A stretch of DNA of 64,000 bases from Malacoraja senta. Its lineage: Eukaryota. Both the position numbers and the translations under genes were made by a program. Numbering within the stretch: position 1 is the stretch's first letter; each line of letters begins with the position of its first letter. The DNA is taken from assembly GCA_038087875.1 (NCBI GenBank), contig CM075978.1, forward strand, positions 175,212,001-175,276,000, given 5' to 3'. Positions 1 through 64,000 of the stretch are shown in pieces. The notes beneath the pieces were generated by a model. It was not told where the DNA came from. It saw nothing but the letters and a program-made list of their open reading frames with translations, and ran no database searches.

Positions 1-25795: not shown

Positions 25796-25816
25796 TGACG
25801 TCAAAGTGAAACGGAA
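25796..25816 (+). promoter_or_regulatory. Candidate proximal promoter module of gene A: CRE palindrome abutting an IRF element and an Ets core
   Basis: TGACGTCA 25796-25803 overlapping AAAGTGAAAC 25803-25812, then GGAA, about 110-125 nt upstream of the ATG. Confidence 0.5.
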
Positions 25817-25922
25817 CCATTCGGGCCACGCGGTATTGCTGCAAGACGGTCGCCAACAAGCTTCACTGCTTGACTTGCTGTCAGAGAGCAAACATCGTTG
25901 AATTTCATCATCTTGGCTCAGA

Positions 25923-25977
25923 ATGTTTATGTTTGCCGTGCTGCTGTGTCTCTCGATCCTGCGCATGAGTTACACAG
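25923..25977 (+). CDS. Gene A exon 1, signal peptide MFMFAVLLCLSILRMSYT
   Basis: Hydrophobic leader ending in phase 1 at AG/gttaat, 170 nt upstream of the V exon. Confidence 0.8.
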
Positions 25978-28900
25978 GTTAATATATTTCCCTCTATTAA
26001 ACGAAAATAACAGGGAAAAGGTCAATCCGCAAAAAGTATAAGATGTACAACTCTTACTTTTCGGTCGAGCTATTTCAGCTATTTGGATTTTTATCAATCC
26101 GTTCATTGTCATTTCACATGTTTAACGTTTGTTTTTAATTCTGACAGTTACTGACGGGGCCTCCTCGTTCAGGGTGCGTCAGATTCCCGATAAGGTAACG
26201 AAAGTGAAAGGTGAAAATGTATCCCTATACTGTGCTTTCCCAATCTTCGGTCAGAAAGCACTGGTGGATGTATACTGGAAGAGAGACGGTCAAGAAGAGA
26301 CTTTGAATCCCATCGCAAACAGGAGGATGATAATGAACAATGTCCTGAAGGGATCTGCCGAATTACATCTGTTGGACGTGAGCTTCCGTGACTCCGGGAT
26401 CTATTATTGCAGTGTGAGAGGCGGGGAAGGAAAGAGTTCCAAAAGCAATGGCACGAGGATTATTGTACACGGTGAGTCTTACTTGATGTTTCGAATCACA
26501 ATACAAAAACAAATACGGTGTGCTACAGAGTTATAAAGTAGCAATAAACGGGCCCTTTCTCAGTCTGTACTAGAGGTTTTGCTCTAGCGATTTAAGTAAT
26601 TGATTTTTCGTGATTGTTGGACCATGAGATCTTTGGACAATCATTATTCTTTAATTTCATATCATTTAGTTATCATTTCTATGTGTCGGGTTAATTTTCT
26701 TGGCGGCCCCTCAACTGCATCCTGCGAAAGGAGTATAGATTAAAATTGCAGATGGTAGTCAATGAAATATAAACCATCATATGTTAGCGAGTATTGTAGC
26801 TGCAGTCGTTTAGTCAAAAAAACATTGCGTTCGAGTCTAGACCTGTGATATCCAGATGATGGAGCATTCTTGGGGGTTCACGAATTGAGCTCTTTGTTGT
26901 AGAATAACCATACTTGACCATTTATGTAGTTATTTCTAGTCCAAATAGTAAATGTTAACAAAACGTATGTTGATAGAAGAAACATTTGATGAATAGTGAG
27001 CGTGATATATTCTAACCGCAATCTTGTGTAAGACTATTCTTCCGTGATTTTAGGAAATCATAGTTTCAAAGAAAATGAATGATAAAATACGAGTCACAAC
27101 ACATCTGCGACTACAGAAATTAGTTTCTGCCTAGAACGTTATAGCGGAAGTAACAAAAGTTCATGGTGAAATTGTTAAAGAAATTCAGAGGTATAGCAAG
27201 GGGTGGTGGCGTATTAGTGTGGGTGGAAGACAAAACAACCCCATTAAATTATAAACGGGGGAAAATCTGAGAATAATGCAACAAGTCACAAAATATGTAA
27301 ACAAAGAAGATAAAAGTAGTATCAGAATTCAAATGATTAAATTGCAAATTGAGAATATTAATCAAAACGTTATCCGTCATTTTACGTCGAGTTTCATTGG
27401 AACTCAGCAGAGCGTCGAGTGGGAGAACAGAAGCTTCAGTCTAAATGATAAATACACGTCAGTGGCATACTCGATTGCTAGGTGGAAATATGCCAGAAAG
27501 CTTCACCCAACTGAATACGCTCTTTCCTCCGCACAGCGCACTATTTCAATCCCACATCAGCAACTACTGAATACACACATAAACGCTACTATACCTTGTC
27601 CAGTTTAAGTACCGTGACATGTATTGCGAACACGCCAAATACCTAAAGCATCCCATCAATTTCGAAACTTATAACTGCTCAAAATAGAATTCAACAACTC
27701 CGAAACATAGAACAGGAATAGACCCTTCGGCCCACAATTTCAGTGCCGAATATGGTGCCAAGTTGAAATAATATCCGCTCTTTGCGAGACATATCCTTCC
27801 ATTCCCTGCCTTTGCCTATTTAAAAATATCTAAGATGCCCCTATCGTATCTGGCTCTGCAACTAGGCATGATGTAGTTAAGCTGGAAGGGGTTTAGAGCA
27901 GATTTACGAGGATGTTGCCACGACGCGAGGGTCTGAGCTATAGGGAGAGCCTGAGCAGGCTAGGACGTTATTCCTTGCAGCGCAGGAGGGAAGAGGATCT
28001 TATTAAGGCGTATCTGATCATGACAGGAATAAATCTGGTATATGCATCGCCTTTTACCCAGAGTAGTGGAATCAAGACCTTGTAAACTAAACATTTCACC
28101 ACATTAAATTACAATAACCGAGGAAAAGAAGTTTGCGTCGCAGTGGAGAGATCAATTATGTGCCCGCCACCAGGAAACCGAAATTGTCAGTCCCATGCAC
28201 CCTTTCTTTCTTTCCGATCACTACTTGTGAAATATCCGCGGAAATTCTCTGGTGAGAGCACTTGCATAGATCAGTTTGGGATGGAGATCAAAGATTTACC
28301 CACCGATGTAGAAAGAATGCTTTTGTTACGTGGACTGGAGCATGATGGTGCCGAACATTTGCCGTCAGAGATGGTGTCCTATTTCATGTTGAGTAAATGC
28401 AGTTGCTAAACATTTCATTCTATTAAATCACCCCCCCCCCCCCACACACACACACAACCCCTATGAAAACTCGGCATGGTGCGGCAGCGATAGAGTTGCT
28501 GCCTTACAGCGCTTGCAGCGTCGGAGACCCGCGTTCGATCCTGACTACGGCTGTTGTCTGTACGGAATTTGTACGTTCTACCCGTGAACGCGTGGGTTCC
28601 CTCCGAGATCTTCTGTTTCCTTCCACACCCCAACGACGTAGAGGTATGGTTGTAAATTGGCTTGGTAAATGTAAAAAATATCCCTAGTGTGTGTCGGATA
28701 GTGTTAATATGCGGCAATCGCTGGTCGGCGCGGACTCGATGGGCCGAAAGGCCTGGTTCCGCGTTGTATCTCTAAAACTAAAACACTAAAAAGCAACACA
28801 ATCACCACAGTACAGTGGGCGTGCTTGATACAGGGCGAATTAAGAAGGTTATGGTCAGGGTTAGCGATTAAGTAAATATATGACAGGTGCAAAATGATGT

Positions 28901-31900
28901 GGTTGAGTGAGGATATCCACGCACTGGAAGAAACAAATAGCGAGGTCGAGAAATAGAGAGAGTTGAAGGTGTTGAGGTTCAAATGGACCCGAGTATCCCT
29001 CTAGGTGAGTGATTGAATGTTTGCTTCAACATTTTCGTCTATTATGATTCACGTGAGTTACATATTTTTGCTGCAGACATGTGAGTGTTGGAATCTATCC
29101 CAAACAGTTAAGGGTGATTAATTGCCAATGTACAGGAACAGAACAATATCGCAGCAGCATAACGGGTCTGTAGCACAGTACTCAACAAACAAACCAAAAT
29201 GATTACAATAGAAAACTATATTAGTGCAAAACAAAAACAAATGCTCCAAAGTTCCGAGTACAACAAAGACGGTTTGTATTCGGTTTAGTTGGTGTTTGTA
29301 ATGTCTAATAGCCTGATGGTTGTTGGCAAAAAGCTCTTTCACAACATGAAGGTCATGGTTTTCAAACGCCTATACCTTCTTCTCGATGGCAGTGTGGCAA
29401 GGTTGTGTGGGGTCTTGAAGCTGGCTGCTTTTTTGAGGCAGCTTCTCCTATAGATCTCTTCCATGGTTGGAAGGTCGGAACACCTGATCGACCGGGCAGT
29501 GTCCACCACTTTTTGTAATTCCATTCCTGGGCGTTCGAGTTACTGGACCAGGCTGTGATGCAACCGGTTAATACGCTCTCTACCATATACTGCACAGGTT
29601 TAAGAGCGCTTTCGATTAAAGATGGTGTCAAGCAGGAAACTATGACTATGACTCAATGGCAACACACCGAATCTCCTCAATCTTCTTGAGAATTAGAAGC
29701 ATTGGGGGGCTTTCATATGATTGTATGGATGTGCGGACTTCAGGACGGATCTTCAGAAATATGCATGCCAGGGAACCTGAAGTTTTTGATTCTCTCCACC
29801 ACCGACCCGTCGATGAAGATAGGTTGATGAATCCTGGCCCTTCCTCCTCTAAAGTCAACAATCAGCAATTTTACTGCCATTGAGAGACAGATTGTTGTTC
29901 TAGCACCATTCGATCAGATGATGGAACTCCTCTGACACATCATTACCTGTAATTAGTTCAGCAACGGTGGGGTAGTCTGCAAATTTAAAGGTTGAGTTGG
30001 GACTGTTCCGGGTACACATCCATGGGTATAGAGTGAGCACACAGCCTTGAAGTGCCACTGTTCTGATAGTTATCGAGGATGAAGCGTGAGCAATGTGACA
30101 GCTTCACGGCATTGGTCAGTTCCAATATGGCCTTTTGTATACCTGCTGTTAGAAGATTATGGATTATCTCCAGTGATTTCTTCTTTCCTCTGTGTTATTT
30201 TCCCTTATAGGTGTAGCAAGCTGATGTCAAAAACCAATTGGATCTCAACCATTACATCACGCATGCTACTTCCCCCAAAATCTGTCCTGCTCGCCCTCTC
30301 TCATCCCATGCTTGCTGCGGTTAAGAAGTGATTCTAATGTTTCATTTGTCTGCATCCTCCTTGCATGTTGAGTTTGTGGGAACAAATTACAGTTTCCTTT
30401 GGGTGTCATTTTCCACAGGTTCCGTGGGAAGCCATTTCTCTGCTTCACCCGTTGAGTCATTAATGGCTACATATGGAGTAGTATTTTCATGCTATTATAT
30501 TATATCTGTACCACCTAATAACAATCCAATATTTGAGCCTCTGCACGGTGGCGCAGTGGTAGAGTTGCAGCCTACAGCGCTTACAGCGTCAGAGGCCCGC
30601 GTTCGATCCTACCTACAGGTGCTTGTCTGTACGGAGTTTGTACGTTCTGATAATAAGACGGCGCTTTGACTTCACCCCGTTATTACTTCATTGGAGGGAA
30701 GCAATCACGTTGGTTGGCGTGATAGCTATAATTATCCTCACCTTTTTACAAAAGCTTATGTGAGATGTAATGTATTAATTTATCAATTGTCCATCATTAG
30801 TCCACTTGGGTAGATAACCCTCCTCTAATCGATCTGAAAGATAATGATTTGCTTAATCAACCAATTTCTATACAAACTTATTCCTAGCTCAGAACTCTAC
30901 GTATTATTGTCTATTACCCTTGATCTATTCTTGATTATTGATTATTGGTCATAGTTTGGTATATTTTCCTAAATATATTTGGCATTGGGTTGACACGCTT
31001 TGCAAAAATAAACGCTATCATTGAATATAATCACAGAGTCCTCGAGCAGGAAAACACACATTTCAGCCCAATTGTCCAATGCTCACCAAGATGTCACACC
31101 GTAATTGGCCCTTATCCTTCTCTAAACCTTTTCCCCAATTTATCCGTCCAAATGTCTGGTAAAAATTGTACCTCCCTCAGCGACCTCATCTGGCACCTCA
31201 TTCCATATACCCACCAGCATCTGCATGAAGAGGATGCCCCTTAGGTTCTTGGTAAGTGTTCCCCTCTCGCCTCCCCCGGAATTGAGTCCGCAAAGTACAA
31301 CATTTCACCATTATCCTTTGCTTCCTTACATGGAGCCATTTATCTACCCAGTGGCGAGTTCTCCTTGGACTACATGGGATCTAATGTTCCAGAACAACGT
31401 ACCGTGTGGAACCTTGTCAAAGTCATTTCTGGTCCATACAGACAACGTCTGTCTACTGCTTTGCCCAAATCATCCTTTTTAGTTGCTTTAAATTCAATCG
31501 GATTCGTGTCACACGATATTTCACATATACAACCTTGCTGATAATCCTCGATCAGCTCCTTTCTAATCAAATGCATACATATATTATCCCTCTGAATCCT
31601 TTCCAGTGGCCTTCCTAACACAGACTGGTTTACAGTTCCCAAGGTTTTCCTTCCAGCCCTTCTCAAATATAGCCACAATATTAGCCATCCTCCAGTCTTC
31701 ATATAGGCCTTTTCATGCTATTCCTCTGTTGCTACACACTCTTAATTTGATGTTTTGTTTTCATCAATTCTTGGCGTCTCTAGATTTATACCATTATAAG
31801 ACACAACCGATGTGTTAACTCGCATCAGCACATTCTAAATTACCTGGTACAGGTGTGCGCAAATTTGCAGTTTGCAATATAGATACTGCGCACCGAAGGT

Positions 31901-34900
31901 CACCCATGGATGACACATAACCACATTTGTGGCTATCTATGTTCCCTTTTTACCTCTATTATGTACACTAAATATAAGGTGTCTTCGTCGTTTATCCTAT
32001 TAAAATTTATCAGACTACTTTTAAAAGTTCATCTTAAATACAACTCTCCAGAACATTTTCAAACTTGATCGAATCTTCCCACAGATTCCCAGCATTGTTT
32101 ATTGTTGCTCCTAAAACTACCTTTTTCACTCTAAACTTTATTTATTCTCCGGGTAATATTAGATACTACACCATATGTCAAACGTGCAAATTATTCTGCG
32201 CGTTGTCCCTCACAAGACTTTCACGCATACATAAAGCTGCTTCTCTCTTTCAGCATGTTTTACATATAATACAAAAATGACTCCCTTTACGATTTAATTA
32301 ACACCATTTTCCGTTTGATTGTACCACCTTGAATTCTGCTTTGTCTGGTGGAGCAACGTTGCGTTCCCAGCAGGTACCCAAAACCACCCTATCACCAACT
32401 AGAGAGAGGTCAAGTCCTACCATCTACCTTACTGGAGATTCTCAAACAATCTTCTTATCGGACTTTACGCGACTTTATCTTGAACTAAACGCACTCCGGT
32501 AATCCCGAATCTGTACAATGCGGACGGCTTAATTGTAATCATGTATAGTATTTTCGCTGATTGAATAACACACAACAAAAAGTTTGTCAATGTGGCTCGG
32601 TACACGTGATAATAAACTAAAACTGTTTAGCATAAAAAAAGAGAATCGCCCATGACAAGGAATTCCCAGAGGCAAGATAGCTTTATCAGAGATGACCGAA
32701 TGTTGTGTGCTCTATTTCACAGAGACTTGGCTCACCCCTCTTCCCCAGACTCAGCTGTCCATGCCGATAGTTTCTCCATTCGTCGCATGGACAGAATGAA
32801 GGCATTGGGGAAAGTGATAGGTGGTGACATCTGCCGCACATAGCGCTCAAATATAGTGGTTCTGTCCACCTGCGTTATAACGACGGTTTACTGTACTATA
32901 TATTTCCAACAACATAGATAAAATACTTTACTATTAAAGGAACGCACAAGAAGGTATGGTATTATCCATTTCGAAAGCGATTATATTTTCTTCTAAATAA
33001 ACATATAGGGGTACTAACTCCTTTGTCTTAAATTGTTTGCAGTGTCACCGACGCCTTTGAAGATTAAACAGATGAACATTCCTTCCCTGGCCCTAAACTG
33101 TACAACTGCTCCGTTTTTCCCGGAGGACTGTGAACTTACCTGGTATAAGGATGACCACAAAATCACTTCTGGAATAAGTACCACTAAAATACGGAACGGC
33201 GAGGGATTATACCTTGCTTCCAGCTTCCTGCATGTAGTGGATAGCCGATCGGTTTATAGTTGCAATGTGTCTCACGTCACCCTCCTGGTTCCGACCGTTG
33301 AAACTCACAGATTTCCTGGAATGGGTATGAGGTTTATATCTTCAATAACGTCCTGAGATATATCACTTTATTTATGTAAAGGCATTTCAGGAATTCCCAC
33401 CCAAAACTTACGCCAGACCGTTTTTAAGTATTTGAATGGAGATTGTGGGCAAGCCTTTGTTGTAATGGAAAGGTATGACAGTCTACGAAATTAGATACTT
33501 GTTAGTAAGAGATATCGCGCAAAGATGACAGTTGTGTTTGCATCTTTGTATAATAGCGGACGCTGGAACTCGCTGTTTATCTCCGATCATATAAAGCTCT
33601 ACAGCATGGAAGCAAGGCCCTTCGGCCCGCCCCGTCCACGTCAAGCAAATTGCCATTCTGGCCTAGACCCATCTCTCCGCATTTGACCATTTCCCCTCTA
33701 AATCTTTCTAATCCAAATATCTATGCAAAATTCCTTTGAAAATCACAATTGTATACGCTTCTGTAGCTTCCTCAGAAATAAATTGCCCCTTGTGCCCCTC
33801 TTAACCTTCCCTGTTGAGAATCCATTACCATGGAGAAAACGACTGTAAGCATTCGCTTTCTCTACGCCCATCATAATTTTATATACTTGAATTAGGTAAA
33901 CCTCCTATGCCTCCTATGCCTCATGGGAAGAGGTCACAACCTGCTCAGCTTCACCGGATAACTCCAGCCATGAATTCCAGGTAATACCTTGGTGAATCCT
34001 TTCTGCACCATTTCCAACATAATGATATGCTACGTATAGCAGGAAGACCAGGACTGCACACAGAACACCAACGAGTCGTCTCAGCAAATACTTATAAAGC
34101 TATTTCCCTGCATAATAAGGACATTGTTTAAATGTAAAATAATTTGCACTTATCGCTGTAAAGTTGGAGAGGGATGGTAATCCAACATGAAAACAAGTTG
34201 ACCAAACCAATAAACATGAGGACAGAGGCCAAGGGTAATTTAATAACATATGCGGTCATTAACTCAGATAATTTATTTTTTCATCGTTGCTGATCTGTGA
34301 TGGGATTCAAACAGAAGAGAAAAATGAAAATAAAGGAGAAATAAGAAAATTTGCGAACGGTCATACACACAATACGGAGTAGTGGTAATTCCGGATGATG
34401 AGCGTTCCTATGAACTGTCTGATCTGGTCTGTGCTCCCAGACATTTCTATGTTTTGTTAATTTTATGCGCGCAGCATAATTGATCTATAATTTATCCCAT
34501 TATTTTCATTCATAGAAACTGCCAGTTTTCATCCAATTTTCTGAAATTGGTGAAATCATTGTTCAGGTCTAAGGTTTTAGTCAATGCAGTTGGAAGAGAT
34601 TCCATAACGCTTTTTTGCGACTTCGTTGAGGTAGGACGAGAAGTAAAATAAAATGTAAGATGGATTACGATTTTAGGTACAATTGGAAATTGAGTTAACA
34701 TCTTCTAATTGACAGTTTTAGTTTCAGAGATACCGCGTGGCAACGGAGCCTTCAGCACACCGTCCACGCTGATCGTCGATCACCGGCATATAGTTCTCTG
34801 TTAGAACACTTTTTCATCCACTCCCTGGATACTGGCGACAACTTACAGAAGCCAATTAGCCTACACACTTGCACATCCATTCTATGTGAGATGTGCGAGG

Positions 34901-37900
34901 AGACCGTATCACCCGAAGAACACCAACGCAGTCACATTGAGAACGTACACATTCCACACGGACAGCATTCATGGTTAGGATCAAACCTGTGTCTCTCGCG
35001 CTGTGATACAGCAGGTCTACAGCTGCGCCACTGTGCTGCCGCAGCTCTCGTTTGCATTTGGTGTTTCCCAACTAAAATAGACCTCACCAAATATACTGTA
35101 GTAATTGCAATCTGAAAAGGTGAACTCTGGCGGGAGTACGCAGGTCCCTGGATGGTGTTAATGGAAGTTTTGAAAGGGCAAACATTATAATATCTATCGC
35201 TGAATGTGAAGTTACGGTGAGAAAGGAAATAGGTGTTCGCGGATACTGGAGAGTGAAGATGGTTTGTGGTAAAATAATGCCTTTGCGATAAAGAACGTAG
35301 AGAACAGCAGTCAGGCGGTCCCATGCTCGCTTAAAATCCAGAGCATGATTCCTTGAGATTAGAGGGTAGTAGCATAGAAGATGTTTACAAGAATGATCCC
35401 AGGAATCAGTAGGTTAAATTATGATGAACGTTTGTCGGCACTAGGCCTGTATTCGCTGGAGTTTAGAAAGAATGAGGCGGGACCTCATTGAAACATACAG
35501 AATAGCGAAAGGCTTGGATTGAGTGCATGAGGAGAAGATGTTTCCAATCGCGGGAGAGTTTAGGACTAGAGGTCATAGCCTCAGGATTAAATAATTAAAA
35601 GAAGGCCGTGGAGGCCGTCAGTGGATATGTTTTAGGCAGAGATAGATAGATTCTTGATTAGTACAGGTGTCAGAGGTTATGGGGAGAAGGCAGGGGTTAG
35701 GAGAGAGAGAAAGATCAGCCACGATGGAATGGCGGGTGGCCGAATGGCCCAATTCTACTCCTATCCCCTATAATCTATCCTGCAGTCTCGATTGCTGCCG
35801 CACAAATCCACACGTCTTTTAGATGTGGGAGAAACAGCAGCTCTACTAGATGTGTCGTTGTTGAGCACAAGGTGGTGATTTCCCTTCTCAAGGAACCCAA
35901 GGCCTGTTAAATCATCCTACTGAATGTTTCTCTGCCTCGGATTTGCTAAATGGCACTCATTGTTTTATTGGTCTGAGAGTTTCAGGTTACCAATTGAAAT
36001 AACGGGATTTTTTCGAACGCATTACTAATTGTGCAGCACTTAAAATTACTTAAGATTATTTACAGATTATCGGTGAATCTGTGGAATAATTTGCTACAGA
36101 AGGCCGTGGAGGCCGTCAGTGGATATTTTATAGGCCGAGATAGATAGATTCTTGATTAGTACAGGTGTCCGAGGGTATGGGGAGAATGCAGGAGAATGGG
36201 GTTAGGAGGTAGAGATAGTTCAGACATGATTGAATTGTGGAGTAGACGATTGACCGAATGGCTTAATTCTACTCCTATTGCTTGTGACCGTATGAGCTTA
36301 TGGACAAGGAGAAAGCTCTTCTTGTTCCAGGTGGGTGTTGGGACGAGATATCAGAGCAGCAGACTGATAAAAATTGAGCATGCACGACTGAGAACCAAAC
36401 TATGATGGAGGCAAACACGTTGAAGTAAAGGGTGCTTATAGAAACAGCGATACAACGTTTCAAGGTTTCAAGGTCAGTTTATTGTCACATGTACCAATTA
36501 AAGTCCAGTGAAATTTGCGATTATCAGAAAATGTCAAACAATCTCAGAAAATACATATAGGTAATGGATCCCGTTCACCTGGCTGAGTCGGAGGAAATGC
36601 GCTGGAAATAACGGTGCGAGTACGCGGGCTTGTAATTGGAATTAACGCAATAGCACAACCTCCTTGCTTTTACATGTTAGTCCTTTCTTGATAAATAATA
36701 AGATTCCCATTAGCTATGTACCGGCTTTAACTTTAGTTACCATTATGAAATTCTCTCGACGGGTACCCCCCATTGTATATTTTGTTCTTTTGTCTCATAA
36801 ACTCAATCGCTTAATCTTGGTTGTCTCTTCATCGTTTGGGTTTTCACAAGGTACAAATGTTAAATGTAAGTTTTCCACTTCCCCACTATTATGAATAATA
36901 AGCTCAATCGCAGCGACGGAGACTGTATACTTTTCTCCAGACCCAAAGCCAACGGTTCTAGTGTACATGTTTTGTGTAGTTAAAAGAAGAAAACAGGTGC
37001 TTGGGATCAGCTACCCTAATTGTACAAAACCTACTGTCGCCCCATTTCATTCCCTGCATAGTTCCATCAACTCCCCACAAAATGACCATCGCATTAATGT
37101 CGAGGATAGACACAAAATACTGGAGTAGCTGAACGGGACAGGCAGCGTCTTTGGAGAAAAAGAATGGGTGACGTTTCGGGTTGAAACCCTTCTTCAAACT
37201 TAAAGACTATGTATAGTGGCCAATTAACCAACAATCCTGCAAGTTGTTGAGATTTGGGAAAATGTTAGAGTACGCTACGGAAGTAACGTGATCACCGTGG
37301 GAATATAAAAACTCCAGAGAACACTGGAGGTCAGAATTGATCCAGGGTCTCTGCAGATGTGAAACAGCAGATTTACTAACTGCGAAGATGTGCCAGGAGT
37401 GGATCCAGAGTGTCACTTTCTCGGGCACATATGGTTCAAACTATTTTGAAAGCTGGGATAGTGCACGTTGAGATGGGAAATGTTTGAGATACTCAACAAT
37501 CAGACAGTATGAAGAGTAAAACAAAGCTCAATCTTTATAGGCTACTGATAGACATTTTTAAATTTTAGAATCCGTGTTAAGGATGAAATTTGATTGGAAT
37601 TTTGATTGGGCCGCTGAATAAAATAGAAGCGCAAGGCATTAACGGCAAGGGATTAGCACGGATTGAAGATTGGCTGACTGGCAGAGGGCAAATTGTGGCA
37701 ATAAAGGGGCCTTTTGTGGTTTGTTGCGGTTGAGTAGTGGTGTTCTGCAGGGGTCGGTGTTGTGTCTGCTGCATTTTACATTATATGTTAATGATCTGGA
37801 TGATTAAATTGATGGCCTTTTCGCCATTTTTCAGATGACACTAAGGTAGGTGCAGGGGCAGATAGTGCTGAGGAAGCAGGGAGTTTGCTGAAGGACTTGG

Positions 37901-39866
37901 GCAGTTTGGGAGAGTAGGTAAATAAGTGGCAGATGGAATACAGCGTAATAAAGTGAACATGTGGAACCCATTCTGTAATCCCTGGTTCGTGTACTCTGAT
38001 TATTTAATGAAGATAACCTCTGAAAAGTTATAATATTCAGCTTTTATTTTCTCTTTAGGAACACGCGTTAAACTCGTCTGCTTTCTGGCGGGTGGATTTG
38101 CCATATGCGTGTTAATTATTCCAGCGCTGGTATTTTATGCCAGGCGGTGCAAATTACACAGTACTGAAGGTAAGAAGTGACTTGATCCTTGTACGAAATT
38201 GGCAACACGGTGCTGGAGTAACTCTGCGGTTTGGCAGCATCTGAGGAGACAATGGATAGTGGACTTTGGGGGTTGAGTCATATGTGAAAAAGGGTCCCGA
38301 CCCGGAACTTCGGCTATCGATGCCCCCCGTAGATGCTGCCTAACCCGCTGAATTACTACAACACTTCGTGTTTTTTCCGAAAATAGCAATGTTCAGTTGA
38401 AGGAGCAACGAGGAGTGCTGAGATAACGATTTAAACCATCGGGCCTTTTCCCGGCCGCAGCATTCTGTGGGAAACAACATTTTAACCGGTTTAAGCCGTT
38501 GGTTGCAAAAGCATAGTTGTCGTTTGTTCTAAAAGAAGGCGCTTTTAAACACTAGGTGAAATGCTGCAAAGGTCGGGTTCTTTAAATAGGGGCAGTTCTC
38601 ACAGGAAAGCGGAAGCAAACCATAGGTTTTCAACTTTTCCGTGTGCTTTTCCTTAGCATTATGACTAACGAGGAGAGGATTTGTTCAAATAACAAGAATA
38701 GCATGACCGCAATGGTCAATTTCTGCAGCCGAACGAATCTGGCCACAACTCGATTTTTAACTGATTATCGGCAGGCAGGTTGTGACACGTTGATGATTAC
38801 ATTTGGTCGTTTTATTATGTTCTCTACTAGCCCCAGAAAACATTGAGGACAGAACTCACCACTTCGAAAAACAGGTAATTTTTTTGGTGGTATAACAAGA
38901 TATAACATATTGTATCATGTTCTGCTAATGGACGTCCGTGATTATAATCACATTGATGGGACAACAGGATGGATACACTTTTCGTGGAACTCTCTATGTG
39001 CCTCGTTTGCCATTTTCCTTATCCTCCCGAATTCTTATGATATAGTCCATGATCGTCAGCGGCTTGCACTTGCGTATCCTTCGAATTATCCTAAACAGTT
39101 TATGTCTAATCCGTCTGTGTCGCGCGGATTATTCACTTCGTGAAGCGTCATAACCGAGGCCCATCCTGTTCCAATTCAAAATTCACACGTCATATTTTTT
39201 GCGGAGTAGCTCGTACTGATATATGACGGAAAAACTGCTAACATGTCTGGGTCCAGAAATCGCGTCAACTCTATATTTTCCTCGAAGTCATCATCCAACA
39301 AACTTCCGGGCAGTGTTCTGCCCCATGCGTTTCACGATTTGGCTAATAGTTCACTAATTATTCAGGAAACTCAAACCAATTAGATACGAATTGCTTCCGT
39401 TTAATTTTATAGTAATCTCATCATAGGGAAGCAACCATATATAGCAATGGAATGACTGGTCGTGCAGACCCAGCTTCCTCCCGCTAATTTTATGTGTGCT
39501 CGTCTTCGCAGTTGTTTGTAAATGCGGAGTTTATTTCCTTTCAAATAAATGTTCCCTCAGTATCGGACGTACGCAGATTTGAACTTCAGCGGACAGAAGA
39601 AAACTACGAAAAACAGACGTCACGAAGAACAAACTACCTATGGCCAGGTAAGGTAAAAGCGGAAGTGTACTGCAAGGAAAATTCATGTACGTCGCCCATA
39701 TAGGGGAATCAGCAGCTCATAATCTCTGATTATTTTTCGATAGGTCAAAGAAGTGTCAGAAAATAAACTGACCTACGCAACTCTGGATCTCACCGCTTCT
39801 CTGAAACATCCAAGAACGGCGAAGAACAATGAAACAGAGTATGCAGGGATCATGATTTTTAAATAG
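25923..39866 (+). CDS. Gene A: SIRP-like IgSF inhibitory receptor, leader-V(J-type)-C1-TM-tail with 4 Tyr motifs, 341 aa; join(25923..25977,26148..26471,33043..33324,38059..38169,38831..38874,39561..39647,39744..39866)
   Basis: All six introns GT..AG, phases 1,1,1,1,0,0 compatible; summed length 1026 nt = 342 codons including stop; coherent domain order. Confidence 0.88.
26148..26471 (+). CDS. Gene A exon 2, Ig V-set domain with J-like G strand
   Basis: tttttaattctgacag acceptor, G/gtgagt donor; VSLYC, VYW, DSGIYYC, SNGTRIIVH. Confidence 0.95.
27870..28080 (+). mobile_element. Degenerate CR1 fragment in gene A intron 2
   Basis: ..agatttacgaggatgttgcca..gagggtctgagctatagggagag.. (RFTRMLP..EGLSYRE). 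Confidence 0.7.
28472..28790 (+). mobile_element. V-SINE (HE1-like), near full length
   Basis: tRNA head with B-box gttcgatcc, V core, tail ..gggccgaaaggcctggttccgcgttgtatctctaaaactaaaa. Confidence 0.88.
29270..30090 (-). mobile_element. Degenerate Rex1/Babar-type LINE 3' fragment
   Basis: Collinear, decayed similarity to 5906-6734 (ELQKVVDTA, SCLKKAAS, RRYRRLK). Confidence 0.75.
30545..30650 (+). mobile_element. V-SINE 5' fragment
   Basis: cacggtggcgcagtggtagagttgc..gttcgatcct..gtctgtacggagtttgtacgttct. Confidence 0.75.
31000..31800 (-). mobile_element. Degenerate CR1 fragments
   Basis: Decayed CR1 RT region (..FHTVR, DDLGKAVD) and CR1-type 3' end sequence. Confidence 0.55.
32390..32870 (+). 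mobile_element. Rex1/Babar-type fragments (3'UTR with aataaactaaaact tail, then an endonuclease fragment)
   Basis: 3'UTR shared with 41700-41930; PSSPDSAVHADSFSIRRMDR matches 8219-8911. Confidence 0.6.
33043..33324 (+). CDS. Gene A exon 3, Ig C1-set domain
   Basis: ttgtttgcag acceptor, G/gtatga donor; LNC..FFP, LTW, YSCNVSH (C1 YxCxVxH signature). Confidence 0.93.
33590..34090 (-). mobile_element. Degenerate CR1 3' fragment
   Basis: Reverse-complement CR1 3'UTR (ggcccttcggcc) and RT end. Confidence 0.6.
34850..35045 (-). mobile_element. V-SINE fragment
   Basis: Reverse complement of the SINE head (gcagcacagtggcgcagc..ggtttgatcct) and core. Confidence 0.7.
35360..36290 (+). mobile_element. 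Two CR1 3' fragments (about 35360-35780 and 36060-36290)
   Basis: GLYSLEFRR, FPIAGE.RTRGHSL, CR1 3'UTR ..gaatggc..aattctactcctat. Confidence 0.75.
37105..37200 (-). repeat. Penelope-type terminal repeat with near-intact hammerhead core
   Basis: Minus strand reads TTGAAGA-A-gggtttcaaccc-GAAA-CGTC-acccatt. Confidence 0.7.
37590..37960 (+). mobile_element. Degenerate CR1 RT fragment
   Basis: KIEAQGING..LARIEDWL.GR.Q.V.I.G, GVLQGSVL, F.DDTK. Confidence 0.7.
38059..38169 (+). CDS. Gene A exon 4, transmembrane exon (GTRVKLVCFLAGGFAICVLIIPALVFYARRCKLHSTE)
   Basis: cttttattttctctttag acceptor, G/gtaaga donor; uncharged hydrophobic stretch followed by RRCK. Confidence 0.9.
38190..38370. repeat. Degenerate head-to-head pair of Penelope-type terminal repeats
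   Basis: gctggagtaactc..gcagcatct / agatgctgcc..ctgaattac inverted arms around a decayed core (gtgaaaa-agggtcccgaccc-ggaac). Confidence 0.6.
38831..38874 (+). CDS. Gene A exon 5, 44-nt cytoplasmic linker (APENIEDRTHHFEKQ)
   Basis: ttctctactag acceptor, CAG/gtaatt donor; phase 1 to 0; same size and phases as gene B exon 61228-61271. Confidence 0.8.
39561..39647 (+). CDS. Gene A exon 6, cytoplasmic (YRTYADLNFSGQKKTTKNRRHEEQTTYGQ)
   Basis: ttccctcag acceptor, CAG/gtaagg donor; TYADLN ITIM-like motif and TTYGQ ITSM start. Confidence 0.85.
39744..39866 (+). CDS. Gene A exon 7, terminal (VKEVSENKLTYATLDLTASLKHPRTAKNNETEYAGIMIFK*)
   Basis: tatttttcgatag acceptor; ITIM LTYATL, ITSM TEYAGI, TAG stop. 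Confidence 0.88.
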   Translation, partial: VKEVSENKLTYATLDLTASLKHPRTAKNNETEYAGIMIFK

Positions 39867-40055
39867 CTGTGAAATCAGCAAGCGTCCATTCACTCTAAAG
39901 CCAACGATATTTAAATTACATAAACCTGATTAACATTGTGTCACAGATCGCTCAGATACATTATCATTTACAAGACAATGCGCAGTGAGCAGGGGATTTT
40001 AATGAGAGATGATCTACTCTGATGAATGTTACCCTTCTTAAGAGATGTTCAGCAC

Positions 40056-40061
40056 AATAAA
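40056..40061 (+). terminator. Candidate polyadenylation signal of gene A
   Basis: AATAAA about 190 nt after the stop codon. Confidence 0.45.
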
Positions 40062-40399
40062 TGCCTTTCACCGCAAATCCTAGCTAACCGCATCAGATCA
40101 TCTCTCTACTTTTTTCCTATCTAAGTGCCTGGGGAAATGCAAGTGAAAGGCTGTATTTTTGTCTGCCTCCACCAACTCCTTGCCAGCTCGTCCATGGTAG
40201 TAACCACATTCTGTGTACATAATTATCCCACGCTTTTCTACTCATCTCATCTTAAGCATTCGCTCGTCAGTTAAACATTTATCCACAATATTAAGATAAA
40301 GACCCTGAATATATAATCTGTCTGTACTCCTCATACTTAAAGAAAACTGAACAGATGCACCGTATAAAGCATTTTATCGGGATGTATCACAGCTGGTTT

Positions 40400-41930
40400 G
40401 GGAATTGCTCCATCCAAGACCGCAAGATATGGCAGAGAATTGTCGATCAGCCCAGACCGTCACGCAAACCATCTCCCTGCCAATAACTCAATCTACATTC
40501 CACGCTCCATCTTCTCCCCTCACCTACCAGGCAAGAGGTACAGAAGTATGAAAACCCATAGTCCAGATCCAGTGACAGTTTCTTCCCAGCTGTTATCGTT
40601 TCATTTGGATGAGAACATACAGGGCAAGATTGTTGATGATACTAAAGTGAGTGGTTTTGCAGATAGTAAAGATGGTTGTGAAATATTGCAGCAGGATCTG
40701 GATCGATTGGCCAGGTGGGCTGAGTAATGGTTGATGGAATACGAGAAGTGTGAGTTGTTGCATTTTGGGACGTCTAACAAGGGCAAGACCTACACAGTAA
40801 ATGATAGGCATCTGGGGAGTGTTGTAGAGCAGTTGGGTCTAAGTGCAGGTGCATGGTTCCTTGAAGGTCGAGTCGCAGGTAGTTAAGGAGGTCAAAAAGG
40901 CTTTTCGCACTTTGGCCTTCATCAGTCTGAGTATTGTGTATATAAGTTGAGAGGTGTGTAAGAAGGCGCTGCAGATGCTGGTTTAAACCGAAGATTGAAA
41001 CATAAAACTGGAGTAACTAAACGGGACAGGCAGTAACTCTGGAGAGAAGGAATGGGCGACGTTTCGGGTCGAGACCCTTCTACAAGTTGTGAGGACATGT
41101 TGCAGGTGAAAAATACGTAGGTGAGACCACATTTAGAATATTGTGTTCAGTTCTGGACACCATGTGATAGGAAATATATTGTCAAGCTTGAAACGGTTCA
41201 GAAAAGATTTACGAGGATGTTGCCAGGACTAGAGGGCGTGAGCTACAAGGAGAGATTGAGTAGGCTGGGTCTCTATTCCTTGGAATGCAGGAGGATGAGG
41301 GGTGATCTTATAGAGGTGTACAAAATCATGAGATAAATAAATCGGGTAGATGCACAGAGTCTCTTTCCCAGAGTCGGGGAATCGAGGACCACAGTACACA
41401 GGTTCAAGATGAAGGGGAAAAGATTTAATACGAATGTTTTGCACACAATGGATGGTGGGTGTATGGAACAAGCTGTCAGAGGAGGTAGTTGAGGCTGGGA
41501 CTATCCCATCGTTTAAGATACAGTTAGACATGCACATAGATAGGACAGGTTTGGAGGGATATGGACCAAGCGCAGGCAGGTGGTACTAGTGTAGCTGGGA
41601 CATGTTGGCCAGCGTGGACAAGTTGGGCCGAAGGGCCTGTTGCCACACTGTATTACTCTATGACTTTCTATGACTCTATGAGGCAACTAAACGATCCTAT
41701 CACCAACTAGCGAGCTGTCCTGTGCTATCGTCTACCTCATTGGTGACCTTCTGACTGTCTCTAATCGGACTTACTGGACTTGCACTAAACTTTACTTCGT
41801 TTATCCTGTATCTGTACACTGTGGGCGCTTGATTGTAATAATGTAAATCTTTTCGCTGATTGGATAGCATGCGACAGAAAATATTTTCACTGTACCTCGG
41901 TACAGGTGACAATAAACTAAATTAAAATAA
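40400..41930 (+). mobile_element. Patchwork of decayed Rex1/Babar and CR1 fragments with a Penelope-type repeat (40960-41080, minus)
   Basis: RPHLEYCVQFW..RFTRMLPGLEG..SYKERL at 41121-41336; Rex-type 3'UTR at 41700-41930. Confidence 0.7.
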
Positions 41931-42109
41931 AATAAACGTTCCACTGCGAATAAACCCATCACTCTCAACCTCTATTTATATGAGAGGTTATGTCTGGCGA
42001 ATGTCAAGCGAATGGCTGCTGCACTCTCCTGATCCTTTTAAACTTAGTCATGCACTCGCCAAAGGTAAATCAGCTAAAGCCAGACAAAGCCGTTAAATAG
42101 TCCCAATTG

Positions 42110-44440
42110 TAGGAAATGAGACAGGGCAGGTGGTGGTGGTATGCGTTGGGGAGCACTTCGGGTACAGTGATCACAATACCATTCGTTTCAATATAATTAT
42201 GGAGAGGGTCAGAACCTAGGGTTGAGATTTTTCATTGGAGAAAGGCTAACTTTGAGGAGATGCGAAAGGATTTAAAAGGAGTGAATTGGAACATGTTGTT
42301 TTATGGGAAGGATGTAGAAGAGAAATGGAGGACATTTAAAGGTGAAATTTTAAGAGTACAGAATCTTTATGTCCCTGTTCGGTTGAAAGGAAATAGTAAA
42401 AATTTGAAAGAGCCATGGTTTTCAAGGGAAATTGGTCACGGTTCGGAAAAAGAGAGAGATCTACAATAATTATAGGCAGCATGGAGTAAATGAGGTGCTT
42501 GAGGAGTATAAAGAATGTAAAAAGAATATTAAGAAAGAAATTAAAAAAGCCAAAACAAGATATGAGGTTGCTTTGGCAAGTAAGGTGAAAGTAAATCCAA
42601 ATGGTTTCTACAGCTATATTAATAGCAAAAGGATAACAAGGAATAAAATTGGTCCATTAGAGAGTCAGAGTGGACAGCTATCTGCAGAGCCAAAAGAGAT
42701 GGGGGAGATATTGAACAATTTATTTTCTTCGTTATTCACCAAGGAGAAGGATATTGAATTATGTGAGGTAAGGGAAACAAGCAGAGTAGCAATGGAAACT
42801 ATGAGATTCAAAGAAGAGGAGGTGTGGACACTTTTGAAAAATATGAAAACCGATAAGTCTCCAGGTCCTGACAGGATATTCCCTCGGACATTGAGGGAAG
42901 TTAGTGTAGAAATAGCAGGGGCTATGACAGAAATATTTCAAATGTCATTAGAAACTGGAATAGTGCCGGAGGATTGGCGTACTGCGCATGTTGTTCCGTT
43001 GTTTAAAAAGGGTTATATGAGTAAACCTAGCAATTATAGACCTGTTAGTTTGACGTCAGTGGTGGGCAAATTAATGGAAAGGATACTTAGAGATAATATA
43101 TATAAGCATCTGGATAAGCAGGGTCTGATTAGGAAGAGTCAACATGGATTTGTCCCTGGAAGGTCAAACGACTAATCTTCTTGAATTTTTCGAAGAGGTT
43201 ACTAGGGAAATTGATGAGGGTAAAGCAGTGGATGTTGTCTATATGGACTTCAGTAAGGCCTTTGACAAGATTCCTTATGGAAGGTTGGTTAAGAAGATTC
43301 AATTGTTGGGTATTAATGGTGGAGTAGCAAGATGGATTCAACAGTGGCTGAATGGGAGATGCCAGAGAGTAATGGTGGATGGCTGTTTGTCAGGGTAGAG
43401 GCCGGTGACTAGTGGGGTGCCTCAGGGGTCTGTGTTGGGTTCACTGTTGTTTGTCATGTACATCAATGATCTGGATGATGGTGTGGAAAATTGGATTAGT
43501 AAGTATGCAGATGATACTAAGATAGGTGATGTTGTGGATAATGAAGTAGATTTTCAAAGTGTACAGAGAGATTTAGGCCATTTGGAAGAGTGGCCTGAAA
43601 GATGGCAGATGGAGTTTAATGCTGATAAATGTGAGGTGCTACGTCTTGGCAGGACAAATCAAAATAGGACGTACATGGTAAATGGTAACGAATTGAGGAA
43701 TGCAGTTGAACAGAGGGATCTAGGAATAACTGTGCATAGTTCCCTGAAGGTGGAATCTCATGTGGATAGGGTGGTAAAGAAAGCTTTTGGTGTGCTGGCC
43801 TTTACAAATCAGAGCATTGAATATAGAAGTTGGGATGTAATGTTAAAATTGTACATGGCATTGGTGAGGCCAATTCTGGAGTACGGAGTACAATTTTGGT
43901 CGCCTAATTATAGGAAGGATGGCAACAAAATAGAGAGAGTACAGAGGAGATTTACTAGAATGTTGCCTGGGTTTCAGCAACTAAGTTACAGAGAAAGGTT
44001 GAACAAGTTAGGTCTTTATTCTTTGGAGTGCACAAGGTTAAGGGGGGACTTGATAGAGGTCTTTAAAATGATGAGCGGGTTAGACAGAGTTGACGTGGAT
44101 AAGCTTTTCCCATTGAGAGTAGGGAAGATTCAAACAAGGGGACATGACTTGAGAATTAAGGGACAGAAGTTTAGGGGTAACATGAGGGGGAACTTCTTTA
44201 CTCAGAGAGTGGTAGCTGTGTAGAATGAGCTTCCAGTGGAAGTGGTGGAGGCAGGTTCGATTTTATCCTTTAAAAATAGATTGGATGGGTATATGGACGG
44301 GAAAGGAATGGAGGGTTATGGTCTGAGTGCGGGTAGATGGGACTAGGGAGAAGAAAGAAGAAAGAAGGGGAAAAAAGGTTCGGCACGGACTTGAAGGGCC
44401 GAGATGGCCTGTTTCCGTGCTGTAATGGTTATATGGTTAT
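42110..44440 (+). mobile_element. Young 5'-truncated CR1 (subfamily with (GTTATATG)n tail), with a few stops and frameshifts
   Basis: ORF pieces 42260-44223 (NYRPVSLTS, YMDFSKAFD, GVPQGSVLG, KYADD); near-identical to 54280-56364. Confidence 0.93.
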
Positions 44441-44739
44441 TGTACGTTAGCCCTACTGTTCATTACGTCGACGAAATTGAGTTACCACTAAACTACTAAG
44501 ATGATGAATTCGAAATAAAATTGCTTCTTTAGATCTACCTTGACCTTAGTTAACCTAGGACAAGTTATTTGATTACATCGTGGGAAGATCGCCGAACAAT
44601 CAGAAACAATGTGTCAATTAAATGAAAGAAAACGTGAAGACAGAAAGCAAGGACTCCCAACAGTTATCTGTTCCACGCATGACTTTTGTAACCTGAACAC
44701 TTGTGCAATCTCAATCTCCCAATTACTGAACGCTCAAGA

Positions 44740-45210
44740 ATGAAGGGTGTTGCAGAAAGTGTTCGATATTGCCCGGTCCTTCACGGGTGCTGACTTCCCC
44801 AACATCGAAGCAGGTAGGAAGCAGTACTACATAGAGACAGCTAATATAGTCGAAGACGTACACCACCATTGCCATGCTTACGTTTCACTTTCACCATCGG
44901 GATGAAGGTAGAAGAGCATGAGGGCCCAGGTTCCAGGCTCAGGAACAGTTTATCTCTATTGACCATCAGATTCCTAACCATCCTGCATAATCTAACCCAC
45001 AAACCTACCTCAATACCAAATTACTACCGAATTTGCACTACTCCAGTTGCTCTACTGCTTTGGCTTTTGCACTATCATGGTTCAGTTTACGAAGATTAAC
45101 CAATGATCTATTGTATACTTAATTTTGTTGTGCCCGTGAAGCTGCAGAGTAAGAATTTCAATGTTCAGTTCATACCCGGTGCATATGGCAAATAAATACA
45201 TTTGAACTTC
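44740..45210 (+). mobile_element. Degenerate Rex1/Babar-type 3' fragment
   Basis: Decayed similarity to the 3' end of the 5906-9100 element. Confidence 0.5.
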
Positions 45211-45989
45211 AACTCTATTGAAAAGCAATTCCGCACCAAAAGTGTTTAATCAGAAATGATACCTTTTTTTCAACTTGCTGCCTAGCAAAACATAATTTAA
45301 GGATAAGTTTAACAAATCTGAGGTGTCATAGATACAAAAGTAGACATAAGGATGCCACACATTGTGATAGAATGACGGATGTGATTTAAATAAAGACCAC
45401 CTTCTTCTCAGTGTAGCACTAATTTAGCGACTGTTTTGTTTTCGCAATGGAGTCATGAATAAACACCCGGAATGTTTCCCTATCATAATGTACCGTGTCA
45501 CATGGGGTCATGCGTTTCAAAAACGCACCCTCCCGCCAATTCTGTACATGTGAACCATCAAGCACCCATTAACATGAAATCAATTTTTATTCGCCTATCA
45601 GTACAACCAACACTACAACCCTCATCGGCCTAACACTCTCCTTCAGATTTGACCACTAAATTTCACAAAATACGTGATCAAGTAACCTACTAACCCACGA
45701 GGAACGTGCAAGGAAACTGGCGCAAGCAGAGGAAAAGCAATTGAGTTTACTCACTCCACACCGACTGCCGGGAATGAACCTCAAGCAGGGAAGCATTATT
45801 TGCTGCACAATTCCTCCACTAACAGAGCTGCTGGCATTATGCAATGGCCCTATTATGTTTGATGATACTGAGAAACTGCGACAACTATTTGAAATCCGAG
45901 AATACTTTTCATGTAGGATGGAGCACACTTTGAAGATGAAAAGATATGGGAATGGGATGGGAATTGAGGTGATTCGCAACCGGGCAATC

Positions 45990-46400
45990 CAGCAGACCTA
46001 GGTGGAGGCAATGTATGTTTTCGGTTAAACTATGCCCAATCTACGCTTGGTGTCGCCGATATAAAGTGGGGTACATGTGGGGCAGCGAATTCAGTACATG
46101 AGATTAAATGGTGTGCATGTGACCCTCTGTCTCACAAGGAAGGGCTGCTGGGGTCCTGAATGGAAGTTAGGGAGGAGATGTAGGGAAAGGTGCCAACCTC
46201 TTGTTCGGCTCGCCCCACCCCCTCACTTTAATTAAACTGAAAAAGGGTCCCGCCCCACACCCACACCCCCACTATAATTAGTCTGAAGAAAGGACCCAGT
46301 CACCTCTCAATATCTTCCGAAAATGCAGCCTGGCCCTCAGTGTTACACCAACACCGTGTTTGTTTTGTAACCCACGCAGCATCTGCAGTTACTTGTCATG
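45990..46400 (-). mobile_element. Penelope-like element remnant: GIY-YIG endonuclease fragment (minus) next to an inverted terminal repeat
   Basis: Minus-strand translation LMY*IRCPTCTPLYIGDTKRRLG at about 46035-46102; ctgaagaaagg.. repeat at about 46283. Confidence 0.7.
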
Positions 46401-46439
46401 AAGACTGGGATTGGTAGAGCATGATCTTTGCCCGAAAAA

Positions 46440-48632
46440 TCAAGTTATACAGTATTGGCCAAGATTGACTGGCAATTAATTCTAAAAGGGTTGACGGTGG
46501 ATATGCAATGGAAGGCATTTAAAGACTGCATGGATGAACTACAAAAATTGTTCATCCCAGTTTGGCAAAAGAATAAATCAGGGAAGGTAGTGCATCCATG
46601 GATAATAAGGGAAATCAGGGATGGTATCAAAGCGAAGGATGATGCGTACAAATTAGCCAGAAAAAGCAGCATACTGGGAGAAATTCAGAGACCAGCAGAG
46701 GAGGACAAAGGGCTTAATTAGGAAAGGAAAAATAGATTATGAAAGAAAACTGGCAGGGAACATAAAAACTGACTGCAAAGGTTTTTATAGATATGTAAAA
46801 AGAAAGAGATTAGTTAAAACAAATATAGGTCCCTTGCAGTCAGAAACAGGTGAGTTGATCATGGGGAACAAGGATATGGCGGACCAATTGAATAACTACT
46901 TTGGTTCCTTCTTCACTAAGGAAGACATAAATAATCTGCCGGAAATAGTAGGGGACCGCGGGTCAAAGGAGTTGGAGGAATTGAGTGAAATCCAGGTTAG
47001 TCGGGAAGTGGTTTGGGGTAAATTGAATGGATTAAAGGCCGATAAATCCCCAGGGCCAGATAGGCTGCATCCCAGAGTACTTAAGGAAGTAGCTCCAGAA
47101 ATAGTGGATGCATTAGTAATAATCTTTCAAAACTCTTTAGATTCTGGAGTAGTTCCTGAGGATTGGCGGGTAGCAAACGTAACCCCACTTTTTAAGAAGG
47201 GAGGGAGAGAGAAAACGGGGAATTACAGACCAGTTAGTCTAACATCGGTAGTGGGGAAACTGCTAGAGTCAGTTATTAAAGATGGGATAGCAGCACATTT
47301 GGAAAGTGGTGAAATCATTGGACAAATTCAGCATGGATTTACGAAAGGTAAATCATGTCTGACGAATCTTATGGAATTTTTCGAGGATGTAACTAGTAGC
47401 GTGGATAGGGGAGAACCAGTGGATGTGGTGTATCTGGACTTCCAGAAGGCTTTCGACAAGGTCCCACATAAGAGATTAGTATACAAACTTAAAGCACATG
47501 GCATTGGGGGTTCAGTATTGATGTGGATAGAGAACTGGCTGGCAAACAGGAAGCAAAGAGTAGGAGTAAACGGGTCCTTTTCACAATGGCAGGCAGTGAC
47601 TAGAGGGGTACCGCAAGGCTCAGTGCTGGGACCCCAGCTATTTACAATATATATTAATGAACTGGATGAGGGAATTGAAGGCAATATCTCCAAGTTTGCG
47701 GATGACACTAAGCTGGGGGGCAGTGTTAGCTGTGAGGAGGATGCTAGGAGACTGCAAGGTGACTTGGATAGGCTGGGTGAGTGGGCAAATGTTTGGCAGA
47801 TGCAGTATAATGTGCATAAATGTGAGGTTATCCATTTTGGTGGCAAAAACAGGAAAGCAGACTAATATCTAAATGGTGGCCGACTAGGAAAAGGGGAGAT
47901 GCAGCGAGACCTGGGTGTCATGGTACACCAGTCATTGACAGTAGGCGTGAAGGTGCAGCAGGCAGTGAAGAAAGCGAATGGTATGTTAGCTTTCATAGCA
48001 AAAGGATTTGAGTATAGGAGCAGGGAGGTTCTACTGCAGTTGTACAGGGTCTTGGTGAGACCACACCTGGAGTATTGCGTACAGTTTTGGTCTCCAAATC
48101 TGAGGAAGGACATTATTGCCATAGAGGGAGTGCAGAGAAGGTTCACCAGACTGATTCCTAGGATGTCAGGACTGTCTTATGAAGAAAGACTGGATAGACT
48201 TGGTTTATACTCTCTAGAATTTAGGAGATTGAGAGGGAATCTTATAGAAACTTACAAAATTCTTAAGGGGTTGGACAGGCTAGATGCAGGAAGATTGCTC
48301 CCGATGTTGGGGAATTCCAGGACAAGGGGTCACAGCTTAAGGATAAGGGGGAAATCCTTTAAAACCGAGATGAGAAGAACTTTTTTCACACAGAGAGTGG
48401 TGAATCTCAGGAACTCTCTGCCACAGAGGGTAGTCGAGGCCAGTTCATTGGCTATATTTAAGAGGGAGTTAGATGTGGCCCTTGTGGCTAAAGGGATCAG
48501 AGGGTATGGAGAGAAGGCAGGTACGGGATACTGAGTTGGATGATCAGCCATGATCATATTGAATGGCGGTGCAGGCTTGAAGGGCCGAATGGCCTACTCC
48601 TGCACCTAATTTCTATGTTTCTATGTTTCTAT
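46440..48632 (+). mobile_element. Young 5'-truncated CR1 (subfamily with (TTTCTATG)n tail)
   Basis: RT 46834-47865 and 47899-48534 separated by a single TAA; very similar to 10891-11896. Confidence 0.94.
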
Positions 48633-48989
48633 AACAATTTTGCGTGGAGCCAATCGGTGGTGAAGCAAAGGGAGTTGCTTCAAACAATGGTAGGATGTAG
48701 ATCAAATTGAAGATTAGGCGGAGAATCACCAGATCTAATGTATCCATGACAAGTGCGACGTGGTGTTTTTTAAGAAGTCACATAAGCAAAGAACATGTAC
48801 AGTGATTGAGAGGCTCAAACGATTATTGATGAATAGACAGACATTGTTTACAAGTCCATACTACAATAAAAGTCACAACGAAATTGGACAGAGTGGCGAA
48901 GAAGGCGGATTGCAAGCTTGCCTTCTTAGCTCGGGGCATGGGACATGGAACAGCTGGAACAGACATTACATTGTAACTCTACAAAACAC

Positions 48990-49260
48990 CGATTAGACCA
49001 CTTGAGGAGCATTATGTGCAATTCAGGTCGACAGGGTTGGTCTGCTTTCGCTGGAGATAGTGCAGAGGCGATTCAGTAGTTTGTAACTTAAATTAGAACA
49101 CTTTAGTTATGGGGTGAAATTTGATAGAATTGGCATGTATACCTCAAGCGTATGAGGCTGAGTGGCGACCTGCTACACGTATGTCAAATTCTTGAAGGAA
49201 TAGACAGTGACGATAGTCAGAATAGTTTTCCAATTCAAGCCATATAAGAATCAAGAAGGC
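48990..49260 (+). mobile_element. Highly degenerate CR1 fragment
   Basis: ..agaccacttgaggagcattatgtgcaattc.. (RPHLE..VQF). Confidence 0.45.
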
Positions 49261-50699
49261 AGAGACAATATGCAACACTGACAATCAAGAAGTAAAACGG
49301 ATTTATTGATTCACAGAGAATTAACAGCAAAAATAATTACCACAATATATTGGTATAATATATAGGTATAGCACGGAAATGTTTCACCCACAACAAAAAG
49401 ATGACGTCCGTGTTGCGACAATTCAATTGACGAAGAAACACCGACTCGTATCGACTGTACATGTCCCACTCGTAGTAAAAAAAAACGTTTGTACCCGGCT
49501 TCTACTCGTGCCGATTAAGTCACTGACCCAAGACCAACATGAGCGGTCAACCTGAAGAGTCCATTTTTAATTAGTAGGCATTTGCAACATTTACTGTTCG
49601 ATAAGATATGACCCCTGAGTACAAAAACATCTCCACATCAGTTCACATACAGATCTTTACGTTAGTTAATGGGCAATTTGTATGATCTGAAAAAGGAATA
49701 CTAATGGCTAATTCATAACTGGGACTGTCACTGGGCCGATTGGGTACAAGAGAGCAATTTTTTAGTCAGTAAGAGCTTGAAATAATCCATATTGTGTGCA
49801 GAATATTCGACTAAATTTGCGTATTTTAACCTATAAGGAATGCATGGATCCATAAATAAACGGAACTCCCAGCGATAATACCTGAATATTCCAATGCACT
49901 GGAAAATATGGCTACCTTGACGCTACTCAACATTCCTGCGAATTTTGCAGTGTAAAACAGATTACAATTTAACAATTTGGTTGATGTTTCCTGTATTGAT
50001 ATCCATTTCTTCAGCCATGCGTTCAGGTCGACCATGTATTGTCTGTAAAATAGTGTTTCATAACATCGTCATCAATTCATTTCAGCTTTTGCTTTAAGAG
50101 CTGTCCCTCAGTAACTACGCCACCAAAATAAATGCAACATTTTAATTGATAGACATACTCATTCAATGGAATACAAGATATTAGACAGCCACATGGTCTT
50201 CGCCACTGATCATTTCCAACTGAATTGTGCGTTTATTTCCATCTATGATATAATTTGTCATGTTTAAAAGAAGTGTTTCCGTCCACAATCTGCACATTTC
50301 AAGACAATGCATTCCGTTACACTGAATTGAAAATAAATCTCCTATCTCATCTCTCGAACAATGTATTGGTAAATTATCATTGATCAGCTTGTTTTCATAT
50401 TGTTTAATTCCTTTCTTCTTATAATTAATTCAGCATTTCGTGACTAAGAAATTATGAGGTTTTAGCTTTTAGCCGTCTACTACTGTATAAATCATCTTCT
50501 TGGTGCTTCATGTCGAGAATAATTGAATCTACGAGAGAGAAAACATGCTATTTGGCCGATCTTATCCATACTGGTCATCAACCAGCTCTCTGTACTTCAC
50601 CATCCCCAGCATCCTCACAATTTAAAGCATCAACATTAGGCATTTCCTCAAGATGTTGGCATCTATCGTCTAGGCTCCCAACCATCAGGTACATGCCGT

Positions 50700-51060
50700 C
50701 TCACGCCTCTACCATTCTGCAGGAAGCGCAGAGGCCTAAAACCCCACGCCGCCAGGTTCAGGAACAGGCACTTTCCTACAACCATAAGGATTTTGAAGTA
50801 GCCTGCTCAATCCTTATTCTACCTCAACAATAAAACACGATGGCACAACTATGAGCTTGTTTTTTTAAAGTGTGTTTTGCAATAATTTCTTGTTTTCTGC
50901 CACACTGCCATACGTAGCAGAAGTTACGTATAACTTAAGTATAATTATGTATGTCATGTTGTAGTATGCTGCCTGATTCTTGATGCCGGTGATGCTGCTG
51001 CGAGCAAGGTTGTCATTCTACTTCTACCTAGCCATACTTGTAAAAATGACAATAAACGCG
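50700..51060 (+). mobile_element. Degenerate Rex1/Babar-type 3' end
   Basis: ..aggttcaggaacagg.. and ..tacttgtaaaaatgacaataaac tail. Confidence 0.5.
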
Positions 51061-51479
51061 AATTCAGTCCATTTGACACCATGAAATCTTTCCTCCATTT
51101 CAAAGCAGGTAAAGTATATATTAAAAAAATCAATTCCATTTGTCTGGATAAGTTCCAGTAACTCTACGGAAACTTGACATAATTCCGGAAAAAGTAGTCT
51201 CAGCGACACCAGCCCATCGCCCTACGCACATTTCTTCCAATGCTAGAAGGGCACTATGGAAACACTGCTACCTGCAGGTTCCTGTCAAGGTCACAAACCA
51301 CATAGAGGTTTTTTCATTAGTCCTTCATCGTCATTGGGACTACATTTCTGGACTGCCTCCCGATAGCAGCGCGAGTCTAGCAAGTAGATTGCAGAAGTTC
51401 AAGGATGCGGCTATTATGATCTTCTCAATCGCCGTTAGGAATGACTTGGCTTGGCCGAGGACGACGAAATCCATCCAAA

Positions 51480-54275
51480 ATAATCGAAGCAAAGACCGAG
51501 CGAAAGAGCCAATGTTGGCGGTTCTATCTACATGTTCTCGATTTCATTCTATTGGTTGTAGCTGGGGGGAGGAGGGGGGTAGGGGCTGACAAATTGGGAG
51601 TATAAGGGTGGAGTTAAAGGGGAAGAGAGTACAGGAAAGACGAATTAATGGGACGGAAAGTTCTAGAAGGGATAAGAGAGTAAGGTCATGTGAAATAGGA
51701 ACCGGCGTGAGAGGGGAGGTGAATAACGAATTGAAAGTGTTATATATGAATGTGCGAAATATAAGAAATAAAGTGGATGAGCTTGAGTTAGAAGTTGGTA
51801 AGTATGATATTGTGGGAATTGCAGAGACATCGCTGCAAGAGGGTCAGAGCTGGGAACCGAATATTCAGAGGTATACGTCCTATCGAAAAGACAGACAGGT
51901 GGGCAGATGGTGTGGGGTAGCACTGTTGGCACGGAATTATATTCAGTCCCTTGCAAGGGATGACATAGAATCAGAAGATGTAGAGTGAATAGAACTGAGA
52001 AATTGTCCCCCAAAAAACCCTAAGGGGAGTTATCCACAAGCCCCCAAACAGTAGCCTGGATATAGGGTGCAAGTTGCATCAGGAGTTAAAATTGGCATGT
52101 AACAAAGGTAATGCTACGTTGGTTATGGGAGATTTCAACATGCAGGTAGACTGAGAAAATCAGGTTGGTACTGGAACCCAAGAAATTGAGTTTGTAGAGT
52201 GCCCCTGAGATAGATTCTTAGAGCAGCTTGTACTGGAGCCTATCAGGGAGAAGGCAATACTGGATGTAGTGTTGTGTAATGAACCGGATTTGATAAGGGA
52301 ATTCAAGGTAAGGAACCATTAGGAGGTAGTGACCATAATATGATGTTTTAATCTGCAATGTGAGAGGGAGAATGTAAAATCGGAACTGTCAGTATTGTAG
52401 TTGAACAAAGGGGACTATGGAGGCATGAGGGAGGAGCTGGCCAAAGTTGACTGGAAAGGCAGCCGAGCAGGAATGACAGTGGTACACCAATGACAGCTAT
52501 TTCTGGGAACAATCCAGAAGCTGCAGGATCATTTCATTCCAATGAAGAAGAAAGATTCTAAGGGGAGTAAGAGGCGACCGTGGTTGACAAGGGAAGTCAA
52601 GGACAGTGTAAAAATAATAAGAAAAGGCGTATAACAGAGCAAAGATGAGCGGGAGACCAAAGGATTGGGAAACTTTTAAAGATCAACAGAAGGTAAATAA
52701 AAAGGCAATACAGGGAGAAAAGATAAGCACGAAGGTAAGCTCGCCAAGAATAGAAAGGAGGACAGTAAAACATATTTAGGTATGTGACGAGGAATAAAAT
52801 AGTTAAGACAAATATGGGTCCCTTGAAGACAGAAACAAGGGGAACAAGGGAATGGCAGACGAGTTGAACAGGTACTTTGGTTCTGTCTTCACTCAGGAAG
52901 CCACAAACAATCATCCCAGATGTACTAGGGGACAGAGGACCTTGGGTGATGGAGGAACTGAAGGACATTCACATCAGTCAGGCAATGGTGTTGGGTAGAC
53001 TGGTGGGATTGAAGGCTTATAAATCCCCAAGGCATGATGGTCTACATCTCAGGGTATTCAAGGAGGTGCCTCTAGAAATCGTGGATGCATTGGTGATCAT
53101 TTTCCAATGTTCCATAGATTCTGGATCAGTTTCTGTGGATTGGAGGGTAGCTAATGTTATCCCATTTTTTAAGAAAGGAGGGAGAGAAAATGCAGAGGAT
53201 TATAGACCAGTTAGCCTGACATCGATGGTGGGGAAGAGCACTGGAGTCGATTACTAAATATGTAATTGTGGTGCACTTGGATAGTAGTAACAGGATCGGT
53301 CCGAGTCAGCATGGATTTACGAGGGGGAAATCATGCTTGACTAATCTTCTGGAATTTTTTGACGATGTAACACGTAAAATGTTCAAGGGAGAAATATTAA
53401 TGATTTAGATGAAGGAATTAAAAGTAGCATTAGCAAATTTGCAGATGACACAAGTCTGGGTTGCAGTGTAAACTGTGAAGAGGATGCTATGAGGATTCAG
53501 GGTGACTTGGACAGGTTGGGTGAGTGGGCAGATGCATGGCAAATGCAGTATAATGTCGATAAATGCAAGGTTATCTACTGGTGGCAAGAAGAGGAAGGCA
53601 GATTATTATCTGAATGATGTCAGGTTAGGAAAAGGGGAGTACAACGAGACCTAGGTGTCCTTGTACATCAGTCACTGAAAGTAAGCATGCAGGTACAGCA
53701 GGCAGTGAAGAAAGCCAATGGCATGTTGGCCTTCATAACAATAGGAGTTGAGTATATGAGCAAAGAGGTCCTTCTGCAGTTGTACAGGGCCCTGATGAGA
53801 CCACACCTGGAGTAGTGTGTGCAGTTTTGGTCTCCTAATTTGAGGAAGGACATTCTTGCTGTTGAGGGAGTGCAGCTTAGGTTCATGAGGTTAATTCACA
53901 GGATGGCGCGACTGGAGCGGCTGGGCTTGTATTCACTGGAATTTAGAAGGATGAGAGAGGATCTTGTAGAAACATATAGAATTATTAAGGGATTTGACAC
54001 GCTAGATGCAGGAAACATTTTCCCGATGTTGGGGGAGTCCAGAACCAGGGACCACAGTTTAAGAATAAGGGGTAAGCTATCTAGAACTGAGATGAGGAAA
54101 AACCATTTCACCCAGAGGGCTGTGAATTTGTGGAATTGGAGGCAGTGGAGGCCGATTCATTGGATGCATTCAAAAGAGAGCGAGATAGAGCTCTTTGGAT
54201 CATCAGCCATGATCACATTGAATGGAGGTGCTGGCTCGGGGGACCGAATGGCCTACTACTGCACCTATTGTCCAT
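51480..54275 (+). mobile_element. Older CR1 covering the ORF2 start (APE) to the 3'UTR, with many stops and deletions
   Basis: LKVLYMNVRNIRNKVDELE at 51608-51988; RT pieces 52877-53257 and 53819-54295. Confidence 0.9.
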
Positions 54276-54279
54276 GTAA

Positions 54280-56364
54280 GGTTGAAAGGAAATAGTAAAA
54301 ATTGGAAAGAGCCATGGTTATCAAGGGAAATTGGACACTTGGTTCGGAAAAAGAGAGACATCTACAATAATTATAGGCAGCATGGAGTAAATGAGGTGCT
54401 TGAGGAGTATCAAGAATGTAAAAAGAATATTAAGAAAGAAATTAGAAAAGCTAAAAGAAGATATGAGGTTGCTTTGGCAAGTAAAGTGAAAGTAAATCCA
54501 AAGGGTTTCTACAGCTATATTAATAGCAAAACGATAACAAGAAATAAAATTGGTCCATTAGAGAGTCAGAGTGGACAGCTATCTGCAGAGCCAAAAGAGA
54601 TGGGGGAGATATTGAACAATTTCTTTTCTTCGGTATTCACCAAGGAGAAGGATATGGAATTATGTGAGGTAAGCGAAACGAGCAGAGTAGCAATGGAAAC
54701 TGTGAGATTCAAAGAAGAGGAGGTGCGGACACTTTTGAAATATATGAAAACGGATAAGTCAGGTCCTGACAGGATATTCCCTAGGACATTGAGGGAAGTT
54801 AGTGTAGAAATAGCAGGGGCTATGACAGAAATATTTCAAATGTCATTAGAAACGGGAATAGTGCCGGAGGATTGGCGTACTGCGCATGTTGTTCCGTTGT
54901 TTAAAAAGGGTTATAAGAGTAAACCTAGCAATTATAGACCTGTTAGTTTGACGTCAGTGGTGGGCAAATTAATGGAAAGGATACGTAAAGATAATGTATA
55001 TAAGCATCTGGATAAGCAGGTTCTGATTAGGAACAGTCAACATGGATTTGTGCCTGGAAGGTCATGCTTGACTAATCTTCTTGAATTTTTCGAAGAGGTT
55101 ACTAGGGAAATTGATGAGGGTAAAGCAGTGGATGTTGTCTATCTGGACTTTAGTAAGGCCTCTGACAAGGTTCCTCATGGAAGGTTGGTTAAGAAGGTTC
55201 AATTGTTGGGTATTAATGGTGGAGTAGCAAGATGGATTCAACAGTGGCTGAATGGGAGATGCCAGAGAGTAATGGTGGATGGCTGTTTGTCAGGTTGGAG
55301 GCCGGTGACCAGTGGGGTGCCTCAGGGGTCGGTGTTGGGTCCATTGTTGTTTGTCATGTACATCAATGATCTGGATGATGGTGTGGAAAATTGGATTAGT
55401 AAGTATGCAGATGATACTAAGATAGGTGGTGTTGTCGATAATGAAGAAGATTTTCAAAGTCTACAGAGAGATTTAGGCCATTTGGAAGAGTGGGCTGAAA
55501 GATGGCAGATGGAGTTTAATGCTGACAAATGTGAGGTGCTACATCTCGGCAGGACAAATCAAAATAGGACGTACATGGTAAGTGGTAGCGAATTGAGGAA
55601 TGCAGTTGAACAGAGGGATCTAGGAATAACTGTGCATAGTTTCCTGAAGGTGGAATCTCATGTAGATAGGGTGGTAAAGAAAGCTTTTGGTGTGCTGGCC
55701 TTTATAAATCAGAGCATTGAATATAGAAGTTGGGATGTAATGTTAAAATTGTACAAGGCATTGGTGAGGCCAATTCTGGAGTATGGAGTACAATTTTGGT
55801 CGGCTAATTATAGGAAGGATGTCAACAAAATAGAGAGAGTACAGAGGAGATTTACTAGAATGTTGCCTGGGTTTCAGCAACTAAGTTACAGAGAAAGGTT
55901 GAACAAGTTAGGTCTTTATTCTTTGGAGTGCAGAAGGTTAAGAGGGGACTTGATAGAGGTCTTTAAAATTATGAGCGGGTTAGACAGAGTGGACGTGGAT
56001 AAGCTTTTCCCATTGAGAGTAGGGAAGATTCAAACAAGGGGACATGACTTGAGAATTAAGGGACAGAAGTTTAGGGGTAACATTAGTGGGAACTTCTTTA
56101 CTCAGAGAGTGGAAGCTGTGTGGAATGAGCTTCCAGTGGAAGTGGTGGAGGCAGGTTCGATGTTATCCTTTAAAAATAGATTGGATGGGTATATGGACGG
56201 GAAAGGAATGGAGGGTTATGGTGTGAGTGCAGGTAGATGGGACTAGGGAAGTAAAATTAAAAAAATTAAAATTAAAAAAATTAAAAGTGTTCGGCACTGA
56301 CTTGAAGGGCCGAGATGGCCTGTTTCCGTGCTGTTATGGTTATATGGGTATATGGTTATATGGT
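54280..56364 (+). mobile_element. Young 5'-truncated CR1 with an uninterrupted RT-containing frame to its natural stop
   Basis: ORF 54222-56246 (674 aa; first residues come from the flanking element); YRPVSLTS, QHGF, PQGSVLGP, KYADD; (GTTATATG)n tail. Confidence 0.95.
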
Positions 56365-56471
56365 ATCTATTCATGTATGTAACGACAGACTACCTTACAT
56401 AGATAATTGGTTAACATGTATTCATCTTTGATTCGTGAGTTATTCCATTAATTGGCTCTTGTTACACTTAC

Positions 56472-56582
56472 CTGGGCATATACCGTGCTTTCTTCAACAT
56501 ATCTGCATTTAGTTGATGCCTTTAGACCAGCGATGTTTAGAGTAGTATACGTTAACTTTGGATCACATTCGGATTGCACTGT
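56472..56582 (-). CDS. Gene B second 111-nt cytoplasmic exon (TVQSECDPKLTYTTLNIAGLKASTKCRYVEESTVYAQ)
   Basis: ataactttcag acceptor, CAG/gtaagt donor; ITIM LTYTTL, TVYAQ ITSM start; read-through gives VSVTRAN* (TAA 56450-56448). Confidence 0.83.
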
Positions 56583-59500
56583 CTGAAAGTTATCACAATT
56601 TGTTATAATTATTACATCAATCAACATATTTCCAAAAATACACCACCGCCGCCAGTAACGGACATTGTAAATTATATCAAAATATCAAATGTCTTTATTA
56701 ATATGAAAAATGTTATTATATTAATATTATATTTTCTTCTGCGAAAGAACAAATTAATTCATTTATCGCTGCTCTGGGTTGCCCAGTGATCATTGGCTAA
56801 ACATAAGACTATGCATTAGCATCTAGCCAAACAAAATATACTGCTAAGTAGGGCGATTTAATTTTTTTTAATGTTCCTGCGTGGAAATAGTTGCTGAAGG
56901 CCTCATCTGCATCATTTCCCAATGTTGATCGGATTGGAAGTAAATGTTCTCTCTTGTGTCTTTAAATTCAACTAGCTATGGTTTATTTGAACGGGGGCGC
57001 CTTCTCTTACTGGTCCCCGTTTTGTGCATTTAAGTGTTATATTTTATTTATTTGGCCACAGACTCGTTTGCCAGCCTTCTGTCTGCACTTTATTTAATGC
57101 TCACTTGGGTTTCATTTTCCCTTTCTTTAAGCTTCTCTGCTGTGTCATCGAAAAATGCAAGCGAGAGAAATACATTTTCTATTTACCATTTTCTGATGGT
57201 TCTCAAATTTATCATTTCAAACATTTTCCAATACCGAATATCCTTACTTGTTTATTCGCCATTTAGAGCATCAAACTATTGGGCATGGTAACCAGGCCAC
57301 AATTGGAAACTTATTTTATTCTTACTGTCATGGAGTGGCCCATGGAAACACTAATTTCCATTCTAAATTTGACTTTATTTTGTATTGCACCACTGTTGAC
57401 TTAGCCACCAGAACTGATTTTCCTGCCGACTTTCATTTAATGTGAAACTCAATGAAACTCAATGAACGAAATTAAACTGCCATGATACATTTTCATTATT
57501 AGTGGATGTATCTGGACTGACATGCAGGAGATTCACAATTGTGTAGGTGCAATTCGGATACAAAATTACAGGCTCACACCCCCTAGCCAGGAAGAGAAGG
57601 GACATTACAGATGTAATAATTGGGACCAACCCCATTCATGTAAGGGAATATGCGGGGCTCCCTATTACATGCCGCAGAGAAAATAATGAGAACAGTCCTC
57701 AAACACTTCTAATTAAAAAGCTACACGACAACTATTAACGAGGATTGCGTATGAAAAGTTATTTTCAGTTTTAACTACCCTCGCAAATGGTCCCCAGTTT
57801 ACATTACCTACAAAATGAAACCCACGAATCTAACATTCATAAGAGCACCAAACCCACAAAGATTGCATGGTAACCATAGCAACTTTCTCAATCTTTTCAG
57901 TCTCCGTGCTTCACATCACCTCCCACAAGTCCCCTTCAGCTGGGATGCCCGAGCTTTGCAAAACATCCGACAACTGTCACTGAGGGGTCTTGAGAATTCT
58001 GCAGTAAATGCAATCCAACTCGCTACCTGATGTTATTTCTGAATGGTCAAATAATAACAGTGATATTTAGATCCATTTCAGGTGTGACAGCACAGGCTTT
58101 GAAGTAAAGACTAGGCCTTGAACCAGGCTTTATTTTCCCCCGAAACTCCAAAAAGCCATGATTTGAGAAATGATCGACCTACACAGACAAAGCGCACGCG
58201 TGGAGAAGTATGCTATCAATTAAATCTCCATGAAATCATCAAACCCCCCAGGCAGTGAGCAAAGCAATATCAGCGTCCACACTCAGGCTAACGCCCGGAA
58301 CTTAAACAAAAATAAACAATAGCGTCAGGAGTGCCTTCTAGTGTCTCTACTGCAGTGTTGAAATATTACCACTAATCTTTATCTCGTGTGCTTTGCAGTC
58401 AAAGAGTCGGACAGCGCAAAAATGGATCCTTCTGCCACGGTGATAATACCAAACTTATGCCCATCTATACTTATGGCCAGTTTCTGAACTTATTGCCCGT
58501 GGATGTATCTGTATAAAAGCCGTTTAAACGTAGCAATTGTATCCGATTCTAGCACTTCCCCTGACAGCGTGTTACAGATATCAAACACACTACACTGTAC
58601 ATAAAAAACTTACCATGCAGTAATCTCAAATGCATTGCTTGCCTAATATAATAATGATATCATATCTTGTCAGATTATTCATTGTGTCTGGGTTGTCCGT
58701 TGTTACATCATGTTGCAGGGATCAGTCTTTATTCATAATGCTATCCCTGCAATTATGCTATATCATTATGAGATTGCAAACCCTGATTCTAAGCAACCAA
58801 ATCAGGATAAATATGAACACCTATTTGTCGGCCTCTAAAATGTTGCAGCTTTTTGTAAAGAAGAAGAAGAAGAAGAAGTTTTTTGTGAACATCCTTTATT
58901 CTCTCTTCTCCAATATGTGTTCCTAACATCTCCCCATGTAGCAAAACCAGTCACCGCAAAGATCAATCAGGCGAATGTTCCCTGCACTATTTCTATCACG
59001 GGTATATTCCAATTACAGTATCATTGGGTTCTGTATAATTGGAGTCATGTGGTTCACTGGTTGTTATTGCTCCAGATGAACTATCCGAGAGCGTTACTAT
59101 CACCACAGGAAATATTCTGGGCTGTATCAAAGGCTCATACATGATAAATTGCTCATAAATGACCTTCCGTCCATCTTAAATCACATCTGAGGTGTTCACT
59201 GAATGTTTGCACCATATTCTGTTCCGCTTGCATATTCTCAGAAATTCAAATAGTCCATCCCTGTTGGCAATTTCACGACCGGATAGACTAAAGGTGTTGG
59301 GTGACACCACAAAAAATGTAGTCCAACCGATTACCCTGAACTTCAGTGGCATTGCGATCACTGAATCCTCCAACATCAACTCTTTAGTACTCATCATAGA
59401 TCACAAATGTACGAGGATTAGCCTCATAAATAGTAGAGCTACAAGAGTAGGCTGTGTATCCTGCGAAAAGCTACCCAATCACTGACTCGGAAACTTTTTC

Positions 59501-62032
59501 TCATCGTCAAAGCATAATTTGGGCATGTGATAGAATGACTTTCATTTGGCAAGCTGAGTGCAGTTCCTGCAAATGTTCCAATTCCAGACACCTGACACCA
59601 TGCAGGTCTAATCAGTGCATTTGGTTCCCAACCCAGCTACCGTAAGCAGTTATTTCCTTCACCAGTGTACTATTCACTACGTAAACTGCAGCTATTCATC
59701 CCATCCATTACATAAGCGCATAGCTATCTTTTGATCTCCACGCCTAGAGAACAAAGTTTGAATGGGATCACTGCAACGTGTAGGTTCCTCTCCGAGTCAT
59801 ACACGTTCCTTACTTAGAAATTGGTTGCCAGTCCTCCCTCCTTGTTGGGTCTAAATCCCCCCAAGCTTCTACACGAAGCAATATGATAGCACCTTTATCT
59901 GAAGCACGAGAGAGATTCAAGATTGTGCCCTCTTATCACCACCTGAATTTCAGTTAGTGGTGTATTATGGATTATAGCCTTGCTTATTCACGATAAGTAA
60001 TGGGTTTTTTAATTAAAGCAAAGGCCATCAATTCTGTCGTTTCGATTAGATTTCCCCCTTTTTGAAACTGCATTTTGTTAATTGTAATTAGACAAAGCTA
60101 CGAACGAAGCACTCAGATACATCTTGAAATTACATTCAACTGTGATTCATTCGCTGCTCTGTGAAATGACGCATGTTGCACATACCTGGGTATATATTGT
60201 GCTCGGTTCTGAATATTTATCTTCGGCAGATCGCTTTGCATCAGCGATACGGAAAGCACTGTAAACAATTGCTTCATCGGGTTCCCAATGCTTAGTCTAA
60301 AAAACAGTATTTTGTTAAATTTCTTTCCTACGAATCAAAATATTTTCCATAAATTTACCACAATAGACAAAATTAAACATCGTACATTCCAGCAGCATGC
60401 CAAATTCCGAAGAAAAAAGCTATCGGAAAAGGAATGTATCGACTTGCATAGACCTTGATGACTGCTCTCCTTGAGAGGCGTGTGTACATTTGGTCTCTTT
60501 GACTGTGACGAGATCTTCCTATGATGGGGTGAGCTCAGTGAGATTTCAACAGACTGATAGACTGTGTCAAGCCTAACGTATGCATTGGGTTAAATTGAGG
60601 TAATTTCACTAAAATTTGGAAGCATGAGAAGGCAGCCAGACAATTGTTTACAAATCCACGGTATATGATGGTGTAAGGTTGTTCCCCATTGATGGCAAAA
60701 CCAGTACCAGGAACCATTGTAAAAGAATACGGGAAAAGCGATTTCAAACTGTAAAGGGGTCAGCGTTCTTCTCCAGGAGAGAAGAAAATCTCTCACAAAT
60801 CACTCGAATCCAATTTATGAAATATATTCAAAATGATGTGAACATTGTTATAATATGATAGAGAACTACAGCGCGAAACAAGTCTCAGGGATCAAGGGTT
60901 ATCGGGAGAAAGCAGGAGCGGGACAGTGAATTTGCAGGATGAGCCATGAGCGCATTGAACAACCAAGAAAGGTCGAAGGACCATATCGCTTATTCCTTCT
61001 CCTAATTCTACGTTTCTATCGCCATGCTTCCATTAAAAAACATCAAGTACACAGGTGGGCCTACAGTAGCTGTGTTTGCATTTGAAGGCATTACTGAGGA
61101 ATTTCATTTTGCTCCAATTTCATCACGCAAGTTGACGTAGAATCTTGTAATTATCCAAACGAAGGTAATAATTGGGAGGATGTCCGAGTGCTGTTTGAAC
61201 GTATCTGCAGTATTATACATATCTTACCTTCGTTGTATGCTCTGCACGTCCTTTCGATATTCTGCACGTCCCTAGAGGGAGGTAATTTAGAATAAAAAAC
61301 TTTTGGCCCATAGAAAGAATCGTAGTAGCCAGTAAATCTAGCAGCATATACATTTTTTTAACTTTTCAGTTTGTATACATGTATGTAGCAAAACTAATAT
61401 CACGATACCAATTGTTAAAAATCTACAGGATATTAGTACTCTTCGAGTTGTCGGAGCACATTCAATTACAGAATGTGTTTTTGCATCACCGACCCATTTT
61501 CTCAGACTCAACCCCTTATCCCACAACCTGCCCCAAAACACCAAGCATCTATCCTTCATGAACAAATCGGTGACTAACTCAAAAGTTAGCTTCCGAGAAA
61601 CGATGCACTCGGTGAGATGGGGCGTATGTACCACAGACCAGCTAACGCATGCAGTGTCCGATCCAATATAACTCTCCAATATTATTTTCTCCGGGATTCT
61701 CCCACTCTCCAAAGACGTACAGATTTGTAGATTAAATGGCTTGGTATAATTGTAAATTCTCCCTAGTGTGTGTACGATAGTGTGAGTATGCCGGGGGGTC
61801 GCTGGTCGGCGCCGACTCGGTGGGCCGAATCATCTGTTTCCGAGCTGTGTTTCTAACTAAAGTATTGCTGAATTTTGATTAATTCTGGTTAATTTCATAA
61901 CAATCTCGAGATCAAAAAGTTTGGGAGTCTTACCTTTACGTTTCACAATGAAAATAATGATTATAAGAGGTATCAATCCTGCTCCTATGCAACCAAAAAT
62001 CGAGTTAGGAAATGGATTATCGAGTAATGAAA
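56472..62032 (-). CDS. Gene B (partial): paralogous IgSF inhibitory receptor, TM plus cytoplasmic exons; join complement(61934..62032,61228..61271,60186..60296,56472..56582); ectodomain beyond 64000, last exon unresolved
   Basis: Canonical GT-AG boundaries, phases 1,1,0,0,0; exon sizes, phases and Tyr motifs parallel gene A. Confidence 0.82.
59170..59940 (+). mobile_element. Ancient, degenerate LINE (CR1/L2-type RT C-terminus) in a gene B intron
   Basis: PITLNFSGIAITESSNINSLVLIIDHK..INSRATRVG resembles LINE RT C-terminal regions. Confidence 0.55.
60186..60296 (-). CDS. Gene B 111-nt cytoplasmic exon (TKHWEPDEAIVYSAFRIADAKRSAEDKYSEPSTIYTQ)
   Basis: ctgttttttag acceptor, CAG/gtatgt donor; IVYSAF ITIM-like motif, TIYTQ ITSM start. 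Confidence 0.83.
60880..61020 (+). mobile_element. Degenerate CR1 3'UTR
   Basis: gggatcaagggttatcgggagaaagcagga..aaggtcgaagg..ttctcctaattcta. Confidence 0.6.
61228..61271 (-). CDS. Gene B 44-nt linker exon (GTCRISKGRAEHTTK)
   Basis: cctccctctag acceptor, AAG/gtaaga donor; phase 1 to 0. Confidence 0.8.
61735..61860 (+). mobile_element. V-SINE 3' fragment
   Basis: ..ctccctagtgtgtgtacgatagtg..gctggtcggcgccgactcggtgggccgaa..tgtttctaactaaa. Confidence 0.75.
61934..62032 (-). CDS. Gene B TM exon (xSLLDNPFPNSIFGCIGAGLIPLIIIIFIVKRK)
   Basis: ttattgtttacag acceptor, G/gtaaga donor; uncharged TM followed by KRK. Confidence 0.88.
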
Positions 62033-63519
62033 CTGTAAACAATAAAATAATGGTCAGTTGTAATATATTTATAGTGTTAATAATAGGACAGGCTATTATT
62101 TCAAACGCATAATTCTGTCTTTGTTTATATCGAGTTGATGTCGACGGGAATAAACACACATGAACATTGCCCATGAACTCAATTGCTGTTTTTTTCATTT
62201 TTGTCTCATGCTAGTTGTGTGTAAATAACATAATCAAAGAATCATCTAGGTGCAGAAGAACCAAATATTTTCCTGCAACCAATTCTAAACAGTATATAAG
62301 TATGTAGCTTGGATATGTCGCAGAGCATAACAAGTAGTGATTTATAGCTGTGTCGGTACAACAAGTTTGTGGAATGTCCACGAATGGGAAGGGATAAAAA
62401 GTTATATACTCTTCACCTTGTGATTCAACAGTGTGGCTGGAAAAAAATCTCCACCGTCATTGCGTTTTTTGGCGACCCTGGTGTGCTCGAGGCAGAATTA
62501 CAGACGATGCAGTATTCGTGGAATATTGGGAATGTAATTAAGGAAGTTGAATTTTGCTGTGAAATCCGATCCCAAATCGAATAGAGGCTTTTAAATTAAT
62601 TCCAAGAGAGTGGTAGGAAAATCGAAGGTAGATTTCGCTCGCTGCGACTGAACAGTGGAAATACCATTAGTGACAAATGAGGTGCTGTACAACACAGAAA
62701 CACATAATCCTTTGTTTTTTAAATCCAGAGTATCGATGGAAAACCGATTTTTTTGGAACCGTTCATTCTAATGATGTGCATGACCTCGTAGTCTACTTCC
62801 AAAGGCGAATTGACGTCCGCAGTATTCAGGGTGGCACGGCGACTATCGAAAATCCATAGAGAACACAGACGAAAATGCTCCTTTCCTGTAGAATATCAAT
62901 GAGCTACCTGGAGGGGTTAGGCATGGCAGCAGATTCACGCTCTCTCCCTCAAACACAAGAAGCATTCCCTGAATGATTTTATTGATTTGCGGTAACGAAT
63001 CGATTAAATTTGTCAAGAGTCCTATTAACAGAGCTTTAGTGAAAGGACGCGCACATATCAATTTCTGACCTGTCTCGTAATCTTACTTCAAATGCATCAA
63101 ATGACAACTTACATGGGTCAGCTTTTATGTTTGGTTACAAGTTTTGTAAGAACCATAAACTGATTACTGCACAGGATCTTATTCCACCCACGCTTTCCAA
63201 TCCGATAATTGAAGAGCAACATCCTATATCCAGCTTGTTCTCTGTAAAACTCTCTTCGTTGCTTTCCTTCGTATGCCTTCTTGAAAGTTTGTTTATTGAT
63301 TAGTTGACTGGTTTCATTCTATGAGCGACAGCATTAATAACCAACATTTTGATTGAAGCTTTGTCGAATCTTTTTTATTCAAAACTCTTCATTGACGTCA
63401 GCTACTGCAATCATTCCTCAAAATTTCTTGTTACCTCTTTACAAAAGAAGTCTATCCAATATTTAGACAAACGCGAATTAATGTTATAACTTTTATAAGA
63501 AGAAAGTACAAATGCTGGA

Positions 63520-63700
63520 TAAAACCGAATAGACACAAAAAAACGCTAGTAACTCAGCGGAACAGGCAGCATCTCTGGAGGGAAGGAATGGGTGACGTTT
63601 CGGGTCGGGTCTGAAGAAAGGTCTCGACCCGAAACGTCACCCATTCCTTCGCTCCAGAGATGCTGCCTGTCCCGATGAGTTACTCCAGCTTTTTGTGTAT
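63520..63700. repeat. Fold-back pair of Penelope-type terminal repeats
   Basis: Long inverted arms: gtaactcagcggaacaggcagcatctctggag..ggaatgggtgacgtttcgggtcg / cgacccgaaacgtcacccattcc..ctccagagatgctgcctgtcccgatgagttac. Confidence 0.9.
63607..63642 (+). ncRNA. Minimal type I hammerhead ribozyme motif (Penelope-type)
   Basis: gggt-CTGAAGA-A-aggtc.tc.gaccc-GAAA-CGTC-accc; stem I gggt/accc, predicted cleavage after C63638; A.C mismatch at the base of stem II. Confidence 0.7.
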
Positions 63701-64000
63701 ATCTTTAATTTTATAACTTGGTTGTTAGATTTTCTCCATTATGTACAAGTGTTTCCAATGTACAAGCAATGTTCATTATTCGGGCATGAAACAGCGTGTC
63801 CTCAAAATATTTTCAAAAATTCTGGCATTGATTTTCTAAAGCAGTTATTTTCTTAAATTATAACAATGGCAGATCAGGAAACGATGACAAAATGTTCAAA
63901 TGTCTCAGAGAATCAATTAAATTGAAACCATTTGATAGATTCGTTTACGCGTGGGAGGAACCTGCCATCTTTTTGCAAAGTACATTGGAATTCATTGCAA

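Follow-up and report, generated by a model that had tools for sequence, protein, structure and literature searches.

The + strand of the window, the whole 64,000-nucleotide stretch of Malacoraja senta DNA analyzed here, carries between positions 25923 and 39866 seven exons that, as read from the sequence, splice in frame to a protein of 341 residues. We consider it likely that these exons form an intact gene for a type I membrane receptor, that the receptor belongs to a V-C1 family found only in cartilaginous fish, and that the tyrosine cassettes of its tail dock SHP-1/2. A sequence-only reading had called seven exons in frame to 341 residues, and our analysis bore this out at the same coordinates, with canonical splice sites. 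The gene model consists of the following features.

25923-25977, + strand: exon 1, start codon and split leader (MFMFAVLLCLSILRMSYT plus 1 nt), phase 1, donor CAG/gttaat
26148-26471, + strand: exon 2, V domain and J-like G strand (..SNGTRIIVH), donor ACG/gtgagt
33043-33324, + strand: exon 3, one C1-set domain (Cys146..Trp..Cys200-x-V-x-H), phase 1 to phase 1, donor TGG/gtatga
38059-38169, + strand: exon 4, short stalk, transmembrane (TM) helix (VKLVCFLAGGFAICVLIIPALVFYA, from a hydropathy scan) and stop-transfer RRCK, donor AAG/gtaaga
38831-38874, + strand: exon 5, acidic, 44 nt (APENIEDRTHHFEKQ), phase 1 to phase 0, donor CAG/gtaatt
39561-39647, + strand: exon 6, first tyrosine cassette, Y276 in RTYADL and Y299 in TTYGQ/V, donor CAG/gtaagg
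39744-39866, + strand: exon 7, second tyrosine cassette, Y312 in LTYATL and Y334 in TEYAGI, stop TAG
40056-40061, + strand: putative polyadenylation signal, the first AATAAA past the stop (190 nt downstream), from a pattern scan

All sites in the seven-exon model have canonical AG/GT, and a pyrimidine-rich tract lies upstream of each acceptor AG. No stop or frameshift interrupts the 1026 nt of coding sequence. The leader in exon 1 ends ..SYT/V, matching ..TYT/V in the Mobula homologues, and its layout of 18 codons plus 1 nt is common to exon 1 and the Callorhinchus milii (elephant shark) family gene P0169. Exon 2 carries the canonical Cys47/Trp/Cys106. The TM helix of exon 4 contains no charged residue, and the phase 1 of this exon is compatible with how the C1 exon ends. 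Exon 5 is the best AG..GT candidate with the right phase, weaker alternative donors being present, and it ends E-K-Q/gt, comparable to ..EEQ/gt in the C. milii exon. The four runs mapped to the locus are all genomic DNA; in those matched by the V exon, introns are evenly covered and exon-exon joints are absent. Searches for RNA runs listed none, and the predicted exon junctions rest on homology. The exons are unchanged in genomic runs from the same species, and genomic reads from a related species show three synonymous changes and one non-synonymous change in exon 5.

The gene had been described as scattered through repeats, and this held. Its introns of 4.7-6.6 kb are filled with repeats, genomic runs place intron bins at word depths up to 1e4-1e6, and LINE ORFs flank the gene. 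The window contains receptor exons and LINEs only, and tblastn with family proteins located no further V or C1 exon on its + strand. As judged from the sequence, the receptor locus is a real, intact seven-exon gene, far beyond chance.

All seven exons align in order with proteins that RefSeq predicts for sharks, rays, and chimaeras, with 53-57% identity in the V domain and 52-54% in the C1 domain, and the window protein keeps all family-invariant residues and columns. Searches by tblastn with family proteins recovered the V exon at 4e-35 and the C1 exon at 1e-28; for the TM exon and the final tail exon, E was about 7e-4. Relatives of the same architecture include Heterodontus P0010 (342 aa) and Mobula P0008 and P0160 (361 aa). 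The Mobula proteins, among them Mobula birostris XP_072135199.1 (P0008, named 'SIRP-alpha-like'), are 49% identical to the window protein over its whole length and form its sister group in our tree (SH-aLRT 100), within a 16-member clade that also has a support of 100. The elephant shark P0169 gene, which spans 6.7 kb, equals the window gene in exon number, order, and phases. The shared plan is one in which the leader, V, C1, and TM exons end in phase 1, the acidic exon ends ..E-x-Q in phase 0, and the tyrosine cassette exons are in phase 0. Domain order, exon plan, and tail cassette are thus those of the RefSeq family models, such as P0169 and the Heterodontus francisci 'tapasin-related protein-like isoform X2' (P0010), whereas the window copy differs from them in an S-N-G bulge, an Arg at -2 in the first tyrosine motif, and a shorter first cassette exon. 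By these predicted features, the window gene is a member of the chondrichthyan V-C1 receptor family.

How widely is this family distributed? A family-profile search gave 56 matches at E<=1e-44, followed by a gap to 6.7e-5. A looser search added only one protein, an uncharacterised V-C-TM protein of Anolis at 6.7e-5, the sole non-chondrichthyan match. This profile search retrieved no bony-vertebrate orthologue, and no bony-vertebrate protein fell between E 1e-44 and 6.7e-5. In the elephant-shark cluster, family genes stand alone across at least 390 kb. The genes listed for MHC chromosome 13 of the catshark do not include its family gene LOC119970986, whose contig has a different length. On the evidence of these predicted genes, the family is restricted to cartilaginous fish, multigene, and clustered in the genome. 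Some of its members have long tails rich in tyrosine motifs and others have short tails. The tail type changes at least 11 times along the family tree, as expected for paired receptors, although some of the short-tailed sequences may stem from incomplete models or from isoforms.

The sequence-only reading had suspected a poorly described multigene family of cartilaginous fish, and the contradictory RefSeq names agree with this. Across the family, these names include SIRP-alpha-like, tapasin-related-like, NCR3LG1-like, CD276, and Ig lambda-like, and the commonest name for relatives is 'tyrosine-protein phosphatase non-receptor type substrate 1-like'. We found no paper in the literature we read that describes the chondrichthyan V-C1 family. 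A shark NCR3 family is reportedly the subject of Kinlein et al. 2021, and the published nurse-shark 'NCR3 family' may overlap with the V-C1 family.

Pfam recognizes a V-set domain (1.8e-10) and a C1-set domain (2.3e-12), and with one + strand C1 match in the window, the earlier description as a complete V-C1 receptor with a single C1 domain stands. AlphaFold2 modeled the V domain with a pLDDT of 87.5 and the C1 domain with a pLDDT of 91.1. The best structural matches of the V model are NKp30/NCR3, CD79b, CD8beta, and IgNAR V, and the C1 domain, a generic C1-set domain, is nearest to MHC class II beta2, Ig CH, and UrIg2. UrIg2 is the second-best PDB sequence match for the C1 domain (8.4e-11; 1.3e-29 with the profile). 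Protein Atlas returned generic V-set clusters only. In PDB profile searches with the V domain, the C1 domain, and the whole protein, the 60 best matches were mostly multi-domain chains or antibodies, among which the ranks of SIRP and NCR3 are unreadable.

The V(J) domain is germline-joined and non-rearranging. A rearranging V gene of the Ig or TCR type was rejected because no RSS heptamer/nonamer pair occurs across 25000-41000 and because the V exon, which stops at a splice donor, itself encodes the J-like strand. The bulge in this strand, S-N-G in the window protein, is G-x-G in most relatives. PRARP and UrIg/UrIg2 are similar in having a germline-joined VJ exon and a split leader, then C1-type domain(s), with no RSS. 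PRARP are described, in the part of PMC10751288 that cites Fu et al. 2019 J Immunol, as non-rearranging V-C1 genes of bony vertebrates. Nurse shark UrIg2 has nine C1-type domains, and UrIg also has several C domains (PMC12227049). Membership in UrIg/UrIg2 was rejected since those proteins have several C domains, as opposed to one C1 in the window protein; moreover, they are not known to have an ITIM tail.

The tail comprises 96 residues, and all four of the motifs reported earlier were found in it: RTYADL at 39564, TTYGQV at 39633, LTYATL at 39768, and TEYAGI at 39834. The exon 6/7 junction falls within TTYGQV. LTYATL is a canonical ITIM, and TTYGQV and TEYAGI are canonical ITSMs. RTYADL is an ITIM-like YxxL motif rather than a canonical ITIM because of the Arg at -2. 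The tail had been called SIRP-alpha-like in its four tyrosines, and the motif pattern is as claimed. Within the two cassettes, the motifs are 23 (Y276/Y299) and 22 (Y312/Y334) residues apart. The cassette is conserved across the family as SYAxL..TVYAQ..LTYAxL..EYAEI, and exon 7 is 51% identical to the Mobula tails by tblastn. The homologous cassette exons of C. milii end ..VYAQ/gt in phase 0 and have 37 codons, and exon 6 is about 8 codons shorter than these at its 5' end.

The product is most likely an inhibitory receptor that recruits SHP-1/2, binding that is predicted by motif rules from mammals. We propose a type I membrane protein with a signal peptide, a V(J) domain, one C1 domain, an uncharged TM helix, and the long cytoplasmic tail. 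The receptor is presumably expressed, phosphorylated, able to recruit phosphatases, and engaged by a ligand. Its V domain would bind this ligand on the cell surface, and Src-family kinases would then phosphorylate the two tyrosine pairs, each laid out as a YxxL motif or ITIM followed 22-23 residues on by an ITSM. SHP-1 or SHP-2 would dock through its tandem SH2 domains on each doubly phosphorylated cassette. The phosphatase would in turn dampen the signals of activating receptors, possibly those of short-tailed relatives encoded nearby.

Could the receptor instead be a SIRP or a relative of NKp30? SIRP-alpha (SHPS-1/PTPNS1) has a V-C1-C1 ectodomain, and the pairs of tyrosines in its tail recruit SHP-1/2. 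Like the window protein, it combines a non-rearranging V(J) with a C1-set domain, its TM lacks charged residues, its four tail tyrosines form two ITIM-type pairs, and it has paired activating relatives. A true SIRP-alpha orthologue or co-orthologue, in which a second C1 domain was gained in tetrapods or lost here and the ligand is CD47-like, would explain the commonest RefSeq name of the relatives, which is of the SIRP type. It would also explain why the family profile matches the SIRP-alpha ectodomain 2wng at 1.2e-28 over V and first C1, with SIRP-gamma at 1.6e-24, and why the four tyrosines alternate between YADL-type and EYA[GS]I-type motifs at a spacing similar to that of SIRP-alpha. We nevertheless regard this origin as improbable. 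The window has just one C1 exon where SIRP-alpha has two C1 domains, and neither its V nor its C1 is specifically SIRP-like. Many SIRP V structures exist, but SIRP is absent from the Swiss-Prot top 30 and PDB top 50 structural matches of the V model, and from the Swiss-Prot top 30 Foldseek matches of the C1 model, which is nearest to MHC II beta2. Among the matches listed, antibody heavy and light chains and UrIg2 equal or beat SIRP with the same family profile, and the interval from E 1e-44 to 6.7e-5 holds no bony-vertebrate protein. ITIM-ITSM cassettes are common among unrelated IgSF receptors, and the likeness of the tails is weak evidence of common descent with SIRP-alpha because the motif pattern is common to many ITIM receptors. 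Membership in SIRP, as the sequence-only reading had entertained it, is not supported, given the single C1, the V matches to NKp30, CD79b, CD8beta, and IgNAR, the C1 matches to MHC class II beta2, Ig CH, and UrIg2, and the profile search for bony-vertebrate orthologues. Of the origins that this reading had offered, independent assembly of the receptor is the one that best fits the data.

An old paralogue of NKp30/NCR3 that retains a primordial V-C1 arrangement, the two sharing a VJ-C1 ancestor whose C1 was later lost by NKp30, is somewhat easier to entertain, although we think it unlikely. NKp30 appears to be the closest single V-domain match by both structure and sequence, and it too has its V(J) in one exon. 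It ranks first in Swiss-Prot by Foldseek (E 2.5e-9, 24-28% identity, across the whole V domain) and at 2-3 in the PDB, phmmer aligned human NCR3 across residues 13-106, and a V-only isoform from a sawfish family gene is named NCR3-like in RefSeq. However, its lead over CD79b, CD8beta, IgNAR V, and TCR V is small (E 2.5e-9 versus 5e-8). Mammalian NKp30 lacks C1, carries an Arg within the TM, and signals via CD3zeta/FcRgamma, whereas the window protein has a C1, an uncharged TM, and a long tail rich in tyrosine motifs. The locations appear to differ as well: in the sawfish, DDAH2 and AIF1 of the MHC class III region bracket the genes annotated NCR3, and the catshark gene of the V-C1 family is not among the genes listed for the MHC chromosome. 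Least probable of all, in our judgment, is that the exons are not one expressed gene, with the TM and tail belonging to another transcript or the whole having recently become a silent pseudogene within a cluster of rapid turnover. The RNA searches that listed no run and the long, repeat-rich introns speak for such an account, but the phases fit at every exon, the window offers the tail no other V or C1 exon on the + strand, and the compact elephant-shark gene has identical order and phases. Moreover, the reading frame is open throughout with invariant residues kept, and the exon 5 changes in a related species are mainly synonymous.

What does an intact member of a chondrichthyan V-C1 family contribute? 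Taken alone, the window gene is another copy in a family already predicted by gene sets. With this window, the family gains an inhibitory member that is intact and resolved in full, and the conserved exon plan, with one exon per ITIM+ITSM cassette, is usable for proper annotation of the family. Non-rearranging VJ-C1 genes (UrIg, UrIg2, PRARP, NKp30, and SIRP) are the main comparative material on the target of the RAG transposon at the origin of antigen receptors. Here, a large clustered VJ-C1 family with inhibitory and short-tailed forms spans chimaeras, sharks, and rays under contradictory public names. We tentatively raise the possibility, which we hold to be a minority one, that this family is a surviving V-C1 branch of the stock behind NKp30, and perhaps behind SIRP and PRARP. 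That stock, in the same speculative reading, may have consisted of non-rearranging VJ-C1 receptors that formed inhibitory and activating pairs before chimaeras split from sharks and rays. If this is true, paired-receptor signaling through two SHP-docking cassettes would have become linked, outside the MHC, to antigen-receptor-like ectodomains in the earliest jawed vertebrates.

Comparative evidence strongly suggests that the seven exons of the studied V-C1 receptor form one gene. Spliced, they give 1026 nt, or 341 codons and a stop codon, with exons as follows:

25923-25977, + strand: exon 1; sequence and borders read
26148-26471, + strand: exon 2 (V); sequence and borders read
33043-33324, + strand: exon 3 (C1); sequence and borders read
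38059-38169, + strand: exon 4 (TM); sequence and borders read
38831-38874, + strand: exon 5 (acidic); directed exon search in 38.2-39.6 kb
39561-39647, + strand: exon 6 (tail); sequence and borders read
39744-39866, + strand: exon 7 (tail); sequence and borders read

Exon 5 was sought within that interval, homology searches being too coarse for it. Every donor is GT and every acceptor AG, the latter preceded by a pyrimidine-rich tract. The exon-end phases are 1, 1, 1, 1, 0 and 0, Pfam detects a V-set (1.8e-10) and a C1-set domain (2.3e-12), and AATAAA lies 190 nt 3' of the stop codon. The sequence-only reading had the coordinates, exon count and protein length right, because borders, phases, spliced frame, motifs and Pfam domains all agree.

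With the V exon as query, a search of 1.84 billion representative proteins returned single-V proteins of 47-56% identity, which share the order leader, V, C1, TM, acidic stretch and tyrosine cassettes. In tblastn, these relatives matched the window at V (4e-35), C1 (1e-28), and both the TM and last tail exons (7e-4 each), and the + strand yielded no V or C1 exon beyond those of the studied gene. An elephant-shark SIRP-alpha-like protein (P0169) maps to a 6.7 kb gene with the same exon plan: its leader has 18 codons and 1 nt, and its V, C1 and TM exons are in phase 1. Its 14-codon acidic exon ends in EEQ before the gt (EKQ in the studied gene), and its 37-codon cassette exons end in VYAQ before the gt, in phase 0 (TYGQ in the studied gene). 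The two cassette exons of P0169 are evident duplicates of one another. All family-invariant residues are retained in the studied gene, and of the four differences listed for exon 5 in a related species, three are synonymous and one is non-synonymous. Runs matching the V exon consist of genomic DNA at low coverage, with introns evenly covered and no exon-exon joints; a run search limited to RNA-Seq libraries listed none for the gene.

Two genomic runs, X1 and X2, contain contigs identical to the window. X1, from the species of the window, also contains an additional version of the C1 exon (33043-33324) with five differences, three of them non-synonymous, and in a related species 11 codons of this exon differ, eight non-synonymously. 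These variants reflect rapid evolution of the protein or else the presence of a close paralogue.

A second family gene lies on the - strand, tail to tail with the first. Its tail exon (56451-56684) ends in KLTYTTLNIAGLKASTKCRYVEESTVYAQVSVTRAN and a stop codon and holds a single ITIM+ITSM cassette; its TM exon (61935-62000) encodes IFGCIGAGLIPLIIIIFIVKRK. The V and C1 exons of this gene must be located past the window's end. The rest of the window consists of LINE fragments, including:

17953-23583, + strand: near full-length L1-like LINE, ORF1 with a weak L1 RBD-like match, then endonuclease, reverse transcriptase and zf-RVT ORFs
54222-56246, + strand: long retroelement ORF, an uninterrupted reverse-transcriptase ORF of 674 aa, between the two receptor genes
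46834-47865, + strand: long retroelement ORF
9411-10388, - strand: long retroelement ORF
517-1992, + strand: long retroelement ORF

Word depths of 1e4-1e6, seen in genomic runs from three related species, mark the intron stretches 35200-36600, 37000-37200 and 38200-38400 as very high-copy interspersed repeats common to all three. Shortly upstream of exon 1 is a 160-aa ORF (24739-25221, + strand) with no Pfam match; its context suggests a transposon remnant.

How would the receptor signal? The four tail motifs named in the sequence-only reading are all present:

39564, + strand: RTYADL
39633, + strand: TTYGQV
39768, + strand: LTYATL
39834, + strand: TEYAGI

Of these, LTYATL fits the canonical ITIM and both TTYGQV and TEYAGI the canonical ITSM; RTYADL, with Arg at -2, strictly falls outside the canonical ITIM. 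From the uncharged TM and two ITIM/YxxL plus ITSM cassettes, the product is predicted to be an inhibitory receptor. After phosphorylation, each of the two cassettes would engage one SHP-1 or SHP-2 molecule through that enzyme's tandem SH2 domains, and ITSM-binding adaptors might act as a modifier.

Is the gene a SIRP? The same reading had proposed a SIRP-like or independently assembled receptor, and the four-tyrosine pattern holds: as in SIRP-alpha, YADL-type and EYAxI-type motifs alternate at a spacing of 22-23 residues. ITIM-ITSM pairs are found in many IgSF inhibitory receptors, however, and the tail likeness therefore tells of mechanism, not descent. The family profile matches the SIRP-alpha ectodomain 2wng (1.2e-28) across V and the first C1, and SIRP-gamma too, but the same profile matches UrIg2 at 1.9e-32, and ordinary antibody chains equal or outscore SIRP. 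For the AlphaFold2 model of V (pLDDT 87.5), SIRP is absent from the best 30 Swiss-Prot and best 50 PDB matches, despite many SIRP V structures. The C1 model (pLDDT 91.1) is closest to MHC class II beta2 domains, and at the sequence level C1 comes nearest to Ig CH domains and UrIg2. A single C1 exon is present, as proposed, and not two as in SIRP-alpha. Judged from these comparisons, the SIRP resemblance of the ectodomain dissolves once V and C1 are compared separately.

NKp30/NCR3 is, by small margins, the nearest named relative of the V domain. It is the best Swiss-Prot match of the V model (E 2.5e-9, 24-28% identity, residues 2-107), followed by CD79b, CD8beta, VSTM4, TMIGD2 and TCR V; in the PDB, CD79b, NKp30 and IgNAR V domains rank best. 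Outside V, the studied protein departs from NKp30 in its C1 domain, uncharged TM and long tail. Sawfish genes annotated NCR3 map between DDAH2 and AIF1, within the MHC class III region (supplement, PMC10751288). The catshark family gene LOC119970986 does not figure in the gene list for MHC chromosome 13 (PMC10751288; entries from 41,614 to 163,380,576 bp), and sits instead on a 198.8 Mb contig. The family can therefore be no closer to NCR3 than an old paralogue. UrIg2 has a split leader and a single VJ exon (PMC12227049), as does the studied gene, at which we sought RSSs and found none. These features place it among the non-rearranging VJ-C1 genes, which have been discussed as relics of the antigen-receptor precursor (PMC10751288; PMC11599192).

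The family profile matched 56 proteins at E<=1e-44, all from sharks, rays or elephant shark; the next match was an uncharacterised Anolis protein (6.7e-5), in a search that needs shared 5-residue words and that distant relatives may escape. Outside cartilaginous fish, the V domain finds its nearest relatives in turtle and newt proteins (P0074, P0077 and P0112; E about 1e-9 to 1e-11), which combine a tandem pair of VJ-type V domains with a TM, lack C1 and, in the case of P0074, contain an ITIM-like VQYAEI. RefSeq naming of the family is inconsistent: SIRP-alpha-like is commonest, alongside tapasin-related-like, NCR3LG1-like, CD276, Ig lambda-like, MHC class I or II-like and butyrophilin-like. 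A maximum-likelihood tree built from 56 members places the window protein as sister of two Mobula proteins (SH-aLRT 100; 49% identity), which points to a batoid host, and shows at least six deep clades, several mixing sharks and rays and others including chimaera. At least two tyrosine motifs occur in 25 members, and 14 are short-tailed without any. Tail type switches at least 11 times across this phylogeny, the pattern expected of paired inhibitory and activating receptors, though some short models may be truncated. Within each species, all members lie on one chromosome-sized contig; in elephant shark, at least nine genes in one orientation span at least 390 kb (MU249845.1, 15.22-15.61 Mb; loci L001-L005). 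We found no paper describing this family, which may overlap with the nurse-shark 'NCR3 family' of Kinlein et al. 2021. The value of the finding lies in the chondrichthyan V-C1 family as a whole, not in the studied copy.

Follow-up and report, generated by a model that had tools for sequence, protein, structure and literature searches.

The cytoplasmic tail of human SIRP-alpha carries TYADLN in its first two-tyrosine unit, and LTYAxLD followed by EYAxI/V in its second. The two pairs fall at Tyr 429/453 and 470/496, spacings of 24 and 26 residues (PMC8631942, supplementary file 4); in most of the 14 receptors tabulated in that study the ITIM and the ITSM are 18–26 residues apart, and alanine at pY+1 favours SHP1 (PMC8631942). 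SHP2 is activated by bidentate binding to an ITIM and an ITSM, with the length of the linker acting as a constraint (PMC6994217). The mouse Sirpa gene comprises 8 exons, the cytoplasmic ones being 6–8 (PMC12324903), and two accounts of which mouse exon bears the ITIM conflict with each other (PMC9133620; PMC9071265). A passage of PMC3022915, citing Alley 1998, describes ITIM exons as 'always in phase 0' and Ig exons as phase 1.

In the window (the whole 64-kb stretch of skate DNA analysed here), we found four exons that each carry a cassette of two tyrosine motifs. All four are predicted to be tail exons of two neighbouring skate inhibitory receptor genes related to SIRP-alpha, here called gene A and gene B, which are arranged tail-to-tail and are of the V-C1 receptor type. 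Our main reading, to which we assign a probability of about 75%, is that each of these SIRP-alpha-like V-C1 tail exons encodes a two-tyrosine unit, most likely a bidentate site for SHP-1/SHP-2. The exons of the two gene models are as follows.

25923..25977, plus strand: gene A exon 1, leader peptide, ending in phase 1; ATG and GT donor read
26148..26471, plus strand: gene A exon 2, V-set Ig domain, phase 1 to 1; Pfam V-set 8.4e-11
33043..33324, plus strand: gene A exon 3, C1-set Ig domain, phase 1 to 1; Pfam C1-set 2.9e-12
38059..38169, plus strand: gene A exon 4, transmembrane segment, phase 1 to 1; the same exon type is found in relatives
38831..38874, plus strand: gene A exon 5, 44-nt linker, phase 1 to phase 0; placed by candidate enumeration and sequence
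39561..39647, plus strand: gene A exon 6 (A6), short cassette in the proximal position, 87 nt, 29 codons, AG/GT borders, phase 0 to 0
39744..39866, plus strand: gene A exon 7 (A7), terminal distal-type cassette with stop, 40 codons plus stop, phase 0
61934..62032, minus strand: gene B transmembrane exon, phase 1 to 1; closely like the Heptranchias P0139 transmembrane exon
61228..61271, minus strand: gene B linker exon (predicted), 44 nt, phase 1 to 0; size and phase as in relatives
60186..60296, minus strand: gene B cassette B1, 111 nt, 37 codons, AG/GT borders, phase 0 to 0
56472..56582, minus strand: gene B cassette B2, 111 nt, 37 codons, AG/GT borders, phase 0 to 0

Gene A is predicted to be complete: its 7 exons encode 341 amino acids in one continuous frame with canonical splice sites, and this 7-exon model, through which the borders of exon 3 were set, was the only stop-free one. 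Exon 2 closes with a J-like end (NGTRIIV) that is joined in the germline. The predicted tail is the standard pairing of a proximal and a distal cassette and holds four tyrosines in two ITIM-type pairs: A6 reads RTYADL and then TTYGQ, with tyrosines at codons 4 and 27 and a Val at +3 that comes from exon 7; A7 reads LTYATL ... TEYAGI, with tyrosines at codons 11 and 33, and scores 34.2 bits against the distal-type profile and 28.1 bits against the proximal-type profile.

The V exon of gene A is 47–56% identical to proteins of Mobula, Scyliorhinus, Heterodontus and Cetorhinus, its best chondrichthyan V-C1 matches standing at 53–56%, and the closest matches of the ectodomain (V-set plus C1-set) were members of the V-C1 receptor family from sharks, rays and chimaeras, the groups across which this family is distributed. 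NCBI names the nearest chondrichthyan relatives mostly as SHPS-1/SIRP-alpha-like, and tail-restricted word searches for tetrapod SIRPA matched only chondrichthyan proteins. Among solved structures, the gene A ectodomain showed no detectable preference for SIRP-alpha over other V/C1 proteins: SIRP-alpha was absent from the best 60 PDB sequence-search matches listed, whether the V exon or the C1 exon was the query, and the tail exon returned zero PDB matches. Matches in the ESM Atlas to the tail of a relative were discarded (scores of 0.68 or below, to unrelated Tyr-motif adaptors). The naming of the chondrichthyan V-C1 SIRP-like gene family is inconsistent.

The V and C1 exons of gene B lie outside the 64-kb window. 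Both of its cassettes have tyrosines at codons 12, 28 and 35, with 23 residues from the first of these to the last. B1 (IVYSAF ... STIYTQ, with Thr at +3 given by the next exon) is the most divergent cassette copy; its best match is cassette 1 of Heptranchias P0139, and it scores 18.1 bits against the proximal-type profile as compared to 6.2 bits against the distal-type. B2 (LTYTTL ... STVYAQ) is followed by a GT donor, past which read-through adds VSVTRAN and meets a stop 8 codons on, at 56448-56450. Neither protein nor DNA profiles detected a further gene B cassette or a terminal exon in the 64-kb window, and the gene B tail is predicted to consist of two proximal-type copies, with a distal cassette undetectable. 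Homology between the intron flanks of B1 and B2 was considered (local alignment z about 6 against shuffles) and taken as weak because blastn against the whole window failed to recover the alignment. Sequencing runs X1, X2 and X24 were set aside as RNA evidence for gene B: their contigs follow the genomic sequence straight across the introns, with even depth and without splice joints, and therefore represent genomic DNA.

The first-pass annotation had described each of the four exons as a phase-0 unit with two motifs at a fixed spacing, and our translations and spliced models reproduced its phases and numbers, with AG/GT borders. The paired tyrosines are 23 (A6), 22 (A7), 23 (B1) and 23 (B2) residues apart, exactly as it had reported; both gene B exons measure 111 nt, which for B2 presupposes use of the GT donor; and in A6, B1 and B2 the exon ends 25 codons after the first tyrosine. 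Alignment of the cassette exons, which it had suggested as a check on common ancestry, gave z of about 12 for B1 with B2 and about 15 for B2 with A6 against shuffles, pointing to a homologous one-exon module.

Seven relatives, drawn from three other species (Callorhinchus, Heptranchias and Amblyraja), were splice-mapped exactly and revealed a shared order: a transmembrane exon, a linker exon, and one to three phase-0 cassette exons, the last of them terminal. The linker is 44 nt long in six of the seven and 35 nt in one gene, and the cassette exons range from 102 to 117 nt, most commonly 111. The exon plan of the window agrees with this, with a transmembrane exon of phase 1 to 1, a 44-nt linker of phase 1 to 0, phase-0 cassettes and, in gene A, a terminal cassette. 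Of 21 cassettes in the relatives, 18 space their tyrosines by 23 residues and the other three by 22; paralogues share exon size and spacing (22–23 across the family), as the earlier proposal of a common module had implied. The residues that separate the two tyrosines differ considerably between chimaeras and elasmobranchs through divergence, and the spacing has been altered in those three cassettes by one residue each.

The number of cassettes among paralogues, which the first-pass annotation had singled out for survey, ranges from 1 to 3. Cassettes cluster by position type across species, and extra cassettes are duplicates of either the proximal or the distal type. The distal type is duplicated in Callorhinchus P0160; the RefSeq model of Callorhinchus P0179, by comparison, combines two proximal-type cassettes of 111 nt with a distal one stopped after two codons, a layout that closely parallels gene B. 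One predicted Heterodontus (horn shark) isoform is without exactly one 37-aa cassette. Isoform pairs from Hemiscyllium and a second pair from Heterodontus were rejected as cases of cassette skipping, since their 37-/38-aa difference is the transmembrane exon. In ray relatives of gene A the distal tyrosine of the proximal cassette has been lost, so the pair is not always retained, and a third tyrosine at cassette position 28 recurs in B1, B2 and some relatives.

We compared the motifs with an ITIM consensus of I/V/L/S-x-Y-x-x-I/V/L (positions -2 and +3) and an ITSM consensus of T-x-Y-x-x-V/I (Thr at -2, Val or Ile at +3). Two of the four proximal motifs match the ITIM consensus (A7, LTYATL; B2, LTYTTL), the misfits being A6, with Arg at -2, and B1, with Phe at +3. 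One or two of the four distal motifs are off the textbook consensus: A7 fits (TEYAGI), A6 fits across the splice junction only (TTYGQ|V), B1 does not (TIYTQ|T), and B2 does so only with donor read-through. A phase-0 intron falls after Tyr+2, so that the +3 residue of the distal motif is supplied by whichever exon comes next: Val from gene A exon 7, Thr from a TKQG-type cassette, and Thr likewise in most internal cassettes of the relatives. The ITSM label that the first-pass annotation gave to all four distal motifs accordingly stands for A7 and, via the junction, for A6, and falls for B1, as it does in most of the relatives' internal cassettes; with the intron after Tyr+2 and the next exon usually beginning with Thr, its suggestion of SAP/EAT-2 binding is weakened.

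These data suggest a model in which each cassette is one phase-0 exon, usually of 37 codons, encoding a single two-tyrosine unit, in which a proximal xxYAxL-type ITIM is followed 22–23 residues on by a TxYAQ/TEYAxI-type motif. Once doubly phosphorylated, a cassette would most likely form a bidentate dock for the tandem SH2 domains of SHP-1/SHP-2, with the N-SH2 domain on the ITIM and the C-SH2 domain on the distal motif. Phosphorylation, binding of SHP-1/2 and an effect of copy number on signalling strength would follow by analogy with PD-1, SIRP-alpha and PECAM-1 (PMC6994217; PMC8631942). Two old cassette types, proximal and distal, parallel the two tyrosine pairs of SIRP-alpha, and because the exons are symmetric they have been duplicated, truncated or skipped in frame among paralogues, giving tails of one to three units. 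With the +3 residue coming from the next exon, duplication, skipping or reordering of cassettes would alter both how many docking units a tail has and which distal motifs result, ITSM-like or not. More tentatively, and with considerable doubt, the cassette might be an evolvable, possibly spliceable 'rheostat', its duplications and skipping reflecting selection on inhibitory strength in a paired-receptor cluster; duplications arising independently, of the proximal type in skate gene B and Callorhinchus P0179 and of the distal type in Callorhinchus P0160, would be read in this light, together with the predicted exon-skipped isoform.

The motifs might instead be chance matches in non-coding DNA, with no real exons behind them, and loose Tyr-motif patterns do arise about 1.7 times per window by chance as compared to 5 observed; even the strict ITIM..ITSM pattern, with 2 matches in the window against 0.25 expected (P(≥2) about 0.03), is weakly above chance. 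We consider this explanation extremely improbable. A cassette protein profile trained solely on cassette exons of other species and run on 2,025 reading-frame fragments of the window returned A7 (E = 2.3e-9), A6 (1.4e-8), B2 (1.7e-8) and B1 (0.018), that is, three exons at 2e-8 or better, and no fifth match below E 0.5 among these fragments; a DNA profile, in whose training the window exons were included, recovered the same four exons only. The exon size, phase and order common to the seven mapped relatives already contradict chance, as does the single continuous frame of gene A. For gene B the doubt is of another kind: B2 is directly flanked by a LINE and very high-copy repeats, and this, with the want of a terminal distal cassette downstream in the window, means that the gene may be decaying, B1 and B2 being relics whose equal size would say nothing of present function. 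B1 is also the weakest profile match, with neither of its motifs on consensus. Against this, the transmembrane exon, the linker, B1 and B2 all retain open frames and AG/GT borders, and the Callorhinchus P0179 model has the same two-proximal layout with no working distal cassette; on balance we think decay of gene B unlikely.

Real exons could also serve chiefly as sites for other SH2 proteins (SAP/EAT-2, Csk, SHIP or similar), their fixed spacing being kept for another partner or reflecting a mere absence of indels. The internal distal motif, mostly TxYAQ plus Thr and so off both ITIM and ITSM at +3, is consistent with such partners, as is the recurrent third tyrosine at position 28. The proximal motifs, however, have Ala at pY+1 and Leu at +3 like SHP1-recruiting ITIMs (PMC8631942), the terminal motifs are standard (TEYAGI, TEYAEI, SEYSEV), and a spacing of 22–23, inside the 18–26 of most tabulated SHP-binding receptors, has been kept despite the diverged sequence between the tyrosines. 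We regard other main partners as distinctly improbable, and continue to favour two-tyrosine units that dock SHP-1/SHP-2.

The two-pair tail design itself is not new, being of the SIRP-alpha type, and phase-0 ITIM exons are an old generalisation (PMC3022915); the finding is well supported yet fairly ordinary, and introduces no new signalling principle. What it adds is that cartilaginous fish have a SIRP-alpha-like two-pair inhibitory tail assembled from a conserved symmetric exon. The spacing of 23 in most chimaera, shark and ray cassettes, with deviations of at most one residue, offers comparative support for spacing mattering to the recruitment of tandem-SH2 phosphatases. For annotation, the tails of this family can be sought as a linker exon of 44 nt with phase-0 cassettes of roughly 111 nt after it, and the natural variants with 1, 2 and 3 cassettes could be used to probe the relation between unit number and inhibition.

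The closest likeness is to SIRP-alpha: a V domain at the N-terminus that closes with a joined J-like end, one or more C1-set domains and a transmembrane segment free of charged residues; a four-tyrosine tail in two pairs (in gene A; the pairs of gene B are both of proximal type); a TYADL-type first unit and an LTYAxL ... EYAxI-type second unit, as in the human protein; a gene layout of leader, V, C1, transmembrane and three cytoplasmic exons; and a short isoform without C1, present in mouse and predicted also in Mobula and Heterodontus. By contrast, SIRP-alpha is V-C1-C1 whereas skate gene A has a single C1 exon, its spacings are 24 and 26 whereas the skate and other fish cassettes have 22–23, and cassette number in the chondrichthyan family varies from 1 to 3. 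PD-1, BTLA, PECAM-1, G6b-B and the Siglecs likewise have an ITIM and then TxYxx(V/I) about 18–26 residues on, at exactly 23 in PECAM-1 and Siglec-9, equal to most chondrichthyan cassettes, and for PD-1 bidentate binding of the SHP2 tandem SH2 domains has been demonstrated (PMC6994217); however, these receptors carry one pair, unrelated ectodomains and no repeated exon unit. Going by the passage on exon phases quoted at the outset, PIR-B, salmon NILTs and other inhibitory receptors of the Ig superfamily have the same phases (ITIM exons 0, Ig exons 1); unlike in PIR-B and the NILTs, a single symmetric exon of conserved length holds the whole two-tyrosine unit in the skate, and an intron splits the distal motif after Tyr+2.

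Positions 39561-39866 hold two plus-strand exons separated by a 96-nt intron, and belong to a gene (gene A) whose predicted spliced model joins seven exons into a single 341-aa product without a stop. Gene B lies in the opposite orientation, and its transmembrane (TM), linker and two cassette exons (B1, B2) were found in the window. By cassette we mean one phase-0 exon coding a two-Tyr unit, a proximal ITIM-type motif followed by a distal TxYxx-type motif.

25923-25977, plus strand: gene A leader exon
26148-26471, plus strand: gene A V exon (Pfam V-set, 8.4e-11)
33043-33324, plus strand: gene A C1 exon (Pfam C1-set, 2.9e-12)
38059-38169, plus strand: gene A TM exon
38831-38874, plus strand: gene A linker exon, 44 nt, phase 1 to phase 0
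39561-39647, plus strand: gene A exon 6 (A6), translated as cassette YRTYADLNF...TTYGQ
39744-39866, plus strand: gene A exon 7 (A7), translated as cassette VKEVSENKLTYATLDL...TEYAGIMIFK, then stop
62032-61934, minus strand: gene B TM exon
61271-61228, minus strand: gene B linker exon, 44 nt, predicted
60296-60186, minus strand: B1 cassette by translation, 37 codons, Tyr at codons 12, 28 and 35
56582-56472, minus strand: B2 cassette by translation, 37 codons, Tyr at codons 12, 28 and 35

All four cassette exons start in phase 0 behind an AG acceptor, and three end at a GT donor, A7 ending in its stop codon instead. Translation reproduced the Tyr-to-Tyr distances of the first-pass annotation (23, 22, 23 and 23 residues in A6, A7, B1 and B2), its placing of the first Tyr, in three of the exons, 25 codons short of the end, and its size for the two minus-strand exons (111 nt, 37 codons each). 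Simple motif patterns are mildly enriched in the window (strict pattern: 2 observed, 0.25 expected). A protein profile trained solely on cassette exons of other species picked out, from 2,025 reading-frame fragments of the window, only the four exons (E values: A7, 2.3e-9; A6, 1.4e-8; B2, 1.7e-8; B1, 0.018), and a DNA profile, whose training set included the window exons, found the same four and no others. The proposed common ancestry of the cassettes was borne out by alignment, pairwise protein similarity far exceeding that of shuffles (B1-B2, 63 versus 18±3.7; B2-A6, 65 versus 17±3.2). The strong evidence that the cassettes exceed chance is comparative, and comes through the cross-species profile.

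Several further features of the window were recorded. An apparent similarity between the intron flanks of B1 and B2 was lost in a window-wide check. Both exons share a third Tyr at cassette codon 28, seven residues before the distal Tyr (B1, 60213-60215, DKYSEP; B2, 56499-56501, CRYVEE); it lies within no known motif, and recurs in cassette 1 of Heptranchias P0067, cassette 1 of Callorhinchus P0160 and one cassette of P0157. The sequencing runs that contain the gene B locus are genomic DNA, with contigs colinear across introns, uniform depth and no splice joints; one of them, X2, departs from the window sequence at four sites within introns (57378, 58141, 58296, 58672), as allelic or individual variation. 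In these runs assembler word depth rises from ~25 to 40,000-430,000 at 56200-56396, just downstream of B2, and at 61519-61912, in the intron after the gene B TM exon, marking extremely high-copy repeats. Many long LINE-type reverse-transcriptase/endonuclease reading frames lie on both strands (e.g. 493-4359, 19870-23580, 42197-44220, 46425-48531, 54222-56243), one stopping ~200 nt from the last gene B exon. Runs of N (128, 200 and 575 nt, at 5778-5905, 13313-13512 and 14947-15521) fall in the repeat-rich left part, outside both genes.

Used as the query against 1.84 billion representatives, the V exon drew many large multi-Ig proteins, together with a set of 220-450-aa proteins sharing 47-56% identity with it; those of the set that were looked up all belong to cartilaginous fish (Mobula, Heterodontus, Callorhinchus, Heptranchias, Mustelus, Amblyraja, Scyliorhinus, Cetorhinus, Chiloscyllium, Hemitrygon and others). 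The family is inconsistently named at NCBI, most often as SHPS-1/SIRP-alpha, and a literature search found no papers on it. The relatives' tails carry the same two-Tyr unit (e.g. ...LTYAALDL...NTEYAEI, ...VYATLDL...RTVYAQ|TKQG...). Seven relatives, designated by P numbers, were mapped exactly to their own genomic loci (two from Heptranchias, four from Callorhinchus, one from Amblyraja).

Tail exons of the seven mapped relatives
Heptranchias P0139: linker 35 nt; internal cassettes 111, 117 nt; terminal 81 nt (truncated cassette)
Heptranchias P0067: linker 44 nt; internal cassette 102 nt; terminal 174 nt
Callorhinchus P0154: linker 44 nt; internal cassette 111 nt; terminal 156 nt
Callorhinchus P0160: linker 44 nt; internal cassettes 105, 108 nt; terminal 129 nt
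Callorhinchus P0105: linker 44 nt; internal cassette 111 nt; terminal 165 nt
Callorhinchus P0179: linker 44 nt; internal cassettes 111, 111 nt; terminal 9 nt (distal cassette stopped after two codons)
Amblyraja P0076: linker 44 nt; internal 108 nt, then degenerate exons 87, 192 nt; stop in the last (192 nt)

In these relatives every cassette exon both begins and ends in phase 0, and length differences are confined to the parts upstream of the first Tyr or downstream of the second. Of 21 non-redundant cassettes from relatives, 18 have a Tyr-Tyr distance of 23 and 3 a distance of 22. Because these exons and spacings agree, shared exon size and spacing among paralogues hold from chimaeras to sharks and rays; the original observation was right and generalises well. 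Two gene models are irregular. Predicted P0157 (Callorhinchus XP_007904055) begins with two tail cassettes, followed by a V-C1-TM receptor with three, and probably joins two adjacent genes. At the P0076 locus (L004), two nearly identical C1 exons in the model are separated by 22 kb (14111-14416, 36887-37192), and a near-identical second cassette exon lies past the annotated gene end (43836-43943, 47825-47932); the model may have fused two gene copies or reflect an assembly duplication.

Cassettes cluster by position rather than by species, the proximal type ending in ...EE/ED-R-T-V-Y-A-Q and the distal type in ...N-T-E-Y-A-E-I. Scored against type-specific profiles made from other species (proximal/distal, bits), A7 leans distal (28.1/34.2), B1 proximal (18.1/6.2), B2 moderately proximal (29.0/24.3), and A6 is ambiguous (26.5/26.8). 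Judged by these scores, gene A has a predicted standard two-unit tail, and gene B two predicted proximal-type units with no distal one. Callorhinchus P0179 resembles gene B in having two proximal-type units, its distal cassette visibly knocked out by a stop: the terminal exon (9696-9760 of its locus, L007) reads TK, stop, then a recognisable distal remnant (..NNLTCDDLD..), a nonsense change having inactivated this inhibitory unit. In P0160 the distal type is duplicated instead. In ray relatives of gene A (P0170, P0185, P0008, P0186; Mobula, Hemitrygon) the proximal cassette retains SYADLNF and has lost its own distal Tyr (..TNALIIQ); P0187 lacks the proximal cassette altogether. Surveyed by profile matches, cassette number varies among family members (1, 2 or 3 units). 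Heterodontus isoform X3 differs from X1 in lacking exactly one 37-aa cassette, a predicted skip that stays in frame, as the symmetry of the exon permits; in other isoform pairs differing by 37-38 aa, the missing piece is the TM exon and not a cassette.

Given the residues observed, the ITIM+ITSM label fits only some of the units, and the SAP/EAT-2 idea shares that limit. Textbook ITIMs occur only in A7 and B2, A6 having Arg at -2 and B1 Phe at +3. The intron following an internal cassette lies two residues past the distal Tyr and splits the distal motif, so its +3 residue is supplied by the next exon. In A6 this residue is Val, which completes a valid ITSM (TTYGQ|V). In B1, as in most internal cassettes of relatives, it is Thr, which does not make an ITSM, and B2 would have Val solely under read-through of its donor.

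The proposal that duplicating a symmetric module tunes signalling strength is reasonable and largely restates a known design; that ITIM exons are in phase 0 is a generalisation of long standing (PMC3022915, with reference to Alley 1998). Each cassette, phosphorylated on both Tyr, would most likely engage the SHP-1/SHP-2 tandem SH2 domains as a bidentate ligand; by analogy, we infer phosphorylation, partner identity and a dose effect of cassette number. PD-1 engages N-SH2 through its ITIM and C-SH2 through its ITSM; the two motifs in linkage are far stronger activators of SHP2 than single ones, and the complex is constrained by linker length (PMC6994217). ITIM-ITSM distances are 18-26 for most of 14 tabulated receptors, 23 in PECAM-1 and Siglec-9, and 24 and 26 in human SIRP-alpha (Tyr 429, 453, 470, 496) (PMC8631942, supplementary file 4). 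SHP1 recruitment is linked to Ala at pY+1 of the ITIM (PMC8631942), and Ala there is the rule in these cassettes.

We regard the window genes as predicted members of a chondrichthyan SIRP-like family rather than SIRP-alpha orthologues, because ectodomain sequence comparison gave no specific likeness to SIRP-alpha and they have one C1 domain where SIRP-alpha has two. The architecture otherwise matches: the V domain is joined, the TM segment is uncharged, and both have C1 domain(s) and two pairs of Tyr. The mouse SIRP-alpha gene has eight exons, exon 5 coding the TM segment and exons 6-8 the cytoplasmic part (PMC12324903); exons 7-8 are reported to code most of the tail (PMC9133620), although a contrary statement places the ITIMs in exon 8 (PMC9071265).

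What the first reader, a model, noticed from the sequence alone, without database searches (positions are those of the whole stretch)
56448..62032. Second, tail-to-tail receptor gene on the minus strand: the window is part of a receptor cluster
Seen: TM exon, 44-nt linker and two 111-nt ITIM/ITSM exons, three of them invisible in the ORF track. The layout matches gene A but the sequence is strongly diverged. No V or C1 exon was found in 62033-64000, so the ectodomain lies outside. Both TMs lack charged residues (inhibitory type). Known: such families usually occur as paired-receptor clusters with activating members bearing a TM Lys or Arg. Inference: activating counterparts may lie nearby.
Basis: partly seen in the sequence, partly recalled or inferred. 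Interest (0 to 1): 0.75.

Follow-up and report, generated by a model that had tools for sequence, protein, structure and literature searches.

The report
Second skate inhibitory receptor gene tail
The four small minus-strand exons are real and encode the membrane anchor and the "off-switch" tail of a second immune receptor gene, an old and diverged copy of the one next to it; this is an ordinary extra member of a large shark and ray gene family, and its outer half lies outside the window.

Summary
Observation confirmed. On the minus strand there are four exons with canonical splice sites and matching phases. They are a TM exon (61934-62032), a 44-nt linker (61228-61271), a 111-nt tyrosine cassette (60186-60296) and a last cassette (56448-56582).

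The spliced 128-aa tail scores 57 bits against a profile built from 14 tails of other species. The best of 2000 shuffles scores 12.6. The same exon layout, including a 44-nt linker, occurs in homologues from a sevengill shark and a zebra shark.

The gene is a diverged paralogue of + strand gene A. Both belong to a V-C1 receptor family of cartilaginous fish that databases label "SIRP-alpha-like", "B7-H6-like" and similar. This scan has met the family several times on other DNA.

- Only the distal cassette has a canonical ITIM (LTYTTL) and ITSM (TVYAQV).
- The proximal cassette is degenerate (IVYSAF, TIYTQT).
- The last exon is 135 nt; it reads through a perfect GTAAGT to a stop.

Not testable here:
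- The ectodomain, because the flank could not be reached.
- Transcription, because only DNA runs were served.
- A nearby activating partner. None lies in the window. Arg-TM relatives exist in other species, and scan notes place one 8.5 kb upstream.

Verdict: a new member of a known kind, of low to moderate interest.

The parts
61934..62032 (-). Stalk plus transmembrane exon of gene B. It is 99 nt and phase 1 to 1. The helix is uncharged, has the family's GC-x-G-x-G start, and is followed by the KRK stop-transfer.
   Evidence: It aligns with the TM exons of family members. The acceptor is tttacag and the donor is gtaaga.
61228..61271 (-). 44-nt linker exon, phase 1 to 0. It resets the frame between the TM exon and the tyrosine cassettes.
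   Evidence: Gene A has a 44-nt exon in the same position (38831-38874), as does Heptranchias P0040 (L002). Stegostoma P0003 has a 47-nt one (L001).
60186..60296 (-). Proximal 37-aa tyrosine cassette exon, 111 nt, phase 0 to 0. It starts with TKH as in shark homologues. Its motifs IVYSAF and TIYTQT are degenerate versions of the ITIM and ITSM.
   Evidence: The family profile scores it at E 0.044 as a lone piece. It is 39% identical to cassette 2, with Tyr at positions 12, 28 and 35 in both.
56448..56582 (-). Distal cassette and last coding exon, 135 nt including the TAA. It carries a canonical ITIM (LTYTTL) and a canonical ITSM (TVYAQV).
   Evidence: phmmer of this exon alone against 1.84 billion proteins finds one hit, a horn shark receptor with four such cassettes (E 1e-8). 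The family profile gives E 3.3e-6.
56466..56471 (-). Perfect 5' splice-site hexamer GTAAGT after codon 37 of the distal cassette. Its GTA supplies the Val at Tyr+3 of the ITSM. If it is read through, the frame stops 7 codons later.
   Evidence: In all aligned homologues the Tyr+3 hydrophobic residue and a short C-terminus lie inside the last exon. No further cassette lies downstream on this strand.
56300..56364 (.). Start of highly repeated DNA about 84 nt after gene B's stop. It continues into a LINE with an open 674-aa reverse-transcriptase frame (54222-56246, + strand).
   Evidence: Depth jumps from about 25 to over 350,000, with loose ends at 56347-56364. The nearest AATAAA for gene B lies 528 nt past the stop, inside the repeat.
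38059..39866 (+). Tail of gene A, used for comparison: TM 38059-38169, linker 38831-38874, cassette 39561-39647, last exon 39744-39866. It is convergent with gene B.
   Evidence: The family profile gives E 2e-9 and 8e-7 for its two cassette exons.

Best explanation
The four exons are the 3' half of a second gene, gene B. It belongs to the cartilaginous-fish V-C1 immunoglobulin-superfamily receptor family that also includes gene A. It is transcribed from the minus strand towards gene A.

What the exons encode:
- a short stalk;
- an uncharged transmembrane helix;
- a linker;
- two 37-aa tyrosine cassettes.

Inferred mechanism:
1. A ligand binds the upstream Ig domains, which were not seen here.
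2. Src-type kinases phosphorylate the tail.
3. The distal pair LTYTTL and TVYAQV, 23 residues apart, docks the tandem SH2 domains of SHP-1/SHP-2-type phosphatases, which damp activation. This is how the SIRP-alpha, PECAM-1 and PD-1 tails work.
4. The proximal cassette is a weakened copy.

Gene B is an old paralogue of gene A, not a recent copy. Its last exon looks like an internal cassette that ends by reading through its former splice donor.

Shown: exon structure, homology and motifs. Inferred: the ectodomain, expression and phosphatase recruitment.
For: - Canonical splice sites and compatible phases for all four exons.
- The spliced tail aligns collinearly across all exon junctions with family tails: 31% identity over 120 aa to Callorhinchus P0020/P0015 and 31% over 128 aa to Heptranchias P0040.
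- The family profile scores the tail at 57.1 bits against at most 12.6 for 2000 shuffles.
- The distal exon alone retrieves a horn shark family member from 1.84 billion proteins.
- The same TM, 44/47-nt linker, cassette and terminal-cassette exon layout occurs in Heptranchias and Stegostoma genes.
- The invariant KLTY and the terminal YAx[VIL] of the family are kept.
- There are 128 codons without a stop despite about 26% identity to gene A, which argues for long purifying selection.
Against: - No V or C1 exon is in the window, and the flank could not be fetched.
- No protein of this genome was found in the databases.
- No RNA data: X1 and X2 are DNA, with flat depth and unspliced contigs.
- The proximal ITIM and ITSM are non-canonical.
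- A repeat or LINE sits 84 nt after the stop, and no poly(A) signal precedes it.
- No close orthologue of the tail was found; the best hits are near 30% identity.
Confidence: 0.75

Rival explanations
1. Gene B is an orphan or dying gene. The tail exons are still open, but the gene is not expressed or has lost a working ectodomain or 3' end. That would make it a young pseudogene in a birth-and-death cluster.
For: - The proximal cassette has degenerate motifs.
- A repeat was inserted 84 nt after the stop, and there is no nearby poly(A) signal.
- No orthologue closer than about 31% was found.
- Scan notes report several broken copies of such genes elsewhere in this genome.
Against: - All four exons keep open frames, splice sites, the KLTY core and the terminal ITSM.
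- The profile score is far above the shuffles.
- First-cassette motifs are also variable in apparently intact homologues such as P0016 and P0018.
Confidence: 0.2
2. The distal cassette is not the last exon. The perfect GTAAGT at 56471-56466 is used, and one or more further exons lie downstream beyond the inserted retroelements, or a read-through form and a spliced form are both made.
For: - The donor is a perfect consensus.
- Internal 111-nt cassettes ending just like this exist in Stegostoma and, by protein repeat, in Heterodontus.
Against: - No further cassette-like exon lies on the minus strand between 39867 and 56447.
- The read-through end (Val at Tyr+3, then six residues and a stop) matches the shape of family C-termini.
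Confidence: 0.1
3. The exons are chance open frames with chance splice-like sites.
For: Three of the four exons are short, and they were picked by eye for being open.
Against: - The tail scores 57.1 bits against at most 12.6 in 2000 shuffles.
- Out of 2007 window pieces, only the tails of genes A and B hit the family profile.
- The 44-nt linker and the exon phases are conserved across species.
Confidence: 0.01

Closest known systems
Unnamed V-C1 receptor family of cartilaginous fish. Examples are Heterodontus P0001/P0002, Stegostoma P0003, Heptranchias P0040 and Callorhinchus P0015/P0020. NCBI labels them SIRP-alpha-like, SIRP-beta-like, NCR3LG1-like, CD276-like and tapasin-related-like.
   Same: - A TM exon with the GC-x-G-G/A start.
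- A 44-47-nt phase 1-to-0 linker exon.
- Tyrosine cassette exons of 34-37 aa with a KLTYxxL core and a second Tyr 23 residues later.
- A terminal YAx[VIL] followed by a short end.
   Different: - The tail is only about 30% identical to any member found.
- The proximal ITIM has Phe at +3.
- There is an extra Tyr at cassette position 28 in both cassettes.
- The last exon ends by reading through a splice donor.
- The ectodomain was not seen.
Gene A of the same window (25923-39866, + strand)
   Same: The exon order and phases are the same, the linker is 44 nt in both, the TM is uncharged, the Tyr-Tyr spacing is 23, and both have the LTYxTL ITIM.
   Different: - About 26% identity over the tail.
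- Each gene is closer to proteins of other species than to the other (A to Hemitrygon P0038, 73 bits; B to Callorhinchus P0020, 59 bits; A to B, 30-32 bits).
- Exon sizes are 111/44/87/123 nt in A and 99/44/111/135 nt in B.
Mammalian SIRP-alpha (SHPS-1, PTPNS1)
   Same: Established knowledge: SIRP-alpha has a tail with two pairs of inhibitory tyrosines, about 24-26 residues apart, that recruit SHP-1/SHP-2. It has a V plus C1-type ectodomain and activating SIRP-beta partners with a charged TM. The database names of the relatives point the same way.
   Different: - The relatives have one C1 domain, not two.
- Their ectodomains match SIRP-alpha (2wng), B7-H6 (6yjp) and antibody chains about equally at E near 1e-9, so no orthology is shown.
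- CD47 binding is unknown.
- Gene B has only one canonical motif pair.
PD-1 / PECAM-1 type ITIM-ITSM tails
   Same: An ITIM is followed about 23-25 residues later by an ITSM, a spacing that fits tandem SH2 domains (established knowledge). The distal cassette has LTYTTL followed by TVYAQV.
   Different: No sequence relationship was shown. Here the pair is a one-exon module that is repeated.

Membership tests
Cartilaginous-fish V-C1 'SIRP-like' receptor family | The tail is homologous to family tails along its whole length | tested here: met
   Family-only profile: 57.1 bits, against at most 12.6 for shuffles. blastp gives up to 59 bits, collinear over 120-128 aa.
Cartilaginous-fish V-C1 'SIRP-like' receptor family | Exon layout: TM exon (phase 1 to 1), 44-47-nt linker (1 to 0), then cassette exons (0 to 0) and a terminal cassette | tested here: met
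   Gene B; gene A; Stegostoma L001; Heptranchias L002.
Cartilaginous-fish V-C1 'SIRP-like' receptor family | An ectodomain of one V-set and one C1-set domain | not testable with these tools
   No Ig exon lies in 62033-64000. The flank could not be fetched. Only the unchecked note s1-140493 places a VJ+C1 pair 1.4 kb beyond the window.
ITIM-bearing inhibitory receptors (functional class) | At least one cytoplasmic [SIVL]xYxx[IVL] motif and an uncharged TM helix | tested here: met
   LTYTTL at tail residue 96 and the ITSM TVYAQV at 119. The TM has no Arg, Lys, Asp or Glu. The proximal IVYSAF and TIYTQT fail the consensus.
ITIM-bearing inhibitory receptors (functional class) | Phosphorylation-dependent recruitment of SHP-1, SHP-2 or SHIP | not testable with these tools
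   This needs biochemistry.
SIRP family proper (SIRP-alpha/beta/gamma) | V-C1-C1 ectodomain and orthology to tetrapod SIRP genes | tested here: not met
   Tested on relatives only. Pfam finds one V and one C1 domain. Matches to solved structures are equally weak for SIRP-alpha, B7-H6 and antibody chains. Gene B's own ectodomain was not seen.
Paired activating/inhibitory receptor cluster | A neighbouring family gene with an Arg/Lys TM helix and a short tail | tested here: inconclusive
   None in the window. Arg-TM short-tail members exist in Heptranchias, Scyliorhinus, Chiloscyllium, Pristis and Mobula. In Heptranchias the Arg-TM P0004 and the inhibitory P0040 lie 9 Mb apart on one chromosome. 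The unchecked note s1-140762 reports a V-C1-TM(Arg) gene 8.5 kb before the window.

The most novel reading that the evidence does not exclude
Gene B, gene A and the neighbours reported in scan notes could form a true paired inhibitory/activating V-C1 receptor cluster in skates. In such a cluster, tails would be built and remodelled from a one-exon ITIM-ITSM cassette. Cassette number would change by exon duplication, and a gene could end simply by reading through a cassette's splice donor, as gene B appears to do. That would give an early-vertebrate model for how SIRP-type paired receptors and their tails evolve. I found no paper that describes this family.
Probability: 0.3. Interest if true: 0.5.

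Novelty: new member of a known kind. Interest (0 to 1): 0.3.

Why it matters
The finding adds one more member, and an old lineage, to a large family of V-C1 inhibitory receptors in cartilaginous fish. That family sits in databases under inconsistent automatic names, and four full-text searches found no paper describing it.

The tail shows how such receptors are built from a repeated one-exon tyrosine cassette. It also gives a concrete case of a cassette becoming the last exon through read-through of its splice donor.

For annotation, it shows that three of the four exons are too small for ORF-based gene finding. By itself it is not surprising. This scan has already reported the same family at several other places in this genome.

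Tried and rejected
1. RNA evidence. Two run searches returned no run marked as RNA. Laying X1 and X2 showed flat depth over exons and introns, unspliced contigs and no splice joints, so those two are genomic DNA. Transcription could not be tested.

2. Reaching the flank beyond 64000. Exact look-ups of three window ORFs found nothing on record: the 674-aa RT, a 53-aa ORF near the end and the 113-aa ORF over the TM exon.

3. Finding the gene's own annotated protein. Two alignment searches seeded with gene B's exons, one of them also with gene A's V and C1 exons, returned only shark, ray and chimaera relatives. No skate protein and no masked own-window row appeared. I did not type the spliced tail into the large searches, because it has no reference.

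4. The open stretch 62846-63082 (-) reads a little like the start of an Ig domain. Pfam found nothing and tblastn found nothing, so I rejected it.

5. Search for an Arg-TM exon in the window using the C-termini of 12 short-tailed relatives: no hit had an E-value below 0.2, so nothing significant.

6. UrIg/UrIg2 (PMC12227049) were considered and rejected. They have a VJ domain plus several C1 domains and are secreted or long-stalked, and the paper's text has no occurrence of 'ITIM'.

7. Rfam scan of the window: no family.

8. The look-up of P0002's locus failed, and no DNA was served for Mobula P0016.
Full report
**What is there**

Read on the minus strand, 56448-62032 holds four short exons with canonical splice sites.

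| Exon | Coordinates | Length | Phase | Splice sites |
|---|---|---|---|---|
| TM | 61934-62032 | 99 nt | 1 to 1 | acceptor tttacag, donor gtaaga |
| Linker | 61228-61271 | 44 nt | 1 to 0 | acceptor ctctag, donor gtaaga |
| Cassette 1 | 60186-60296 | 111 nt | 0 to 0 | acceptor ttttttag, donor gtatgt |
| Cassette 2 | 56448-56582 | 135 nt incl. TAA | 0 to stop | acceptor ctttcag |

- The first 111 nt of cassette 2 end at a perfect CAG|GTAAGT.
- Translating straight through it gives seven more codons and a TAA at 56450-56448. That is the finding's start coordinate.
- Joined, the exons give 128 residues: a ten-residue stalk, an uncharged helix, a KRK stop-transfer, a linker and two 37-residue cassettes.
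- Both cassettes carry Tyr at positions 12, 28 and 35.

**Is it more than chance?**

- I built a profile from the tails of 14 family proteins of other species, leaving out both skate genes. The spliced gene B tail scores 57.1 bits as one collinear match. The best of 2000 shuffles of the same residues scores 12.6.
- I scored the same profile against all 2007 stop-to-stop pieces of the window in six frames. The top hits were gene A's two cassette exons, then gene B's cassette 2 (E 3.3e-6), then cassette 1 (E 0.044), then gene A's TM exon. Nothing else was significant.
- Cassette 2 alone, searched against 1.84 billion representative proteins, found exactly one protein at E 1e-8.
- That protein is a horn shark receptor with a V domain, a TM helix and four 37-residue cassettes of the same kind.

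**What family it belongs to**

Searches seeded with that protein and with the window's exons returned 45 proteins. They come from horn shark, sevengill shark, zebra shark, catsharks, bamboo sharks, smooth-hound, sawfish, devil rays, stingrays and elephant fish.

- Most of those scanned have one V-set and one C1-set domain; a few, such as P0001, have only the V domain.
- Their automatic names disagree: SIRP-alpha-like, SIRP-beta-1-like, NCR3 ligand 1-like, CD276 homolog, tapasin-related-like, and even TCR beta-like or Ig lambda-like.
- Against solved structures, a typical member matches antibody chains, B7-H6 and SIRP-alpha about equally, at E near 1e-9. No orthology to a mammalian gene is shown.
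- Four full-text searches, and a reading of three papers on shark non-rearranging V genes and CD28-family receptors, found no description of this family. UrIg and UrIg2 are a different thing.

**Conservation of the gene layout**

- I mapped the zebra shark protein P0003 on its locus L001. It has a TM exon, a 47-nt linker, a 111-nt cassette and a terminal cassette exon.
- I mapped the sevengill shark protein P0040 on L002. It has a TM exon, a linker of exactly 44 nt, a 102-nt cassette and a terminal cassette exon.
- Gene A in this window has exons of 111, 44, 87 and 123 nt with the same phases.
It extends across sharks and batoids.

In a multiple alignment, gene B keeps these family features:
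- the GC-x-G-x-G start of the helix;
- the stop-transfer;
- the TKH start of a cassette;
- the near-invariant KLTY core;
- the xTVYAQT junction between cassettes;
- a terminal YAx[VIL] followed by a short end.

1. By the strict consensus, only the distal cassette has an ITIM (LTYTTL) and an ITSM (TVYAQV). The proximal cassette reads IVYSAF and TIYTQT.
   - A Thr at Tyr+3 at cassette junctions is usual in the family.
   - The first motif is variable in other members too.
2. The Val that completes the last ITSM is the GTA of the splice-donor hexamer.
   - In every homologue aligned, that residue and the short C-terminus lie inside the last exon.
   - No further cassette lies downstream on this strand.
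   - I therefore read cassette 2 as the last coding exon, probably a former internal cassette that now ends by read-through. Use of the donor cannot be excluded without RNA.

**How old the paralogue is**

- The tails of A and B share about 26% identity, scoring 30-32 bits.
- Each scores higher against proteins of other species: A reaches 73 bits against a stingray protein, and B reaches 59 bits against elephant fish proteins.
- The two genes are therefore old lineages, not a recent tandem copy.
- Keeping 128 open codons, four splice-site pairs and the key tyrosines over that distance argues for selection during most of its history.

**The surroundings**

- Genes A and B are convergent. A ends at 39866 and B ends at 56448.
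- The 16.6 kb between them is full of reverse-transcriptase ORFs.
- Highly repeated DNA starts about 84 nt after gene B's stop.
- The first AATAAA for gene B is 528 nt downstream, inside that repeat. Gene A has one 190 nt after its stop. This is a mild point against a fully intact gene B.
- No Ig exon lies between the TM exon and the window end.

**What could not be tested**

- Transcription. The two runs that hold nearly the whole stretch are genomic DNA, with flat depth of about 25 and 6 over introns and exons and no splice joints.
- The flank. Exact-product look-ups of window ORFs found nothing, and no protein of this genome appeared in the searches.
- The ectodomain therefore rests on homology of the tail and on an unchecked scan note (s1-140493). 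That note places a germline-joined VJ plus C1 pair 1.4 to 4.5 kb beyond the window end. The distance is right for gene B, because gene A's C1-to-TM intron is 4.7 kb.

**Activating partners**

- No Arg- or Lys-bearing TM exon was found in the window.
- The family does have such members. Short-tailed proteins with an Arg inside the helix occur in sevengill shark, catshark, bamboo shark, sawfish and devil ray. In the sevengill shark the helix and stop are in one terminal exon.
- There, the Arg-TM gene and the inhibitory P0040 lie 9 Mb apart on one chromosome.
- The flanks of the shark loci hold exons of further family members on the opposite strand. Clustering in mixed orientation is therefore typical.
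- Scan notes report a V-C1-TM(Arg) gene 8.5 kb before this window (s1-140762) and more copies 123 to 440 kb away (s1-140182, s1-140092, s1-140180). I could not check these.

**Mechanism**

- Shown: a type I membrane tail with an uncharged helix, and a canonical ITIM followed 23 residues later by a canonical ITSM.
- Inferred from the established behaviour of SIRP-alpha, PECAM-1 and PD-1 tails: after ligand binding and Src-kinase phosphorylation, this pair binds the tandem SH2 domains of SHP-1/SHP-2-type phosphatases and lowers activation. The degenerate proximal pair probably contributes less.

**Verdict**

- The object is an additional, diverged member of a receptor family that is known to databases but not described in the literature I could search.
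- This scan has already met the family on other DNA of the same genome.

Noticed in passing
window 34580-34663 (+): A weak V-domain-like stretch containing a stop lies in gene A's C1-to-TM intron (tblastn with gene A's V exon, E 2.5). It may be a relic Ig exon or chance.
   Followed up: no
window 63538-63694: A hairpin repeat with 70-nt arms, 90% complementary, and a 17-nt loop. Look-alike copies sit in gene A's introns near 37110-37200 and 38205-38345. No Rfam family matches anywhere in the window.
   Followed up: partly
window 54222-56246 (+): An open 674-aa reverse-transcriptase ORF of a LINE lies directly downstream of gene B's stop, and near copies occur at 42432-44223. The element looks young, and it separates gene B from any original poly(A) site.
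   Followed up: partly
L001 3049-4430 (-): In the zebra shark locus, V and C1 exons of a second family member lie head-to-head 5.6-7 kb upstream of the P0003 gene. They are not among the genes called within the fetched locus.
   Followed up: no
L002 2068-2166 (-) and 6481-6750 (+): In the sevengill shark locus, a terminal cassette exon on the opposite strand and a lone V-like exon lie upstream of the P0040 gene. These may be further uncalled members or relics.
   Followed up: no
P0001 / P0002 (Heterodontus francisci): The tail holds four 37-aa cassettes arranged as two identical 74-aa double units, which points to a very recent two-exon duplication. One isoform skips the C1 domain.
   Followed up: no
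window 57378, 58141, 58296, 58672: A second individual (run X2) differs at four intron positions and at none in the four exons. Four differences are too few to say anything about selection.
   Followed up: no
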